IMG/VR virus record: IMGVR_UViG_2915331061_000005
DNA from: a virus
Taxonomy: Duplodnaviria > Heunggongvirae > Uroviricota > Caudoviricetes
Direction: 5' to 3' (one strand)
Length of the DNA stretch: 64,000 nt
In this document: in pieces, positions 1 to 64,000 of the stretch
Numbering within the stretch: position 1 is the stretch's first letter
Layout: each line of letters starts with the position of its first letter
Program-made: the position numbers and the translations under genes
The notes under the pieces: model-generated
Told to the model about the DNA's origin: nothing
Databases searched by the model: none
The model's input: the letters and a program-made list of their open reading frames with translations, nothing else

Positions 1-114
1 GATAGCCGTCCATGCAGTAAAAGGCACTCCCCGTGCCGACAAAAATTCTGCCGCCGTTGTTGATTACCTCACAATGACCGCAGTTCTTGATCTGGGCAGC
101 CAGTGCAGAAAGTT

Positions 115-300
115 TCATCTTTTCACCACCTCCACGTCAGGATCACCGTCTTCGATGAACTCAGGATAGGCACTCTTTGCGCGTTTCCTCGCTTCGCGGA
201 CTGCCGCATTCGCATTTTTTGCTTCCAGCTTATACGGCAGATACATATTTTCTTTCGTATAGCTGTCAATGCCAAACAACATGATGCTGAACTTCGCCAT
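115..300 (-). CDS. Small conserved hypothetical protein (MAKFSIMLFGIDSYTK...), paralog at 53163..53369
   Basis: Internal ATG of ORF 115..411 preceded by GAAGGGAG RBS. The 61-aa product is ~60 % identical to the copy in module B. Confidence 0.5.
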   Translation of the reverse strand: MAKFSIMLFGIDSYTKENMYLPYKLEAKNANAAVREARKRAKSAYPEFIEDGDPDVEVVKR

Positions 301-380
301 CGTCTGCTCCCTTCTGTTTATTTTTCTTTCGGTGGGCATTTCCGGGCTTGAACCGGGTGGGGCCTGTCCCATGCTCATAT

Positions 381-410
381 AAAAAGAAGCCGCCGCGCCG
401 GGCGGCTCCA
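381..410 (-). terminator. Intrinsic terminator hairpin (GGAGCCGCCCGGCGCGGCGGCTTC then U-tract) upstream of the small gene
   Basis: GC-rich inverted repeat followed by TTTTTATAT on the minus strand. Conserved at 53431..53459. Confidence 0.4.
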
Positions 411-424
411 CGCTTTACCTATGC

Positions 425-652
425 TTATCTTCCCATGGGTTGATATCTATTTGCGCACTCCATATTCGTGCAAAATCGTTCTGTTCCAATGATTTTCAGC
501 GGTTTCCCGCAATACGGGCAAAACGTTGGCTTAGGTTGCGGTTGGCCTTCTCCCTCTAAACTCTGTTGCAACCGATAGAGTGCGCACATGAACGATCCCG
601 GCTGCACATACAGTACACATCGTTCCCTTGCTCTGCAAATATCGCAATTCAT
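425..652 (-). CDS. Zinc-ribbon protein (two CxxC pairs)
   Basis: 75-aa ORF with CDIC...CPYCG...C..C motifs. Confidence 0.45.
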   Translation of the reverse strand: MNCDICRARERCVLYVQPGSFMCALYRLQQSLEGEGQPQPKPTFCPYCGKPLKIIGTERFCTNMECANRYQPMGR

Positions 653-656
653 TTTT

Positions 657-839
657 TTACCTCATCAAATACAGCCAGCAGAATTTCACCAGCCCCGCCG
701 GGACAAGCACAGCCGCCACCAGCCAGAGAACAGCTGCCGCGATCACCAGCGCCGCGAAAATTCCGGTCGCTTCTATCTTTCCGATTTTTACTTTATGATC
801 CATGTTTTTAGCCATTTCCCCTATCTTTGAAGTCCACAA
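657..839 (-). CDS. Small membrane protein
   Basis: 60-aa ORF with one strongly hydrophobic helix (IFAALVIAAAVLWLVAAVLV). Confidence 0.35.
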   Translation of the reverse strand: MWTSKIGEMAKNMDHKVKIGKIEATGIFAALVIAAAVLWLVAAVLVPAGLVKFCWLYLMR

Positions 840-1065
840 ATCGATCTTCTTCGTCTATCATGAACTCGTCAGCGTTCCACACTTCTTTGCAATCCAGACA
901 GTATGCTGTCTGACATTCCATCGGACCCGATGTGCTTCTTGTTCTTTTCTTTAGGAGTTTTCCACGCTTTCCAAGTAACTGGTCATAAGAAAACATCCAG
1001 TGATCCGACACTATAATCTGCCCACCGCAAACCGGGCAGGCTTTGCATTCAGTTCCCTCTCTCAT
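808..1065 (-). CDS. Zinc-ribbon/zinc-finger protein
   Basis: CKACPVCG ... CLDCKEVW cysteine pairs. Confidence 0.45.
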   Translation of the reverse strand: MREGTECKACPVCGGQIIVSDHWMFSYDQLLGKRGKLLKKRTRSTSGPMECQTAYCLDCKEVWNADEFMIDEEDRFVDFKDRGNG

Positions 1066-1066
1066 T

Positions 1067-1606
1067 TTATTTTCCCTTTATGATCCAGACCCGGTGTTCG
1101 CCGTATCCTTCCCAGTTCAGTGCATCCTCATGGCTGCCAGAAACAGCCACGTCCAGCTTATTGCCTTGAATGGCTGCACCGCGATCCTGCACAACGCGCA
1201 CGCCAATGTTTTCTATGTACAGAACGGTTCCAAACGGCAGGCTTTCATCTGCTGCAACAGTCAGCCCCGCCGTCACCGGTGCGCCGCTGGCGGTGATTCC
1301 GTGTCCTTCTCCGCAAATGTGCGGGTATTCTTCTGTGCAGTACGCCGTACACAGAAATTCCCCGGCATATTCCTTTGTCAGTCCATCTGGCAGGGCATTT
1401 TCATTGGCGGCAGTCTGTAACTGGTCGATAACTTCTTCATCCTGAATTGCTCTGTCCTGCCAGTTTGCCAGACGGGCGGAATAGATAATACGCTGCCCTT
1501 CCAGATCATCAATGCGTCTCTGCATCACCGCAACTTTTGTGGCATTGACAATTTCCGCCGCAAAGAACAGTACCAGAATCGCCTTTGTTTTCGCTGTCAT
1601 TTCCAA
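1067..1606 (-). CDS. 3D-domain (MltA/YuiC-like) cell-wall binding/lytic protein with N-terminal signal/TM
   Basis: TAYCTEEYPHICGEGHGITASG...VAADESLPFGTVLYIENIGVRVVQDRGAAIQGNKLDV matches the 3D (Asp-rich) domain. Paralog at 55645..56181. Confidence 0.65.
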   Translation of the reverse strand: MEMTAKTKAILVLFFAAEIVNATKVAVMQRRIDDLEGQRIIYSARLANWQDRAIQDEEVIDQLQTAANENALPDGLTKEYAGEFLCTAYCTEEYPHICGEGHGITASGAPVTAGLTVAADESLPFGTVLYIENIGVRVVQDRGAAIQGNKLDVAVSGSHEDALNWEGYGEHRVWIIKGK

Positions 1607-3117
1607 ACCTCCTTTTCGTCACCGCGATTGGAAACTCTTCTATTTCACTTGCCCAGCGTGCCGTGCCTTTCCCGTATGTAGTCTCCCACACTAGAGGAAA
1701 GCCACCAATTCCGTCAAACAAGCTACCCAGCGTTGCGCCCGCCGGAAGGTATTGCTTCATTTTCTGGGCGATCCAGAACCATTGCGGAAGCGCGATGCTG
1801 TTTCCCAGTGCCTTATAACGCGGGCTGTCTGCCGCCTTGTGCTTTTTCCCTTTGGTGTCCGTCCATTCTCCAATGTCCGTCCACCCGTCCGGGTATCCTT
1901 GCAGGCGCTCGCACTCTGTCGGGGTCAACCTGCGCACGATCCATTGTATCGTCTTTTCTATCACCGCTGCGTCGTGTCTTTCCGCGTACAATGTGCCCAT
2001 TTTTTCCACTTCGTATCCAATTCCGTTCGCCTTTGCTCCTGCTTTATAGGCAAAGCCAGCGCATAGCCGTTCGCGTCGATACTCCAAAGCTACCGCCTGT
2101 GGGTCGTGCATTGTGGTTAACGTGCCGGATGTTTCTTTGCTTGCGGAAACATTCGTTTGCCCATTCCCAACGCCATAGCTCGCCGTCAGGATAGCGGTAT
2201 AGTCCGTCACTCTGCTTTCGTGATCCCCGGTAATGGTCGGCACTGTCTTGCCATCACCGTTTCCCCGTGCATCAAAGACCTTATACGCTACTGCTGGACG
2301 GTCAACAGTGTTCAGCGTGTAGCTCTGGTTTTCCTTCACGCCGGAACCATTTGCGCCGGCCGTTTCAGAGCGATCAATAATGTTTCCTGCCAGGCAATAG
2401 ACCGGCTGAAAAAGGGTCTGATCCTGTAGCGTCGAAAGTGTTCCTGTTTTTTCGGTCTGCACCAGTGCACCTTTGCCGCCCCCGGCACAGCCTGACCGGA
2501 TTTTCAAGGTGTAGGCTTGCCCCCCCTGCTGGCCCACCATTCGATCATTTCCAGTAGGGCGGTTTCCAGCAGTTCTTGTAGCTTCTTGCCACGTCGGGAT
2601 GCTCTGGTCAGGATGCCCCGGCAAGCTTTCGCGCTCAAATAGTATTTCTCCGGCACGTCCACCTGCAAAATCCACGACAAGAGCGATACGTTTTCTTCTC
2701 TGGGGCACTCCCCAATATTGAGCGTCAAGCTGTCGCCAAGCCAGAGACCATCCATTTCCGGCGATTGCTCCGGCTTTGCTCCATCTGCCCCCCCCTCGGA
2801 GGTCTAGGAATTGAAGCGTCTGGTTCTTCCACGCGGGCAAGTTCTTCCAGCACGGCGCGGAAGTCTTCTCCGCCGTTTGAACTGAACGCTCCGGGAACAT
2901 TTTCCCAAATAACGACAACTGGATAACTTCCATGTGTCGCCCTCCTCATTTCTTTGATGATCCGAACTGCTTCCATGAACAATCCCGACCGTTCTCCCGC
3001 AAGTCCCGCCCGCCGCCCAGCAATGGAAAGGTCTTGGCATGGGCTGCCGAAGGTGATGCAATACACGGGTTCTATCTGGTCGCCATGTATCTTTGTGATA
3101 TCTCCAAGGTGGATCAC
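1509..3117 (-). CDS. DNA (cytosine-5)-methyltransferase, circularly permuted (motif order IV-VI-VIII-TRD-IX-X-I-II), split into two frames at a G8 tract (plus-strand C8 at 2768..2775)
   Basis: ORF 2725..3117 has GDI...FGSPCQDLSIAG (motifs III/IV) and ENVPG (VI). ORF 1509..2933 has YWGVPQRRKRIALV (VIII), RLTPTECERLQGYPDGWT (IX), ALGNSIALP (X), then LFDGIGGF (I) and ASEIEEFPIAV (II) near its C-terminus. The frames differ by one nucleotide at the homopolymer. Confidence 0.7.
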
Positions 3118-3431
3118 TTCTTGTCACCCCACCTTGCTTTATGGGGTAAGTCCTGGCACGGGCTGCTGCCGATCAAATAATCCGCCACAATTTCGCCATC
3201 TTCTGCCCACTTCATTCCCAGAAAATCCGCAACGCCGAAACTGCCGTCTTCGCAGCAATGCGTTTCTTGTACAAGCGGTTGGTTTTCAAGTTTCTTCAAC
3301 GGCCCAATTCCACTGGCGGTAAACGCCGCATTTGCCGTTGCGGTCCAGGCTGTCTCTTTATCACCAGTTCCGCCGTTGGTGAAGGTCTTCCCGCACAGCC
3401 TGCACCTGAACGTCATGTAGTACCCTTTCAT
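3114..3431 (-). CDS. Zinc-ribbon protein
   Basis: Internal start MKGYYMTFRCRLCGK...; CRLC and HCC motifs. ATGA overlap with the MTase start. Confidence 0.4.
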   Translation of the reverse strand: MKGYYMTFRCRLCGKTFTNGGTGDKETAWTATANAAFTASGIGPLKKLENQPLVQETHCCEDGSFGVADFLGMKWAEDGEIVADYLIGSSPCQDLPHKARWGDKK

Positions 3432-3461
3432 TGTTCTTCTCCCTTCTGCTTTTTGTTCTTG

Positions 3462-3538
3462 CACGGGTGGCCGGAATCGAACCGGCTTGCCTGCCGCTGG
3501 GGGATCAGGACGGCAGGCAACTTCCTTACTACACCCGC
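3462..3538 (-). ncRNA. tRNA-like structured element (7-bp acceptor-like stem, 9-bp hairpin with 14-nt loop, canonical T-arm GCCGG-TTCGATT-CCGGC); non-canonical, no D-arm
   Basis: Minus strand GCGGGTG...TGCCTGCCG-TCCTGATCCCCCAG-CGGCAGGCA-A-GCCGGTTCGATTCCGGC-CACCCGT-G. Conserved copy at 57773..57849. Confidence 0.35.
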
Positions 3539-3539
3539 A

Positions 3540-3577
3540 TATCAAAACCCACCGCGCAAGAGAGGTGGCGCGGTGGG
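3540..3577 (-). terminator. Intrinsic terminator (CCACCGCGC-loop-GCGCGGTGG then GTTTTGATAT) immediately 5' of the tRNA-like element
   Basis: Perfect 9-bp stem plus U-tract on the minus strand. Conserved, with a G-U pair, at 57856..57890. Confidence 0.4.
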
Positions 3578-3955
3578 GCGACCCGTTGCGGTCGGGTCTG
3601 CTGCCTTTTGCCTGGGCAATTGGGACAGGGCGTTTCTGCGCTCACGCTGCGACGTGCCGTTCAGCTTATGCCGGACTGCCATGCGGGCACGGTTTAGGAA
3701 ATACGGACAGGTCGGATTTTCACCGCCTTATACGGAAGGTTAGCGCTGCTTTTTCAGCATCCGTATTTCCCTGCCAGTTTTGGAAGATGAAACCTTGACC
3801 GGCTTCCATGGAATATGCGAGCAAAGCGGCGCAGGCGGGGTTCGACCCCGCTCCCAGCGTGCTGCGGGCACACCCTGCGCCATATAAAAGCCGCCCGGCC
3901 TTCACACATGACAACTGCTGCTTATCTGCTGAAAACTCTGGCCGGGCGGCTACAT

Positions 3956-4402
3956 TCAGTTTGTTTTGTGGTGCGTCACACTGTATTCTTCGCATTCCTT
4001 GTTGTACCCGTCGCAGGGCGCGCACCGCTGCGACGTGATACGGAACGTGTGTTGGCACTGTTCGCCCTTCTTCGGGGCTGGATGGGTCTTTGTGGACCTC
4101 GCAAGATTTTTCATTTCTTTTGCTTTATATAAATAAGTAGCAGTGCCCAGCGGCACCGTGTTCAGATGGAGCTTTGGTTGAACCCTGCGTGTCCGGTAAC
4201 GGCGCTTGTTGTGAATGGCCCATCCGGGCGTTTCCGGCGGCAAAAGCGTGTATGTCAAATCGTCCAGACCTTCACAGAAGCGTTTGACGCTCTCTGTGAT
4301 TTTCTCAAACGAGTCTATAATTATCTGGCGCATTTTCATCAAATCGCCCACCGGATCTTCGGACCATTCCCGCGTGCCGTGCTCAGGATCGGTTACTATC
4401 AT
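3956..4402 (-). CDS. Hypothetical protein; C-terminal 52 aa is a conserved Cys-rich module (EQCQHTF..RCAPC.GY..C) that occurs as a separate small gene at 58248..58421
   Basis: ORF 3956..4429. Its C-terminal segment aligns with the module-B small protein. Confidence 0.4.
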   Translation of the reverse strand: MIVTDPEHGTREWSEDPVGDLMKMRQIIIDSFEKITESVKRFCEGLDDLTYTLLPPETPGWAIHNKRRYRTRRVQPKLHLNTVPLGTATYLYKAKEMKNLARSTKTHPAPKKGEQCQHTFRITSQRCAPCDGYNKECEEYSVTHHKTN

Positions 4403-4547
4403 GCGCTTCCTTTTCCTTCCGCGCCGCAAACTGTGCAGCGCCCTCCGGGTATCTGGTGGGCTTCCCGGTCAGGTCTGCCGTTGCGGCAAACTCCCGCAGG
4501 ATATGCAGCAGAGGGACAGCAACAACGCCGGTTACTTTCACGCTCAT
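4383..4547 (-). CDS. Small conserved hypothetical (KPTRYPEGAAQF motif), paralog at 58995..59147
   Basis: Internal start MSVKVTG... of ORF 4383..4595. RPTRYPAGRAEF is conserved in copy B. Confidence 0.35.
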   Translation of the reverse strand: MSVKVTGVVAVPLLHILREFAATADLTGKPTRYPEGAAQFAARKEKEAHDSNRS

Positions 4548-4551
4548 AGGT

Positions 4552-5040
4552 TCAGCCCCCGTTCTTGTCTTTCCGTGCCTGCTTGTCCACCGCACTGATG
4601 ATGTGCTTTACCACTTCTTCCATGGGCATATCACCTGCCGGGACCTTGAACATCACGCCCTGCGCCTGACCCGGATTTTCCTTTGCCTGCTTCATTGCAT
4701 CTGCAATAATTTTCTCCATCATGCTGTCCACGTCGCCGGGCTGGCTTGCGGAAGGATCATTCCGCTTTTCTGCCGTGGCGGCAGTGGCAACAGGTTCAGC
4801 GGCAGGTGCGTTGCCATACTCGCGCTTCCATATGGATTCAAACCGTTCGGCGATGATTGCTTTCGCTATGGTCATGACGGCTTCTGCCTTCTTGCGGTTG
4901 CCGTTGCTGGCATCTGCAACGGTGTGTGCAACTGCTATTGCCGCCATAAAAACTTGATCCGTACTGTCTCCCATTGTTTCCACGCTGAGCGAAGTTTCGC
5001 TCTTCATCTTCACGACCAGTTCTGCAATGTTCTTGCCCAT
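4552..5040 (-). CDS. Hypothetical protein
   Basis: 162-aa ORF, acidic, no recognisable motif. Confidence 0.45.
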   Translation of the reverse strand: MGKNIAELVVKMKSETSLSVETMGDSTDQVFMAAIAVAHTVADASNGNRKKAEAVMTIAKAIIAERFESIWKREYGNAPAAEPVATAATAEKRNDPSASQPGDVDSMMEKIIADAMKQAKENPGQAQGVMFKVPAGDMPMEEVVKHIISAVDKQARKDKNGG

Positions 5041-5054
5041 AACACGACTTCCTT

Positions 5055-5357
5055 TCAGGACGGCGCATTTCCGCCCACGTCACTAGTACCAGTGGCTTCA
5101 TACGAATATTCTTTCAGCTCAATGTCCTGTACGCTGTCTTCATCCAACCACTTATTGATGATGTTAAACAGGTATTGCTTGCGCATCTGAATAATGTTCT
5201 TGTTGGTGGTGCCCAGAGAAAACATCTTGATAGCAACGCTCGCTACAAGCCGGGTCAGTTCATCTCCCTGCCCGTTCATTTCCACATAGACACTTTTCTT
5301 CTCTGGCGCATCATGGCCCGTGAAAAACGCCAGAATATGCGTTTTGCTCTTATCCAT
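5055..5357 (-). CDS. Hypothetical protein (AF.HG...NGQGD family, homolog of 59526..59875)
   Basis: Start MDKSKTHILAFFTGHD with AAGGGAGACG RBS. Shares the pattern ILAFFTGHD...NGQGDEL with B copy YAFIHGE...GNGLDLL. Confidence 0.45.
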   Translation of the reverse strand: MDKSKTHILAFFTGHDAPEKKSVYVEMNGQGDELTRLVASVAIKMFSLGTTNKNIIQMRKQYLFNIINKWLDEDSVQDIELKEYSYEATGTSDVGGNAPS

Positions 5358-5370
5358 GTAGTCGTCTCCC

Positions 5371-5796
5371 TTACGAAGGCAGGCCGTCGTCTGCATCCTG
5401 CGGTCTGCTGCCGGTGCCCGCCCGGTCGTCCACAGCAGCGCCAGAGCAGGTAGCACAGTCACCGAAGCACCCGGTGTTCGTGTTCTCTTTCAGCTTTGCC
5501 ATCGCTTGCGCAATAGCGGTTGCCTTTTCGCCGTGCCACTGGACGCTATGGTCTTTGCCATATTCGATCTCGCTGTTGCGGGCGTTCCATGCATCATCCA
5601 GCATACCGTCCAGCTGGTTCTTCATGTCATCCAGCATCTTAATCGCCCGTTCCTTTTCCGGGCTGGACTGCACGATTACGTCAGCCAGCGCCATAGCCGC
5701 GATCTGTGCGATATCTCCCGCGTGGCCGTCAACCTGAATTTCGACATCATCGCCATCCAGAGCGACAGCCAAATAGGCATCCCATCTTTTCTCCAT
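5371..5796 (-). CDS. Hypothetical protein
   Basis: 141-aa ORF with RBS AAAGGACAAAAG. Confidence 0.45.
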   Translation of the reverse strand: MEKRWDAYLAVALDGDDVEIQVDGHAGDIAQIAAMALADVIVQSSPEKERAIKMLDDMKNQLDGMLDDAWNARNSEIEYGKDHSVQWHGEKATAIAQAMAKLKENTNTGCFGDCATCSGAAVDDRAGTGSRPQDADDGLPS

Positions 5797-5830
5797 CTTT
5801 TGTCCTTTCTATTGGTGTGAATCTTCGGTC

Positions 5831-5894
5831 TGGTGGAGCATCCCGGAATCGAACCGGTTCCGGGGCTACACCCCCGGACGCGCCTGCATACTCC
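5831..5894 (-). ncRNA. Minimal tRNA-like element ending in CTCCACCA (acceptor GGAGTAT/ATGCTCC, 7-bp hairpin, T-arm ACCGG-TTCGATT-CCGGG, discriminator A, CCA)
   Basis: Minus strand GGAGTATGCAGGCGCG-TCCGGGG-GTGTAG-CCCCGGA-ACCGGTTCGATTCCGGG-ATGCTCC-A-CCA. Only 64 nt, with no D-arm and no canonical anticodon loop. Confidence 0.35.
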
Positions 5895-5895
5895 A

Positions 5896-5927
5896 TAAAA
5901 CGGGCGGCTTGACAGGCTGCCGCCCAC
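5896..5927 (-). terminator. Intrinsic terminator (GGGCGGC-loop-GCCGCCC then GTTTTAT) immediately 5' of the tRNA-like element
   Basis: 7-bp GC stem plus U-tract. Same terminator-then-tRNA-like architecture as 3462..3577. Confidence 0.4.
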
Positions 5928-6066
5928 CCATGCGGGCCGCCCTATGTATTCTTTCAGTCCTCAGTAGGTAGGACCCCCGACTGTCGGAATGGCCGGGGCA
6001 GCCGTCTGCGTCCCCACGTTTCCGGCTGCATGGTGGGCGTGATTCGGTGCGCCCAGACCTTTGCGG

Positions 6067-6312
6067 CTAATCTCGTGGGTCTCTGCCGCCGATCAGCACG
6101 CCGCCCAGCAGTAGGATCAGCCACACCAACGCCACCACGCCCATGCCAAACTCCGTTATTACTTTGACCCAGTACAGCAGCGCTGTCAGGATGACGGCCA
6201 GAACCAGCGTTCCCGCCAGAACGGCCACCAGAATAATCAGGTTCATTTCGCTTTTCGCCCTTTCTTCTGCTTGTGCTGCCGCGTCTGCCGGGACTTCCGG
6301 CGGTCTTTGCAC
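6067..6312 (-). CDS. Small membrane protein (two TM helices)
   Basis: LIILVAVLAGTLVLAVILTALLYW...VVALVWLILLLGGVLIGG. Confidence 0.45.
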   Translation of the reverse strand: MQRPPEVPADAAAQAEERAKSEMNLIILVAVLAGTLVLAVILTALLYWVKVITEFGMGVVALVWLILLLGGVLIGGRDPRD

Positions 6313-6363
6313 GGGCGGCAGTACAGCGTGGTCAGCGTGTCGAACCGGCGGTACGCCCCGCCG

Positions 6364-6711
6364 TCATGCCTTTTCTTGCTGTTGTTCATGTTCCTTCCGC
6401 TTCCTGTTCCTCTCGATCAGATTATCCAGCTCTTCCCAGGCCTTCTGCTCTTTCAGCAGTTCGTCTAAGCGCCAGTACCCGTATGACTTGCCCGCTGCGT
6501 CCGCCTTGCGCACATCGGCGGTCAGCGGATCAGCGGGCGGGTTCTTATACTTCTTGCGTACCCGTTCCGCAAATCGTTCTGCGCAAACGGGGCACCGCCG
6601 GGCGGTGACATTATTTGAAAGGATCACCGCCCCGCAGTCAACGCAGGTCTTGATTATCACCGGTCCATTCCCCCTTGTGGTTCTGGATGTAGCGCCGGAT
6701 ATCCTCCGCAA
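6364..6711 (-). CDS. Zinc-ribbon protein; conserved C-terminal DVRKADAAGKSYGYWRLDE motif (paralog 60039..60224)
   Basis: CVDCG...CPVC. The C-terminal region aligns with the B-copy protein. Confidence 0.45.
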   Translation of the reverse strand: MRRISGATSRTTRGNGPVIIKTCVDCGAVILSNNVTARRCPVCAERFAERVRKKYKNPPADPLTADVRKADAAGKSYGYWRLDELLKEQKAWEELDNLIERNRKRKEHEQQQEKA

Positions 6712-6798
6712 ACTTTTTGCGCTTCCTGCGCTCTATCACTTCAAAGATGGTGTACATCGCCGCACACACCACGACGACCGCCACCGCCGCCGCGCCCA

Positions 6799-7044
6799 TC
6801 ATCTGGCACGCTCCCGCTTCAGCTGCTTTTCCAGCTCTAAGCGTTCGCACTCCCAGCGATACCGCCGGACACGCTCTTCCAGCAGGTTCACCTTCTGTTC
6901 CAGCTTCGTGGTGTAGCTGATGCTGCACCAGCCCCATGTCAGCAGGGCAGCAATGGTGACGATCAGTGCAAACCACGCCACCGGCTCCCGTGCGGCTGCC
7001 TGGGCGGCATCCACGCCGTAGAACCACATAATAAAGTTCCTCAT
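6799..7044 (-). CDS. Membrane plus coiled-coil small protein
   Basis: N-terminal TM helix, C-terminal LEERVRRYRWECERLELEKQLKRERAR. RBS AAGGAGAG. Confidence 0.45.
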   Translation of the reverse strand: MRNFIMWFYGVDAAQAAAREPVAWFALIVTIAALLTWGWCSISYTTKLEQKVNLLEERVRRYRWECERLELEKQLKRERAR

Positions 7045-7200
7045 GCCTGTTCGCTCTCCTTCTTGTCTTCCGGTGCCTGTGCACCAGCCTTTGCCAGCTT
7101 CATGCCCTGAACCACGCCTGCGATATAGGTCGCTGCTTCCGGGTTCTCTGCCAGCAGTTCGGCCATTTCCTTGCTCTGGCTCTTGTCTTTCTCGCTCATG
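7041..7200 (-). CDS. Unlisted small ORF (MSEKDKSQSKEMAELLAENPEAATYIAGVVQGMKLAKAGAQAPEDKKESEQA), stop overlapping the next start (ATGA)
   Basis: RBS AAAGGAGCG eight nt upstream. Translationally coupled to 6799..7044. Confidence 0.3.
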
Positions 7201-7238
7201 CTCTCACGCTCCTTTGTTGTCTGCTCCTTCCCGTCGTG

Positions 7239-7490
7239 CTATAATATGGTGCCATTGGTGATAAGCAGCGCCGCCGGGAAGTCCGGGTCGTAGTTGAACT
7301 CGATCCGGGCTTTTGCTTTGTGGTCAATAAATCTCACGACTGCCCCGATTTCTCCCAACTTCTGAAACGCTTCTTCCTTGCGCCACACGCCGATTCCTAT
7401 GCCGTTGCAATGAATCTCTTCCGGCTTGTAGCCGTAGTGTTTCAGCACTTCGTCCACGTCGAGTTCATCAAATGCTTTTTTGTGGATCAC
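7239..7490 (-). CDS. Conserved hypothetical (DEVLKHYGYKPEE...KAKARIEFNYDPDFPAALLIT); paralogs at 60523..60810 and 61062..61372
   Basis: >70 % identity to the C-terminal half of the B-copy proteins. GTG start after GGGGGTGAAG. Confidence 0.5.
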   Translation of the reverse strand: MIHKKAFDELDVDEVLKHYGYKPEEIHCNGIGIGVWRKEEAFQKLGEIGAVVRFIDHKAKARIEFNYDPDFPAALLITNGTIL

Positions 7491-7574
7491 ACTTCTTCAC
7501 CCCCTTTTCTGTTGCTCTCGTGTTGCCCATCTCCTCCCGCCGTGGTACAATAGCCACAGAAAGGAGGTGTAAAA

Positions 7575-7943
7575 ATGAGCCTGTCGTTAACTAAAAAGGC
7601 TATCCTTGCCGGATACGCTCATTCCATTTCTCTTAAGGGATTTGAAACAAATCGCCTGTTTCTCGTCACCGCCGCTGGCATCATCAGCGGTATTCCTGTG
7701 TTTGATGAAAAAACAGACAATTTGAATGTTACCGTTGCACAGACGCTCAACTCTGCGGCTCTTGAAGCTGTTTCTAAGGCTGATAGCCCCGATGAAGAGC
7801 GTTCCGCTGGAAGCGGCGAGTTCATTCTGTTAAGGGATGCTCGGTTTGAAGCCACAACTCCCGTTGTGAACTTCCCCATTCTGACCGTGTTCTACGATCA
7901 GATCATTGCCGTGAGCCTTGGTACTGACCCCACCAATCGTTAA
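7575..7943 (+). CDS. Hypothetical protein
   Basis: Strong RBS AAAGGAGG 8 nt upstream, preceded by -10-like TACAAT. Confidence 0.45.
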   Translation: MSLSLTKKAILAGYAHSISLKGFETNRLFLVTAAGIISGIPVFDEKTDNLNVTVAQTLNSAALEAVSKADSPDEERSAGSGEFILLRDARFEATTPVVNFPILTVFYDQIIAVSLGTDPTNR

Positions 7944-8033
7944 GCTCTCGACCTTTTGCCGTCCTTGTACCGCTAATACAAGGGCGGCAATTTCTTTTGC
8001 GCTGCCAGTGATTACAATTTTCATCTCCTTCAC
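7830..8033 (-). CDS. Small hypothetical protein
   Basis: 67-aa ORF. Shares a duplicated 30-nt leader with 7239..7490. Overlaps the 3' end of 7575..7943. Confidence 0.3.
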   Translation of the reverse strand: MKEMKIVITGSAKEIAALVLAVQGRQKVESLTIGGVSTKAHGNDLIVEHGQNGEVHNGSCGFKPSIP

Positions 8034-8082
8034 CCCCCTTCTGTTGCTCTCGTGTTCGCTAAGTTAACTTTACGAGTTCATT

Positions 8083-8099
8083 ATAGTTTATCAAACTAT
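8083..8099. promoter_or_regulatory. Candidate operator: 7-bp inverted repeat ATAGTTT-ATC-AAACTAT upstream of the repressor promoter
   Basis: Perfect palindrome ~30 bp upstream of the -35 box. Confidence 0.35.
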
Positions 8100-8129
8100 C
8101 ATTGTCAACCCCTTTTTCTTCTTTTTTCG

Positions 8130-8158
8130 TTGACTTAATTAACGCGCCGTGCTATTAT
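8130..8158 (+). promoter_or_regulatory. Sigma-70-type promoter (TTGACT, 17 nt, TATTAT) for the XRE repressor gene
   Basis: Near-consensus boxes with 17-nt spacer, ~27 nt before ATG 8185 and RBS AAGGAGGTG. Confidence 0.55.
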
Positions 8159-8184
8159 TATAGTAAAGGAGGTGAAACAAAGGT

Positions 8185-8667
8185 ATGAAAGATAGAATCC
8201 GGGAGGTTCGAGAGCATTTTGGACTTAGTATGGAGAAGTTTGGTTCCCGCATTGGCATAGGCAAAGCGTCCATTAGTCTTTTGGAAAGCGGTAAGAACAA
8301 TCCATCCGTTCAGACCATTACTCTTATCTGCCGGGAGTTCGGTGTAAACGAACAGTGGCTCCGCACTGGTGAGGGCGAAATGCTTGAGCAGACCCGGGCA
8401 AGCGTGCTGGACAGGCTGTCCACGGAATACGATCTGAGCAGGGAGCAGCGTTCCGTAATTGAAGCGTTCCTTGATCTGGACCCGCAGGAACGGGACGTGA
8501 TTCTGAAGTATGTGCATAACGTTTTTGACCGTTCCGCAGAATCCGCAGCCCAGAGCATAGCAATACCCGATAAGGAAGCCCGGCGCATTGCCGAGAGCGA
8601 CGAGTTCAAAGCCCTTCGGGAAAAGAACGAGCCGCCGGAGAGCGAATCGTGTACTACCGCCGGTTAG
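8185..8667 (+). CDS. XRE-family HTH transcriptional repressor (CI-like)
   Basis: N-terminal HTH_XRE motif (LSMEKFGSRIGIGKASISLLESGKNNPSVQTITLICREFGVNEQWL). Sits next to the integrase at the prophage edge. Confidence 0.8.
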   Translation: MKDRIREVREHFGLSMEKFGSRIGIGKASISLLESGKNNPSVQTITLICREFGVNEQWLRTGEGEMLEQTRASVLDRLSTEYDLSREQRSVIEAFLDLDPQERDVILKYVHNVFDRSAESAAQSIAIPDKEARRIAESDEFKALREKNEPPESESCTTAG

Positions 8668-8723
8668 TTCTTCAACGTGCCGCTTCTGAGTGGCTGAAGA
8701 ATCACCAGTAAATCCGCGCAAAA

Positions 8724-8762
8724 AGAAAAAGCCCACCGGGGGACAGGCCCGGTAGGCTTTTT
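8724..8762. terminator. Bidirectional intrinsic terminator (A-tract, 13-bp stem, T-tract)
   Basis: AAAAAGCCCACCGGGggacagGCCCGGTAGGCTTTTT. Confidence 0.45.
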
Positions 8763-8797
8763 CGTGTATGCAAATTATTTTATGGAGGTATTATCTT

Positions 8798-9265
8798 ATG
8801 AGAAAAATTTCTGTCTTTGCTGTTTCCTGTGCCGCCGTTCTCCTTCTTTCCGCTTGTGGCAGTTCTTCCAGTTCCGTGCCTGCATCTAGCGGCGCTTCGT
8901 CTGCTGTGTCCAGTTCTTCGGAACCGGTTTCTTCCGTTTCCGTTTCATCTTCTGCATCGGTCGATGATGCGTTTTCCGATTTTGAAGCCGCGCTTTCCGA
9001 GAACGGTATTGCTTATACGGAAAAGGTTCGTATGGCTGCTGAACTTATCGGCGGCGTAGACGGTTACAAATACAAAACACCCGATTATAACATTGAGGTG
9101 TATACTTTCGATCCTTCGTCCGACGCTTATCTGACTACCGAAAAGGACGGCACCGTTATCATGGAAGGCTTTGGCTCATTCCCTGCTTATGCTCACAACG
9201 GCATGGTTCTTGTGCAGACCGACAATCTTCCCCAGGAAGTGATTGACCTGTTTGATGCCATGTAA
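8798..9265 (+). CDS. Lipoprotein (signal peptide with lipobox LLSAC, Ser-rich linker)
   Basis: MRKISVFAVSCAAVLLLSACGSSSSS... RBS GGAGG. Confidence 0.6.
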   Translation: MRKISVFAVSCAAVLLLSACGSSSSSVPASSGASSAVSSSSEPVSSVSVSSSASVDDAFSDFEAALSENGIAYTEKVRMAAELIGGVDGYKYKTPDYNIEVYTFDPSSDAYLTTEKDGTVIMEGFGSFPAYAHNGMVLVQTDNLPQEVIDLFDAM

Positions 9266-9301
9266 AGCTCCACATTGTCTTTCTGCAAAGGTGGTGTCCC
9301 T

Positions 9302-10912
9302 ATGAAGAAACAACCAACCGGCGGCAAGCGTCTTGTTGCCTACTACCGCTACAGCGGCGGCAGTCATCAAACGGAGCAGTCCATTGAGGGGCAGCGCCGG
9401 GACTGCGAAACTTACGCCCGTATCCATGGCATGGTCATCCTGCATGAATACATTGACCGGCATATCTCCGGCAAGACGGACGACCGCCCGGAGTTTCAGC
9501 AGATGATCGCCGATGCTGGGAAAGGGATGTTCGACTATGTGATTTGCTGGAAAACAGACCGCATTGCCCGCTCCCGGTATGACAGCATCGTCTATAAAAA
9601 GAAGCTCCGTGACAACGGCGTGGAGCTACTCTATGCCGCAGAAGCCAACGTTGAAGGCTCCGGCGGTATCATCGTGGAGGGCTTGATGGAAGCCCTTGCC
9701 GAATACTACTCTGCCGAACTGGCCGAGAAGGTGCGGCGCGGTATGCGGGAAAGTGCCTTGAAGGGCAAGGCTATCGGCAGTTCCCGTCCCCTTGGTCTTA
9801 CCGTGGACAAGGATAAGAAGTATATCATCGACCCCGCCGGGGCTGCCGCCGTGCGGTATATCTTTGAGCAGTACGCCGCCGGGGCTGCGTCCTCTGCTAT
9901 CGTTGCACACCTGAATGAACAGGGCTTGTGCACCAGCCGGGGCAACCCGTTCAATAAGTCCAGCGTGGTGCGTATCATCCAAAACGAGGTGTATCGGGGC
10001 GTGTATGTCAGCCCCAAGTTTGACGTGCGCATTGAGGGCGCAGTACCGGCCATTATTGACGACGATCTATGGGAGAGGGCGCAGAAGATGTTTATTCGTA
10101 ACCGTCAGAGCCGTTCCCCGCGCAATGACCGCGCGGACTACATCCTGTCCGGCAAGCTGTTTTGTGGCGAGTGCGGCACTGCCATGAAGGGCGTGTCCGG
10201 CCACAGCAGCAACGGCGAGGTGTACTTCTACTACAGCTGTCCGTGCAAGGACTGCCACCGCCGGAACATCCCGAAGGACGAGCTGGAAGGTCTGGTAATC
10301 CGCACCGTCTGTAACGACGTGTTGCAGCCGGACGTGATGGATCGCATTGCAGACAGTGTGATCGAAGCCCAGACCGCCGAACTGAACCAGCCAAACCCGG
10401 AGAAGGAAGCATTGCAGCACGAGCTTGCCGACGTGCAGCGCAAGGCAAAGAATCTGCTGTCTGCATTGGAGAACGGCACCGCCGGGGCTATGCTGACCAA
10501 CCGCCTTGCCGAACTGGAACAGCAGGCCAACACGCTGTCCTATCAGCTGTCGTCGCTGGAATCTGAGCCGAAGTTCCCGGTCTTCTCCAAGGAAGAAGTT
10601 CTGTACCTGCTGGAACAGTTCCTCATTGCCCCCAGCGAGAAAACCAAGGCATACCGCCGCCGCCTAATCGACACCTTTGTCAGCAAGATCGAGGTGAGCA
10701 ACACGGAACTGACCATCTATTTCAACATTGCCGAGGAAGATTGTGGAAAAATGAAAAAAGCTCCCCAGTCGAACCAGCCCGAAGGCTGTTCGACTGAGAA
10801 GCAAATGGTCCACCTTGCACATCAACAAGCGAACTATTCCCTTTATGCGGCTTCCGGCTACTTTTCACTGGTTGAACACCAATTTTCGGCCCGTTTGTGG
10901 CGCACCGCATAA
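9302..10912 (+). CDS. Large serine recombinase (phage integrase)
   Basis: Resolvase catalytic domain (VAYYRYSGG...EGQRRDC), recombinase domain, zinc ribbon (CGECG...CPCKDC) and C-terminal coiled coil. ~65 % identical to 62456..64000. Confidence 0.85.
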   Translation: MKKQPTGGKRLVAYYRYSGGSHQTEQSIEGQRRDCETYARIHGMVILHEYIDRHISGKTDDRPEFQQMIADAGKGMFDYVICWKTDRIARSRYDSIVYKKKLRDNGVELLYAAEANVEGSGGIIVEGLMEALAEYYSAELAEKVRRGMRESALKGKAIGSSRPLGLTVDKDKKYIIDPAGAAAVRYIFEQYAAGAASSAIVAHLNEQGLCTSRGNPFNKSSVVRIIQNEVYRGVYVSPKFDVRIEGAVPAIIDDDLWERAQKMFIRNRQSRSPRNDRADYILSGKLFCGECGTAMKGVSGHSSNGEVYFYYSCPCKDCHRRNIPKDELEGLVIRTVCNDVLQPDVMDRIADSVIEAQTAELNQPNPEKEALQHELADVQRKAKNLLSALENGTAGAMLTNRLAELEQQANTLSYQLSSLESEPKFPVFSKEEVLYLLEQFLIAPSEKTKAYRRRLIDTFVSKIEVSNTELTIYFNIAEEDCGKMKKAPQSNQPEGCSTEKQMVHLAHQQANYSLYAASGYFSLVEHQFSARLWRTA

Positions 10913-10995
10913 TCTGTAATTACTTTGTAATCTTTGTGCAAACAAAAAATGCCCCGCCAGCAATCCGTCAGGATGCCAGCGGGGCATTGCTTTAC

Positions 10996-11313
10996 TTAGT
11001 GGAGATACCTTGCCAATTCAGATGCAACAAAGCCTGCGATCACTGCCGCAATGACTGCCCACCAGAGTTTGTTTCCAAATACTCCGGGGGCTTTTTCCAG
11101 CGCGGTCAAGCGGTCGTCCTGCTTCTTGTTCTGTGCCGTCACAACTTCAAGGCTCCGGTTTGTGGTTTCGAGTTGCTGGATGGTCAACTTGATATTGGTG
11201 TTCATGCCGTTTACTGCATCGGTCAGCTTCCCCAGCTCGTCCAGCCGGTGGGTGTTGCTCTGTGCACGGTTTTCGACCGCTGTCAGGCGATGTTCCAGTT
11301 CCTCGTCAGTCAT
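10996..11313 (-). CDS. XhlA-like protein (coiled coil plus C-terminal TM), lysis accessory
   Basis: MTDEELEHRLTAVENRAQ... coiled coil then WWAVIAAVIAGFVASEL. Start with GGGGGAGAA RBS. Confidence 0.5.
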   Translation of the reverse strand: MTDEELEHRLTAVENRAQSNTHRLDELGKLTDAVNGMNTNIKLTIQQLETTNRSLEVVTAQNKKQDDRLTALEKAPGVFGNKLWWAVIAAVIAGFVASELARYLH

Positions 11314-11701
11314 TACGCTTGTTCTCCCCCACGTTACCGAAATGGGCCACAGTAGTGGTTTCTGCAGATTTCTTTGCCATGTAATCTTCGAGCTTCTTCT
11401 TGGTAAAGTCGAACACAAGTTGCACGATCCAATCCAGCGTCCGCTCATTGATTGCCCAGTCCAGCCAGTCCGGGGTGTACCCACGCAGTACGGCAATGAC
11501 ATGGGCTTTCTTTTCTGCACCCGCGCCACTGCCGAACTTTTCCTCTGCGTTGACGATCCACTTGTACACAGTCTTTGCGACCACAAGGCCGTAGCCCAGA
11601 CGTACCGCCGCCAGCGCCGTGACCACAAGGCCGACCATCATGAAGATACAGGCCAGCCATTCAGGGAATGCCATCAGAAAAACTTTCAGAATGTTCTCCA
11701 T
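11306..11701 (-). CDS. Holin (LL-H/Dp-1 family-like)
   Basis: N-terminal TM helices then NAEEKFGSGAGAEKKAHV motif typical of LL-H holins. Confidence 0.55.
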   Translation of the reverse strand: MENILKVFLMAFPEWLACIFMMVGLVVTALAAVRLGYGLVVAKTVYKWIVNAEEKFGSGAGAEKKAHVIAVLRGYTPDWLDWAINERTLDWIVQLVFDFTKKKLEDYMAKKSAETTTVAHFGNVGENKRND

Positions 11702-11719
11702 TTTGTTTTCCTCCTACTC

Positions 11720-12133
11720 TTAACCCACCCAACGGCTCTTTACCGCACGGGTGTCGATGTGTACCCAGCCAGCAGGACGACCAGTTTTTACCGGGTAACG
11801 TCCGATGCCGCCGGTGTTTTTCAGCAGCGTTTCGGCGTAGGTCGCGAGCGTTTCCACGTCCACGCCCTGAATCCGAATATCTGCCGCCATACCGTAGCAA
11901 TGCTGACTGTACGTTGCGCCCTTGACCGCCTTGTTATGGGCGGCAGTGCGATATGCGCTGGTGATCGTAACAGCCTTTCCAAAGTGATTCCGGATGTTCT
12001 GCAACAGTTTCACCAACACATCATCAATAAAGATGGGGTCAGTCCCATCCTTGCAGCGAAACTCTTTCACGGCAAAATTTGCGGACAGTTTCTTGTTACC
12101 ATCCTTTGCCAGTGAATAGGCTTTAATCGCCAT
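11720..12133 (-). CDS. Endolysin, peptidase M15 (VanY/D-Ala-D-Ala carboxypeptidase-like)
   Basis: TSAYRTAAHNKAV...SQHCYGMAADI zinc-binding motifs of Peptidase_M15. Confidence 0.75.
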   Translation of the reverse strand: MAIKAYSLAKDGNKKLSANFAVKEFRCKDGTDPIFIDDVLVKLLQNIRNHFGKAVTITSAYRTAAHNKAVKGATYSQHCYGMAADIRIQGVDVETLATYAETLLKNTGGIGRYPVKTGRPAGWVHIDTRAVKSRWVG

Positions 12134-12285
12134 TGTCGTTTTCTCCTTTCTGGCTCAATGCCATTTTGCAGCCGCTCGACCCGCACTCAGCCACCAGCAC
12201 GGCAAATTCGCCGCGCTCTGCGGTCGTGTCCGCACCACTGGTTTCCAGCCGGGTCAGCAGGCTTTCGCACAGATCGGGCCAGCTT

Positions 12286-12453
12286 TTATGCTGCATAGTC
12301 TTCGCCCGTGATGTCCTTGTAGTCGTCTGCGGTGATCTCGCCCTTGTTTATGCGCTCGGCCAGAACTTTCTTGACACCGGCGCGGCGGGATGCGGGCATC
12401 TCTGCCCAAGTCTTAGTGCCTGCAATCAGGCGGTTTGCCCAGATAATGTTCAT
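12286..12453 (-). CDS. XkdX-like small phage protein
   Basis: 55-aa ORF MNIIWANRLIAGTKTWAEMPASRRAGVKKVLAERINKGEITADDYKDITGEDYAA. The ITxxxYxxITGE motif resembles PBSX XkdX. RBS GGAGGT. Confidence 0.4.
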   Translation of the reverse strand: MNIIWANRLIAGTKTWAEMPASRRAGVKKVLAERINKGEITADDYKDITGEDYAA

Positions 12454-12465
12454 GGTGATACCTCC

Positions 12466-12669
12466 TTATTCCTTGTTCAGCGCTGCGTCCAGCTCACACA
12501 GCGCGGTTTCGATGTCGGTCAAGCGCTTCTCGTTGGCCGCGTCCTGTTCGCACAGGGCATCTTCCATTTCAGCCACACGGTCGGGCAACTGTTCGTGCTC
12601 CTGCTGCTTCTTGGCTGCGGCTTCCTTCTCCTGCCGGGTGGGCAGATTGTCCTTTTTCCACTGAATCAT
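12466..12669 (-). CDS. Small coiled-coil hypothetical
   Basis: 67-aa ORF with heptad-like repeats. Confidence 0.35.
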   Translation of the reverse strand: MIQWKKDNLPTRQEKEAAAKKQQEHEQLPDRVAEMEDALCEQDAANEKRLTDIETALCELDAALNKE

Positions 12670-12683
12670 GGTGACTGTCCTCC

Positions 12684-13943
12684 TTACTGGAATGCGCCGG
12701 AAACGGCCTCGATATAGCCGCCGGTGCCGGATTCGCCGCGCTCCACGCTGACGCGGAAGTTAAACGCCGCGCCGTTGGTGGCGGTCTTATTCTCAAAGAC
12801 GATGTTCACGCCTTTTTTTGCCTCGGTCGTGGCATCCTGCCAGACCGGGGAGCTGTCGAGTGCGTTGTTGGTCACTTCGGCTTTGAACTTCGCATCATCG
12901 GGGATGGAGCCGGTCACCTGAAGCACGGCAACGGTAATGTCGCCCTCAACGGCCAACGGTTCAGCCAGCGTCACGCTTGCGGCGTGGACGGCCTTGGTAA
13001 AGGTCGCGGACGTGCTGACGGTTTCCTTGCCGTCGCTCACCTCAACGGTGATGGTGTGGTTGCCGTTCAGGATTTTCTGGAATCCGGCAGCGCTGGCCGT
13101 CTGCTCAAAGGTCAGGGCCGTGCCGCTGGCAACGCCGGTGCGGATCTTGGTGGTCTTGCCGTCCAGCTTTTCGGTGACGGTCAAGGTGTCGCCGTCGGCA
13201 TCCCTGACGGTGTACTTCCACGCAAAGGCCGCGTTCTTCCGCCCCAGAGCTGCGTCGTCCGTGCTGACGGTAGGTGCAGTGTTGACACTGACCGTGCCAT
13301 CGTCAGAGACCACGAGTGTAGAGGGAAGAATGAAAGCGGGGCGAACACCATAGGAGTCGTTGTACCAGTCGTAGCTGCTGGAGCCATCGGTGTTGACGCT
13401 CCAGACGTTGTAGTTATTGCCGGTGTACGGAGAGCGCAGCCACCAAATGGCAGCGGAGCTGCCATTGTATGCAATACGCTTGCTGTTACCGCTGGAGCTG
13501 TTGCCAAAGTATGCCAGCCTCACACCGTCCTTCGGGAAATAGCCGTTGTCGCTGGTCGTCCAACCAACCTCATAACCAGACAGCAGGAACACTTTGGTGC
13601 TCAGGCCGTTGGAGCCGGTGGCAAGGCTGCCGCCGGAACCAGTGCCGTTCTGGTACGGGATTTTCACCTGCTTAATAGCCGCCCGGATGTTGCTGTCGAT
13701 GAGGTTGTAGAACGTTCCGTTCAGGTATGTGTGGATGCTGGAATCCTTGTAGGAGTTATTGCTGCCGAACGTGGACGTGGTGTAGATGTCCTTCATCAGC
13801 AGCCACGTTCCATTGCAACTCGAATCATAGGTGCTGGTGTTCGGGTTGCCCTGCTGCACAACAATAAAATCTTTGGACGCGCCGTTGACTTTGATTTTGA
13901 CAATGCTGCCAACGGCTTTCGTGCCCAGTTTTACGTTTGCCAT
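12684..13943 (-). CDS. Tail fibre / receptor-binding protein, DGR target 1 (VR1 encodes residues ~163-203, including YGVRPAF)
   Basis: Start MANVKLGTK with GGAGGT RBS. Contains VR1 with A-to-N mismatches against the TR. C-terminal Ig-like region. Confidence 0.7.
   Translation of the reverse strand: MANVKLGTKAVGSIVKIKVNGASKDFIVVQQGNPNTSTYDSSCNGTWLLMKDIYTTSTFGSNNSYKDSSIHTYLNGTFYNLIDSNIRAAIKQVKIPYQNGTGSGGSLATGSNGLSTKVFLLSGYEVGWTTSDNGYFPKDGVRLAYFGNSSSGNSKRIAYNGSSAAIWWLRSPYTGNNYNVWSVNTDGSSSYDWYNDSYGVRPAFILPSTLVVSDDGTVSVNTAPTVSTDDAALGRKNAAFAWKYTVRDADGDTLTVTEKLDGKTTKIRTGVASGTALTFEQTASAAGFQKILNGNHTITVEVSDGKETVSTSATFTKAVHAASVTLAEPLAVEGDITVAVLQVTGSIPDDAKFKAEVTNNALDSSPVWQDATTEAKKGVNIVFENKTATNGAAFNFRVSVERGESGTGGYIEAVSGAFQ
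13335..13455 (-). repeat. DGR variable repeat VR1
   Basis: 121 nt, ungapped alignment to TR 15364..15484 with 10 mismatches, all at TR adenines (minus strand). Confidence 0.8.
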
Positions 13944-13963
13944 TGTTACCTCCTTGTTTTCGT

Positions 13964-15193
13964 TCAGGCCCACGGCATGATCTCCGCGGGCCGCGTGTTC
14001 TGCGATACAGAGAGGGACAGGGCTTTGTGCTGCTTCTTGTAGATGCAGCGGCATTGCCTCGCCCGCCGTCTGTCACGCGCGAGTTTGTTCGAGTTGATTT
14101 TTCGATGGATAGGGATTTTACAGTCAAGCAATTTTTCGAGCCGGTCAGCGTACTTGCGGCGTAAAGAGTAAGTATCACCATGGGCGGCATGGGCATCCCA
14201 CGCATCAAAGCTCCGCAGGATTTCCTGCTTGGTCACTTCGCCTGCGGGGTATGCCGTCTCCCAATATCTGATCTTGTTCTTCATCCGCTTGGAGCTATCC
14301 CGGCGCAGCTTTTGGATGACCGCGCCGGTGTCGGTCAGGTAGCTATGGAATCCAAGAAAATCAATACCGTTCCGCAGCGGGAAAATGGCGGTTTTCTGGT
14401 TCAGCTCAAGGCCGTAACTGTCCATGAGCTCCCGAACATCCCGGAGAATGCACTGCAATTTCTTCTTGTCCGAACAGATGATATAGAAATCATCCATGTA
14501 TCGGCCATAGTATTTGATGCGGTACTTCTCTTTGATGATGTGGTCGAACTCATCCAAAAACATCAGCGCAAAGAGCTGGCTCGTCTGGTAGCCCAGCGGC
14601 AAGCCGTCCTCCATCACGTCGATGTAGATGCAAAGCAGCTCATAGACACGCGGGTCAACGCCGCGCTTGTCCAGCACGGCCTTGAGTTTGCGTTTTAACT
14701 TCCGGTGGTCGATGCTGGCAAAGAAATGCCGCACATCGCCTTTCAGCACCCAGCCGTCCGCGCCGTGGCCCTCACGGCGGTAATAGTCCACCATGTGAGT
14801 TTTCAGGCGCATCAGGCCGTCGTCTGTGCCTTTGCCGGTCTGGCTTGCGTGGCTGTCCCGGATAAAGCTCTTTGTCAGAGCATCATACAGGATGTTATCG
14901 ACCAGCGCGTGTAGCACCACCTTGTCCACAAATGCGGGGGCGTGTACCATGCGGCGCTTCGGCTCATAGACGGCAAAGACCTCAAACTTACTTGGCACAT
15001 AGCATATCTGCTGCCGGATGTCGCCGCCCGGCTGGCGTACATCACGCACAGCCAGCTTGCGGGACAGCTTTTCCGTGCAGGCCAGCGCCTGCGCCTCGTA
15101 CTCGATTGTTTTGCTTTTACTGCGCTTTCCCTTCCGGGCTTCAAGGTAGGCTTTGTAAAGCACCTCAAAGCTGCACAGTTCTTCGTATGTCAA
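13964..15193 (-). CDS. DGR reverse transcriptase
   Basis: LPLGYQTSQLFAL (DGR-specific [I/L]GxxxSQ motif 4) and YMDDF catalytic motif. 409 aa, adjacent to TR. Confidence 0.8.
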   Translation of the reverse strand: MTYEELCSFEVLYKAYLEARKGKRSKSKTIEYEAQALACTEKLSRKLAVRDVRQPGGDIRQQICYVPSKFEVFAVYEPKRRMVHAPAFVDKVVLHALVDNILYDALTKSFIRDSHASQTGKGTDDGLMRLKTHMVDYYRREGHGADGWVLKGDVRHFFASIDHRKLKRKLKAVLDKRGVDPRVYELLCIYIDVMEDGLPLGYQTSQLFALMFLDEFDHIIKEKYRIKYYGRYMDDFYIICSDKKKLQCILRDVRELMDSYGLELNQKTAIFPLRNGIDFLGFHSYLTDTGAVIQKLRRDSSKRMKNKIRYWETAYPAGEVTKQEILRSFDAWDAHAAHGDTYSLRRKYADRLEKLLDCKIPIHRKINSNKLARDRRRARQCRCIYKKQHKALSLSVSQNTRPAEIMPWA

Positions 15194-15363
15194 AATGACC
15201 CTCCGCTGGTTCGCGTTGCGGTAGTGGGCTGCATCCGGCAGGGATGGCCCACCTCAGCGGGATGTATTTATCACTTGCCTGCATCGGCAAGCGACAGGAT
15301 GCGGTTTCCTTTGATGGGCGCACTGCTTTCAGCTTATGCCTACTCGTCACACGGTTCCATCAG

Positions 15364-15484
15364 AGCGGGGCGAACACCATAGGAGTTGTTGTACCAGTTG
15401 TTGTTGTTGGAGCCATCGGTGTTGACGTTCCAGACGTTGTTGTTATTGTTGGTGTTCGGAGAGCGCAGCCACCAAATGGCAGCG
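15364..15484 (-). repeat. DGR template repeat TR (AAC-codon-rich)
   Basis: Minus strand is rich in AAC (plus strand gttgttgttgtt). Matches VR1 and VR2 except at A positions. Lies 170 nt upstream of the RT. Confidence 0.8.
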
Positions 15485-15534
15485 TCAGACAAACAAACCG
15501 CACCCTTTATGCAAAGCGGTTGCCCGCTGTGCGT

Positions 15535-16110
15535 TTACGGTTCCGGGTAAAGGACGGCTTTCAGGGCGGCAGCCTGTTCGGTCAGCCGTTTCCGTTCCGC
15601 TTCTGCCCGGAGTTTTTCGGCACGTCCGCGTTCCGACGTGAGCCACTTCATCGCCGGGTATTTTACGTCCGTGACCTTCTTTGTCCAGATACCGGCTTTC
15701 TTCGCACTGATGATACCTTCCTCCGTGCAGATGGCCAGGTATTCCAGCAGTAGAGAGCAACCGTCCACGACCGCGCCGATCTTCTCAACGCGCCTGTCGT
15801 AGTCGGTCTGGAAATTCACGTTGTTCGCCGCGTGTGCATCCAGCAGGATTTGCCGGGCGGTCAGCCGGATGCCCTCGCCGTACAGCCGGAAAGTGCTTTT
15901 GGAAAAGCCCTCCCTGTCCCGCGTGTCGAGTGCATGGACGGCAGTGCCACACACCTTCTGGATGTCGCGCACATCTTCGAGCGCTGCGACTTTCTGGATG
16001 ATCTTCCGGGCATCGCTCCGGCTGATGTCATCGGTGACGATGCGGGTTGCCCTCTGAGTGTAGCGCAACAGCTCCCGCGCATTCGCGCCGACCTTGAATG
16101 TTTCAGCCAT
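15535..16110 (-). CDS. Putative DGR accessory protein (Avd-like by position; helical, basic)
   Basis: Sits immediately upstream of the TR in the avd position. 191 aa, longer than the canonical ~130-aa Avd. Assigned by position only. Confidence 0.3.
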   Translation of the reverse strand: MAETFKVGANARELLRYTQRATRIVTDDISRSDARKIIQKVAALEDVRDIQKVCGTAVHALDTRDREGFSKSTFRLYGEGIRLTARQILLDAHAANNVNFQTDYDRRVEKIGAVVDGCSLLLEYLAICTEEGIISAKKAGIWTKKVTDVKYPAMKWLTSERGRAEKLRAEAERKRLTEQAAALKAVLYPEP

Positions 16111-16496
16111 CAGAACTCCACCCTCGCCTGTTCTGCGTTCCACACGCCAGTGACGGTCAGGCCGTCAAGGCTGCTGAACGTGGCGGAAAAAGGATTTTTC
16201 GTCACGTTTGTGCCGAACTTCAGCTCAATGGCCTTGATGCTGGCGTTCATAGCTGCCACACTGGCACGGATGTCGCTGTGGGCGTTCTCCGCACCGTTGT
16301 GAGCGTCCACGGCTGCGCTGATGCGCTGGTCGGTCTCGGCCTTTTTGTAGCCGTCCACTTCCCACCGCTGGCTCTCGGTCAGGTGGCCGTCTGCATCCAG
16401 CGTGGCAATGCCGCCCGGTACGCCGATCTGGTCAGTGCGGACAACATCTTCATCCGGCGCCTTGCCGGGGCCTGCGTTAAAAGAACCGTATGCCAT
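16110..16496 (-). CDS. Tail fibre protein (GIATLDADGHL motif)
   Basis: Conserved tail-fibre N-terminal motif. ATGA-type coupling with the downstream gene. Confidence 0.45.
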   Translation of the reverse strand: MAYGSFNAGPGKAPDEDVVRTDQIGVPGGIATLDADGHLTESQRWEVDGYKKAETDQRISAAVDAHNGAENAHSDIRASVAAMNASIKAIELKFGTNVTKNPFSATFSSLDGLTVTGVWNAEQARVEF

Positions 16497-16946
16497 TTAG
16501 GTTCCCCCTTCCTGTGCATCCGTGTATTTCACGGTGCTTGTAATGTGATACTGTGCAGAAATTTTCTCGGTCGGAGCTTTGGCGGCCCTCAGCCGCAGCT
16601 TTCCTTCGAGGCTTTCGGTCGCAATAAAGCCCACCGCACCCGCCACATCGTAAAATTCCGGCAGTACCGTAACATCCACAATGTCGGTAGCCAACAGGCC
16701 CGCAATGGGGATGTCACAATAAAAATAGCCGGGGGAGGAATCATCCTCGCCCCAGCCATCGACCGGAATCGTAAAAGACACCGCAGCCGTGACATCCTGC
16801 TTTTCGTGCAGGATGTCATCGGTTTCCTCGAATCCGTTTGCCGTTGCTTCGGAAAGGTCTCCGAGTGCGGTGTTGCACTGCTTGATGTGGCTGCAAAGCG
16901 CGGCAAGCCCTGTGCCCAAAAGCGTTTTGATCTTCGCTTTTGCCAT
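16497..16946 (-). CDS. Tail-associated hypothetical protein
   Basis: Position within the fibre/baseplate cluster. Confidence 0.35.
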   Translation of the reverse strand: MAKAKIKTLLGTGLAALCSHIKQCNTALGDLSEATANGFEETDDILHEKQDVTAAVSFTIPVDGWGEDDSSPGYFYCDIPIAGLLATDIVDVTVLPEFYDVAGAVGFIATESLEGKLRLRAAKAPTEKISAQYHITSTVKYTDAQEGGT

Positions 16947-16966
16947 AGAGCTTACCTCCTCATGTC

Positions 16967-17836
16967 TTAGTCAGCCAGCAGAGCGGCGATCTCCTCTGCG
17001 GAGAAGTCCTCCACATCCTCGTCGTGCAGAACATTCTCCGGCTCGGTGTACACGACGACTTCCTTGCCGTCAATGTTCACATTGCCGTTGGTGGAGCTGG
17101 CTGCGGTCTTGGTGGCACCCTCAGAGACACCGGCCAGCTTTTCGCCCTCGGCATCGGTCATCAGGCGCTTGCCAGCCTCGGCGGCCACAAAGTCGGCAGG
17201 CTTCTTGCCGCTGTCGGTCAGGTTGCCCTCGCCGTCCAGCGCAGCGAGGTTGCCGGTGGTAGCACCAGTGACCTTATCGGCCTTGCCGGAAATGTCCACT
17301 TCCTCAGGGGTGGGAACATACAGACCGTCGTCCTTCAGGGTCAGAGCGTTGCCCGCAGCAGCGGAAACATTGACCTTGACATCCACCTCATAGCCAGCGA
17401 TGGTAACGGTGGTGGAAGCATCCTTGCCGACGGCCTTAGCCTTGTAGGTATCCACCAGCGCAGCCATGCTCAGGAAAGAGTAGGTGCAGGAGTCAGGATT
17501 CTCGCCCTTGACGGCCAGCACCATGACGGGCTTGCCGTCCAGCTTGGGGTCGGTAGCGCCGGGATAGGTGGCGGCATCGAACTTGAACTTTGCCACGAAG
17601 GTGGTCTTGGTCTGGTCGAGGAACAGCTCAGAGGGGAAGTCAACGGAGAAAGCAGCAGTGCCGCTCTTGTCGGTAGAGGTGTAGAAGTTCACGGTGTTGC
17701 CGTCAACGCCAAGAGACTTGATAGCAGCGTTGGCTGCGGTCTGCACAGGGGTAAAGGCGTCCTTCTTGACGAAAGTCTTCTTGATCTCAGCGGTCAGGTT
17801 GCGGATGGTGGTCTTGGTAGAAATCTGCTTAGACAT
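16967..17836 (-). CDS. Tail fibre / baseplate-attached protein (XkdV-like)
   Basis: GNLAALDGEGNLTDSG fibre motif. Position. Confidence 0.4.
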   Translation of the reverse strand: MSKQISTKTTIRNLTAEIKKTFVKKDAFTPVQTAANAAIKSLGVDGNTVNFYTSTDKSGTAAFSVDFPSELFLDQTKTTFVAKFKFDAATYPGATDPKLDGKPVMVLAVKGENPDSCTYSFLSMAALVDTYKAKAVGKDASTTVTIAGYEVDVKVNVSAAAGNALTLKDDGLYVPTPEEVDISGKADKVTGATTGNLAALDGEGNLTDSGKKPADFVAAEAGKRLMTDAEGEKLAGVSEGATKTAASSTNGNVNIDGKEVVVYTEPENVLHDEDVEDFSAEEIAALLAD

Positions 17837-17855
17837 AATAGTGTCCTCCTAAAAA

Positions 17856-18980
17856 TTATTTCAGCATATCAACGATTTCCTGCTGCGTTTCTTCCTCGTC
17901 GAGCAGGTCTTCACTCGTCATAACGGTTTCTTTGCGGACGGTCAGCGCGTTTGCGCTGTCGAAGTCAAGACCTTCGCCGATGCGGACGGCAATAGCGCCG
18001 CTTGCGTCGCGCTTCAAGCCCTGACCGATGCTTACGCTACCGGTTTCACCCGAACCACCTCCTTTCCCGAACAGGGTTACGGTCGCCTGAATATCTGCTT
18101 CCGGGATGCGCTGAGCGAAAAATCTGATGAAACCATCATGCGTTTCGCACCCGTTCAGGACGCCCGCTTTGGTCGTAGTATAGAAGCTGCCGGGAGATAC
18201 AACGCCAACGGGTACAAGCTCGCTGGTGCTGTCCGACAGTTCTGCATCATAAATGCACTGGTAGTAATCCATACCGCCAGCGTTTTCGTAATCATCCTCG
18301 CTGCGGGCGGGCTTCCACCCGTCAGCCGCAAGGGTGAGTTCGTAGGAGCCATAGTAGCCGCCTGTTCCGCCGTCCACCTGTTCCTTGATAAGAGCCTTTA
18401 CCTGTTCTTCGTTCAGGATTTCCCCGGATTCAGACAGGTTCTTCACGGCTGCGCTGACCGCTGCCGTGATAGTCGCCGCATGGGCGTCGGCGGCGGCGTT
18501 GTGCTTCTCAATTTCGGCCTTGACCAGCTTCATCAAAGCCTGCATCTGCGGGCTGAGGGCAATTTCGATTTTTGCTTTGTTCGAGATTGCAATAAGGGCA
18601 GCAATCTCAATTTCAAAATCAGCGTTCACGCTGGATGCAGGGACTTCGATTCCACGTTCATCCTGCATGATGAACAGCAGCACTTCGGCATCATCATTCA
18701 GGCGGCCATATACGCCGATCTGGTGCATGATGTAAGTGCTTTCTGCTCCGGTAATCTGGATGCTGACTTTCCGGGCCGTTTCCTCTCCGTCCTTTACGGT
18801 GTCAATCGCAAGGATGGTCAGTTCGTGCGTTTCGCCGCTGACGGTCGTTTCTGCCGACAAGTCGGTTTCAACGATGCCGGTGCCGCTCACGGCGCGGGTG
18901 ATGGTGAGCGCGCCGCCGGAGAGGGATTCCGACAGGAGCGCGGCACCGGCAGTTGTATAACTGGATTTTTCCCAACTCAT
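17856..18980 (-). CDS. Tail fibre / baseplate protein
   Basis: 374 aa. Position after the baseplate I-like gene. Confidence 0.4.
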   Translation of the reverse strand: MSWEKSSYTTAGAALLSESLSGGALTITRAVSGTGIVETDLSAETTVSGETHELTILAIDTVKDGEETARKVSIQITGAESTYIMHQIGVYGRLNDDAEVLLFIMQDERGIEVPASSVNADFEIEIAALIAISNKAKIEIALSPQMQALMKLVKAEIEKHNAAADAHAATITAAVSAAVKNLSESGEILNEEQVKALIKEQVDGGTGGYYGSYELTLAADGWKPARSEDDYENAGGMDYYQCIYDAELSDSTSELVPVGVVSPGSFYTTTKAGVLNGCETHDGFIRFFAQRIPEADIQATVTLFGKGGGSGETGSVSIGQGLKRDASGAIAVRIGEGLDFDSANALTVRKETVMTSEDLLDEEETQQEIVDMLK

Positions 18981-19753
18981 GTTGTCTGTCCTCCAATCTT
19001 GATGGTTACGGTTTCGTGCGTGTGCGCAAGCCCGCCGGTGGCGTATGCCTGCGCGGTGATGTTTTTCGGGTGGATGGCTCCGGGCAGTTCAACGGTCGTC
19101 TGCATCCGCGCTGCGCTCATAGCACCGGCAACATAGCCACGAGCCGTGACGGCGCGGGGTTTGATGCTTCCGGGCAGCCAAACGGTGCAAAAGGCAGCCA
19201 TTCCGCAGGGTGCGGCGGCGATATAAGCGGGCGACCGTTCATGCGGTTCGACGATGTAGATGATGTGCTCAAGGTGAGCAGTGCAGCGTTTTGTGTAGCC
19301 CAGCAGCTTTTCCATTTCTGCTGCGGTGTGATATGTTTCCTGATCGTCGGTGATGTCAACATACAGTTTCCAGAATCCCGGTGTCCCCCCATACGAGAAC
19401 CATTCCTCAATTCTGGCTTTTTTGTAAATTGTCTCCACCTGTTCACGAACAGCCTTTACCGTTCCTGCATAACGCTGGATTTCAATTGCGGTTCTTACGA
19501 GCTTACGCTTCGTCTCAATATCGGCGGCAGAATCGTACCATTCGATTTTGAGATAGATTGCCATTTGATCCAGCATTCCCTCGCTACAGTTATCCACATC
19601 CGAGAACGTCATGCCCGTTGCCAGATATTCCAGCATCCGGCCTTGAAGTTCCCCGTATACTGCAGACAGCACCTTTGCCCACGGCTGTTCAGCAACGACC
19701 CGCGGCAGTCCATCTGCAATTCTCGCGTCCTGCAGCTTAATCATCCTCGACAC
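18977..19753 (-). CDS. Baseplate/tail protein I-like (XkdU/DUF2313-like)
   Basis: Position immediately downstream of baseplate J. Size 258 aa. Confidence 0.4.
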   Translation of the reverse strand: MSRMIKLQDARIADGLPRVVAEQPWAKVLSAVYGELQGRMLEYLATGMTFSDVDNCSEGMLDQMAIYLKIEWYDSAADIETKRKLVRTAIEIQRYAGTVKAVREQVETIYKKARIEEWFSYGGTPGFWKLYVDITDDQETYHTAAEMEKLLGYTKRCTAHLEHIIYIVEPHERSPAYIAAAPCGMAAFCTVWLPGSIKPRAVTARGYVAGAMSAARMQTTVELPGAIHPKNITAQAYATGGLAHTHETVTIKIGGQTT

Positions 19754-20918
19754 CTCCGTAGATGATCGTCGGGGTTCCGCTCAGTTTTGGGATTTGCACT
19801 GTTGCTTTTTCCAAATCCGAACCGCCTTCGACTACCATGTAAACCGGTTGTCTAAGCTCTACTCGTTTTACGCCAGCGACACGCAAGCGATAAATCAATT
19901 CCATCGGGCTAATGTCTCTCCCGATGGAGCGCTGCCACTGCTGAAATTCCTCAACAGCTTTTGTAACGTTTTCCTGAACAATACTTGCGCCCTTCGCGTT
20001 GCCCGCTCCGATATAATAGGTAAAGTCAATTCCGTACTCCACTTCTTCCGGGGCCTTACAGATCACCTGATCTGTCATGGGGCGTCGAGCTTCGTTCATC
20101 AGATATGCTTGCATTTCGCTCATATCCTTTTCACTCGGCATCCTTCCGCCCGTCAGCATGAAAAAGATATACACTGTGCAAGGCTGGCTCCGTGGACTGA
20201 CTGCAATTGCATTTTCCACATCAGAGCGGAAGCTCATTGCCCAATACTCGTAGGCGTCTCGCGGCCCTGCGCAACTATACGTTGTCGGTGACAGCCAAAT
20301 CCGCCGGGTCAAGCTATCGTCGCTTTCCGCGTCTGCGCCGCCGCTGGATGTATCCACATTCTCCACTGCCGCAACATAAGGAATGGCGTCTACCAGCGTA
20401 TCGACAACGCCGATTGGAACGTCGTTTCCGCTGGCTCCTACCACCTCGGCTTGCGCCAACACATCAACATAGGTCTCGCCAATGGCAATCTGTGCATAGG
20501 CCGCTGTGGCAAAATAAATACCCGCGGCAGTTCTGACGCGGGTTCCCTGTGGAATCATTACAACTGTTTTTTGTTCAGCCGAAAGATTAAATCGGATTGT
20601 CACCGTTGCATAGGTTGCTTCATTCCGCTTCACGCCGAACGGAAGCCCCATATTATCCAGCGCTGCACCCGTTGCTGTTTTCAGCAAGGCGCAGCGGGTT
20701 CTTTTTTCTGCAACCTGCAGCACCATGTAATACAGCTCAGAAATACTTTTCAGCGTAAGAGTGATTGGGTCAGCACTGTGCAACGGCGGGGTTGTTCCGT
20801 TTACCGCTTTGTAATTTCGGGTGTAAATTTCTGTCACCAGATTATTTACATCCTCAAGCGTCATATTATCTGTGACGCTATACTCCGGGATTTCGGCAAA
20901 TTCAGCGATATTAGACAA
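19737..20918 (-). CDS. Baseplate J-like protein (XkdT/gpJ)
   Basis: 393 aa. Order V-W-J-I as in P2/PBSX. Confidence 0.6.
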   Translation of the reverse strand: MSNIAEFAEIPEYSVTDNMTLEDVNNLVTEIYTRNYKAVNGTTPPLHSADPITLTLKSISELYYMVLQVAEKRTRCALLKTATGAALDNMGLPFGVKRNEATYATVTIRFNLSAEQKTVVMIPQGTRVRTAAGIYFATAAYAQIAIGETYVDVLAQAEVVGASGNDVPIGVVDTLVDAIPYVAAVENVDTSSGGADAESDDSLTRRIWLSPTTYSCAGPRDAYEYWAMSFRSDVENAIAVSPRSQPCTVYIFFMLTGGRMPSEKDMSEMQAYLMNEARRPMTDQVICKAPEEVEYGIDFTYYIGAGNAKGASIVQENVTKAVEEFQQWQRSIGRDISPMELIYRLRVAGVKRVELRQPVYMVVEGGSDLEKATVQIPKLSGTPTIIYGGVEDD

Positions 20919-21237
20919 TGTTTATCACCACCTTCGGTCGAATGTTCCCCTGCTGGCTTCGGCTGGTTTCATAGCTTACTTCCAGCACTTGTGCCCTCGG
21001 TTCGTACTTCTTTGTCTTTCGGATGATCTCTGCCGTGAGCTTCGCTTCGGCAGCTTCGGCTGGCAGGCTCAAGCAGTCCATGTTCAGGCCAAACTCCCGG
21101 TCAAGTGCCTGTTCACCTTCTCGGCTCCCATAAAGCGTCTTGAGACAGTTATATACATCCCGTTCTTCTGTGCTTTCGGACGGATTGATCTCTACATCAA
21201 TATCGCCCAGTATCAGCTTTTCCAGCTCACCGCTCAT
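20911..21237 (-). CDS. Baseplate wedge protein (gpW/gp25-like, XkdS-like)
   Basis: Internal start MSGELEKLILGDIDVEINPSE... ~108 aa. Position. Confidence 0.4.
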   Translation of the reverse strand: MSGELEKLILGDIDVEINPSESTEERDVYNCLKTLYGSREGEQALDREFGLNMDCLSLPAEAAEAKLTAEIIRKTKKYEPRAQVLEVSYETSRSQQGNIRPKVVINIV

Positions 21238-21644
21238 GTGTACTCCTTTAGCGTCAAGGTCAGCTTTCCGCTTGTCAGTCCCCAGAACCGATGTACCGCG
21301 CCCCATTCATCCGCTACTTTTTCAAGCATAAACGGATTTTGAGAAACCGGCCTGTTGTTGATGATGAAGTAGTCTACTGCTCCGGCTTCGCACAAATCCA
21401 TTAGGGCGTCAAAGACCTTTCGCGGATTTACTCCCAGCCTTGAACTAAGCGTAATGTTGAACTGATACTCTCGCAGGCCGGGACTTACATATTCGCTTTT
21501 ATCTTTTCCGCCGATCACGCTGTGCGTCGCCCAGTTGCTCGACGTACTTCCACTGATGTTGTCCGGCGTAAGAACTCGCCAACTTGATACCGTAAACACC
21601 AGTCCAGCAAAGCTACCGATGCTGCCCCATGCCATAAAGAACAC
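21234..21644 (-). CDS. Tail/baseplate hypothetical (XkdR-like position)
   Basis: 136 aa, between spike and wedge genes. Confidence 0.35.
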   Translation of the reverse strand: MFFMAWGSIGSFAGLVFTVSSWRVLTPDNISGSTSSNWATHSVIGGKDKSEYVSPGLREYQFNITLSSRLGVNPRKVFDALMDLCEAGAVDYFIINNRPVSQNPFMLEKVADEWGAVHRFWGLTSGKLTLTLKEYT

Positions 21645-21648
21645 CCCC

Positions 21649-22266
21649 TCACTTTACCGGGACGCCGGTATTCCCCGAAACAGTATACGGGCCAGCTTTT
21701 GCCGACCCGTCATGTTCGTGCTTGTGATTCACAAGGCTTACGCCATTGATTTTGCAGTCGCCAGAGCCGCCCGAAATATTCACCGTTGCTCCTGTGATTT
21801 TCACCGTCGTTCCGGTAATTTCAATCGTTCCGCTCTGGCAAACCTTGACGGTCGAAGCCCCGACCTTGAAGGTCACGTCCCCACCAACAGTGAAGTCCAG
21901 ATTTTTACCGATGGTCTCTTTTGCATTCCCGTCGATTTTTTCTTCATAGTCTCCGCTATCTCCATCGTATTGTTCAAAGGCTTTGCCCTTCTTATCGTTG
22001 TAGTCATACCGGTAACGTTGTTTCTTTCCACCGACCGGCTTGTTATCCTCATTCCAGAACGTTCCGATGCACGTTCCCATTTCCTGACTATCGGAATTGT
22101 GGAGAACGCAAACCATAGCACCGACAACCGGCATCCGGTACAGCGCATTTGAAACCACACAGATTTCATCGGTCACAGAACCGTCCCGATCTTCATATGC
22201 AACTTCAATTGTGCCATCCTCGTAATTCACTTTGGACACTGTGCCAATGCGAATGACGCTGCTCAT
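21649..22266 (-). CDS. Baseplate spike protein (gpV-like OB-fold plus beta-helix)
   Basis: N-terminal VIRIGTVSKVNYEDGTIEV...CVV and C-terminal ITGTTVKITGATVNISG repeats. Confidence 0.5.
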   Translation of the reverse strand: MSSVIRIGTVSKVNYEDGTIEVAYEDRDGSVTDEICVVSNALYRMPVVGAMVCVLHNSDSQEMGTCIGTFWNEDNKPVGGKKQRYRYDYNDKKGKAFEQYDGDSGDYEEKIDGNAKETIGKNLDFTVGGDVTFKVGASTVKVCQSGTIEITGTTVKITGATVNISGGSGDCKINGVSLVNHKHEHDGSAKAGPYTVSGNTGVPVK

Positions 22267-22270
22267 CGTG

Positions 22271-23269
22271 TCACCCTCCCACTCTGCTTGCTGAGACCTT
22301 CGTCACAAAACCGCCGGATTTATTCATGGTGTGCCCTACACTGTCCATGTAATATTTTCCGTCGATTTTCCCATATCCTTCCACGTCAATACACTGCGTC
22401 GCGCAATATGTCAGGTTTCCCATAGTCGTAAAGGAAATGGTTGTAGCCGAATGGTTTTTGTTGTCGATAGCCGCCTGCAGCTGCCGTTTTGCGTCCGCTT
22501 CACTTGATGCATACTGGTTTAGCTTCAACATCCGGTCTGCCGTTCCGATTGTCACCTTGATATTCACTTTTTTCTTTTGGTTGGAATAAGTGAACTCGCC
22601 TCCGGTGTATGTTCCTGCCAGCGTTGTGTTCCAGCTCAACGAGCCGGGCACAATGTCAATCGGTTTTACCGTTGCTACCGAATCCTTTTTCTTGTACTTT
22701 TCACGGTCAAAAATCCAGATTTTGTTCCGGTATGTTTTGAGGATCAGCCCGTATGTGCTGCAAATTTTCTGCAAGAAAGAGCTGTCATTATCGTCCTGTT
22801 CTTTCAGAGCGACGCTGACATCCTCTGCATCCATCTTGCATTCCAAGCCGTACCGCCCAGCAATGGTTTCTGCAATGCGTTTGATGCTCGTGTTCTTCCA
22901 AACCTGCTCTCTGTTTTTTTCATGAAAGCTCGTCCCGTTTGGCCGGGCGACCGCTCCAATCGTCAAAACATCCGGGCAGGCCGAAAAGCTCAGATCATCA
23001 ACTACCAGCGTTCCACAATCCAAAACGGTTCTATCCCCCTGCACGATCCAGTTTGTCGTGCAGAGGGTCGGGTGCAGCACAGCTTCCTTGTCTGGCATCC
23101 ACGAATCGATCCACTTGTGATCCATCGCGTTTACCTTAATAGAAAGGCTGTCACTCGAATCCGAACCGCTATCGGTGTATGTGAAGTTTTCCACATCTTT
23201 GCGGATGTCGCTTGAAATGTCCTTTCCGTCATATTCAAGCGTCAGGAACGCTTGACGTGGCGTAATCAT
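22271..23269 (-). CDS. Tail protein gpD/XkdQ-like
   Basis: 332 aa, directly downstream of tape measure and LysM genes as in P2/PBSX. Confidence 0.45.
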   Translation of the reverse strand: MITPRQAFLTLEYDGKDISSDIRKDVENFTYTDSGSDSSDSLSIKVNAMDHKWIDSWMPDKEAVLHPTLCTTNWIVQGDRTVLDCGTLVVDDLSFSACPDVLTIGAVARPNGTSFHEKNREQVWKNTSIKRIAETIAGRYGLECKMDAEDVSVALKEQDDNDSSFLQKICSTYGLILKTYRNKIWIFDREKYKKKDSVATVKPIDIVPGSLSWNTTLAGTYTGGEFTYSNQKKKVNIKVTIGTADRMLKLNQYASSEADAKRQLQAAIDNKNHSATTISFTTMGNLTYCATQCIDVEGYGKIDGKYYMDSVGHTMNKSGGFVTKVSASRVGG

Positions 23270-23279
23270 CCCTCACACC

Positions 23280-23483
23280 TCACCTTTTCCAAGGCGGCAG
23301 ACTTTCGTCTGTTTTTGCCTTAACTTCCACTTCCGGCGTGGCAAGCACCACCCCGGAATCAAACTTGTACACCTCGATATACTCCCGGTTGGCAGTCATC
23401 AGCACATCGGCTTTCAACTCGTCACCGTAGACAGTTTTTGCAATACCATCCCAAGTGTCACCGCTCTTTGTCGTGTAAGACAT
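23280..23483 (-). CDS. LysM-like tail protein X (XkdP-like)
   Basis: YTTKSGDTWDGIAKTVYGDE LysM-like motif. 67 aa. Confidence 0.5.
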   Translation of the reverse strand: MSYTTKSGDTWDGIAKTVYGDELKADVLMTANREYIEVYKFDSGVVLATPEVEVKAKTDESLPPWKR

Positions 23484-23495
23484 CAGGCCACCTCC

Positions 23496-26400
23496 TTATG
23501 CATACCGGGTTCGATTGTTTTCTCGGTTGTATTTGTCCATAAAGGCTTTGAACTTTTCGTACTCGTCCTCCATAATCGAAGCAATCTGCTGGCGGTCTGC
23601 ATCACCAGTGATTGTGATGTTCGGGGCAAATACAAACTGCGGAGAGCTTCCGCCGTTTCCGCCGGGTGCAGGTGTATTCTGATATGCGCTCACCGGGATT
23701 TCGGACAGCGTGCGCCCGGTATCCCTCGGCGGCAGCACATAAAGCGGCGTTCCGGTGTCTGTAAGAACGCCGTCCTGCCAGCTTGAAAGCACCGTTCCGC
23801 CGTTGTAGTTTTTGGCTGCTTCGGTCAGTGCAGTGGTTACAGGGCTGTCACTTCCGAGGTACTTGTTCAGCAGAAGCGGAGCAACATCAGCTGCAATGCT
23901 GGTCGCCGCCAGTGCAAGTGAAGCGTCACCAGACATTGAGTTGTTGGCGACCGTCCATAGCATCGACAAAGCGTCGCCGGTGGTTCGGATGCCATTGGAA
24001 CGCAGTGCGTACTTACCGTATGCTTTGGAGAAATCAATCAGGTTGTCCAGTTTTTCCTTGCTCCCGTCGGTGAAACCGCCGTTTGCAAAATACCGTACAC
24101 CCGCCGCACGAGTTGCATCCTCGCCAGACACTCCCAGCATCCGGCCTGCACGCACCCAGTTTTCGACGTTGCTATCATGAACGCTAGGCTTGAAGCTGAT
24201 AACCGCCTCTGTTCCAGCTTCGCCCGCAATGCTGACACCGTGAGTAAAACCGCCGTTCGCAAAGGCAGGCATTGCAACTTCTTTCAGGTTGAAGCCGAAT
24301 TTTTTTCCACCGAGGGCATGCACCCAATCAGGCACCGTAAAAGACACTTTGTTTAGCGTGCCGATGATTGCATTCACAACCGTAATCGTCACCGATACAA
24401 TGCCCTTTATCAATCCGACAATGCCCTGAATAACAGGTTCAATCACCGGCAACAGTCCATGGATCACATCGACGACGAGCTTGATTGCGTTTATCAGGGT
24501 TGTACCAACCAGACTGATAATCATGCTTATCAGCGGCGACACTGCGGGGAACAATTCGTTTACAGCGAAGCTCATAATATCAGCCAGCAGCGGCTTAATA
24601 TGATTCACTCCGAGGTCTACGATCTGTCCAATCAGCCCTTTCACCGATTCGATAATCGGTATCACTGCCCCGAAGGTGGTTCCCAAGTCGTCGATGCCGA
24701 AAATGCTCTTTCCGCTCAAGCTCTGCTGGATGTTTTGCAGGTTTTCCAAAGAGAATGCATTGCTCACCGAATCTCGGACGTTGCCTGCAATATCGTGGAT
24801 TTTACTCGTAAATCCATCAAACATCGCCAGTCCCTTTTCGCCGAACACGTTCCCGACGATCTGGCGGATGTCCTCAAAGTGATCTCCCAGCAGACTGACC
24901 ACTGCGATGATTCCACCGATTCCGGTAATCACCGGGCCGAAGGTGCCGAGCAATCCCATAAATGCACCGCCCAATTTACCGGCTATCGGGCCTACCGCCG
25001 TGTTGGCTAGGCTCAGTCCAGAACCAAGGAACTTGAACGTGTCCCCTGTTCCTTTCGCAATTCCCCCGCCAACCTTTAAGGCAAATTGTCCAGCTTTAGT
25101 AGATGCCGCGCGGCCTGCCAGATTTTTTACGCCGCCAATTGCCGTTCCTGCAATGTTTTTTGCTCCGCCCAGCAATCCTTGTCCAAAGCCCATAGCCTTT
25201 TGGCCCATGTTCCCTACAAAGCCGCCAAGTTGTGTACCGGCAACTTTTTGGCCGATCCACTTTCCAACGCCGACCGTGTTCTGAATAAAGTCTGTCCCCG
25301 CCAGATTTTTTGCAGACCTTGCAACTCTGGCTCCGTATTGCCCTATCGAACTGCCTTTCAACAGTCCGATTATTCCGCCGGAAGCCTGTGCCTGCTGAAT
25401 GCTGCCAAACAGCGCACTCGTTGCCTTTGCCATCCCAGCAGGTGTCTTTGCTCCAAACAGCTTCTTGCTGTTTTGCATTCCAAGGACGCTACCAAGTATG
25501 GTGTTCTGCACTCTCTGCCCGAAGCTAGGATTGCTGCCCGCCGGAACAGCGCTGTTTGCCAGCTGTGTTCCAAGTTTTGCAGCCTGCCACAGATTGCCAG
25601 CTTTTCCTGCACCAGACACGCCCTTCTGTACAAGCCCCACAGGGCTTGCCGCCCCGCTTGCAAACTTCGTCGCGCTGGATACCACCTGCAGGATTTGCGG
25701 TGCAAACCGCATTCCTGCCCATGCCGTGCCGATACCCGCGATGGTCGCAGCTACCTTATCGCCATTATTCAGCAGATACTCAATTACCTGCCTTACACGT
25801 TCTGCAATATCCGGCAGAGCGGCGCGGAGGTCATTCAGCTTTTCGATGCCAAACCCGGCTACATCTTTCAGCACCGGAAGGAAATTATTTCCAACCTCAA
25901 TGCGGACGGCCCGCCATACGCTCCCAAGCATCGTCAATACAGATTCAGAGGTTTCGCATTTCAGCATAAACTCTTTATACATACTGCCGTTATACTTAGA
26001 AGCATCGCCTACGTCGTCCAGCGTTTTCACAAACAAGTCAAGATTGCCGGTTAGTTTTGCGCCACTCTCAATGGCCCACTGACCGAGCAGAGTTTTCAGA
26101 TAGCCCACTTGCTTGTCTTTCGGCTGAGTACCGATAGCGGTAAACAAACTTTTCAATGCTGCCGGGGCGTCTTTTTGCATATCCTTTGCAAACTGTTCCG
26201 CGGTAAATCCCAGCTGTTCAAAAGCCGCAGACTGTGCATCTGTAGCTTTTGAACCCATAGAAAGGTTCGTATACATCCGGCGGATGGATGTTGCCACTTT
26301 ATCAGAATCAACGCCCATTGCCAGCAGTGCTGTAGAAAGCGCTGCCGTGCTCTGAACATCCATGCCAGCGATTTGACCCAGAGAGCCGGTGTCGTTTACG

Positions 26401-26999
26401 GTCTGGGCAATTTCAGCGGCGGTCGTTGCGTAGTGGGCACCCAGATAGTTAATCTGGTCTGCCAGCTCCATGACCTGATTGTGGTTCATGTTGAATGCAA
26501 CTTCCCACTTTGCTGCCCAGTCGCCTGCCTGATCCGCAGAAATATCCATGGCCGTGCCCATTTCGGCAACGTCCTTTAGAAACCCGCCGCTTATTAGGTC
26601 ATCCATGCTCTTTCCGGACTGACCAGCCGCAGCTGCCAGACGTGTCAGCTCTTTGGCGGTGTACGGAATTTGTGTGCTCAAGTCAAGAATGTCTTTCGAC
26701 ATTTCCGCATAAGCGTCCGTTTTGACCTTTCCGTTCGCGTCCGTCAGACCGCCAACGTACTTCGTCACATCAAGCATTTCGCTTTCAAATGCAACTGCTT
26801 CTTTTGTTGCATCTACCAGCCCCGCTGTAATGCCGCTTGCTATGCCCACCGTTACTTTTGCGATATTCGCTGCCAGTTTCGATGCGCCGTTCGCCATACT
26901 GCTGAGCTGAGTATTCGCAGACTTTACAGCCTGCGTCAGCGAGTTATCAACGTGACCGCCGATCAAAATAGAAAGCTCTAGGGTTTGATTTTTTGCCAC
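23496..26999 (-). CDS. Tail tape measure protein
   Basis: 1167 aa, Ala/Gly-rich helical repeats, position after the chaperone. Confidence 0.85.
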   Translation of the reverse strand: MAKNQTLELSILIGGHVDNSLTQAVKSANTQLSSMANGASKLAANIAKVTVGIASGITAGLVDATKEAVAFESEMLDVTKYVGGLTDANGKVKTDAYAEMSKDILDLSTQIPYTAKELTRLAAAAGQSGKSMDDLISGGFLKDVAEMGTAMDISADQAGDWAAKWEVAFNMNHNQVMELADQINYLGAHYATTAAEIAQTVNDTGSLGQIAGMDVQSTAALSTALLAMGVDSDKVATSIRRMYTNLSMGSKATDAQSAAFEQLGFTAEQFAKDMQKDAPAALKSLFTAIGTQPKDKQVGYLKTLLGQWAIESGAKLTGNLDLFVKTLDDVGDASKYNGSMYKEFMLKCETSESVLTMLGSVWRAVRIEVGNNFLPVLKDVAGFGIEKLNDLRAALPDIAERVRQVIEYLLNNGDKVAATIAGIGTAWAGMRFAPQILQVVSSATKFASGAASPVGLVQKGVSGAGKAGNLWQAAKLGTQLANSAVPAGSNPSFGQRVQNTILGSVLGMQNSKKLFGAKTPAGMAKATSALFGSIQQAQASGGIIGLLKGSSIGQYGARVARSAKNLAGTDFIQNTVGVGKWIGQKVAGTQLGGFVGNMGQKAMGFGQGLLGGAKNIAGTAIGGVKNLAGRAASTKAGQFALKVGGGIAKGTGDTFKFLGSGLSLANTAVGPIAGKLGGAFMGLLGTFGPVITGIGGIIAVVSLLGDHFEDIRQIVGNVFGEKGLAMFDGFTSKIHDIAGNVRDSVSNAFSLENLQNIQQSLSGKSIFGIDDLGTTFGAVIPIIESVKGLIGQIVDLGVNHIKPLLADIMSFAVNELFPAVSPLISMIISLVGTTLINAIKLVVDVIHGLLPVIEPVIQGIVGLIKGIVSVTITVVNAIIGTLNKVSFTVPDWVHALGGKKFGFNLKEVAMPAFANGGFTHGVSIAGEAGTEAVISFKPSVHDSNVENWVRAGRMLGVSGEDATRAAGVRYFANGGFTDGSKEKLDNLIDFSKAYGKYALRSNGIRTTGDALSMLWTVANNSMSGDASLALAATSIAADVAPLLLNKYLGSDSPVTTALTEAAKNYNGGTVLSSWQDGVLTDTGTPLYVLPPRDTGRTLSEIPVSAYQNTPAPGGNGGSSPQFVFAPNITITGDADRQQIASIMEDEYEKFKAFMDKYNRENNRTRYA

Positions 27000-27139
27000 T
27001 CCTCCGCCACCTCCTCGTTGATTTCCACCAGCTCACGCACGGGCAGATTCAGGTAGAAATCTGCGCTCGTGTGTGTAGCCGTGGCGAGGGCTATCGCCGC
27101 CTTTCTGATGGTTTTGTATCCGCCCTTTAGGCGAAAAAA
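26977..27139 (-). other. Predicted -1 frameshift extension of the tail assembly chaperone (slippery heptamer T-TTT-TTC at 27133..27139 on minus strand)
   Basis: Zero-frame codons GAT-TTT-TTC-GCC-TAA. The -1 frame continues ~50 aa (FFRLKGGYKTIRKAAIALATATHTSADFYLNLPVRELVEINEEVAEEWQKIKP) to a stop overlapping the tape-measure start. Confidence 0.5.
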
Positions 27140-27792
27140 TCCTTGTGGTTCACCCCTGCGCGAAGCTGTACAGCCTCCGCCAGCGGCAGGCCGAGGAAGA
27201 ATGCCACATCCTTACCGGTGGCCATAGATGCGATCAGGCAGCAGTAATAGTAGTTCAGGGTCTTTTCCGCTGCGCGAATATCTTCTTCCTCCATGCGGTT
27301 TTCCGCCTGACGGACGTTCATGCCGGTAAGGTTCGCCACGCCTGACAGGTCAACTTCGGTGTATTTTTCGCCCTTGTAGGTGTAGGGCTTGCCGAACTTC
27401 ATGATGTGGCTGTGCTCGTCCTCGTCGCCATCTTCCTCTGCGGCGGCGCTACGGAGCGACGCCTGAACAGTCTGGCGAACCTTCTTGCTTGCGCCGATGG
27501 GAAGCAGCTGGAAAAACTCGATGGGGAGCTTCGTTGCGGCAGCGGCCAGAGCGTCGGTGTATGCAGTCGCAGTTTCAGGGGTAATCATCACGGCCATTTC
27601 GCCCTCGTTGTACAGTTTCTTGATGATGAGCACCGCATCCTTGATGGTCAGATCATCCAGACCGGACAGGTCGATCTCGGTATACTCCTTATCATCAAAC
27701 TTGTACGGGCGGGCCAACTCGATCAGCTTCGGGTTCTTCTTAACCTCAGCGGTCTTGTCCTGTTCTGCGACGGAAGAAACATTCTTTTCCAT
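27127..27792 (-). CDS. Tail assembly chaperone (XkdN/gpG-like) with internal duplicated motif
   Basis: Located between tube and tape measure. YKFDDKEYTEIDLSG and YTYKGEKYTEVDLSG repeats. Confidence 0.55.
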   Translation of the reverse strand: MEKNVSSVAEQDKTAEVKKNPKLIELARPYKFDDKEYTEIDLSGLDDLTIKDAVLIIKKLYNEGEMAVMITPETATAYTDALAAAATKLPIEFFQLLPIGASKKVRQTVQASLRSAAAEEDGDEDEHSHIMKFGKPYTYKGEKYTEVDLSGVANLTGMNVRQAENRMEEEDIRAAEKTLNYYYCCLIASMATGKDVAFFLGLPLAEAVQLRAGVNHKDFFA

Positions 27793-27868
27793 GGTGGTTT
27801 TCCTTTCTGTTCAGATATAAAAATTGACCGCCCCGGTCTTTCGGGGCGGTCGCTTCATTTCTTTGGCG

Positions 27869-28396
27869 TTAGATCAGCGCGGTAACGTCTGCCAGCATAT
27901 CCTCGCCCTGAACGCGGTATACGCCGTTCAGCTTGTCGATGGCAATGATTTCCTCGCCGTCGTTCTCGATCATGATGTAGGTCAGTTCCAGCTTAACCTT
28001 GGCTTCCATGCCCTCGCCCGCCTTGATCTTGCCGGGAGTAAACTCCTTGACGCGGCCAACCTCAACGATGCGCAGGCCCTTATAGGCATAGCCGAGGCTC
28101 TTATCCACCGCCTGCTGTGCAACGCGGAAGGTAAGGTTCACCTGACGCTTCGGAGAAAGGACGTTGACAAAGCTCGAATATACGAGGTTGAAGGAAACTT
28201 CCTGCTCGATGGATTCAAACTGGCCGATGTTCGGTGCGGAAATCTTACCGAGGATACCAGCGCCGGAAACGTCGATAGTCTCCGAGGTGATCTGCGGCAG
28301 AGTGATTTCCGGTGCAGTGCCAATTGCTTTCACGCCGTCAATGTAAACGTTGAAGCTGTTGACGATTTCCGGGGTCAGATTCGTGTCCAGTGCCAT
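27869..28396 (-). CDS. Tail tube protein (XkdM-like)
   Basis: 175 aa downstream of the sheath. Confidence 0.65.
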   Translation of the reverse strand: MALDTNLTPEIVNSFNVYIDGVKAIGTAPEITLPQITSETIDVSGAGILGKISAPNIGQFESIEQEVSFNLVYSSFVNVLSPKRQVNLTFRVAQQAVDKSLGYAYKGLRIVEVGRVKEFTPGKIKAGEGMEAKVKLELTYIMIENDGEEIIAIDKLNGVYRVQGEDMLADVTALI

Positions 28397-28417
28397 TATT
28401 TATTCCTCCTTTCTGGG

Positions 28418-29866
28418 TTAGCCCGCCAGCGCGGTAGAAATCGCGTTGGGATCAAACTCCACAATTTCCTCGATGTCCTCCGCCGGATTAAACGGAGACA
28501 TATACTTGTGGAACTTCACCGTGCCATTCAGCAGATCGGTCGTGGGGTTTTCGGATTCGATGTACTGCAGCTCATAGCGGGCGCAAATGCCACGGCTGAC
28601 AAAGCTGTTGCCGCGCACGTTCTCGCTGTCAACCAGAGCCTCGATCAGGCGCTTGTTCAGCGGGTCGCTGACCTTCTGGAAATAGGTCTGGATGAAGGTG
28701 TTATCATCCCAGCAGAAGAACCTGCGGACGCTGAACCAGCGATCCTTCGGGTCAGTGTTGCCGGGATAACAGGCAGTGTTGTTGCCCCACAGACGGAAGC
28801 CGTTCATGTTCAGCCACGTTGCAACGCCGAAGGAGTTGACCACATTGGCCTGCTCCTGATCCAGCAGAACTTCCGTTCCATCTTTCAGGCAGGCAGCAGA
28901 AATAGAGATAGGCTTGTTATCCGGGCTTACGTTGGGAATATCGCCGTTGTTCGCATCGGTCGCCACGGTCGCCGCAGCAGCCATTGCCGAACCCGCATAG
29001 ATCACGTCGCCAACCTTTGCGTACAGCCACACAGCGTAGCAATTCGCACTGGTCACAGCCTGCTTTTCCTTCTGACGCTTCACGTCGTCATACTTGGTTG
29101 CACCGGCAGTAGAGCTGTCGATGTCCACGATGCACACGCAGTTGAAAACACCGTTGATGTGGCTTGTCTTTGCCTGCAGGCCAGCCGACACCAGTGCATT
29201 CTCCGACCAGCCCGGAGCAAGCAGAATGCCGGGGGTCATGTTCAGCTTCGGGAAAATCTGGCGAATGACTTCCATGCCGCTCTCAACACCATCTGCAGTA
29301 ACCGCACCAACGATGTCTGCCGGGGTAACAGCAGTCGGGTCGATCTGGACACCGCTCACAGTCAGGCTCGTTGCGCTGTCGCCAGCACCGCCGGGGATCA
29401 CCACGATGTTCACATAACCGTTATCGTCAAATGCTGCGGTGTAGTCCGTACCAGCCGCCAGCGGAGTTTCCTCTGCCTTAACGGTCAGCTTGTCCAGCAG
29501 GATGTCCTTTTCCTCCACCACTGCAACGCCGTCATTGACCTGCACAGTTTTTTCCGGCAGATTTTTCTTGTGCTTGTTGGGATCAAGCACGTTAATCAGG
29601 ATCATCGGCGACACGCCGACGACCTTGAAACTTGCGCCCATGCTCTGGCAGACGGTGTACTTCTCATAATCATCGTCGTAACCCACTGCGGCAGTTGCGC
29701 CTGCCAGCGTATTTGCCAGCATGGGGGTATTCGTGCAGTGATACGGATCACTTGCGCGGTTGATCGGCGCAGTGCCGATAACGACCTGCAGGCCAGCAGT
29801 TGCCGTCACGGGTGCCACGATACTGGTTCCCTGCTCGGCAACATAAACGCCATGCTTGTATGCCAT
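28418..29866 (-). CDS. Contractile tail sheath protein
   Basis: 482 aa; order sheath-tube-chaperone-tape measure. Confidence 0.8.
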   Translation of the reverse strand: MAYKHGVYVAEQGTSIVAPVTATAGLQVVIGTAPINRASDPYHCTNTPMLANTLAGATAAVGYDDDYEKYTVCQSMGASFKVVGVSPMILINVLDPNKHKKNLPEKTVQVNDGVAVVEEKDILLDKLTVKAEETPLAAGTDYTAAFDDNGYVNIVVIPGGAGDSATSLTVSGVQIDPTAVTPADIVGAVTADGVESGMEVIRQIFPKLNMTPGILLAPGWSENALVSAGLQAKTSHINGVFNCVCIVDIDSSTAGATKYDDVKRQKEKQAVTSANCYAVWLYAKVGDVIYAGSAMAAAATVATDANNGDIPNVSPDNKPISISAACLKDGTEVLLDQEQANVVNSFGVATWLNMNGFRLWGNNTACYPGNTDPKDRWFSVRRFFCWDDNTFIQTYFQKVSDPLNKRLIEALVDSENVRGNSFVSRGICARYELQYIESENPTTDLLNGTVKFHKYMSPFNPAEDIEEIVEFDPNAISTALAG

Positions 29867-29879
29867 GTTCTCTCCCTCC

Positions 29880-30176
29880 TTAGTTCAGTGCCGCTTTCAC
29901 TGCGGCAAAAAGAATACCCGCGCTGCTCTTGGGGTTCTCAAGAGCCACGCGAGTATCTTTGAATTTATCAAGAGGCACCAGCAGGCCCCTTGCCATCGGT
30001 ACGGCATCAAGGAAACGGTTCACCGCATCCGGCACCGCCTTACTGTCATGGTACACCGTGTACTGCTTCACCGTGTTTTTTACCGTCGGGCCGCAGTAAA
30101 CCATCGGCCCATCCTTCTTGACCGGAGTTTCGGTCGCAGCCGCCTTTTCGGTCTGAGTATTTTTTGCATTGCTCAT
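29880..30176 (-). CDS. Hypothetical protein
   Basis: Internal start MSNAKNT... of ORF 29880..30224. Confidence 0.35.
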   Translation of the reverse strand: MSNAKNTQTEKAAATETPVKKDGPMVYCGPTVKNTVKQYTVYHDSKAVPDAVNRFLDAVPMARGLLVPLDKFKDTRVALENPKSSAGILFAAVKAALN

Positions 30177-30709
30177 ATAAGTTCCTCGATTTCCGGGTTG
30201 TTTTCGCTGCTCATGCTCGGACAAGTAACATCCATCTGCACCGTAGCGAAGTAATACGGGCTTGTATCGTCCTGTTGAATTGCGCAGTCAATGGGAAGCA
30301 ACACGTTGAAATAATCGCCAAAGATGTTGTAGACGCGGAAATGCTGTCCAATATCCTGCATGATGTTGTACAAATCCAGAACGGCGGGAGCTTTTTTATC
30401 CCGCACACCTTCCTCTTTGTTGCGAATAGGTGTCTGATATGTGCAAATAATCAGGCTCATGTCCACCATTTCAGGTTCTTCCATCTTATCAATGCTCCAA
30501 CCTGCTGCCTTGACCAGAATAAACGGAGCCGCTGCAGCCACAGTATCCACATCCTCGTCATTGCCGAAGTCGGTCGGAAATTCAAAATCGAAAATGTTGA
30601 GCGGCTTATTTTTGCCTTGACCACTGAATGTCTTTCCTGCAAAGAGCTTGTCCAGTTCTTCATGCAGCTTTTTCACAGCGTCAACCGGTGTGTAATTACT
30701 CGCTCTCAC
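30173..30709 (-). CDS. Tail completion / neck protein (XkdJ-like position)
   Basis: 178 aa between head-tail joining and sheath genes. Confidence 0.35.
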   Translation of the reverse strand: MRASNYTPVDAVKKLHEELDKLFAGKTFSGQGKNKPLNIFDFEFPTDFGNDEDVDTVAAAAPFILVKAAGWSIDKMEEPEMVDMSLIICTYQTPIRNKEEGVRDKKAPAVLDLYNIMQDIGQHFRVYNIFGDYFNVLLPIDCAIQQDDTSPYYFATVQMDVTCPSMSSENNPEIEELI

Positions 30710-31389
30710 TTTGTTTTCCTCCCGGCCTGCGTCAGAATTTTGGATACTTCATGCTGCAGCCGTTCCTGCAAGATAATCTCGCTGTCCGGCTCGACTTCCT
30801 CTCTCCATACGGTGCTATGCATCGCACTGGCAGACGGGCTGGACATGGTGTAGAGTTTTTCTACGACGCCATTCTTACTGCGCCATCTGGTCGATTTCGG
30901 ATTTGCCGCCGGACGACCGATCAACCTCTGCACCATGCCGACGTGCCCACTGTCAAACTTCACAAGAAAGCCCTTGCTTGCCTGTCCCAGCGCCGTATGT
31001 CCGCCGGTCAATGCTTCCATCGGCGATTTTTTCAAAACACGCGATGTGTGGAACTCCGGCGACAACACCCAGTCCCTTCCCATATGCGGAACAGACGGGT
31101 TCGACTGGAAGTCGCCCAGATCATTTCTCCGGCTGGAAATAAAAATCTCCGCCGTCGGGTTCTGCGTTGTCGCCCTGTTGCGAACTTTCAGCGCATTCAG
31201 GTGACGACGGCCAGCAGAATTGACAGCATACCGAAGCCGCGCTTGCCGGATCATCATGTTTTTGGCTCTCGTCGCAGTCTGGTTGACAGCGTTTTTCATG
31301 GCCCGCGGGGCCTTATCCCGCATATCTCCCAGTGCACGTTCCACTTCACCGATGTTCGGCACCTGCACGTCATAGATTGCCTTTGCCAT
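30706..31389 (-). CDS. Head-tail joining protein (HK97 gp10-like)
   Basis: 227 aa. Position. Confidence 0.4.
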   Translation of the reverse strand: MAKAIYDVQVPNIGEVERALGDMRDKAPRAMKNAVNQTATRAKNMMIRQARLRYAVNSAGRRHLNALKVRNRATTQNPTAEIFISSRRNDLGDFQSNPSVPHMGRDWVLSPEFHTSRVLKKSPMEALTGGHTALGQASKGFLVKFDSGHVGMVQRLIGRPAANPKSTRWRSKNGVVEKLYTMSSPSASAMHSTVWREEVEPDSEIILQERLQHEVSKILTQAGRKTK

Positions 31390-31724
31390 TACTGCCGCAC
31401 CCTCTCCAACGTGACCAGATACAGTCCATGCTCATTTTGACAGCTTTTTATCGTGTAGCTGATTCGGTCGTACTCCATCGGCTTTCCAATCTTTGGAGCA
31501 GGGCCATAGTCAGCCGCCCGGATAAAGAACTGCTTTTGCGAGATGTACAAGCCTTGGTCAAAGTTTTGCTTGGCACCGGCTTCCCAGTGTGACTTGCGCT
31601 CTTTCAGTCCGGTTTCATACGGCACCACATCAAACGTTTCTCCGTCGATGGTATGCTGTTCTACAAACTCCTGAAAAAACACATCGTCAATATCAGCCAT
31701 TGCCATTTCCAAAAAGTCGGTCAT
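31389..31724 (-). CDS. Head-tail adaptor protein
   Basis: 111 aa. Position. Confidence 0.35.
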   Translation of the reverse strand: MTDFLEMAMADIDDVFFQEFVEQHTIDGETFDVVPYETGLKERKSHWEAGAKQNFDQGLYISQKQFFIRAADYGPAPKIGKPMEYDRISYTIKSCQNEHGLYLVTLERVRQ

Positions 31725-31736
31725 GGTAATACCTGC

Positions 31737-32015
31737 TTACTCTGCTGCAGTCTTGCGGCCTTTTCTGCCGGGCTTTTCCTCGGCTTCGGATGCTTCTTCC
31801 TGCGTTTCCACATCGTTGCTGTCGGCGTCAGCCTGCTCCACAATGGCCTTAGTTTCCGCATCCAGTTCCGCTTCAGCGGCAACGCCCAATTTCACAAGGC
31901 GTTCCGCCTCTGCATCATCAACGCAAACGACCTCGCCCGCCAGAATCAGCTTCGTGGGTGCACCAGCTTTCGCCCGGAAGCCATAGCCGCCGGAAATGAT
32001 CTGAACGACCTTCAT
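31737..32015 (-). CDS. Hypothetical acidic protein
   Basis: 92 aa, acidic tail, between capsid and connector genes. Confidence 0.35.
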   Translation of the reverse strand: MKVVQIISGGYGFRAKAGAPTKLILAGEVVCVDDAEAERLVKLGVAAEAELDAETKAIVEQADADSNDVETQEEASEAEEKPGRKGRKTAAE

Positions 32016-32032
32016 ATTCCTGCTCCTTTCTC

Positions 32033-33109
32033 TTAGCCCACAACTTTAGCTGCATAGATGTAGGGGCAGTAGGTCTTGGGTGCGGCCAGAGGACGGCAGC
32101 CCAGACGGAGCTTGCGGGTATCCTTGTCCTGATCCACAACCAGCTTTGCAACACGCTTTGCGGCATAGGTCGTGTAGTCGGTCTTGCCGTAGTCCATCTG
32201 AGTAATGGAGCCGTACATCATATGGCCGCAGTCCGGCGCAGTCACCATAGCTGCCGTAGCCGGGAAGTATCTGGCGCTCTTGCCGGTCTCGTCCTCATAG
32301 GTTTCGTCCACGCTGAACACGTTCAGCATGAAACCGCCGAAGTTTAGCGTACCCATAAACACAACGCCGTCGTACTGGGTGAGCTGCTGGCGAATCTCGC
32401 CTACGATGATGCCGCTGTTCTTATCGAGCAGCTGGCGGGTTCTTTCGTCAGTCAGGATGTAGTCGGCCACATCAGTGCCGAGAATCAGGTCTTTTGCAGG
32501 CAGACCACGAGCAGACAGCATACGGCACATGGCCTTAACGTCGCCCCAGAAGTCACCACCGTTCTCGTTCCACTTCTTGGAAGCGGTATAGGTATGATCG
32601 CTGGTGCCGTCGTAGAACTTCACAACCAGAGAATCGCCCTTGGTTGCACCGTCGATGTACTCCTGCATAACGCAGCCGTTGCCGATCATGGTTTCCGCCG
32701 CCATCCATTCCTCGCGGCGGGCAATGCGGTTTTCCATGTCGTTCATGTCGTCTGCCAGCAGGCGGGCGGCACGCTGTGCTTCATCCATGCCCGGATACAG
32801 AGCCTCACCGAAGCCACGCTTAGTCAGCTCGTCGAGGGTCAGCAGACGAGACGGGGCGATATAGGCGGGCTTATAGGAATGCACCTCATAGCTCCGGCGA
32901 CCAATGGGAATGTCGCCCGCTTTCTGATCCACGAATGCCGCCAGCTTACGGTCGCCGCTACGGTACTCGGTCAGAACTTCGTTCGCCTTGAAGATGTCAC
33001 CTGCCCCGGTGGGGAAATAGCGATCCTTGAAAAAGCTGACCTTCGGGACAATTTCCTCGGAAATTGCCTGAAGGATAACATTATCAAAGAAGTTAATCAG
33101 AATTGCCAT
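32033..33109 (-). CDS. Major capsid protein (lambda gpE-like, HK97 fold)
   Basis: 358 aa directly after the decoration protein, lambda-like order. Confidence 0.75.
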   Translation of the reverse strand: MAILINFFDNVILQAISEEIVPKVSFFKDRYFPTGAGDIFKANEVLTEYRSGDRKLAAFVDQKAGDIPIGRRSYEVHSYKPAYIAPSRLLTLDELTKRGFGEALYPGMDEAQRAARLLADDMNDMENRIARREEWMAAETMIGNGCVMQEYIDGATKGDSLVVKFYDGTSDHTYTASKKWNENGGDFWGDVKAMCRMLSARGLPAKDLILGTDVADYILTDERTRQLLDKNSGIIVGEIRQQLTQYDGVVFMGTLNFGGFMLNVFSVDETYEDETGKSARYFPATAAMVTAPDCGHMMYGSITQMDYGKTDYTTYAAKRVAKLVVDQDKDTRKLRLGCRPLAAPKTYCPYIYAAKVVG

Positions 33110-33124
33110 TGAAACGTCCTCCTG

Positions 33125-33523
33125 TTACATTTCGACCACAGGCAGCAGAACGATGTCCCGCATCCGCAGTGCGTCTTTGTCTGCCTCGGTCATGGTGTAG
33201 CTGTCCTTGACGGTCAGCTTGTCCGAGTTGAAACAGCCTGCCAGATAGACTGCAACGGTTTCATCCATGCTGGCCTTCATAGTCACATCCTCAATCAGGA
33301 TGCAGTCAGCGGTCAGAGTATCGCCGCCGGACGCCTTGGTTCCCAGAATGTGCAGCTTTCCATCCTTTGCGCTCTTGGCAAACACCGTGCCACGCACAAA
33401 GGTGGTTTCTGCTTCCGGGCCAGCAATCACGCCGGGGCCGACGCGCTTTTTCGGGTTCACGCCTGCGATCAGGCCGTCGTACTCAACCTCGCCCAGCTTT
33501 TCACTCAGCATTTTTTCAGCCAT
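33125..33523 (-). CDS. Head decoration protein (lambda gpD-like)
   Basis: 132 aa, between protease and capsid. Confidence 0.55.
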   Translation of the reverse strand: MAEKMLSEKLGEVEYDGLIAGVNPKKRVGPGVIAGPEAETTFVRGTVFAKSAKDGKLHILGTKASGGDTLTADCILIEDVTMKASMDETVAVYLAGCFNSDKLTVKDSYTMTEADKDALRMRDIVLLPVVEM

Positions 33524-33526
33524 CGT

Positions 33527-34747
33527 TTAGCCCTCCTTCTTCGGGTGGAACAGGTTCTTGACCATCGCACGCTTTTCGGCGTCGGTCTGGTTCTTGTTCT
33601 TCGTGCCAGTGCCAGAGACACCGTCCGGGGCAGCACCGCCAACGCTGTTTGCGCCGCTGGTATCTGCATCATCTTCGGTATCATCCAGCAGTTTGTGGCC
33701 CTTCTTCTTTGCATCCAGCGCCGCACGGTAAGCAAGCTGCTCCGCAGAACAAGCCTTGTCACCATACTTTGCCTCGGCCACCAGATCGGACGGGACTGCA
33801 TCCGCGATCTCGTCAATGGCAGCCAAACGATCACGCTCCTGCTTCTGTGCCTCCGCATGGGCTTCGTCCACAATCTCTTTCACCAGATCAGGACAGCCGT
33901 TGCGCAGTTCATCTGCGTTCTTGAACTCCATGTCGTTACCTCCATCGTTCTTGTCCGGCTTTCCTGCCGGGTCAGTGTTATTTACAAAACCCTCAGTCGT
34001 GGCAGGGGCCACCACGGCGCGGTTTCGTACAAATTCAGGGGCATCATCAAATGTGCCCGGAACGGCAATGCTGTTGACAAACAGCGCACCATTCCTGTTT
34101 TCGATTTTTGCAGTCTGGTTGCTTTCCGTGATTTCGTCGATGAAGCCATTTTCTTTTGCTTCTGCCGCCGTCCACCACGATGTAGCGTCCATCCACGCCG
34201 CCACTTCTTCGACGGTGTGTCCTGTCTTTTTCGCATACTGGTTCAAGACATTGGTGCGCATCACGGTCAGTGCATCCATGAGCTGCTTCAAGCCCTCCAT
34301 GTCCACAAACCCGTTCGGGTTTACCTTGATGGGGTGGATCATGTAGGTTGCATCCTCTGCCGCCTTGACCACTTTGCAATGGCTGGCGACGATGGTCGCC
34401 GCGCTGGCACAGATACCTTCGATTTGCGCTGTCACCGTGCCAAGCCTGTTTTCCAACATTGCGCCAATGGCTTGTGCGGCCCAGACATCCCCGCCGCCGC
34501 TGCAAATACGGACAGTCAGGTCATCCATAGCCGGAATCGTCGCAAGGTCTGCGGCGAACGCCTGCGGGGTCACTTCATCACCCCACCAGCTCGTACGGCT
34601 AATATCACCGTAAAGCAGAAGTTCCGCCGTGCCGCCGGTCTCGGCTGCATTGCGGAACTCCCAAAACTTCTTGTTACTCGGACTTGCCGGGGTCGCCGCC
34701 GCTCCGTTGAGGAACAGCGGTTTGCTGTTGCACTTGTGCTCCCGCAA
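33527..34747 (-). CDS. Head maturation protease (ClpP/S14 family) fused to scaffold-like C-terminus (lambda gpC-like)
   Basis: ClpP-like region LLLYGDI...ICSGGGDVWAAQAIGAML...EGICASAATIVAS. Acidic/Lys-rich C-terminus. Confidence 0.7.
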   Translation of the reverse strand: MREHKCNSKPLFLNGAAATPASPSNKKFWEFRNAAETGGTAELLLYGDISRTSWWGDEVTPQAFAADLATIPAMDDLTVRICSGGGDVWAAQAIGAMLENRLGTVTAQIEGICASAATIVASHCKVVKAAEDATYMIHPIKVNPNGFVDMEGLKQLMDALTVMRTNVLNQYAKKTGHTVEEVAAWMDATSWWTAAEAKENGFIDEITESNQTAKIENRNGALFVNSIAVPGTFDDAPEFVRNRAVVAPATTEGFVNNTDPAGKPDKNDGGNDMEFKNADELRNGCPDLVKEIVDEAHAEAQKQERDRLAAIDEIADAVPSDLVAEAKYGDKACSAEQLAYRAALDAKKKGHKLLDDTEDDADTSGANSVGGAAPDGVSGTGTKNKNQTDAEKRAMVKNLFHPKKEG

Positions 34748-36296
34748 TTTCGTCCACCTCCCGTTTCAGTGCGGCTTCGGCTTTCCGCTGCCGCATATTT
34801 GCCTCATAGCTTCCGCCCGTCATCTGAGCGGTTTCCTGTGCCGCCGTGGAGAATCCGCTGTTCACCCGCATCTGGGCTGCTTCGGCTTCATCCTTGGGGT
34901 TCAGGTTTGTTCTTGCCGGGCCATTCCAGTTGCAGTTCATGTAGGCCGCTGCAACCGCCGGGTTTGTCAGGAAGCCCGGCGCTTTGATCCGTCCCTTGCA
35001 CACGGCTTCCCGGAACCATGCCTCATAGACCGGCTGGCAGAAAGAATCCGCGAACCAGTCTCGGTGCATTCCCGTGGTTCTCCAAAATTCATTCAAAGCG
35101 CCGCGGGCTGCAGAATAGCTGGTGCTGAACTGCTTGTACAGCACCTCAGACGGAATTTCCAACGCCGCCGCCATCTGCTTTACAATGGCGTTCATGAACG
35201 CTTCAAACCCGGTCGTTGGGTGCTTCGGGTCTGCGAACTGCACTTCCTCTCCGGGGTTCAGGTCGATAAACGCGCCCGGTGCCAGCTCCACACTGGTCTT
35301 ATCAGGCGTATCTACCTGCACATCCGGGGGAAGCATTTCGCCAAACGGCACCTCGTCAGATTGATCCGACTTCTTGATAAACACTGTGAACATCGCGGAG
35401 ATCACCGCGGCTGTCAGCTCTGCGTCCGTAAAACGCCCAAGCTGTTTCAGGCTTTCCAGCACCGGTGCCAGCAGTGGTACGCCGCGCAGCTGACCGGCAC
35501 GTTCGCGCTGCATCAGACAGAGAACATTCTGCCGCCCGGTCTTTTTGCCGTAGGCTTCCACTCTTGTCCAGTGCGAGGCCGTCAATCCCGTCACGCTGGT
35601 AGACGCCAGCGGGTGCCGGTCGCAAACCCAGTACGCAATGACCATGCCGTCTGCATCGGTTTCAACACCTTGCACGATCTTTTCAACATGATGCTCGTTA
35701 ATGTCCGTCGGCGAAAGGATGTCCATAAACGCAGGAGAACAAATGCGGTCGGCTTCGATGATCCGCACACGCAGGTCATACGGTACACCGGGCGTCTTTT
35801 TGTTCTGCAGGACTGCCCATGAATCACCATTCAGCAGAAATCCCGTAAATGCCAACTGCTGCAACATATAGAAATTGTCGATGCGGTCTGCATCACAGGT
35901 CGGCTTATTGGCCCACAGAGCAAATTCTCTTGCGATTTGTTCATTGATTTTCTGGGCTTCCTCGTCTGAAATACCCAAAAATGCGTTGTCGATCTGCGGT
36001 GTCGGTGTCAGACCGCCGCACACTACATTGGTGCGCATGGTCTTGATGGCACCGGTTGCCAGCGGGACGCCCATATAAGCGTCCCTGCTCCGCTCTCTCA
36101 GGACGCGAAGATTATCTTCGATGTCCTCTTTCGGGCTTCCACCGTGCCACATCCAGCCCCGCATAGATTTCTTGTGCAGACTTGCGCCATAGTTGGAATA
36201 TCCCGAATTGATTGCCCGTATTGCCGTCTGTGCGGCAACACGTTTTACTGCCCGCTCCGGGGCAATCGCCGTGAGCAGGGTATCGAAGAATCCCAT
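34674..36296 (-). CDS. Portal protein (lambda gpB family)
   Basis: 540 aa between gpW-like and protease genes. Confidence 0.8.
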   Translation of the reverse strand: MGFFDTLLTAIAPERAVKRVAAQTAIRAINSGYSNYGASLHKKSMRGWMWHGGSPKEDIEDNLRVLRERSRDAYMGVPLATGAIKTMRTNVVCGGLTPTPQIDNAFLGISDEEAQKINEQIAREFALWANKPTCDADRIDNFYMLQQLAFTGFLLNGDSWAVLQNKKTPGVPYDLRVRIIEADRICSPAFMDILSPTDINEHHVEKIVQGVETDADGMVIAYWVCDRHPLASTSVTGLTASHWTRVEAYGKKTGRQNVLCLMQRERAGQLRGVPLLAPVLESLKQLGRFTDAELTAAVISAMFTVFIKKSDQSDEVPFGEMLPPDVQVDTPDKTSVELAPGAFIDLNPGEEVQFADPKHPTTGFEAFMNAIVKQMAAALEIPSEVLYKQFSTSYSAARGALNEFWRTTGMHRDWFADSFCQPVYEAWFREAVCKGRIKAPGFLTNPAVAAAYMNCNWNGPARTNLNPKDEAEAAQMRVNSGFSTAAQETAQMTGGSYEANMRQRKAEAALKREVDEIAGAQVQQQTAVPQRSGGDPGKSE

Positions 36297-36308
36297 CTTC
36301 TACTCTCC

Positions 36309-36539
36309 TTACAGGTCACGCGGCACAAAATGCCCCATCCGGTTCCGTCCCTTTCTCTGCTGAGAAAGTTCCGTCACCTTGTTCGACCAATAATCAATCC
36401 GCTTTCCAATCTGCGTCAGGTCTGCGTAGGTCAATGACCTATTGCCGATCTGGTAGCTTTGCCCGTGTGTCACCTTTTCCTCGGCGGCAATCCAAAGGTC
36501 AAGCTGTTTCTGTGCCGTTTCCAGCGTAATTCCTGCCAT
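36309..36539 (-). CDS. Head-tail joining protein gpW-like
   Basis: 76 aa between terminase large subunit and portal, exactly the lambda W position. Confidence 0.5.
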   Translation of the reverse strand: MAGITLETAQKQLDLWIAAEEKVTHGQSYQIGNRSLTYADLTQIGKRIDYWSNKVTELSQQRKGRNRMGHFVPRDL

Positions 36540-38399
36540 TTAGATACCTCCCGAAAGCTGACGACGGCCCCGTGATTTCTTGACCGGCTGGGCAGGCGTT
36601 CCGTCTGCATCCGGTTTTTTCAGCACAGGGCGAGAAATAGCAAGAGCCGCGGTTGCGTAATTGCGCAAATCCAGCGGCTCGTTTCGTTTATGCTCTTTAT
36701 CTTTGATTTCCCAGTATTCTTTCAAATGACCCTTGACGAACCGCACCACTTTCTTCTCAGCTGTTAGGCCCTTGAAGTATTCTTCGGTGTAGCCTGCTTC
36801 CTCATTTGACGGGAAGTGGCAGTAGTTCGGGCCGGGCGTCTTGACTTCCAAACGCTGATAGATGGTCGTTTTGCCCGCATCAACGCCCAGAATGAACAGG
36901 TCTGCCCGAACACGATTGTTCTTGGACGGGTTGCGGATAAACGGCACTCCTGCGCCGCCCATGCCCTTAATGGCAAAGATGCGCCGGTTGAGCCGTTCCT
37001 TTGCAAACCGGTAAACTTCATCGGTGTGGTGTCCACCGGAATCAATGCAGGTCGCCAACAGCGGGTATGCCGTTCCGTCTGCCTTGTGCCATGTCCGAAG
37101 TAGAAAGTTGTCCAGATCGTCCCATACCTGATCCGAAAGCATATCGCCGAAGATTTTCTGGTAGCGAACGCCCCAGCTCTCTGTGCCCTCGCCCCAGCCG
37201 ACCACTTCAACTTCAAAGCGATCATCCTGCACGTCAACACCAGCAGTGAGGTACAGAACATCATCCGGCACCTCTGCGGCGTAGATTTCGCGGCGGTTGA
37301 ACAGCTCGATGTCCTCCAACTGAATGCCGCGTTCCTCCCACGTCTCGCCCAACTCTGTGTTCACCCAGACCTTCATTTGTTCCGGGTTGCCATGATCGAG
37401 GGCAATTTTCGCTTCGATGAACTTCGTCACGATCTCTTTCCAGCCAACAAAGGTTGAAGCCAGCGTGTTCAGGTGGAAGCCTCTGGATTCTGCACCGGGA
37501 TTGGCGGCAACATACTTACCGTATTTCCCCTGCTCTTTCCAGCGGTATTCATTTGATACACAGCCGCATTCCCTGCAGACATATCCAATTCCCTTGTCGA
37601 GGTCGTCTTTGTCGAACTTGACATTCTCCCAAAGGAACGGCTGGTATGCCCCACATTCCGGGCAAGGCACGTTCCATTCTTCTTGTGTAGAAAGTAGGTA
37701 GGCGTCCTCAATGCGGCTGTCTCCCTTGATGGTGGGCGTGCTGACCATGACGGTCTTGTAATCCCAAAAGGTCGTCTGGCGTTTCTTTGCCAGATCAAGA
37801 GGGTCGCCCTCTGTTCCTGCGCTCTTGGGGTAGCGGTCGATCTCGTCCGCCAGCAGCACTTTGATGGGGCGGCTGGCAAGGCTCGACGGGCTGTTTGCGC
37901 CAACAATGGTGATGTGCCCGCCGGGGAAGTTCTTCTTCATGACGGTATTTCCAGCGTACCGGCTTTTGGTATCCACCAGACCGGTAAGCCGGGGCGTGTC
38001 CCGGATCATGGGAGCGATACGGTCTTTTGAGAGCGTCTGCCCCATGTCAAGGGTAGGCTGCATACACATCACCGGGCAGGGTGCATAGTCCATGTAGTAG
38101 CCCAGCGGGTTCAGAATGAAAGCATCCGTCTTTCCGATCTGCGCCGCCGACATGACGACGACAGAACGGACGTGAGGATCACCGATGGCATCCATGATAG
38201 CCCGCTGATACGGGGCTTTCTCGGTGTGCCACCGCCCCGGTTCTGCGCTGGATTCTGCGGACAACACCCGGTATCTGTCCGCCCACTGGCTGACTGTCAG
38301 GGGCGGCGGCGGGCGTAGTTTGCTTAGAACCTCGGCGAACAGTTCCACGGTCTGCGGTTCAAGTTTCACGATCCGTTTTTTCTTCACGTTTCGGTTCAC
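36540..38399 (-). CDS. Terminase large subunit (lambda gpA family)
   Basis: 619 aa. N-terminal ATPase region (VVMSAAQIGKTD Walker A-like) and nuclease C-terminus. Confidence 0.85.
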   Translation of the reverse strand: MNRNVKKKRIVKLEPQTVELFAEVLSKLRPPPPLTVSQWADRYRVLSAESSAEPGRWHTEKAPYQRAIMDAIGDPHVRSVVVMSAAQIGKTDAFILNPLGYYMDYAPCPVMCMQPTLDMGQTLSKDRIAPMIRDTPRLTGLVDTKSRYAGNTVMKKNFPGGHITIVGANSPSSLASRPIKVLLADEIDRYPKSAGTEGDPLDLAKKRQTTFWDYKTVMVSTPTIKGDSRIEDAYLLSTQEEWNVPCPECGAYQPFLWENVKFDKDDLDKGIGYVCRECGCVSNEYRWKEQGKYGKYVAANPGAESRGFHLNTLASTFVGWKEIVTKFIEAKIALDHGNPEQMKVWVNTELGETWEERGIQLEDIELFNRREIYAAEVPDDVLYLTAGVDVQDDRFEVEVVGWGEGTESWGVRYQKIFGDMLSDQVWDDLDNFLLRTWHKADGTAYPLLATCIDSGGHHTDEVYRFAKERLNRRIFAIKGMGGAGVPFIRNPSKNNRVRADLFILGVDAGKTTIYQRLEVKTPGPNYCHFPSNEEAGYTEEYFKGLTAEKKVVRFVKGHLKEYWEIKDKEHKRNEPLDLRNYATAALAISRPVLKKPDADGTPAQPVKKSRGRRQLSGGI

Positions 38400-38485
38400 C
38401 TCTTACGCAAGCTGGGAACATACACAGGATCAGCCTTTGGTGGATGCGTTTGCCCCACGGGCAGTGCTTGCAAGCGCCGCCGGGC

Positions 38486-38989
38486 TTATCCGGTTTCTTC
38501 TCCGTCTTGTTCATCTTCTTCATCATCCTTCGGCGGCTGCAACGCCACCTGATAATTAGAAAATTCCTCCATGATCTCATAGAGGGAACTTTGCAATAAG
38601 TCCATGATCTTGCCCTCATCACCGTCCAGCTTGGCAATGTTTGCAGCCAACTTGTTGGGCAGGGCAAGGAGCCTTGAGCGCAGGTTCATAACAACGGTGG
38701 TCATGCCAACCGTGATGTCAGATTTCCGGTACAGTTCCCCATTGCGAACTTTATTCTCGGTTTCGGCGGCGATCCGTTTTTCCTTGGTCAGCTTCGCCCG
38801 TTCCTCGTTGAGGTCAGCTTTGCCGCCCTCGTCGCCCCGCAGGTAGTTGATGTACCGTCGGACGCTGGAACGCAGGTCGTAAAGGCCGGGGGCCTTTTCT
38901 TCCAGCACGCCCTCGTCTCGGAGCTGCCGCACCCGGCGTTCGGACAGGTCGAGATACTGTGCAACGATCTTAGTCGTGTACAGTTTCAT
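38486..38989 (-). CDS. HTH DNA-binding packaging protein (Nu1-like winged helix), possible second terminase small component
   Basis: N-terminal KIVAQYLDLSERRVRQLRDEGVL HTH, coiled coil, acidic tail. Confidence 0.4.
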   Translation of the reverse strand: MKLYTTKIVAQYLDLSERRVRQLRDEGVLEEKAPGLYDLRSSVRRYINYLRGDEGGKADLNEERAKLTKEKRIAAETENKVRNGELYRKSDITVGMTTVVMNLRSRLLALPNKLAANIAKLDGDEGKIMDLLQSSLYEIMEEFSNYQVALQPPKDDEEDEQDGEETG

Positions 38990-39731
38990 CCTCTGTCCCT
39001 CCCTCCGGGTCTACATCCACCTCACCGGTCGCCCGCGTCTTTGCAATGTCAAGGCGTTCCAGTTCCAGAGCGTACCGTTTTTCAAATTCTTCCTGCTGAC
39101 GGATTTGTGTGGTCAGGGAAATAATTCTGCCGGAGACCTTGTTCAGGGCCTCCCGCAGCTGGGTCACTCGAACAAAGGCACTGTCCTTGTTATCCATGAC
39201 CATCTTCTGCACAGCTCCGTCCGCCTGCTTCCCGTCTTTGTCCTTTCCCGGTTTTCGCATATCGGTGATGGATGCAGTGAACAGCTTTTCCGGGTCGCAG
39301 CTTTCATACTCTGCGATCCGTTCCATGATGTGCCGCTGCTGAATCCGAAGCAGCTTCAACTCATAAATGTTGTTCTCGTTTGCACCGGTCGGCATTTGAT
39401 CCAGCCAGTCCCGTTCCTCTTGGTTCAAACGTTCAAGGTGAACCGTGCTATATGCACCGTCCTTCTCTGCGTTGGTGTTTCCGTTCGGCGCACCGCCGCC
39501 GGGATTGCCCTTGGCATTCCTCTTGCCCCGGCTGTTTTTGTTTCCGGGCTGTCCCCCGCGCTTGCGCTCCACCGCATCGTCCCATTGGTCAATGCGTTTC
39601 CAGTTGCGGACGGTTCCGTATGTCACGCCCAGCTTTTCGGCAAGGTCTTTGAGATTTACTTTCTCGCCCGACCGCCGCCGCTTGATGTACTCAGCCTTGG
39701 CGGTGTCGCGCTTGTCGTTCCGCTTCGGCAT
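38970..39731 (-). CDS. Terminase small subunit
   Basis: LGVTYGTVRNWKRIDQWDD...GGQPGNKN motif typical of phage small terminase subunits. Confidence 0.6.
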   Translation of the reverse strand: MPKRNDKRDTAKAEYIKRRRSGEKVNLKDLAEKLGVTYGTVRNWKRIDQWDDAVERKRGGQPGNKNSRGKRNAKGNPGGGAPNGNTNAEKDGAYSTVHLERLNQEERDWLDQMPTGANENNIYELKLLRIQQRHIMERIAEYESCDPEKLFTASITDMRKPGKDKDGKQADGAVQKMVMDNKDSAFVRVTQLREALNKVSGRIISLTTQIRQQEEFEKRYALELERLDIAKTRATGEVDVDPEGGTEDETVHD

Positions 39732-39971
39732 CCGGCATCACTCCTGCACCCCGTTTCCAAAATACACGCAAAAGAAAAAGCCCCACGACGGAATGTCATG
39801 GAGCTTCGCACCTATCACTGTACCGATTATAGCAGGAAAAAGGCATCACGATACATCATTTTGAAAATTTTCTTCAAAAAATCCCCCTAAATTTTTTCAG
39901 ACCCCCTTCTGGGGAAGGGCAAAAATCCGTTTATACCTAGAAAATTTTCGGGCTTTCGGACCCGTAAAGGA

Positions 39972-40550
39972 TTGAAACGCCGCTCCCAGTACCTACGGGC
40001 GCGGTGCGGGCGGGCCGTGGTCATCGGCCCAGCGCCGGGCGGCGGGCGCGGGGTCATTGCAAGAGGCGGCGCGGCGGGCCGGGCAGCGCCAGCGCGGCGG
40101 CGATCCGGCAGGCGGGCGGGGCCAGCGGGCCAGCGATCCGCCCCAAAGCAGGCCGGGCGCGGCGGCGATCTGGCAGGCGCGGCAAGGCGGCGGGCGGTGC
40201 TGGCTGCTGCATGGCTGGCAGTGTGCAGGCGGTGCAGTAGGGCGCGGCGGTCTGCTGTATGCTGGCATAGGGCAGGCGGGCGGCGCTGGCATGGTATGCA
40301 GCAGGCAGGGCGGCGGCGGAATGCCCTGTGCAGCCGGTGCGCGGCGGGCGCTGGCTGCTGCAGGCGGTGCAGTGTGAGCGGCCCGGCAGAGCGGGCAAAA
40401 GGAAAAAAGGCCGGGCGGCGGCGCGTTGTGCGTCGGTCGTCCCGGCCTTTTCTGCTGCTGTTGTCGCCCCGGTGCAGGGCTGTTTTTGCCGTTTGCCGGA
40501 GGGGTCAGATTCTTCACTTAACGGCATATCGCTGCAGTGGTAAGGGTTAA
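39972..40550. repeat. Extremely GC-rich (~75 %) non-coding island with degenerate direct repeats (GCGCGGCGGCGATC(C/T)GGCAGGCG x2, GCTGGCTGCTGCA...GGCGGTGCAGT x2); candidate cos/pac packaging region
   Basis: Immediately upstream of the packaging genes. All ORFs here are Arg/Gly/Pro-rich artefacts. Confidence 0.45.
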
Positions 40551-40604
40551 CTAGGCTATATGCCGCCCTAGTAACCCCCTATAGTCCCCCTTCTTCCCCG
40601 CTTT

Positions 40605-40835
40605 TCACGGTTTCACGGAATCAGCCCCCGGCAAATCGTCCAGCGTCAACGGCTGGCCCTCTTTTGCCATACGTTCCCGCACAGCCTGTAAAATATATCC
40701 TTGCAGACTTTGCCCCGCAACCGCGGCGGCGGCGCGAATCGCTGCCCCCTCTTGCTTGAGCGGCCAAACTGTAATGCGGTCACACTTTGCGTTGTATTTA
40801 TCGTTGTTACGTCTTTTTGCGTCAGATACCGGCAT
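40605..40835 (-). CDS. Ribbon-helix-helix (CopG/Arc-like) DNA-binding protein
   Basis: N-terminal KRRNNDKYNAKCDRITVWPLKQE beta-strand then two helices. Divergent from the repeat-laden promoter. Confidence 0.5.
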   Translation of the reverse strand: MPVSDAKRRNNDKYNAKCDRITVWPLKQEGAAIRAAAAVAGQSLQGYILQAVRERMAKEGQPLTLDDLPGADSVKP

Positions 40836-40886
40836 ATTATTACCCCTTGCTTATTTATTAAATATAATATAGCACAACCCAGCAGA

Positions 40887-41018
40887 CACCGCAACGTGCA
40901 AATTGCACAACACCGCAACGTGCAATTTGTGCAGAACGCCAAAAACACCGCAACGTGCTTGACATGCGACACGTTGCGGTGCTAGAATACAGCCACGGCA
41001 AGCGACACCGCAACGTGC
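40887..41018. repeat. Array of five 13-bp repeats CACCGCAACGTGC (four direct, one inverted) spanning the early promoter
   Basis: Copies at 40887, 40911, 40946, ~40968 (inverted) and 41006. Confidence 0.7.
40959..40988 (+). promoter_or_regulatory. Early promoter (TTGACA, 18 nt, TAGAAT) embedded in the repeat array
   Basis: Consensus -35 and near-consensus -10. One inverted repeat lies in the spacer. Confidence 0.5.
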
Positions 41019-41053
41019 TAGCAAGCCGAATAAGCCGAAAGGAGAAAAGCCGC

Positions 41054-41161
41054 ATGAATAAGCACTTTTTCGAGCTGCCAAAAGCCGTCAAGCGTGCCGT
41101 TTGGGCCGCGCTCATGGCTGAATGGGCAAAGAAAAAAGCCGCCAACCGCACCACCGGTTGA
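41054..41161 (+). CDS. Small basic protein (35 aa)
   Basis: RBS GAAAGGAGAAAAG, first gene of the early operon. Confidence 0.35.
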   Translation: MNKHFFELPKAVKRAVWAALMAEWAKKKAANRTTG

Positions 41162-41321
41162 CAGCTCGCAAGATGGGATTTGAACAGCTCATCTTGCAAT
41201 GATTTTACCAGTTTTCGCCGGTAAAGTCAAGCGGACACTTTGCAAGGGCTGCACCGCTCAACAAAGCAACCCATGCCCACCACCCCGCCGGGGTGATTCA
41301 AAAGAAAAGAGGTTTTGAAGT

Positions 41322-41711
41322 ATGACCACATTCGACCGCAAAATAAACCAGATCGCCGCCCGCCACGGGTGGAGCATCGAGAAACAGCCCCGCGCCGCTG
41401 TCCCTTGCTACATCATCGCCGCCCCAACTTATGAGGATACCGGGAAGATCGTTGCCGTTCTGAACCGCTGCAAGGGCTTGCACCATGAAACATTGACCCC
41501 GATTCACTATGAATCGTGGGCGGTCAAGGTGTATGACGCCGGACAGATCGCCGCATATCGGGAACGCGAACGGCAAAAAGCCGCCCTTGTTGATGCTTTC
41601 TATATGGCATTGAAAGCCAACGGCGGCGACCAGAACGCCGCGAAAGCTGCCCAGCGTGAAAAGGCGGTGCAATGGAACGCCGTCGAAGTGTTCAATGAAA
41701 TTTACGCATGA
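41322..41711 (+). CDS. Hypothetical early protein
   Basis: 129-aa ORF with RBS. Confidence 0.45.
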   Translation: MTTFDRKINQIAARHGWSIEKQPRAAVPCYIIAAPTYEDTGKIVAVLNRCKGLHHETLTPIHYESWAVKVYDAGQIAAYRERERQKAALVDAFYMALKANGGDQNAAKAAQREKAVQWNAVEVFNEIYA

Positions 41712-41824
41712 CCCCCGGATACCTTGACGGGCCGCACCACGAAAAGCGACCCGATCCCACGCCCCGACAATAGCCGGGGAAAAGCACGAAAAGCCACACC
41801 ACGAAACGAAAAGGAGAAACAACC

Positions 41825-42169
41825 ATGAAACGAATTTTGACCGCCGCCGCACTTTCCGCCGCGCTGCTGTCCAGCGCACCCCGCGCCGCTGCCGCCTGTC
41901 CCTACAAAGTCGGCCCTTTGGGGCGGTATATCGCCCCGGCCATTGTGCAGGGCATGACCGCCACCGACGACGGGAACGCCGTTGAAGTCTGGTGCACCGA
42001 CGCGCTGGACGGTGACGACTGGTTTTTTACCGTGGACAACGAAACCGAATTGAAGATTTACAGCCGTGTAAATCTGGTGATCGACGCCAACGGCACCCCG
42101 GACGACTTCACCGACGACCGCGTTATTGATGCCCTGTATTGTCACGATTGCGACGGGATCGACGATTGA
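41825..42169 (+). CDS. Secreted small protein (signal peptide, Asp-rich)
   Basis: MKRILTAAALSAALLSSAPRAAAA signal peptide. Confidence 0.5.
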   Translation: MKRILTAAALSAALLSSAPRAAAACPYKVGPLGRYIAPAIVQGMTATDDGNAVEVWCTDALDGDDWFFTVDNETELKIYSRVNLVIDANGTPDDFTDDRVIDALYCHDCDGIDD

Positions 42170-42187
42170 ACGAAAGGAGCGCACAAC

Positions 42188-42400
42188 ATGAAAACCCTTG
42201 AAGAAATCCGCAACGAATGCCGCAACGAAAACCACGCCGCCCGCCGCCTGTTGTCCGCCGGGTTCCGGCTTGAGGGGTGGGACATGAACACGGGGCGGCG
42301 GATCGTCGCCCGCATCACGAACGAGAACACGAACGACGAACAGCGCGCGTTCTACGAGTTTCCCGACTATCAAACCGCCGCCGCTGAACTTCTCGCATGA
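42188..42400 (+). CDS. Hypothetical early protein
   Basis: 70 aa with RBS GAAAGGAG. Confidence 0.4.
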   Translation: MKTLEEIRNECRNENHAARRLLSAGFRLEGWDMNTGRRIVARITNENTNDEQRAFYEFPDYQTAAAELLA

Positions 42401-42504
42401 TCCCCGCCGGATACCTTGACGGGCCGCACCGAAAAGCGACCCGATCCCATCCACCCGGCCCCGCCGGGAAGAACCACAACAAAAATTGAAAGGAAGTATT
42501 TACC

Positions 42505-43446
42505 ATGACGAACAATCAGATCATCCGCAACGAAGCCGCCCGGCTTGACCCTGCCACCCTGCACGCCATCGCCACCGCGCACCACACCCCGGACGAGATC
42601 GCCGCCATTGCCGCCGCTTGCAAGACCACCGACGAGAACGGCAACGAACAGCCCGCCACCGTGGCCGATGTCGAAATCATGCTTGCAGCCGACGAGCTGC
42701 ACACGTTCGACCACTGGAAGAAAGAGGGTAAGAGCGTCAAAAAGGGTGAAAAGCATCTTGTTTGCTGCTACCTCTGGAAGTACACCACGAAGCCCAGCAA
42801 AGAGCAGCGAGAAAAAGCAGCGGCAGAGGGCAAGGAAGCGGCCCCCGATCCGCATTACTACCCCACGAAATCGCACCTGTTCAGTTGCTTACAGGTTGAA
42901 AGCAGCAAGCCCGCCCCGGCTGGCCGGTTTGGATCGACCGCTGCAATCATCGAGTATAACAAGAAGCTGGCAGCCGAACGGAAAGCAGCGAAAGCCGCCG
43001 CCGAAAAGGCAAAGGCCGAAGCCGCCGCCCCGATCATCACCGAAGAACACCACGAGTTGCCGGAACTGGTGCACGCCGATCCGCTTCCCACGAAAAAGGC
43101 CACGAAGCGCACCGCCAAAAAGGCCCCGGCAAAGAAAGCCGAAACGAAACCCGCCGGGCCAGACATGGAAGAGTTGAAAAACGCTTTCGTCAAGAACTAT
43201 TCCCGCCTGTACCAGACCGACGACGACCACGAAAGCGGCGAGTTTTACGACGCCGTGGACAAGTTCGACGAAATGAGCGCCAACAATGCCCAGTTTACCG
43301 CCACCGTCCAGAAGTTCAATAAATACATGGGCGACCTTATCAGCAGTGACCGCGAAGCCGCCGCGTTTGTGATGGCCCTTGACGATCTGGAAAAGGCAAA
43401 GACCCCCGAAATGGTTCCCACCGTGCAGCAGCTTTGCTTTGCATAA
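42505..43446 (+). CDS. Hypothetical early protein with Lys/Ala-rich linker
   Basis: 313 aa. Central KAAKAAAEKAKAEAAAP low-complexity linker. Confidence 0.45.
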   Translation: MTNNQIIRNEAARLDPATLHAIATAHHTPDEIAAIAAACKTTDENGNEQPATVADVEIMLAADELHTFDHWKKEGKSVKKGEKHLVCCYLWKYTTKPSKEQREKAAAEGKEAAPDPHYYPTKSHLFSCLQVESSKPAPAGRFGSTAAIIEYNKKLAAERKAAKAAAEKAKAEAAAPIITEEHHELPELVHADPLPTKKATKRTAKKAPAKKAETKPAGPDMEELKNAFVKNYSRLYQTDDDHESGEFYDAVDKFDEMSANNAQFTATVQKFNKYMGDLISSDREAAAFVMALDDLEKAKTPEMVPTVQQLCFA

Positions 43447-43566
43447 CACGAAACGGAGACCCCAGCAGGGCCGCACCGCTCAAAGCGGCCCCGCCCCACT
43501 TCCCACCGGCACCCCGCCGGGGGATCGTCACGAAACACGAAAAACGAAAACAGGAGGCTTGAATTT

Positions 43567-44052
43567 ATGTCTTGCATGATGCTTTCCCCCGCCCACATCG
43601 CCACCGTTGCGCACGGTCTGGCGTACCTGCTCAATCAATCCGAAATGTGCCAGCTTTCCGCCGCCGACGAATTGCGCGACGCTCTGGGCGCTTGCAGATA
43701 CCCGCACGATTTTCTGTATGACGACCGCCGAATCTACCCCGTTCTGTACCGGCACAACGAAGCCGCGTATGAAGGGCGCTATAAGGCAGAGCCGGACGAA
43801 ACCGACGAAGTGCCAGCCATGCCGGACAATGTGCCGCACCTGCTGCACCGTCTGGACTACAACGAGCATTATTTTCTCGATGCTGATTTCTTCAAATTTC
43901 TGAAGCTGCTTGACTGCTACATTTACCAGTGCGAAGAACAGGCCACGGCAGACACGAATTTACAGAAAGCGCTTGTAAAGACTTCAAACCACTTGTACGC
44001 ATTCGCCGCCCAGCAGAATGCAGCATACAACGCCGCGCCGTGGTGCATCTGA
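43567..44052 (+). CDS. Hypothetical early protein
   Basis: 161 aa with RBS CAGGAGG. Confidence 0.45.
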   Translation: MSCMMLSPAHIATVAHGLAYLLNQSEMCQLSAADELRDALGACRYPHDFLYDDRRIYPVLYRHNEAAYEGRYKAEPDETDEVPAMPDNVPHLLHRLDYNEHYFLDADFFKFLKLLDCYIYQCEEQATADTNLQKALVKTSNHLYAFAAQQNAAYNAAPWCI

Positions 44053-44144
44053 TCCGCGCCGGATACCTTGACGGGCCGCACCGTAAAGCGACCCGATCCC
44101 AGCCGAAAGGCACAACACGAAACGCGAAAAGGAGCAAACGAATT

Positions 44145-45065
44145 ATGACAACATACTATCCCATCAACGAAAATCTGGCCCGTGCTTCCCACGATATGCG
44201 CAGCATGAGCACCTATCCGGACGGCTATGCAACCAGAGAATACCGTGCCAGCGTGGACAAAGCCGCCGCTCTGGTCGAAGAAAAGAAGCAGAAAGTCAGC
44301 CCCTACTATCACGAAAAGCTGGACGCGCTTCTTGACAGCTACGCCCGCCGCCTTGCACAGTGGACGGACGACCACAACCGGAACGGCGCAAGCTGCCCCT
44401 CTGTGCTTGTGTGCGGTGCTGGCAACTTCCCGGTGCGGAAGAAGCAGAAGCAGAACGCCCGCGAGGATACGCTTTGGCACGAATATGAAGAAATCGAAGC
44501 CATCTTGACGAAAATCAAGGCGGTTGGCACCGGCCCCGTTGATCTGGCCGACCCCCACGCCCGCGAACTGCTCACGGATCAGCTGAACAAAGAGCAAGAC
44601 CTTCTCGAATATTGCAAGGGTGCCAATGCCTATTACCGGAAGCACAAAACCTTGCGCGGCTATTCCAACATGAGCGACGCGGCAGCCGACGCGCTCACCA
44701 ACCCGGACGCCTTTTCAATGAGCCTGTACCGCAAGCCCTACGGCGATTTTGAGTTAACCAGTATCCGCGGCAAGATCAAGCGGATTCAGACCCGCCTTGA
44801 CGAACTCGACAAGGTACAGGCCGCCGCTGCATCCGGCCCCGTTGAAGATCAGCACGACGGCTACACCTACCGTGAGAACAACGAAATCATGCGCGTGCAA
44901 TTCATCTTTCCCGGAAAGCCGGACGACGAAACCCGCGCCATGCTCAAAGAGAACGGTTTCCGGTGGGCACCCAGTCAGGGCGCTTGGCAGCGCCAGCTTA
45001 CCGCAAACGCCAAATATGCAGCGCACCGTGTCATGGAGTTTCTGGACGGCAACGAAAACGAATAA
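44145..45065 (+). CDS. Hypothetical early protein
   Basis: Internal start MTTYYPINEN (RBS AAAGGAGCAAACG) of ORF 43929..45065. Confidence 0.45.
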   Translation: MTTYYPINENLARASHDMRSMSTYPDGYATREYRASVDKAAALVEEKKQKVSPYYHEKLDALLDSYARRLAQWTDDHNRNGASCPSVLVCGAGNFPVRKKQKQNAREDTLWHEYEEIEAILTKIKAVGTGPVDLADPHARELLTDQLNKEQDLLEYCKGANAYYRKHKTLRGYSNMSDAAADALTNPDAFSMSLYRKPYGDFELTSIRGKIKRIQTRLDELDKVQAAAASGPVEDQHDGYTYRENNEIMRVQFIFPGKPDDETRAMLKENGFRWAPSQGAWQRQLTANAKYAAHRVMEFLDGNENE

Positions 45066-45171
45066 TAAAAGCGGACACCCCAGCAGGGCCGCACCGATTC
45101 AAAGCGGCCCCGCCCCATCTTCCCGGCATAAATGTCGGGAACATCACGAAAACGAAAAGGAGCTATGAACC

Positions 45172-45429
45172 ATGACAGCCAAACAGCAAAGCACCGAATC
45201 CGGCGGCGGTCTGCGCACCGTCACCCTCACCGCTGACCAGTGGAACACCCTGTATTTCTACCTTCTCACTTCCACGAAGTACCGCAACGGTGAAATTGAA
45301 GCGTGGGAAAGGCTGGCCCTTGAAACGAACGAGGACGGTTCCCCAAAGTTCATCCACGCCGCCGACAATGCGCGTTATCTCCGGGATCAGGAAAAGACGC
45401 TGCACGAAATTGCGCAAAGCATCTGCTAA
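45172..45429 (+). CDS. Hypothetical early protein
   Basis: 85 aa with RBS AAAGGAGC. Confidence 0.4.
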   Translation: MTAKQQSTESGGGLRTVTLTADQWNTLYFYLLTSTKYRNGEIEAWERLALETNEDGSPKFIHAADNARYLRDQEKTLHEIAQSIC

Positions 45430-45532
45430 CAGACCGCTCCGCCGGGGAAAATAGGAGAATTGACTTCATTTTGTAGTCGGTTGAATGCCGATCCACTGCC
45501 CCGCCGGGGTGAATCACGAAAGGACGAAACGA

Positions 45533-45721
45533 ATGTACTACTTCATTTACTGCAAAGGCCCCAACGAAAAGCGCTTCACGCTTTGCAATCCATGGAAAGG
45601 CACACGCGGCATGGGCAAAGTATATGCGCCGCGCTTCCTCAAGGATCAAGCCGACTATGCCGTTGCATGGATGGCCGAGCACAACCCCGGCTTTATCTTC
45701 CAGCGCCGCCCGGCACGCTGA
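45533..45721 (+). CDS. Small hypothetical protein
   Basis: 62 aa, internal start MYYFIYCKG. Confidence 0.3.
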   Translation: MYYFIYCKGPNEKRFTLCNPWKGTRGMGKVYAPRFLKDQADYAVAWMAEHNPGFIFQRRPAR

Positions 45722-45752
45722 ACATCACCACCACGAAAAGGAGCAACGAACC

Positions 45753-46070
45753 ATGACAACCAACGAACGCTTTCTCTCAGTCCTGCACAGGATCACTTCC
45801 TGCCGCCACTTAGCCACCGTCAACATAACGATCTGGAACAGACGCATTGAAGTCCGGCACACCGTTTTCGATGAAATGTACATCCTGCGCAGCTTTCCCC
45901 TGCCCAACACCCACAACGAATATTGCGTCTGCATGGCGGCTGCCTGCCGGTGTCTGTCCGACAAGCTGCTTTCGTGGGCAAGCGAGTACGACCACGGCAA
46001 CGACGTTCTGAACAAGCAGTACGACACTGTGAACAAAGCCTTTCGCAAGCGCTTAGAGGAACAAGAATGA
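45753..46070 (+). CDS. Hypothetical Cys-containing protein
   Basis: Internal start MTTNERFLSV with RBS AAAGGAGCAACG. Confidence 0.4.
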   Translation: MTTNERFLSVLHRITSCRHLATVNITIWNRRIEVRHTVFDEMYILRSFPLPNTHNEYCVCMAAACRCLSDKLLSWASEYDHGNDVLNKQYDTVNKAFRKRLEEQE

Positions 46071-46293
46071 CCCGTGCCCCGGTTCCATGCCGGGGCATCT
46101 TGTGATATACTTTCACTAACGAAATTGGACTTTTCAAGCACGAAAAGTTCAATTCCAGCAACGAATTTGCAAAAAAGGGGGCATTTTTACGAACGAAGTC
46201 GAATTTTTTGCACCTTGGCGTCTGGTTGCCAGTTTTGCCGACGGCACACGCGCCACGTTCGACGGACTGACCGAGGAACAGGCCCACGCCGCA

Positions 46294-46551
46294 ATGGAAG
46301 CTGCCCAGACCGAGCACGGCGACATTGGCTATTGGAACCGTGTCACGGATGTAAACTATGAGGACGGCCAGTATTGCGGCACCCTGCAGGAACCGCCCAC
46401 GGTTCATGTTGTGGATTTTTCCGGGTATGACGGGCCGCTGGACGAAAACGGCTTTCCTGTTGGCCTGCCGAACGAAATCGCCGAGTACATGAAGCAGCAC
46501 GGCGAACCGCCCACCGTTCCGAAAATCATCATCAAGAAAAACGAACCATAA
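46294..46551 (+). CDS. Hypothetical early protein
   Basis: 85-aa ORF, last gene before the terminator. Confidence 0.35.
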   Translation: MEAAQTEHGDIGYWNRVTDVNYEDGQYCGTLQEPPTVHVVDFSGYDGPLDENGFPVGLPNEIAEYMKQHGEPPTVPKIIIKKNEP

Positions 46552-46566
46552 ACGCACGAAATCCCT

Positions 46567-46612
46567 CGACGGAATTACCCGCCGGGGGATTTCTGTTTTT
46601 GACGATTCGCAA
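46567..46612 (+). terminator. Rho-independent terminator ending the early operon
   Basis: GAAATCCC-loop-GGGGATTTC followed by TGTTTTTG. Confidence 0.55.
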
Positions 46613-46799
46613 GTTTGTTTTTCTGAGCGGTTCGGAGGTTTCGCGGAAGCCCTTCATTCTGCACGCGCATAAATTCGCTTCATTCTCTACCCTATAGTGT
46701 CTTTCCGGCACGAATTAAGATCGCTGAAGTTCGATTCTAAGGGCCTGTTTTTGCAGGTTTTCTGTCAAAAATCAGGCATAAGCCATTTTACAGCCCCTT

Positions 46800-47300
46800 T
46801 TAATCGCGCGCGTCATACGCGCGTGAGAGCAGTTCTTCGACCATCGGGACTTCATCCAGCATGGAACCCAGAACGACCAGCGCGAACTTTTCCCACCGCT
46901 GGGCTGTGATCTCTGTTTTTCTCAGTTCGCGGGCTATGGTTTTCCAGCCTTTTTGTAACGACGGATCACTGTAGACATACCGCCCGCACAGGATCGTTTT
47001 GTAACGACTGTTCAGCCGGTCTAATTGCCCCCGGATTGTTGTCTGATCCGCACGGAGAACATCCTGCCGAACACGAAGTTCATTTTCCCGGCGCTGGCAC
47101 TCCACATCATCGGCCAGTTTCACAGCCAGCGACGCGGTACTATCTCCCGGCGTGCTGCCGTGCGGCATACCGTCCATAGCAATGCCCTTGATGGGATTGT
47201 AGCGATCTCGCAGTTCTGCCAGCTCAATGTTGACATCATCAAGCTGCGCTTCAATCCCGCCAAAGTAGCGCAAAATCATTTTCGTTTCTTCTGCCTGCAT
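46800..47300 (-). CDS. Putative transcriptional regulator with C-terminal sigma-70 region-4-like HTH (possible RinA/ArpU-type late activator)
   Basis: C-terminal GWKTIARELRKTEITAQRWEKFALVVLG resembles a sigma region 4 HTH. Assignment tentative. Confidence 0.3.
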   Translation of the reverse strand: MQAEETKMILRYFGGIEAQLDDVNIELAELRDRYNPIKGIAMDGMPHGSTPGDSTASLAVKLADDVECQRRENELRVRQDVLRADQTTIRGQLDRLNSRYKTILCGRYVYSDPSLQKGWKTIARELRKTEITAQRWEKFALVVLGSMLDEVPMVEELLSRAYDARD

Positions 47301-47447
47301 TTTGCCCTCCTACGCTCCGTACCGTCAAAATTCTGTCGAGAAGATAGGCCCTGCACCGGGCACACGCGCAACCTCCGTACTGCCGCCGGTCATCTGGGCG
47401 ACACACCGGCCCAGTTTGGTATACGCCACATACTCCCCGTCTTTTGC

Positions 47448-47942
47448 TCATTCGAGGAACTGTTCATAGTTTTTTCTGGCTTCTTCCACGGTGCTGTTGA
47501 TCTGGGCACGATCATAGCCCATAGAATCCAGCGCTTCGATGAAGAACCGGATCACGAGATCACCAGCGGCACGCCGTTCGGCCAGCGCGTCTTTTTCACG
47601 CTGTTTGCGCGGGTATTGTCCCGCCGGGAGGACAAACGGCTTATCCAGCATCGGTGCTGTGCGCTCTCTCAGCTTCTCGCGGGCTTTCGGCTGCCCGTAG
47701 GCGCTCATTTCAACCGTGTATACCTCTGCCCTGTGGTTCATTTCCGTGCAAAGCCGCTCCTGCTTGTCCCGGTCAAAATCCAACGTGTCATTGGCTGCGA
47801 TCATGGTGCAGTAGCTCACCACCTCGCCAACGGCCTGCCGATTCAGCGTCAGGTTCTTTCTGGTGTTTACCTTTTCGGCGCACCGGGCAAAGGCATTCTG
47901 TGCCATATGCATAGACACTGCCCTTGGGATTCTTCTGCTCAT
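47448..47942 (-). CDS. Hypothetical protein
   Basis: 164-aa ORF. Confidence 0.4.
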   Translation of the reverse strand: MSRRIPRAVSMHMAQNAFARCAEKVNTRKNLTLNRQAVGEVVSYCTMIAANDTLDFDRDKQERLCTEMNHRAEVYTVEMSAYGQPKAREKLRERTAPMLDKPFVLPAGQYPRKQREKDALAERRAAGDLVIRFFIEALDSMGYDRAQINSTVEEARKNYEQFLE

Positions 47943-47948
47943 GATGTT

Positions 47949-48458
47949 TCATCCTTTCCTTTCGGTCTGTTGGGCGCACTTCTTCCATGCTTTGATTTCT
48001 GCTGCAGTATCAGGGGTAATGTGCTCCACAAAGCGCCAGCCCCGCGGCTCCGCCACAAGGTCGATGAATATACGGCGGCGGTGGATGTAATCGCGCTGCT
48101 GCCGCCGGGTGAATTTGCTTTTCACCTCTACAACCTCAACTGTGCCATCTGCATAAGTCAGCACAAAATCCGGGGTATAGTGCATCGCCGGTAGTTTCAC
48201 ATTGCCGTATTCTTTTTCGGGCAGCATGGTAAACCTGCGGTGCGATTCCACCTTCACGATCTCCCCGCGCTGGACTTTTGGCAGAATCATTCCCATGTAG
48301 TAGTCGTACTCGCCCCTGCTGTCAAACTCCCGTCCTGTTTTCTTGGCGGCTGCAGCCACGGCTTCCAGCGTCGGTGCTTTTGCTCTGCATCTGGCCGCAA
48401 TCTGTGCTTCCGCCTGTGCCCGATACTTTGGTGGCAGGTCAGAAAGTTCCATCCTCAT
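47949..48458 (-). CDS. DUF1064/PD-(D/E)xK nuclease-like protein (possible Holliday-junction resolvase)
   Basis: Start MRMELSDLPP with CAGGAGGAA RBS. D..E.K-type motif (TPDFVLTYADGTVEVVEVKS). The upstream 119 codons of the ORF-track entry are rejected. Confidence 0.45.
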   Translation of the reverse strand: MRMELSDLPPKYRAQAEAQIAARCRAKAPTLEAVAAAAKKTGREFDSRGEYDYYMGMILPKVQRGEIVKVESHRRFTMLPEKEYGNVKLPAMHYTPDFVLTYADGTVEVVEVKSKFTRRQQRDYIHRRRIFIDLVAEPRGWRFVEHITPDTAAEIKAWKKCAQQTERKG

Positions 48459-48460
48459 AC

Positions 48461-49321
48461 TCAAGGCCGGTTCCTCCTGTTCTGCTGCATCCCAGTCTCT
48501 TTGCGATATAGGCGCACGATCAGGTGCCGGGTGTTGTTGCCGGTGATTATGGGTTCGCAGTAGTGCAGGGTGTATCCGGGGTACATCTTCTCCCAGAATG
48601 CACGATCTTCCAGACGGTTCTCGCAAACATCTTTCAACTTGGTGCGGCTCATTTTCCCATCGTTCGGGCGGGGCATTTTCGGCGGTTTCAGCCCGCGGCT
48701 CTGCCGCCAATGGCGCTTGCACCTCACATTCTTCATGATGTACTTTGCAAGGCTCGTGATGTAGCCATGATCGAAGTGTAGAGGTTCGCAACGGGCCATG
48801 CCGCGCCCGCTCCACGCTTCCTCTACCATTTCACGGGTCAGACCGTAAACGCGCTGCATAATGACATGGTGATGGTGCTTTCCCACCCACACCCCGTCAA
48901 CATACGTCGAGTATTCATGCACGACGATCCACTTCGGGTGCCGAATGCCTTTTTTATCGCACATCCGGTATAGCTTTTTCATGGCGGCGGAAAAATCCTT
49001 ATCCACACGCTTTGTGTCCGCCGGGTCGGGCCGGTGTTCATCGTCATAGGTGTATGTAACAGAATAATCGCTCTTGTGGAAGTTGCGCTGAACCAACAGC
49101 TCTAAATACCGTCCACTTTTTCGCAAATTGTACGCTTCCTTCGCAATGGAGCTTGCCAGCTCTTTTTTCTTGCGGGTGCTGGCCTTGTGCTGCTGTTCCG
49201 TGATCTCGAAAAAATCCACCTGCATGGTGTCAGCCGTGGCATAGTCTTTGCCGCAGATAAATTTTTGCTCTCGTACTCTGAAACCCGCGGTCATGCTCTC
49301 CACGTCCTCCTTTCCGTACAC
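48461..49321 (-). CDS. Replication initiation protein (Rep_trans/HUH rolling-circle type)
   Basis: HUH-like GKHHHHVIM and Y-motif LAKYIMK. 286 aa. Confidence 0.5.
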   Translation of the reverse strand: MYGKEDVESMTAGFRVREQKFICGKDYATADTMQVDFFEITEQQHKASTRKKKELASSIAKEAYNLRKSGRYLELLVQRNFHKSDYSVTYTYDDEHRPDPADTKRVDKDFSAAMKKLYRMCDKKGIRHPKWIVVHEYSTYVDGVWVGKHHHHVIMQRVYGLTREMVEEAWSGRGMARCEPLHFDHGYITSLAKYIMKNVRCKRHWRQSRGLKPPKMPRPNDGKMSRTKLKDVCENRLEDRAFWEKMYPGYTLHYCEPIITGNNTRHLIVRLYRKETGMQQNRRNRP

Positions 49322-49607
49322 GTCATGGAATTTTCTGAATCTTGAACCACAAACACGAGAAGGGAACGATGCAGAGGAACAACACCGGGCCGCGTTCCCT
49401 ACGATCCTGCTTCCGGCAAGCCATCAGAACGCTGCCCTCGTTTTCCCTCTGCACTCCCTTTCCCCGCCGGGGGAAAGCTCCTGTTTTTCTCTGATTTCTC
49501 AGAATGTCCCTTAGTTTAGCTCCGATATACAAGCCCCTTGCCGCCTCGTCAGGGCGGCAATTTAACGACGGACGCTCTTTATATATAAGGTAGAGGGCTT
49601 GTCTTGC

Positions 49608-49760
49608 TTATTTCAGCAGGGCGAATTTGAACCAATCCGGCAGGTCGGATGCTGCAATAAAATACTTTACCACCAGCACCACGGCAAGAATAATCACCGG
49701 TGCCAGCAGGTACAGCCAGCCGATAGCGTAAGCGCCGAACTCACTTTTCTTCTTTTTCAT
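49608..49760 (-). CDS. Small membrane protein
   Basis: Start MKKKKSEF then hydrophobic helix. Confidence 0.35.
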   Translation of the reverse strand: MKKKKSEFGAYAIGWLYLLAPVIILAVVLVVKYFIAASDLPDWFKFALLK

Positions 49761-49895
49761 CACTATCTTCCCTTCCTTCCCACACAGGGCAGCTATCTTC
49801 CGGGTCTGTGAAATCCGCCCGATGCTCAGAATTTCCATTGAAGCACACCCATGAAAAGTTATCATGCCATGCGCAGGTGAAACACTCTTTTTCCA

Positions 49896-50360
49896 TCACT
49901 CACGTTCCTCCCAGTTCCAGCAGGAAGCTTCCCGGCCTGTCACGGGCTGAGAATGATGTTTGTTGAAACACGTCCCGTCCTGCAAATGCCACCTGCAAAA
50001 TTCACAGCTTTTGTGTGAAGTGACTTTTGCGCCGCACTCTGGGCAGTGCTTAAACTTGTACTCGCAAAGTTCTTTCTCCCCGTCGTCCGGGTCGATTTTG
50101 ATTTGCTTCCAGTCCTCAACGTGAATGCCGCACTTGTGGCAAATAAATTCGTCGCAGTCTATGTAGTCCCGGTTCTCGTTGTATGTCAGCGGTTGCAGGC
50201 TCTCCGGGGCAATGGTCGGTTCGGCATTCAAACTGCCCTCGATCATCTGCACTACACTGGTTTTGATTTTCCCGTGTGTCAGCTCCCCTTTCAGTGCATA
50301 CTCTATGTTCTTGAGTACCTGCATGAAATGGTTTGCATCAACCAGACGTTTTTCTTTCAT
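49896..50360 (-). CDS. Cys-rich zinc-binding hypothetical protein
   Basis: CHKCG...CPECG...CEFC motifs. Confidence 0.4.
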   Translation of the reverse strand: MKEKRLVDANHFMQVLKNIEYALKGELTHGKIKTSVVQMIEGSLNAEPTIAPESLQPLTYNENRDYIDCDEFICHKCGIHVEDWKQIKIDPDDGEKELCEYKFKHCPECGAKVTSHKSCEFCRWHLQDGTCFNKHHSQPVTGREASCWNWEERE

Positions 50361-50583
50361 TTTCTTTTCCCGCTTTCTTTCTTGGCGTTCGCTTCTTCTT
50401 TGGCAAATCCGGTATCGTCACCACAATATCCCTTTGTTTCTCCATTTCCGCCGGGATTGCCTCGACCAGACTTTTGAATTTTTGCAAGGTTTGAACCTCC
50501 GTCGCCGCGAAAATGAACTGCGCCAGTTCTTCCGGTGTTCCCTGCTGGACGGAATGACCGTCCGGGTATGTTGTGATCGTCAT
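50338..50583 (-). CDS. Hypothetical protein
   Basis: 81 aa. Confidence 0.35.
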   Translation of the reverse strand: MTITTYPDGHSVQQGTPEELAQFIFAATEVQTLQKFKSLVEAIPAEMEKQRDIVVTIPDLPKKKRTPRKKAGKENERKTSG

Positions 50584-51071
50584 TTTTCTTCGCCTTTCAG
50601 TTTCAGTTCCACTTTCGGCATGGGCTGATCCGAACGGTTCATCGGTTCATAGAAATCGACCCACTGTCCACCCTCCGGGAAGTCGTGCCACGCAAGCGCG
50701 TACCGGATCGTCAGCCAAACGGTTTCTGCTCTGTATGCTTCTTTCATGGTTGTGTCGATAGATGCAGGCGGAACATTCTGCCTCCAAAGTGCGTCCATGC
50801 CCTGCCGCATCTGGTTACGAAGCCGCATACACTTGAGAAAATCCGCTTCGTGGTCTTTATGAAACTGCTTTCGTTCTTCGGTCGTGTGGCACCGCTTTTC
50901 CATCTTGTCCACATAATCCCAGCAGCAAACCTCATTGGTGAAGTCCTCAAACTGGCCCATGCGGAACCGGAGGTATTCTTCGCACGCCTGCTTCACGGCC
51001 TGTGCTGTCTCCCGGCTCATGGTGATGGTCACGGCCTCAACCTCTGCCGGGGTCTTATTTTTTGTTACCAT
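50580..51071 (-). CDS. Hypothetical protein
   Basis: 163 aa. Confidence 0.4.
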   Translation of the reverse strand: MVTKNKTPAEVEAVTITMSRETAQAVKQACEEYLRFRMGQFEDFTNEVCCWDYVDKMEKRCHTTEERKQFHKDHEADFLKCMRLRNQMRQGMDALWRQNVPPASIDTTMKEAYRAETVWLTIRYALAWHDFPEGGQWVDFYEPMNRSDQPMPKVELKLKGEEK

Positions 51072-51080
51072 TCTGTCACC

Positions 51081-51473
51081 TCAACAAATCCTGACAGCCG
51101 GGGCACCGTAGCCATCCCGTACCAGAACCCCCTCTTTTTCCGTAAAAAACATTGTCGTCTTGAACGGAAAGTTTGCTCTGTCGATGCCAGCTTCGGCGGC
51201 AGCATCGGCCAGCATTTTGCACGGGCCGTAATCACTCCCGATGGAAAAGCCGAAAGCTTGAATGCTTTTCGCGTATTCCTCAATGCTTTTTGCCAATGCC
51301 GCCTTGAATGTGTTCAGCTGATCCAGCGTAACGCTCTGTCGCATCGTATCCGCAAGGAAGCACACTGCAACAGAGGTAAAACTATCGTCTCCGTTGCTAT
51401 GCGGCTGGTGATCCATCAGCTTTCCAGCCCACCAGCTGACAGCCTTTTCAATATCATCCTTTGCCAAAATCAT
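51081..51473 (-). CDS. Hypothetical protein
   Basis: 130 aa. Confidence 0.4.
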   Translation of the reverse strand: MILAKDDIEKAVSWWAGKLMDHQPHSNGDDSFTSVAVCFLADTMRQSVTLDQLNTFKAALAKSIEEYAKSIQAFGFSIGSDYGPCKMLADAAAEAGIDRANFPFKTTMFFTEKEGVLVRDGYGAPAVRIC

Positions 51474-51856
51474 ACCGTTTCCCCGCCTTTCTTTTTCAGA
51501 GGTTCAGGCCCCGTTCCATAGTCCGGCACCCAGCCGCCCGGCCAGTCGTGCCGCTGGCTGCGTTCGTATTTCTTGACCATTGCGGCCAGCTGAATAGCTT
51601 CCACCGCTGCGTGGATTGCCACATCATAAATGAGATTCAGGTGCTCCCGCTTCATGGGTTCGTTTCTCTTGACATCTCGCCACAGCCGGATTGTCAAGCC
51701 AAAGTGGAGCTTCCGCACCTCGTCTATCAGTTCGTCCAGTTCTTCCCGGATCACCGCATACCCTTCATGCGGACTTGCGAACATCCGAAAGCGGCGGTTT
51801 GCTGCCGCCAGCTCCTTCTTTGCCAGAGCACGGACATCTTTTGTGATAACGTCCAT
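51470..51856 (-). CDS. Hypothetical protein
   Basis: 128 aa. Confidence 0.4.
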   Translation of the reverse strand: MDVITKDVRALAKKELAAANRRFRMFASPHEGYAVIREELDELIDEVRKLHFGLTIRLWRDVKRNEPMKREHLNLIYDVAIHAAVEAIQLAAMVKKYERSQRHDWPGGWVPDYGTGPEPLKKKGGETV

Positions 51857-51858
51857 GG

Positions 51859-52506
51859 TTATTCCTCCGCCCGGCTCTTGATTTCAGCCAGCAGATCATC
51901 CAATGGAACATCGGCGAGGCAAAACCCGGCTTCTCCTTCATCCTCGGTAGAGACCCAGAGTGTAGAGGGAAAGTACAAAGCGGGGCGAACACCATAGGAG
52001 TAGTAGTACCAGTAGCGGTGGCTGGAGCCATCGGTGTCGACGTACCAGACGTAGTAGTCACTGTCGGTGAGCGGAGAGCGATTCGGCGTACCGTAAGGCG
52101 TCGCCAACCACCACGGCGTATCTACCTTCGGGATCAGCCGCCAATACTTTCCATACTGACGCAGGGTCAACAGGCCGATTCTGTATTCAACGGTTCCGTA
52201 TTCGGTCTGTCCGGTTGTGTCCTGCAGGTCGATCTTGAACGGAATAAAAGTATCCAGCGGCGTACCCTTCTCGGTAAACTCTGCCAGACAGTTACCCAGA
52301 TACTTCATAACATCGCTCCGGCGCAGATCGTTGGGACACTCCGGGTCGTCGCCGTCACGGAACGGCATTTTCGTCCAAATGTCCTTTGCCAGCACCAGAC
52401 AACCGTGTTCGTCTGCATCCAGCTTCACAAGCTCTTTGCCCAGCGCCTTGAAGATGCCGCCATTTTTCACATTGCCCAAAGTTGTGCTTTTCAAAATCTT
52501 GCTCAT
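51859..52506 (-). CDS. DGR target 2: small protein with C-terminal variable repeat VR2 (…YYYSYGVRPALYFPSTL)
   Basis: Contains VR2, a 102-nt match to the TR with 16 mismatches, all at TR adenines. 215 aa. Confidence 0.65.
   Translation of the reverse strand: MSKILKSTTLGNVKNGGIFKALGKELVKLDADEHGCLVLAKDIWTKMPFRDGDDPECPNDLRRSDVMKYLGNCLAEFTEKGTPLDTFIPFKIDLQDTTGQTEYGTVEYRIGLLTLRQYGKYWRLIPKVDTPWWLATPYGTPNRSPLTDSDYYVWYVDTDGSSHRYWYYYSYGVRPALYFPSTLWVSTEDEGEAGFCLADVPLDDLLAEIKSRAEE
51979..52080 (-). repeat. DGR variable repeat VR2 (remote, ~36.6 kb from TR)
   Basis: Ungapped alignment to TR 15364..15465. Every difference is at a TR A (plus-strand T). Confidence 0.75.
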
Positions 52507-52524
52507 GGTCGTTTCTCCTTCTTA

Positions 52525-53166
52525 TTACTCCTGCTGCTCGGAATCCTTTTCGGCGTTCAAATCATCGAACGTCTGTTCCGGTTCTTCCTGTTCACCGATG
52601 TGAGTTTCTGCCAGCATTGCAACCAGTTCTTGCAGCTTTGCTTCTGCGTAGTCCGGCACCGTATATGCCATAACGGCGGCTCGTACCCTCATGCCGTTCT
52701 TCACGACATAATAAACCGTTCCGTCGGTTTGTTTTCTCTGGTAATAGCGGATAAAACCGTTATTCTTAATTTCATCCTCCAGCGGCGCAAGGTGCGACTG
52801 ACAGATAATGCCGACCATGTGGCGATCCTCGGTCACAAGCGGGATAAGGATTTCTCCACTGCAGTAAATACCGATGCCCAGTTTCTTCACTTCGACTTCA
52901 TCCTTAATTGTGTCGTCAAGATTGAAACCATAAAAATCAATTTTGTATGCACAGTCGAAGTCGTTGTAAACCACCTTTTCGATCATGGTATCCTCGCTGA
53001 TTCCCAGCATAGCGCCCATCTGGTTGCGGTTCAGCGGACGCGGGAAACCGGTAGCGCAGTAAATCGCCGACGCAGTTCCAATGTAGAAATCATCACTCTC
53101 GTCGTTATGGAAAACATTGCAGACAAGCTGCCGCTTGACCATCTTTGTCAGCCCTGAAAGTTTCAT
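52525..53166 (-). CDS. Hypothetical protein
   Basis: 213 aa, acidic C-terminus. Confidence 0.45.
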   Translation of the reverse strand: MKLSGLTKMVKRQLVCNVFHNDESDDFYIGTASAIYCATGFPRPLNRNQMGAMLGISEDTMIEKVVYNDFDCAYKIDFYGFNLDDTIKDEVEVKKLGIGIYCSGEILIPLVTEDRHMVGIICQSHLAPLEDEIKNNGFIRYYQRKQTDGTVYYVVKNGMRVRAAVMAYTVPDYAEAKLQELVAMLAETHIGEQEEPEQTFDDLNAEKDSEQQE

Positions 53167-53369
53167 CTTTTGACCACCTCCACGTCCGGTTTTTCCGTTT
53201 CACTAAACCTCGGATAAAAGGTCATTGCGCACATCCGTGCCTCACGGAGTGCTGCATCTGAGCTTTTTGCGTCCAGCTTGTACGGTAGCTGCATCTTGTT
53301 TTTCGTGTAGCTGTCAATGCCGAACAGCATGATACTGAACTTTGCCATTTTCTGCTCCTTTCTGCTCAT
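53163..53369 (-). CDS. Small conserved hypothetical (MAKFSIMLFGIDSYTK...), paralog of 115..300
   Basis: Same gene plus downstream terminator/leader arrangement as module A. Confidence 0.5.
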   Translation of the reverse strand: MSRKEQKMAKFSIMLFGIDSYTKNKMQLPYKLDAKSSDAALREARMCAMTFYPRFSETEKPDVEVVKR

Positions 53370-53464
53370 TTTCTTTCGGTGGGCACTTCCGGGCTTGAAC
53401 CGGGCGGGGCCTATTCCCTATGCTCATATAAAAAGGAGCCGCCGCTCTGGGCGGCTCCAAAAGA

Positions 53465-54376
53465 TCAGTTGATGCCGTTGATAATGGGGATGCTGTTACC
53501 ATCGCCAACATAGGCAGGCAGTTCACCGTTCCAGCGGGATTCCACGTCGGTGATCTTGTAGTATTCCAGCAGGTTGCTGTTCAGACTGTCGTTCAAGGCG
53601 CGGTTTGCTTCCGCCTTTTTCTCTGCAACGTACAACTCTGCGTCCGCTGCAACCTTAGACTTTTCCGCTTCCGCATTGGCTGCGATCAGGTCAGCGTCCG
53701 CCGTGGCCTGTGCTTCGACACGGCGCTTGTCGGCGTCAGTCTCGGCTTTTTCCTTTTCCTGCTGGGCCTTGACCTTTGCTTCCACCGCATCGGTAAAGGT
53801 ATCAGTGAAGTCAAAATTGGTTACGCTGATATACTGCAGGTCGATGTTGTACTGTGCCAGCACTTCCCGCAGTTTCGTGTCCATCTTGGAAGCGACTGCA
53901 TCCCGGTTAGAAATCAGGCTGCTTGCATCGTAGTGGGCAACTACAGCTTTCACCGTTTCAAGGACACGGGGAGTAATCAGGGTGTCCTCATACTTTTTGC
54001 CGACCTCTTTGTAGATGGTCATTGCATTTGCCTGATTGATCCGGTAGCCAACCGCCACACTGGTGGAGACTTCCTGAATGTCAGAACTGAACGCTGACAA
54101 GTCCATGCTCATTTCCTGAACACGGTTATCCATCTTCACGATGGACTGCCACGGGGCCTTGAACACCACACCTGCGTCCTTCGTGCCATCCTCGACTTTG
54201 CCAAAGGTTGTGACGATGCCGGTATAACCGGTAGGGACATAGGACACACAGGAAATGCCGATAAAAATGACGGCCACCACCGCCGGGATGATTGCAGTTC
54301 TTTTTGCATCATCCGAGAAAATCAGGATAGCCAGCGCGATCAGTACAAACAGTGCGCCGATAATAAAAAGAATCAT
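53465..54376 (-). CDS. SPFH/band-7 (prohibitin/HflC-like) membrane protein
   Basis: N-terminal TM, then SPFH core (GYTGIVTTFGKV...), then C-terminal coiled coil (EAKVKAQQEKEKAETDADKRRVEAQA). Confidence 0.7.
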   Translation of the reverse strand: MILFIIGALFVLIALAILIFSDDAKRTAIIPAVVAVIFIGISCVSYVPTGYTGIVTTFGKVEDGTKDAGVVFKAPWQSIVKMDNRVQEMSMDLSAFSSDIQEVSTSVAVGYRINQANAMTIYKEVGKKYEDTLITPRVLETVKAVVAHYDASSLISNRDAVASKMDTKLREVLAQYNIDLQYISVTNFDFTDTFTDAVEAKVKAQQEKEKAETDADKRRVEAQATADADLIAANAEAEKSKVAADAELYVAEKKAEANRALNDSLNSNLLEYYKITDVESRWNGELPAYVGDGNSIPIINGIN

Positions 54377-54468
54377 GTTTCCTCAACTTTCGCTCATGCG
54401 TTTATGTACGGGCGAAAGCTGGATTAAATCGGATCGTGGTAAATAGGGACGCCACTTTGATAATCCCA

Positions 54469-54690
54469 TTACAGGAAGCTCACCTGCCCCTCTGGATTCT
54501 TATTTTTCGTTTCGCGCGGCTTGTAGTCCTTTTCTTCGTTCAGGACATCAACCGGATTAAATTCAAACTGCTTGCAGCGGTTCGGGCTGACAATTTTCTT
54601 TTTATCCCGGATTTCTTTTCTTGCTTCACAGTAAATTAGATCGTCGTCCTGCAGGGACGCCAGTGAACAATATCTGCAATACTGGGTCAT
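54469..54690 (-). CDS. Zinc-ribbon small protein
   Basis: CRYC...C..RC motifs. Confidence 0.4.
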   Translation of the reverse strand: MTQYCRYCSLASLQDDDLIYCEARKEIRDKKKIVSPNRCKQFEFNPVDVLNEEKDYKPRETKNKNPEGQVSFL

Positions 54691-54691
54691 T

Positions 54692-54901
54692 TCACAGCTC
54701 CAATGCGTCGATAATCTCCGCTACCATATCATTTAGAAAAGCAGCAAGCCTACGCAGAAGTGACCTTTTGGGCTGGTTGTCGTTCGGCTTGCGGCTGTCG
54801 TTCTCAATTTCAATTCCGACAACATAGTTATTGTCTCCGACAACCGTTTGCTGGATTTGAATTGCATTATTTCCTGCCTTTTGAGACTGCTTCACATCCA
54901 T
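54692..54901 (-). CDS. Hypothetical small protein
   Basis: 69 aa, specific to module B. Confidence 0.35.
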   Translation of the reverse strand: MDVKQSQKAGNNAIQIQQTVVGDNNYVVGIEIENDSRKPNDNQPKRSLLRRLAAFLNDMVAEIIDALEL

Positions 54902-55143
54902 ACTTCGTCCCTCTCGTATTGATCTTTCAGGGCAAAGTAAGTATCGAAAATGAGCTTGTGCCCCGTCCCGGACGTTTCATGCTCGACCACTTCCCTGACG
55001 GGTAAAGTCACCCTTTCGCCAAATCGTCCCTTGAAAATTCTCATTTCAAGCGATCCATCCCGGATGTTTCGCATATATTCAAACCCATACCCATCCTTCT
55101 GGGCCTCTGCTGCAACTTCTTCCAGTGCTCTTTTTATCTTCAC
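54892..55143 (-). CDS. Hypothetical small protein
   Basis: 83 aa, overlaps its neighbours by a few nt. Confidence 0.35.
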   Translation of the reverse strand: MKIKRALEEVAAEAQKDGYGFEYMRNIRDGSLEMRIFKGRFGERVTLPVREVVEHETSGTGHKLIFDTYFALKDQYERDEVWM

Positions 55144-55146
55144 CGC

Positions 55147-55641
55147 TCACCCTCCAAGCGTCGGATCAGGGCATTCCCATTTGTAGTCCTTAAATTTGAT
55201 TCTCCGGTTCGTGACAAGTCTGCCCTCCACGATCTCAATTTCCCTGTTGAACTCCAAACCCATTTCATATCCATACACGCGGAAATCCACATTGTACTTT
55301 TTGGACATTTCAATGTAGGGCGTTTCATCAACGTTCCATGCTGCTTTCATGCTTACAACAAGGATCGGCTTTTCATCTTCTCTGTAAGAATCCCCGTAGA
55401 CCCCCTTTTCAACAAAGTTTCTTTTCGTTCCTTCGATATAAGCGTCCTCGATCGTATCCAAACGCATCTCGCGGGCTTTCGGATCATGTTCAAATACGAC
55501 AGCGTCATCTACAAGTTCATCTTCGTATGAGCCATCTCTAAACCACTTTGTGAAGTAGCAGTGCAGGCATTCTTCCACCCACCGCTTAATATCTTCCGGC
55601 TTTCCGCGGATTTTAAGTTTTCCTTTTACCCAGTTCGCCAT
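55147..55641 (-). CDS. Hypothetical protein
   Basis: 164 aa, specific to module B. Confidence 0.4.
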   Translation of the reverse strand: MANWVKGKLKIRGKPEDIKRWVEECLHCYFTKWFRDGSYEDELVDDAVVFEHDPKAREMRLDTIEDAYIEGTKRNFVEKGVYGDSYREDEKPILVVSMKAAWNVDETPYIEMSKKYNVDFRVYGYEMGLEFNREIEIVEGRLVTNRRIKFKDYKWECPDPTLGG

Positions 55642-55644
55642 AGT

Positions 55645-56181
55645 TTATTCCTCCTTCAAAACCCATACTCTATGATTTCCACAGCCGTTCCACTTCTCGG
55701 CATTCTCGTGAGTGTCCACAGCTACATCAAGGTGTTTTCCCTGAATGGCGGCTCCTTTGTCCTGCACAATGCGGATTCCTACGCCCTCAATGTACAGAAC
55801 CGTTCCATACGGAAAGATGGACGTGTCCGCTGCCACAGTGACGCCTGCCTGTATAGGCTGGCCGCTGGCCGTAATTCCGTGTCCTTCTCCGCAGATATGT
55901 TCGTACTGTTCTGTGCAATATGCCGTGCAGAAAAATGTACCTGCCTCTGTCAGCTCGATTTTCCTGTCCGCTGTTTCATCAAGGCGAATTTGCAGAGAAT
56001 CAATAACTTCTTCGTCCTCTACAGCCCGGTCAAGCCAGTTCTGGGCACGGCTTGCGTAAATATCCCGCTGGGTCTCAAGGTCTGCAATACGGCCTTTCAG
56101 TACGCCGACCTTTGCGCTGTTGACGATCTCAGCCGCGAAGAACAGCACCAGAATTGCTTTCATTTTCCGTGTCATTTCCAA
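55645..56181 (-). CDS. 3D-domain (MltA/YuiC-like) protein, paralog of 1067..1606
   Basis: TAYCTEQYEHICGEGHGITASG...VAADTSIFPYGTVLYIEGVGIRIVQDKGAAIQGKHLDV. Confidence 0.65.
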   Translation of the reverse strand: MEMTRKMKAILVLFFAAEIVNSAKVGVLKGRIADLETQRDIYASRAQNWLDRAVEDEEVIDSLQIRLDETADRKIELTEAGTFFCTAYCTEQYEHICGEGHGITASGQPIQAGVTVAADTSIFPYGTVLYIEGVGIRIVQDKGAAIQGKHLDVAVDTHENAEKWNGCGNHRVWVLKEE

Positions 56182-57539
56182 ACCACCTTTTTGTTACTGC
56201 AATTGGAAATTCTTCAATTTCAGACGCCCACACTGCTGTACCTGCTCCATATGCCGTCTCCCACACAAGCGGGAAACCGCCAATTCCATCAAACAGGCTT
56301 CCCAGTGTTGGCTTATCTTTCAGGTATGGCCGCATCTTCTGGGCAATCCAGAACCACTGCGGAAGGGCAATGCTGTTTCCCAGTGCCTTATAGCGCGGCG
56401 TATCTGCCGGTTTATGCTTTTTCCCTTTGGTGTCCGTCCATTCCCCGATGTCTGTCCATCCGTCCGGGTATCCCTGCAGGCGCTCACATTCCGTCGGGGT
56501 CAATCTTCGGACGATCCAGCGCACGACACGTTCCGCCACAAGGCATTCCCCACCGTTTCCGATATTTCCCGTTTTCGCTTTCAGTGTTGCACTGCTGTCG
56601 CTTTCCTTGTATGTAGAGAAAGTCTGCTCGCTATAGGTTTTTCTTTCAGCAACCTGCGGCCCCGCTGTCGTCCCGGTATTCTTGCAACTCAAGGCTGCCG
56701 CCTTGCTTCCGGTAACAGCTCCGTTGTACAGATCGACCGCAATAGCCGTATAGTCTGTGACGCGGCTCTCATGATCCCCGGTAATGGTCGGAACTGTCTT
56801 ACCGTTGCCATTTCCACGAGCGTCAAAGACGATTGGCTGGAAAAGGGTCTGGTCTTGAAGCGTCGAGAGCGTTCCCGTCTTTTCTGTCTGCACCAGTGCG
56901 CCTTTCCCGCCTCCTGCACATCCCGAACGGATTTTCAAGGTGTAGGCTGCCTCCCCTGCCACCACTCGATCATGTCCAGCAGGGCAGTTTTGAGTAAATC
57001 CGGTAACGCTTTGCCACGTCGGGATGCTCTTGTCAGGATTCCCTGACAGGCCCGTGCGCTCAAAAAGTATCTCTGCGGCACATTGACCTCTAAAATCTGC
57101 GACAACTGCGATACGCTTTCTACGCTGGGGCACTCCCCAACGTTCAGCGTTGAGCAACCGCCATGCCAGAGACCAGCCGTTTCCGATGATTGCTCCGGCC
57201 TTGCACCATCGCCCCCCCCGCAGGTCGAGGAATTGAAACGTCTGGTTGTGCCGCGTGGGCAAGTTTTTCCAGCACGGTTCTGAAATCTTCTCCGCCGTTT
57301 GAGCTGAAAGCTCCGGGAACATTTTCCCAGATAGCGAAAGCTGGATACATTCCATTTGTGGCAACCCTCATTTCTACAATAACTCTTATGGCTTCTGTGA
57401 ACAGACCGGAATTTTTCCCCTCAAGGCCAGCTCTCAAGCCTGCCATGGACAAATCCTGACAAGGCGAACCAAACGTGATGCAGTCCACGGGTTCAATCTG
57501 GTCTCCATGGATTTTAGTAATGTCGCCCAAATGAATCAT
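56129..57539 (-). CDS. Circularly permuted DNA (cytosine-5)-methyltransferase, second copy, split at a G8 tract (plus-strand C8 at 57212..57219)
   Basis: Same motif order and same frame offset as 1509..3117. ORFs 57144..57539 and 56129..57364. Confidence 0.7.
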
Positions 57540-57736
57540 TCTTCTGCCTCTTTAGATTTAATTGCCATCCACCACAGTGCGGCATGAAGCGCGAAGCCCG
57601 GACAAGCCTGAACCGTTACCTGACTTGCCACAACCTTAATCGCTTCTTCGATTTCTTCTTGTTTCGGCATTGTCGCGTGAAGGAATCTCGCCTGTGCAAT
57701 TTTCTCCAAAATCCTTATTGCATCGACGTAAAGCAC
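57536..57736 (-). CDS. Small hypothetical protein
   Basis: 66 aa, ATGA overlap with the MTase start. Confidence 0.3.
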   Translation of the reverse strand: MLYVDAIRILEKIAQARFLHATMPKQEEIEEAIKVVASQVTVQACPGFALHAALWWMAIKSKEAEE

Positions 57737-57772
57737 TCTTTTTACCTCCTATTGATTTTTTCATAGTTCTTA

Positions 57773-57849
57773 CACGGGTGGCCGGAATCGAACCGGCTTG
57801 CCTGCCGATGGGGGATCAGAACGGCGGACAACTTCCTTGCTACACCCGC
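57773..57849 (-). ncRNA. tRNA-like structured element, second copy
   Basis: ~90 % identical to 3462..3538. Differences in the long hairpin partly preserve pairing. Upstream terminator at 57856..57890. Confidence 0.35.
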
Positions 57850-58247
57850 ATATCAGAACCCACCGCGCAAGAGAGCAGCGCGGCGGGCCGGTCTTGGTCA
57901 AGCAGACCTTCCACCTTTGGCTTGGGTGGATCGGACAAGGCATTTCTTCGCTCATGCGGCGTGCACGCCCAAATCGGTTTCCGCACCGTCATGCGGGCGT
58001 AGCTTGGCAGAAAGGCAGCGTGGTCTTGCACCAGCTTACACGGGAGAAACGCCGCCATACGGCACCCTCTGCCCCTGTCGGTGCGTCAAATTATGGACAA
58101 ACGCACCGGCTTCCATGAATACCTGCTGCAAAGCGGCGCGGACGGGGTGTGGCCCCGCTGGCGGTTTCCCCCTGCGTCGTTTCAAGGTTCAGCCCCGCGC
58201 CATATAAAAGCCGCCGCGCTGACGCGGTGCGTGGCGGCTCATTCATA

Positions 58248-58421
58248 CCTTAGATGTTTTTGTATCAGCAGCACCCTTGGTTTTTTCGTAACGTTCACAG
58301 TTCGTATCATAGCCACTGCACGGTGCACACCGTTTGTGGGTGATCTCGAACGTGTGCCTGCACTGTTCATTTTTGTGCAGGTCTTTTTCGGTGGGACTTC
58401 TGTTATGTACCTTCATTTACA
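58248..58421 (-). CDS. Small Cys-rich protein (EQCRHTFEITHKRCAPCSGY..C)
   Basis: 57 aa. Homologous to the C-terminus of 3956..4402. Confidence 0.35.
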
Positions 58422-58424
58422 GCC

Positions 58425-58991
58425 TCAGAAAGGAACTTCATCGTAGTGTGTAGCGATCATATCCGCGAAGTGCAGACACAGGGCTTCCGGGTAGCGGTCA
58501 TAAACAGCACTGAGCGTATCCCAGTCCTGCGACCCGCTGTATGCTCCCATGTGCCAGCGAATCGCCACGATCTCCCGCGCCGTCAGCTTGATGTACTGCT
58601 GTGCCATGATGACGCTTCCTTCTCCATGGCCTACCAGACCGGCGTCAAAGTATTCGTACTCACCTTTGCCTTTATCGCGGTACTTGCCCACCTTGCAATA
58701 GTCGTGCAGAAGCGCTGCCGCAAGAACTTCATTCCGGTGACATTTCTTGAAAGCGTGATTCGTTCTGCACAGTTCCATTGCCGCCTCTGCCACACAAACC
58801 GAGTGCTCACACAGACCGCCGGGATGGTTGGAATGGTGCTTAATGCTTGCAGGCTTTTCAAAGAACCCCAAAGCCACCATCTGCTGCCAAAGGTTTTCCG
58901 CTCCCGGACGATTAGCAAGGCCGCTCTCCGCCCAGAGAACCTCAAACTTTTCTTTCGGCTTCATGTCCTCATACAGTTTTTCGTTATCCAT
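58425..58991 (-). CDS. HD-domain phosphohydrolase
   Basis: HHSNHPGGLCEH...ALLHDYCK metal-binding H..H...HD motif. No counterpart in module A. Confidence 0.65.
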   Translation of the reverse strand: MDNEKLYEDMKPKEKFEVLWAESGLANRPGAENLWQQMVALGFFEKPASIKHHSNHPGGLCEHSVCVAEAAMELCRTNHAFKKCHRNEVLAAALLHDYCKVGKYRDKGKGEYEYFDAGLVGHGEGSVIMAQQYIKLTAREIVAIRWHMGAYSGSQDWDTLSAVYDRYPEALCLHFADMIATHYDEVPF

Positions 58992-58994
58992 GGT

Positions 58995-59147
58995 TCGGCT
59001 CCTTCTGTTTCAAAAATTCTGCCCGGCCTGCCGGGTATCTTGTCGGTCTGTCGAAAATCTCCGGGTGCTTTTCGAGCATATCCAAAAGCATCTCCCGCAT
59101 GGACGCCGCCACAAAGGGCGTAAATTCACTGCTCACGCTTCCCCGCC
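58995..59147 (-). CDS. Small conserved hypothetical (RPTRYPAGRAEF)
   Basis: ~50 aa. Paralog of 4383..4547. Confidence 0.3.
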
Positions 59148-59212
59148 TTTCCACTTGTATTTCTGGCAGCGGGTTTTATTTTCGTTCCTCCCGCCATTGG
59201 AACCGCCTTGTG

Positions 59213-59509
59213 TTAGTCCTCCGGTTCAAAGAACATTGCCACAAAGGCTTTCAGCTGGCTCACCGCCGCTTCTTTTTCAGCTTCCGTCTTGGCCGTCTTT
59301 TCTGCCCAGCAGTCCTTGACCATTTCATTGATGATCTCAAACATGCTGTCTTTCAGGTCTGACAGATTTTTCTCGTCGTCGGCCACCTCCATAAGGACAC
59401 GGGCCACAATAAGCTCTGCCGCCGTCATCATGCCAACCGAACCGCCGTGAATGCTGACTTCCAGACCATCAGCCGTTCCCACGGCTGTAATTTCCACATT
59501 ACAGTTCAT
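59213..59509 (-). CDS. Hypothetical protein
   Basis: 98 aa. Confidence 0.4.
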   Translation of the reverse strand: MNCNVEITAVGTADGLEVSIHGGSVGMMTAAELIVARVLMEVADDEKNLSDLKDSMFEIINEMVKDCWAEKTAKTEAEKEAAVSQLKAFVAMFFEPED

Positions 59510-59525
59510 GCTCTATCCTTCAAAG

Positions 59526-59875
59526 TCAACCGTTCTGCAGTTTGTTTGCCAGCGCCACAATGAAGTCCTTGAAGCCCGGCTCTGTCTCTGCAAACTGCCG
59601 TGCCATGCGGAACCCTACCGTCTCGCCAACAGGAGGCTTTTCCTTCTTCTCTGCCGGAGCCGCCTTTCCCTGCGCTTCCAAATCGTTCTGCACTGCATCA
59701 GGAATTTTGTCCTGAATCTTCTTGATAACGTACGGACGAAGCGGTTCGTGAACTTCTGCTACAACGCTGCCCACGATCTGGATCGTCAAATCCAGCAGAT
59801 CAAGCCCGTTTCCCTTGAACTCGACCGACGCACCGCTGCCCTTGACCTCTCCGTGAATAAATGCGTATGCCATAC
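59526..59875 (-). CDS. Hypothetical protein (AF.HG...NG.D family)
   Basis: Start MAYAFIHGEVKG with RBS AAAGGACAAAGAG. Homolog of 5055..5357. Confidence 0.4.
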
Positions 59876-60038
59876 TCTTTGTCCTTTCTGCTTGCAGGTA
59901 AATTTTCGGATATGGGGGTGCGCCCCGGAGTTGACACCGGGCGGCGGGGCTTGACACTCCCCGCCTGCACTGGCCGCACCATATAAAGGCGGTGTCGGAC
60001 ATACCGCCTGCCCATGCGGGCCGCTCTGGCGTGTTCTT

Positions 60039-60224
60039 TCAGCCCTTGCCAGATAAGGCTTCATCTCGCCGACGCCGCCGTTCTTCGCACTGACGGCGGA
60101 TGATCTCTTTTCCCTTGCGAATACGCTCGGTTTCTTCATATCTCCACCTGCCGTAGGACAGCCCCGCGGCGTCGGCCTGCCGGACATCCAGCATCAGCTT
60201 GTCCGGCTTCATCCTTTCGGCCAT
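60039..60224 (-). CDS. Small protein with DVRQADAAGLSYGRWRYEE motif
   Basis: Paralog of the C-terminus of 6364..6711. Confidence 0.4.
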   Translation of the reverse strand: MAERMKPDKLMLDVRQADAAGLSYGRWRYEETERIRKGKEIIRRQCEERRRRRDEALSGKG

Positions 60225-60310
60225 TTGCTCATACCCTCGTGCTCCTTGTTGTGCTTGTACTCCCCGCCGTGCTATAATTTGAACATATAAAATGGGGAGG
60301 GGGTGAATTT

Positions 60311-60520
60311 ATGAAATACTACTTTGTCGATCTTCGCGCACTACCCATATCTGAACGTATAGCAGCTTGTAAGAAAATGGAACAGTACGCATGGGAAGTC
60401 TTTGAAAAGGTTGGAACATCCGGCCTTGAATCCGCAGAGGTTTGCTGGACATCGCCAGAGGACTTTGAATCTTCTCCTTGTTTTCCTCAAGGATGCAAAT
60501 GCACGCTTCTGGGAAACTGA
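60311..60520 (+). CDS. Hypothetical small protein
   Basis: Preceded by CCGCCGTGCTATAAT promoter-like box and RBS GGGGAGGGGG. Confidence 0.35.
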   Translation: MKYYFVDLRALPISERIAACKKMEQYAWEVFEKVGTSGLESAEVCWTSPEDFESSPCFPQGCKCTLLGN

Positions 60521-60522
60521 TC

Positions 60523-60810
60523 TTACGTCTTTGTGGCGGCGTGCGTAATAAGCAACGCCGCCGGAAAGTCCGGGTCGTAGTTGAACTCGATCCGGGCTTT
60601 TGCTTTATGGTCAACAAACCTCATGAATGCCCCGATGTCCCCCAACTTCTGAAACGCTTCTTCCTTGCGCCATACACCGATCCCGACGCCGTTGCAACGA
60701 ACTTCTTCCGGCTTGTAGCCGTAATGTTTCAGAACTTCGTCCGGGTTGATTTCATCAAACGTCTTTTTGTTCAGCGCTTCTTCAATGTGTTCAGGTCTCA
60801 GCGTCATGCG
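60523..60810 (-). CDS. Conserved hypothetical (MTLRPEHIEEALNK...KHYGYKPEE...KAKARIEFNYDPDFPAALLIT)
   Basis: Start with GCAGGAGGGCGG RBS. Paralogs at 61062..61372 and 7239..7490. Confidence 0.5.
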   Translation of the reverse strand, partial: RMTLRPEHIEEALNKKTFDEINPDEVLKHYGYKPEEVRCNGVGIGVWRKEEAFQKLGDIGAFMRFVDHKAKARIEFNYDPDFPAALLITHAATKT

Positions 60811-60882
60811 CTCCGCCCTCCTGCTTGTTGTCTCTCCCCTCCCCGCCGTGCTATAATCAGTCGGAAAGGAGGCGTTATAAAT

Positions 60883-61098
60883 ATGTGGGTCTACCATTCT
60901 TCTATCGGCCCGTTGTATATCGTCCCAACCGGTGACGGCCTGTTCGGATTTCTGTACAACGGCATTATCTGGGAAGCCTGCCCCACTCCACAGATTGAAG
61001 CAGACAATGTATACTGCCGTGCCACCGGCTGCCCCGATGCTTCAAATCTGGAAGAACTCCCTCACGATTTATCGGAGTGGACATACATTTCCAAATAA
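60883..61098 (+). CDS. Hypothetical small protein
   Basis: Preceded by CCGCCGTGCTATAAT box and RBS AAAGGAGG. Confidence 0.35.
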   Translation: MWVYHSSIGPLYIVPTGDGLFGFLYNGIIWEACPTPQIEADNVYCRATGCPDASNLEELPHDLSEWTYISK

Positions 61099-61372
61099 GT
61101 TCCTCTCGCCCGGTTCAATGCTTCTTCGGCATCGTCCGGGCGAACTTTGTTTTTGTGGAACAGCCGCACGATGATCTGCGCCAGTTCTTCGCGTACCTTT
61201 TCCCTATACTCCGGTGAAGCCTCTGCCGCTGCCGGGTCATACAAGCGCGGGTACGCTTCCATAAAGGCTTCGCTGTCCAGCAGTTCTTCCATGATCCGCA
61301 GGATCAGGCGACGTTTCAGCTCCGGCGTTTTGTTCAGCGCTTCTACAATGTGTTCAGGTTTCAGCGTCATGC
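61062..61372 (-). CDS. Conserved hypothetical (MTLKPEHIVEALNK...), paralog of 60523..60810
   Basis: Identical N-terminal motif and RBS context. Confidence 0.45.
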
Positions 61373-61599
61373 GCTTCGCCCTCCTGCTTTTCGGGTTCGT
61401 CGCTGCGTGCAAAGAGCTTTTCAATGCTTTCCTCTGCACCCAAAGCCGCCTTGACCTTGATAGCCATTTCCACGCTCATGTCTGAGCCGCCATTCAGTTT
61501 GTAGTACATCGTACTGCGGGAAGTCCCGACTTCTTCCGCCAGTTCTTCTACCGTTTTGCCACTGATACGCAGATACTTTTCAGCCAGCGGATATACCAT
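61354..61599 (-). CDS. Cro-like HTH regulator
   Basis: RISGKTVEELAEEVGTSRSTMYYKLNG HTH. RBS GGAGG. Divergent from the CI-like gene. Confidence 0.55.
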   Translation of the reverse strand: MVYPLAEKYLRISGKTVEELAEEVGTSRSTMYYKLNGGSDMSVEMAIKVKAALGAEESIEKLFARSDEPEKQEGEAHDAET

Positions 61600-61771
61600 T
61601 GCGCCATCCTCCAATCCTAAGTTTCGTATTTGCGACCACTATAGCACTAGAATTAGTATTTGTCAACCGTTTCAATACTATTTTTAGAAAATTCTTTTTA
61701 TTTTCGGATGTTCGGCATTGATTTTTCCTAATTCTAGGACTACAATATAAATAAAGAAGGGAGCCTACACT

Positions 61772-62125
61772 ATGACCAGAGAAGAACTTTTGAAATCCTA
61801 CATCCTGAAACAATATAGGACTGTAAAAGATTTCTCCGTTGCAATCGGATTGCCTTATACAACCATTGACGGTATCCTTCGCCGTGGTGTAATGAATACT
61901 CGCGTCGAAAATATGATCCGCGTATGTCAGTTTCTCGGAATCTCACTGGATGCTCTTGTTGCCGGGCGCATTGAGCCGTATTCTGACAGGCCGTCTTTCT
62001 CCATCGACGATGTATCCGCGCTGGAAAAATATCACAACCTTCCTGCGTCCGATAAAGAAACCGTGGACTTCGTTTTGAACCGTCATGCTCAACGCGCAGA
62101 AAGCGCAGAAACTACCAAAGTGTAA
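61772..62125 (+). CDS. XRE-family HTH repressor (CI-like) of the next prophage
   Basis: TVKDFSVAIGLPYTTIDGILRRG HTH. Unrelated in sequence to the 8185 repressor, which suggests heteroimmunity. Confidence 0.65.
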   Translation: MTREELLKSYILKQYRTVKDFSVAIGLPYTTIDGILRRGVMNTRVENMIRVCQFLGISLDALVAGRIEPYSDRPSFSIDDVSALEKYHNLPASDKETVDFVLNRHAQRAESAETTKV

Positions 62126-62455
62126 GCGAATAGAATCCATGATGTTCCCTTGTCAAGCAAGGGAACATCCTGCGTGCTATCCTCTCCTTCCGATAGTTAG
62201 GATAGCACGCGGGCGCTCATTACTTTTTTGAAGCATTTTCTGAAAGTCCCTCAGTTTATTCCGTTTTGCTTCATTTATTCTTTATTTTCGTAAAATTTGC
62301 AAAAAGAAAAAGCCCGCCGGGCCGAAGCCTGACGGGCTATAAATGAAACTGTATTTATATGATCCTGCAGTGATTTATGATTTTTCGTCTCACGCCTTGC
62401 GCTTTCGTCTAATCCGCAGGCCAATGAGACGATTACCTGAAAGGACACTCAAGGT

Positions 62456-64000
62456 ATGGCAAAAAGAAAATTCAACAAGGGCGGCGAAGTGCGGCTGGTC
62501 GCCTATTACAGATACAGCGGCGGCAGCGGGCAGACCGAGCAGTCCATTGAGGGCCAGCGCCGGGACTGCGAGACCTACGCCCGCCTGCACAACATGACCA
62601 TTCAGAAAGAATATGTGGATCGCCACATCAGCGGCAAGACCGATGATCGTGCAGCGTTCCAGCAAATGATTACTGACAGCGACAAGGGCGCATTCGATAT
62701 GGTGATTTGCTGGAAAACAGACCGCTTCGCCCGGAACCGCTATGATTCTGCCGTGTACAAGAAACGCCTGCGTGACAACGGCGTTGAGATCGTTTATGCC
62801 GCAGAATCCAATATCGCCGGTGCGGAAGGTATCATCATTGAGGGCGTGATGGAAGCGCTGGCCGAATACTACTCTGCCGAGCTGGCCGAGAAGATGCGCC
62901 GCGGCATGAGAGAAAGTGCCCTCAAGGGGCAGGCCATCAGCCGATGCCGTGCCCTTGGCCTGAAAACGGACGAACACAAACGGTTTGTCATTGATGAAAA
63001 GACCGCTCCCACCGTCCGCTTCATCTTTGAGCATTACGCCGCCGGGGAATCCGCCACCTCTATTGTAGATAAGCTCAACGCCAAAGGTCTGCGTACCAGT
63101 CAGGGCAACCCCTTCAACAAGAGCAGCATTCCCCGGATCATCCAGAACGAAGCCTATCGCGGCGTGTACATCAGCAAATCGTATGACGTGCGCATTGAAG
63201 GAGCCATTCCGGCCATTATCGACGATGAACTTTGGGAGAGGGCACAAACCATGTTGAAACTGAACCGTCAGCTCAAGGCAAAGAATGAACCAAAAGCGGA
63301 CTACATCCTGTCCGGCAAGCTCTACTGCTCCTGTGGTTCCCTCATGCGCGGTATGAGCGGCCACAGTGCCACCGGCGAAGTCTACCGCTACTACACCTGC
63401 CCCAATAAGGACTGCCACCTGCGGAACATCCCGAAGGACGATCTGGAAGGAAAGGTCATGCAGTCCATCGTGGATCACCTCTTGCAGCCGGAATCTATGG
63501 AAGCACTGGCCGAAGCCATGGTCGAGGTGCAAAAGGCCGACGTTGAAAAGCCCAACGCCGAACGTGTAGCCATCGAACAGAGCCTTTCCGATGTCCGCCG
63601 CCGCAGTAAAAACATTTTGGACGCCATTGAAAACGGCACCGCTAATGCGCAGCTGTGCGCCCGTCTGGATGATCTGACCGAACAGGAGCAGACCTTGAAC
63701 TTCCAGCTTTCTTCTCTGGAAAAGGAGAAGCCTGTTGTGTTCACAAAAGAGCAGTACCTTTTCCTGCTGGAACAGTTCTTGATGGAGCCGTCCGAGCGCA
63801 CACCGGAGTATGGTCGCCGTCTTGTTAACACTTTCGTAACAAGTATGGTAGTTAGCGGTCGTGAACTGGTTATCAATTTTAATGTTTCGGACGAAACCGT
63901 TAACAAAAACAAAAAAACATCCCAGACAAACTTACAAAAAGAAAGTTCGTCTGGGATGCGTCTGGTCCGAGTGGCGAGAATCGAACTCACGGCCTCTTGA
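62456..64000 (+). CDS. Large serine recombinase of the next prophage (3' end runs off the window)
   Basis: ~65 % identical to 9302..10912 (VAYYRYSGGSGQTEQSIEGQRRDCETYARLH...). Confidence 0.85.
   Translation: MAKRKFNKGGEVRLVAYYRYSGGSGQTEQSIEGQRRDCETYARLHNMTIQKEYVDRHISGKTDDRAAFQQMITDSDKGAFDMVICWKTDRFARNRYDSAVYKKRLRDNGVEIVYAAESNIAGAEGIIIEGVMEALAEYYSAELAEKMRRGMRESALKGQAISRCRALGLKTDEHKRFVIDEKTAPTVRFIFEHYAAGESATSIVDKLNAKGLRTSQGNPFNKSSIPRIIQNEAYRGVYISKSYDVRIEGAIPAIIDDELWERAQTMLKLNRQLKAKNEPKADYILSGKLYCSCGSLMRGMSGHSATGEVYRYYTCPNKDCHLRNIPKDDLEGKVMQSIVDHLLQPESMEALAEAMVEVQKADVEKPNAERVAIEQSLSDVRRRSKNILDAIENGTANAQLCARLDDLTEQEQTLNFQLSSLEKEKPVVFTKEQYLFLLEQFLMEPSERTPEYGRRLVNTFVTSMVVSGRELVINFNVSDETVNKNKKTSQTNLQKESSSGMRLVRVARIELTAS

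Follow-up and report, generated by a model that had tools for sequence, protein, structure and literature searches.

A length-variable G run in the overlap between a circularly permuted cytosine methylase gene and a putative nested gene of Faecalibacterium prophages, a probable phase-variation switch

The window analysed here is a stretch of 64,000 nucleotides of viral DNA which carries two copies of a C5 cytosine DNA methyltransferase (methylase) gene, each broken by a one-base change of frame at a run of eight G residues. The G run is a genuinely length-unstable homopolymer, as shown by its variation among related phages, and it lies where the permuted methylase overlaps a putative second gene, here termed X. 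Our preferred reading, to which we give a probability of roughly 0.7, is that length changes in this run lead to slipped-strand switching of the phase-variation type between different sets of methylase and X products.

The region from about 9.8 to 64 kb of the window is about 98% identical to phage FP_Toutatis, and positions 1 to 9.8 kb form an arm of a second, related phage. The two methylase copies are thus equivalent (orthologous) genes of two tandem Toutatis-like Faecalibacterium prophages, and not paralogs within one genome unit as an earlier note on this DNA had labelled them. Their nucleotide identity, put at about 80% in that note, was measured slightly lower, at 73% overall and 77% across the first 700 nt. 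A tRNA-like element upstream of the methylase gene was also considered; ARAGORN predicted no tRNA there and Rfam gave no match at the gathering or E ≤ 1 thresholds. The one-base switch of frame at a G8 run on the coding (minus) strand, in the interval between motifs VI and VIII, was found in both copies as previously described. The position given for the run in copy 2 (C8 at 57212..57219 of the plus strand) was correct, while that of copy 1 is 2788..2795 and not 2768..2775, a difference of 20 nt. The features concerned are as follows.

57212..57219, minus strand: tract 1 of copy 2, G8 on the coding strand and C8 on the plus strand, a hypermutable homopolymer in the methylase/X overlap.
57144..57539, minus strand: ORF A of copy 2, 131 aa, the methylase N-terminal piece with motifs III (HLGDI), IV (GSPCQDLS) and VI (WENVPG).
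56129..57355 (open frame to 57364), minus strand: long ORF of copy 2 in the G8 state, beginning at the X ATG (57353..57355).
56935..57211, minus strand: X_C of copy 2, the C-terminal two thirds of the putative nested gene X, reading …LNVGECP…LSQILEVNVPQRYFLSARACQGILTRASRRGKALPDLL…EWWQGRQPTP and then a stop.
2788..2795, minus strand: tract 1 of copy 1, G8 on the coding strand, with CCGA…CA flanks shared by relatives.
2725..3117, minus strand: ORF A of copy 1, 130 aa, with a GTG start and motifs III, IV and VI.
1509..2933, minus strand: long ORF of copy 1 in the G8 state, 474 aa, with the X start ATG (2931..2933) and 48 X codons.
2504..2787, minus strand: X_C of copy 1, a segment of the putative nested gene X, reading …LNIGECP…VPEKYYLSAKACRGILTRASRRGKKLQELL…EWWASRGGKPTP and then a stop.
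2520..2526, minus strand: tract 2, present in the copy-1 type only, G7 on the coding strand (C7 on the plus strand), at the X stop and in the methylase linker.

In the G8 state of copy 2, ORF A, which Pfam PF00145 matches at residues 3-95, runs into a stop codon 22 codons past the tract. The long ORF is composed of the first 48 X codons, the tract, motif VIII, the variable region and motifs IX, X, I and II, and chimeric ORFs identical to it have been called in metagenomes (P0282, P0287). X_C is left in the third frame without a start codon. In copy 1 the X codons are followed by motif VIII, a variable region that is longer and has additional modules, and motifs IX, X, I and II, and its X_C is 99% like a 142-aa protein (P0071) called in 15 contigs. 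The frame offset is +1 in both copies, and both prophages of the window are accordingly predicted to be in a state without an intact single-chain enzyme. The proposal that a change from G8 to G7 restores one frame holds in silico, where removal of a single G rejoined the methylase frame and gave fused proteins matching PF00145 (E 8e-35 and 3e-33) and TIGR00675. The two G8/C8 tracts are the only homopolymers of at least 8 in the 64 kb, and the only other G/C run of at least 7 is the C7 at 2520..2526, likewise within the copy-1 methylase. Nonetheless, G8/C8 runs are no more frequent in the window than chance predicts (2 seen vs 2.3 expected from shuffled sequences), so the run count alone proves nothing; what makes the tracts significant is that they occupy homologous positions, break the frame and vary naturally in length.

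Counting tract length across related genomes had been put forward as a check, and this count has revealed that the length does vary, from about G7 to G15 in 147 viral or metagenome contigs. The tract is G8 in the window, G9 in phage Toutatis and G14 in phage Lelie, with 100% identical methylase proteins; the Lelie sequence comes from Illumina/SPAdes data (PMC11792537). In a 7.4-kb alignment of these three sequences, which contains 205 mismatch columns, the tract is one of just two indel blocks. Clusters whose flanks are at least 98.5% identical still differ in tract length, with the combinations G7/G8, G8/G9/G10/G14, G7/G8/G9 and G6/G8/G10 observed. Toutatis-type flanks occur in 33 contigs with tracts from G7 to G15, and 27 metagenome contigs with exact flanks of this type comprise G7 (2), G8 (6), G9 (5), G10 (4-5), G11 (3-6), G12 (1-2) and one 15-mer. 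Relatives with copy-1-type flanks (CCGA…CA) have G6-G10, mostly the in-frame G7. Some metagenome contigs have a coverage of 1-4x and the sequencing platform of many is not known, and for this reason a fraction of the odd tract lengths could be errors.

Overall, the methylase is in frame in 97 of the 147 related contigs, and G8-type alleles are the commonest out-of-frame class (37/50). Alleles with G7 or G10 form a single ORF of 469-470 aa (L004, P0269, P0274), which G8 and G9 break. The in-frame G7 alleles include L004-L008 and a Faecalibacterium tardum isolate, and the in-frame G10 allele of 470 aa (P0269) comes from a cluster of 3282 sequences. One relative (L003) has no run and a single continuous ORF. 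Among 29 contigs with interrupted or short runs none is out of frame, while in three lineages with pure runs the out-of-frame share amounts to 8/47 (17%), 17/38 (45%) and 25/33 (76%), the highest value belonging to the lineage with the longest runs. Tract 2 is also variable, ranging from G5 to G9 in relatives (in one count, G7 in 38, G8 in 5, G6 in 3 and G9 in 1), and a shift at this point joins X to the TRD-IX-X-I-II part, resulting in a split arrangement (L014, P0123). Distant, non-permuted relatives carry G runs at the tract-1 and tract-2 positions as well (L166 with G9; L165 with G8, at the tract-2 position). Four hallmarks of a contingency locus are found together here: both G8 tracts are uninterrupted simple repeats inside coding sequence, in the methylase and X frames alike; tract length differs between near-identical genomes; a change in length moves the gene into or out of frame; and instability requires an uninterrupted repeat and rises with its length. 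Slipped-strand phase variation, one of two explanations offered in the earlier note, is favoured by the variation of the tract among near-identical phages and by breaks that occur only in uninterrupted runs and are commoner in lineages with longer ones. We infer high-frequency, reversible switching solely from the polymorphism between samples.

The identity of the enzyme is clear from the presence of C5 cytosine methyltransferase motifs I, IV (PCQ), VI (ENV), VIII (QxRxR), IX and X, and from a TIGR00675 score of 114.5 bits against a cut-off of 100.65. The order of the motifs departs from the canonical I-to-X arrangement: both copies and about 100 relatives have III-IV-VI-VIII-TRD-IX-X-I-II. 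Judged from this order, the methylase is a predicted circular permutation with its N-terminus just ahead of motif III and its C-terminus past motif II. An AlphaFold model of a full-length, in-frame methylase (P0269; 30-sequence alignment) had a pLDDT of 33.5, too low for use. As in the natural permuted C5 methylases (M.BssHII, M.Alw26I, M.Esp3I, M2.BsaI and the "Type H" group), motif X precedes motif I; the window methylases nonetheless do not have the Type H (M.BssHII group) topology as the types are defined in PMC5944983, and the II|III topology is not among the natural circularly permuted C5 methylases reviewed there. The same break point is found in the engineered permuted enzymes cp62M.MpeI and cp58M.SssI (PMC5944983), and it was with a break between motifs II and III that engineered permutants were most active, at a level near that of the wild type (PMC5944983).

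The tract is located inside the overlap with X, a putative and conserved gene of about 140 codons nested in the +1 frame over motifs VI-VIII. X has its own ATG and a Shine-Dalgarno-like site. In the Toutatis-like set the ATG is conserved in 106/106 sequences and the third frame is open in 0/106. All of 75 diverse viral loci have an open X frame and none an open third frame, with a mean of 5.1 stops in the latter; the ATG lies at a fixed offset in 63/71 of such loci and the Shine-Dalgarno-like site is present in 67/71. In the C-terminal core of X, amino acid identity is 0.75 in the X frame vs 0.50 in the methylase frame of the same bases, at a nucleotide identity of 0.72, and the opposite pattern is seen over motifs VI and VIII, where the methylase frame is the more conserved. 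Third-position entropy of the methylase frame collapses inside the overlap and then flips to the pattern of the X frame. Own-frame purifying selection holds for the X core only, since the N-terminal two thirds give no own-frame conservation signal (0.43-0.50); for this part, synonymous and non-synonymous counts of distinct variants are weakly informative.

Database relatives of X numbered 731 in one search and 3923 (clusters at 50% identity) in another, and some relatives have X joined to TRD-IX-X as one reading frame (P0166, P0123, L014, L132, L165). Free-standing X of the window type has no match in Pfam or NCBIfam and no recognised methylase motif. Its sole match in PHROGs is phrog_16143, "DNA methyltransferase" (E 1e-6), a family that is probably X itself, named by association. 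A search of PDB sequences returned chance matches to designed repeat proteins only, and an AlphaFold model of X (23-sequence alignment) had a pLDDT of 44, too low for use. No related loci were found in IMG/VR with a distant relative (P0190) as query. X_C might simply represent the ancestral segment that follows motif VIII in canonical C5 methylases ("L.DILE..V..KYYLS"), read in the other frame.

In the mechanism we propose, slipped-strand mispairing at replication would alter the length of the tract. Since two frames are in use, tract length would select among three product sets, and the switch would be a three-way one acting on two products, and not a simple ON/OFF switch, because the tract lies in a segment coding for both methylase and X. 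Lengths of 3n+1 (G7, G10, G13) would give the full methylase (III-IV-VI-VIII-TRD-IX-X-I-II) along with intact X. Lengths of 3n+2 (G8, G11, G14), the state of both window copies, would give a 130-aa III-VI stub and a chimera of 48 X codons with motifs VIII through II, with the C-terminal core of X not being made. Lengths of 3n (G9, G12) would give a 201-aa III-VI-X_C chimera, annotated as Toutatis gp14, and leave the distal methylase part without a start of its own. In the copy-1 type, tract 2 would toggle between a single-chain methylase with free X and the split arrangement with X fused to the distal half. The most likely consequence would be heritable and reversible loss and regain of phage cytosine methylation and of X in prophage sub-lineages, a form of bet-hedging. 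A more ambitious and rather doubtful extension, drawn by analogy, is that X could act in trans in a very large family of phage and mobile-element methylases, either as a missing small-domain piece in the manner of the M.EcoHK31I beta subunit or as a regulator. The G runs at both ends would then form a frame selector that re-assorts modules into functionally distinct proteins (an active single chain with X; an enzyme in two parts; a chimera that binds DNA but is catalytically dead; and the III-VI-X_C chimera), resulting in several heritable epigenetic states.

Several other explanations have to be weighed against slipped-strand switching. The tract could be a mutational hot spot of no adaptive role, in a prophage where methylase and X are dispensable and out-of-frame alleles are recurrent, drifting losses of function, with the G run kept only since it encodes Gly-Gly in both overlapping frames. 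As read from the sequence, no base of the run can be substituted without an amino acid change in one frame or the other, so that its retention may indeed be a side effect of dual coding. With 8 contigs in frame, 17 at +1 and 8 at -1, the Toutatis-type lineage has near-uniform frame classes, as is also expected from neutral drift of an unneeded prophage gene, and metagenome proteins show further frame-breaking indels close to the tract (P0005, P0006, P0282, P0284). However, the run is not obligatory, since some lineages carry interrupted versions (29 contigs) or none (L003), yet it has been kept in three flank contexts and in distant relatives. Tracts of G10-G15 are far longer than coding requires, the dual-coding segment has a second variable run at its opposite end, and both frames are otherwise intact and conserved in the out-of-frame alleles, unlike in decaying pseudogenes. 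On this balance we regard a purely neutral hot spot as unlikely. An error of sequencing or assembly, with a true length of G7 or G10 in both copies, is far less probable still. Homopolymers are a classic error site of several platforms, the platform used for the window is not known and most copy-1-type relatives have G7, but dozens of independent contigs, drawn from different samples, have G8 too, as does an Illumina-derived isolate phage series. The single other indel relative to Toutatis and Lelie in 7.4 kb indicates that the window is not riddled with homopolymer errors, and the flanks differ between the two copies, which excludes copy-paste between them. The part of the earlier argument that spoke against an artefact has thus held up, whereas the conservation of the offset on which it also relied has not, with about two thirds of contigs in frame.

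The two remaining explanations would leave the G8 allele functional as it stands. A full methylase could be produced from it by +1 ribosomal frameshifting on GGG-G or by slippage of RNA polymerase, as a homopolymer permits perfect re-pairing after a one-base slip and the same +1 offset is found in both copies. Transcriptional slippage is known for A/T runs of the lengths seen in the longer tracts, and the runs of G10-G14 fall within that range. Programmed frameshifting, the second explanation in the earlier note, is not sustained by the relatives, in which the offset is not conserved (97/147 in frame; some relatives lack the run), unlike in true programmed frameshift genes. Ribosomal frameshifting as a route to the full-length protein is disfavoured because most relatives are in frame, and the run is followed in the zero frame by GCG or GCA, neither a stop nor an obvious rare codon; recoding of either kind appears improbable. 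Similarly long odds are given to a functional split enzyme, in which the III-VI stub and the X_N-VIII…II chain would assemble in the G8 state and nothing would be switched off. That two separate polypeptides are made in this state is a live possibility because the second half has the X start codon, with its conserved ATG and Shine-Dalgarno-like site, and G8-type alleles predominate among the out-of-frame ones. C5 methylases tolerate splitting, with M.AquI and M.EcoHK31I as natural two-chain examples (PMC3404938, PMC2836561). Nonetheless, the split points given in published accounts are not between motifs VI and VIII of the catalytic domain (PMC3404938, PMC5944983), the stub would bear 22 out-of-frame residues and its partner 48 foreign ones, and the conserved X core is lost in the G8 state.

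Slipped-strand switching, if true, would have consequences beyond the prophages themselves. Faecalibacterium is among the most abundant and health-associated bacteria of the human gut, and Toutatis-like prophages are common in it. If the methylase switches between frames, the modification of phage DNA would be heterogeneous in the population, and that of host DNA too during the prophage state. This would matter for the escape from restriction, for host range and for sensitivity towards methyl-directed nucleases, and perhaps also for the regulation of host genes. Very few contingency loci have been recognised in phages, and this one would be a further example, from a Gram-positive gut bacterium. 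X, conserved across thousands of methylase clusters, offers a concrete and testable case of two genes of a DNA phage that overlap at length on the same strand. The II|III permutation is the natural equivalent of the engineered permutants with the highest activity. Both features are of use in methylase engineering and in genome annotation, which now splits or mislabels such genes (e.g., Toutatis gp14/gp15).

Phase-variable methylation is familiar from the phasevarions controlled by Type III mod genes of Haemophilus, Neisseria, Moraxella and Helicobacter, and from poly-G tracts in restriction-modification genes of Campylobacter and Helicobacter. The present locus has in common with these systems (PMC6902483, PMC6321876) an intragenic repeat whose length changes shift the methylase frame and alleles that differ in length among close relatives. 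Phasevarions depend on chromosomal Type III mod genes, whereas the gene here encodes an orphan C5 methylase and belongs to a temperate phage of a Gram-positive gut anaerobe; they are switched ON and OFF, whereas the repeat in a dual-coding segment is predicted to yield three product sets. In phages, contingency loci have been described in the receptor-binding genes of Campylobacter Fletchervirus and in T2/T4, and a poly-G tract in the methylase gene of Bordetella phage BPP-1 was noted earlier but not studied (bioRxiv 10.1101/2025.10.21.683753). Poly-G loci of this kind (7-11 G) give rise to frameshift sub-populations (bioRxiv 10.1101/2025.10.21.683753), as may be the case here. The known phage loci are host-range or defence-escape genes of lytic phages established by experiment, in contrast to a prophage methylase with two tracts flanking an overlapping-gene segment, for which the evidence is metagenome-wide sequence.

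Two-chain methylases provide the closest parallel to X. In M.EcoHK31I the beta polypeptide is encoded inside alpha in another frame, and X would likewise be a second polypeptide in an alternative frame of a C5 methylase gene (PMC2836561). The beta polypeptide carries motif IX and has been proven to be required, whereas X overlaps motifs VI-VIII and has no recognised methylase motif; motifs IX or IX-X are joined to X only in the minority split variants. In these minority relatives (L132, L165, L014, P0123, P0166) the alpha ORF ends past motif VIII and the beta ORF comprises the variable region and motifs IX and X, a division at the same point as in M.AquI, between motif VIII and the variable region (PMC3404938). 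Unlike in M.AquI, the beta ORF begins within alpha, as X, some 140 codons further upstream. Most relatives (61/76) have a single-chain enzyme, and a change of one base at tract 2 seems to convert it to the split form.

A C5 cytosine methyltransferase is encoded on the minus strand at both sites, and both copies are broken by a run of eight G on the coding strand (plus-strand C8), designated tract 1, which lies between motifs VI and VIII:

57144..57539, minus strand: upstream ORF of copy 2 (131 aa), with motifs III (HLGDI), IV (GSPCQDLS) and VI (WENVPG)
57212..57219, minus strand: tract 1 of copy 2, G8 on the coding strand
56129..57364, minus strand: next frame of copy 2, with motif VIII (PQRRKRI), the variable region and motifs IX (RRLTPTECERLQGYP), X (ALGNSIALP), I (LFDGIGGFP) and II (WASEIEEFP)
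2788..2795, minus strand: tract 1 of copy 1, same layout as copy 2

The upstream ORF of copy 2 stops 22 codons 3' of the run. The two copies have an identical layout, and the frame break described in an earlier note is confirmed, although the copy-1 run lies 20 nt from the position assigned there (2768..2775), and the DNA identity between the copies, put at about 80%, has been measured at 73% overall and 77% in the first 700 nt. As that note had anticipated for a change from G8 to G7, deletion of one G restores the frame, and Pfam PF00145 recognizes the resulting proteins of both copies (E 8e-35 and 3e-33), as does TIGR00675 with a score above cut-off. The two G8 runs in the window compare with 2.3 per 64 kb in shuffled sequence, so the evidence resides not in their count but in homologous position, the frame break and length variation.

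The conceptual fused protein of copy 2 is 100% identical to the product of the Faecalibacterium phages FP_Toutatis and Lelie. In alignments, about 53-64 kb of the window corresponds to Toutatis 1-10846 (97.9%) and the Toutatis lysis end to 10.8-12 kb; the right-hand prophage (~9800..64000) is about 98% identical to FP_Toutatis, with its serine-recombinase end near 64000, and the early-gene order is repeated in 1..~9800 at 73-90% identity. Judged by these alignments and the repeated gene order, the window contains a Toutatis-like prophage in tandem with the adjoining arm of a second, related prophage, and the supposed paralogs are equivalent genes of two phages. The N-terminus of the methylase lies immediately before motif III, and motif X is followed without a gap by motifs I-II, which close the protein; this order identifies it as a natural II|III circular permutant. 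In 2018, a survey of REBASE counted 27 permuted C5 methylases among natural enzymes, and engineered permutants opened at the same place (cp62M.MpeI, cp58M.SssI) were the most active, near wild type (PMC5944983), which makes activity of the window enzyme plausible.

Several further features have been observed in these prophages. The copy-1 variable region (1950..2420, minus strand) carries extra modules, such as YCLAGNIIDRSETAGANGSGVKENQSYTLNTVDRPAVAY, which are absent from copy 2, occur in other relatives and are reminiscent of multispecific phage C5 methylases; on this likeness, the sets of sites that are methylated probably differ between the two prophages. The ORF immediately 5' of the copy-1 methylase (3114..3545, minus strand; also in L005-L008, related loci) ends in …IGSSPCQDLPHK; its PCQD resembles a further motif IV and precedes the real one by 119 nt, which looks like a recombination scar at conserved motif-IV DNA. 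A conserved tRNA-like 3' portion stands 5' of each copy (~57775-57850 and ~3450-3530, minus strand), with a T-arm (GCCGGTTCGATTCCGGC) and an acceptor-like GCGGGTG…CACCCGT pairing; ARAGORN returned no tRNA for these elements and Rfam no match, at gathering score or at E<=1. Six matches to RAGATH-5 (Rfam RF02685; 58-68 bits, gathering score 50) fall within 4 kb of the prophage, on the plus strand:

41231-41286, plus strand: RAGATH-5
41715-41766, plus strand: RAGATH-5
42407-42456, plus strand: RAGATH-5
43453-43505, plus strand: RAGATH-5
44059-44108, plus strand: RAGATH-5
45071-45124, plus strand: RAGATH-5

Tract 1 is unstable in nature. Its length varies across related genomes, the comparison by which the earlier note had proposed to check its reading: at the copy-2 site the window has G8, Toutatis G9 and Lelie G14, Lelie being an inducible prophage whose assembly was built from Illumina reads (PMC11792537). 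Over 7.4 kb, the alignment of these three has 205 mismatch columns and only two indel blocks, tract 1 being one of them. A degenerate flank pattern matched at least 120 stretches in IMG/VR, and exact Toutatis-type flanks picked out 27 further contigs in public metagenomes, a set of at least 147 in which some contigs have very low coverage and many have no sequencing platform given. In the 27 metagenome contigs, G7 occurs twice, G8 six times, G9 five times, G10 four to five times, G11 three to six times and G12 once or twice, and there is one 15-mer. Even clusters in which the 660-nt flanks share 98.5% identity or more contain runs of differing length. In-frame alleles are present for both types, as G7 (L004-L008 and a Faecalibacterium tardum isolate) and as G10 (the 470-aa protein P0269, whose 90% cluster holds 3282 sequences). 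Contrary to the premise of the earlier note, the frame offset is thus not conserved, since most relatives among the contigs listed are in frame, and the L003 lineage (PPKGKW) lacks the run. This pattern, as read from the sequences, is the signature of slipped-strand instability at a homopolymer. Four Toutatis-type metagenome proteins (P0005, P0006, P0282, P0284) show additional switches among the methylase frame, that of X (the nested ORF described below) and the third frame, located outside the G run but within about 100 nt of it, which may be either real indels or assembly errors around a long run.

Tract 1 out of frame, by run type, among the contigs listed (set of at least 147)
Interrupted or short runs: 0/29
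TCGGGTA-Gn type: 8/47
CCGA-Gn type (copy-1 type): 17/38
Toutatis type (longest runs): 25/33

The third frame 3' of tract 1 is open in both copies and in diverged relatives (…LNVGECP…LSQILEVNVPQRYFLSARACQGILTRASRRGKALPDLL…), and an in-frame tract joins it to an upstream MECIQLSLSGKMFPE…FQFLDLRGG. The result, X, is an ORF of about 140 codons in the +1 frame of the methylase, extending from just 5' of motif VI to about 50 codons 3' of motif VIII. Hundreds of contigs carry a protein call for it; a single-sequence search gave 731 matches and a profile search 3923 clusters (50% identity), 1709 of them below 1e-10. Among the loci listed, the X ATG is kept in 106 of 106 of the Toutatis-like set, with GAGG 10 nt upstream; in diverse viral loci the first ATG lies 29 nt 5' of the ENV codons in 63 of 71, preceded by a Shine-Dalgarno-like site in 67 of 71. 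From motif VI to the RGK motif, the X frame is open in all 75 diverse viral loci listed, against 0/75 (mean 5.1 stops) for the third-frame control over the same span. Relative to X, motifs VI and VIII are read in the -1 frame at 75 of the 76 diverse loci listed, so that the nesting characterizes the family as a whole. The 30-codon core of X has an amino-acid identity of 0.75 when read as X and of 0.50 when read as methylase (nucleotides 0.72), while motifs VI and VIII show the reverse (0.78 in the methylase frame versus 0.43-0.50). Third-position entropy of the methylase frame, taken from the Toutatis-like alignment, is 0.8-1.2 ahead of the overlap and drops to 0.26-0.69 within it, and 3' of motif VIII the X wobble position becomes the most variable one. 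The N-terminal two thirds of X are open and conserved no better than the DNA; the own-frame signal is strong for the C-terminal core. Start-site conservation, the open frame, core identity, entropy and an extension seen in some relatives make X a candidate gene, as opposed to a by-product. That extension adds 70-90 coiled-coil-like residues to X in L012, L020, L021, P0013 and P0040, the same insertion forming a low-complexity Gly/Arg/Asp/Glu-rich linker in the methylase frame. Pfam and NCBIfam gave no match to X, no solved relative was found, and a literature search found no description, an absence that is not proven.

Tract 1 length sets the frame relation of these two overlapping conserved reading frames. 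With A standing for motifs III-VI, B for VIII to II, and X_N and X_C for the parts of X before and after the tract, the position of the run inside the overlap means that its length class determines how the segments are joined:

3n+1 (G7, G10, G13): A-B, the full methylase, and X_N-X_C, which is X
3n+2 (both window copies): A alone and X_N-B from the X ATG; X_C without a start
3n (G9, G12): A-X_C (Toutatis gp14; P0083, P0091); B without a start
2520..2526, minus strand (plus-strand C7): tract 2 of copy-1-type genes, at the X stop codon, G7 in relatives generally

Both window prophages are in the +1 state; of the Toutatis-like loci listed, about 77 have the single-chain form and 15 the split form, with a further 28 in the +1 state and 6 in the -1 state. 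Among the loci listed, tract 2 is G7 in 38, G8 in 5, G6 in 3 and G9 in 1, and its shift fuses X to the variable region and motifs IX-X-I-II, the other frame ending after VIII (L014, P0123). The same logic holds in distant, non-permuted relatives: in L132 and L165 an alpha ORF (I-VIII) is overlapped for about 140 codons by a beta ORF (X-TRD-IX-X), and a G8 occurs at the tract-2 position (L165) and a G9 at the tract-1 position (L166). The wider family is mostly single-chain, motif IX being read with the methylase at 61 of the 76 loci listed and with X at 6. The Toutatis RefSeq annotation follows G9, with gp14 (201 aa) as the N-terminal piece plus the other frame and gp15 as the remainder, and for L005-L010 (metagenome and IMG contigs) callers give X and a 5'-truncated methylase though the full-length G7 ORF is intact, so that the way databases annotate this family misleads systematically.

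The most likely reading of these sequences is bet-hedging of phage-encoded cytosine methylation by a phase-variation type of switch. Run length would change by replication slippage, frequently and reversibly within lineages, and active enzyme would come from 3n+1 alleles only, because G8 parts motifs IV and VI from VIII in the catalytic domain and loses the conserved X core. The tract could instead be a neutral mutational hot spot, the prophage gene being dispensable, an alternative favored by the near-uniform frame classes of the Toutatis lineage and by dual coding, which renders any substitution in the run non-synonymous; it is less likely given that the run persists in distant relatives and next to three kinds of flank, has expanded to G10-G15 and is accompanied by a second tract, the frames being otherwise intact.

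Compensation of the frame break by recoding at expression is weakened by the lack of a conserved offset, and the in-frame majority and the run-less L003 lineage are unlike programmed ribosomal frameshift sites, which the earlier note had considered. It is possible that the G8 state is a functional split enzyme, since the start codon of X is available to the second half and C5 methylases are able to work as two chains, but the known natural and efficient artificial splits fall after motif VIII (PMC3404938, PMC5944983). Sequencing error at the G run is unlikely, and the earlier note had likewise argued against it; variation at the same site across phages and contigs is hard to square with an artefact specific to the window.

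Phase variation of methylases through repeats is well established in several pathogens, and hypermutable poly-G tracts are known from Campylobacter phages. Contingency loci have been described in T-even phages, and an unstudied poly-G in a Bordetella phage methylase gene has been noted (bioRxiv 10.1101/2025.10.21.683753). A parallel to the candidate gene X is M.EcoHK31I, where another frame of a C5-methylase gene yields a second polypeptide (PMC2836561). The tract-2 split forms, in which the other frame ends after motif VIII, share that split point with M.AquI (PMC3404938). What sets the present case apart is the combination, in a temperate phage of a dominant gut Firmicute, of a tract within a conserved dual-coding segment, where a length change affects both proteins at once, a further tract at the segment's opposite end, and a permutation topology without record among the natural enzymes of the 2018 survey (PMC5944983).
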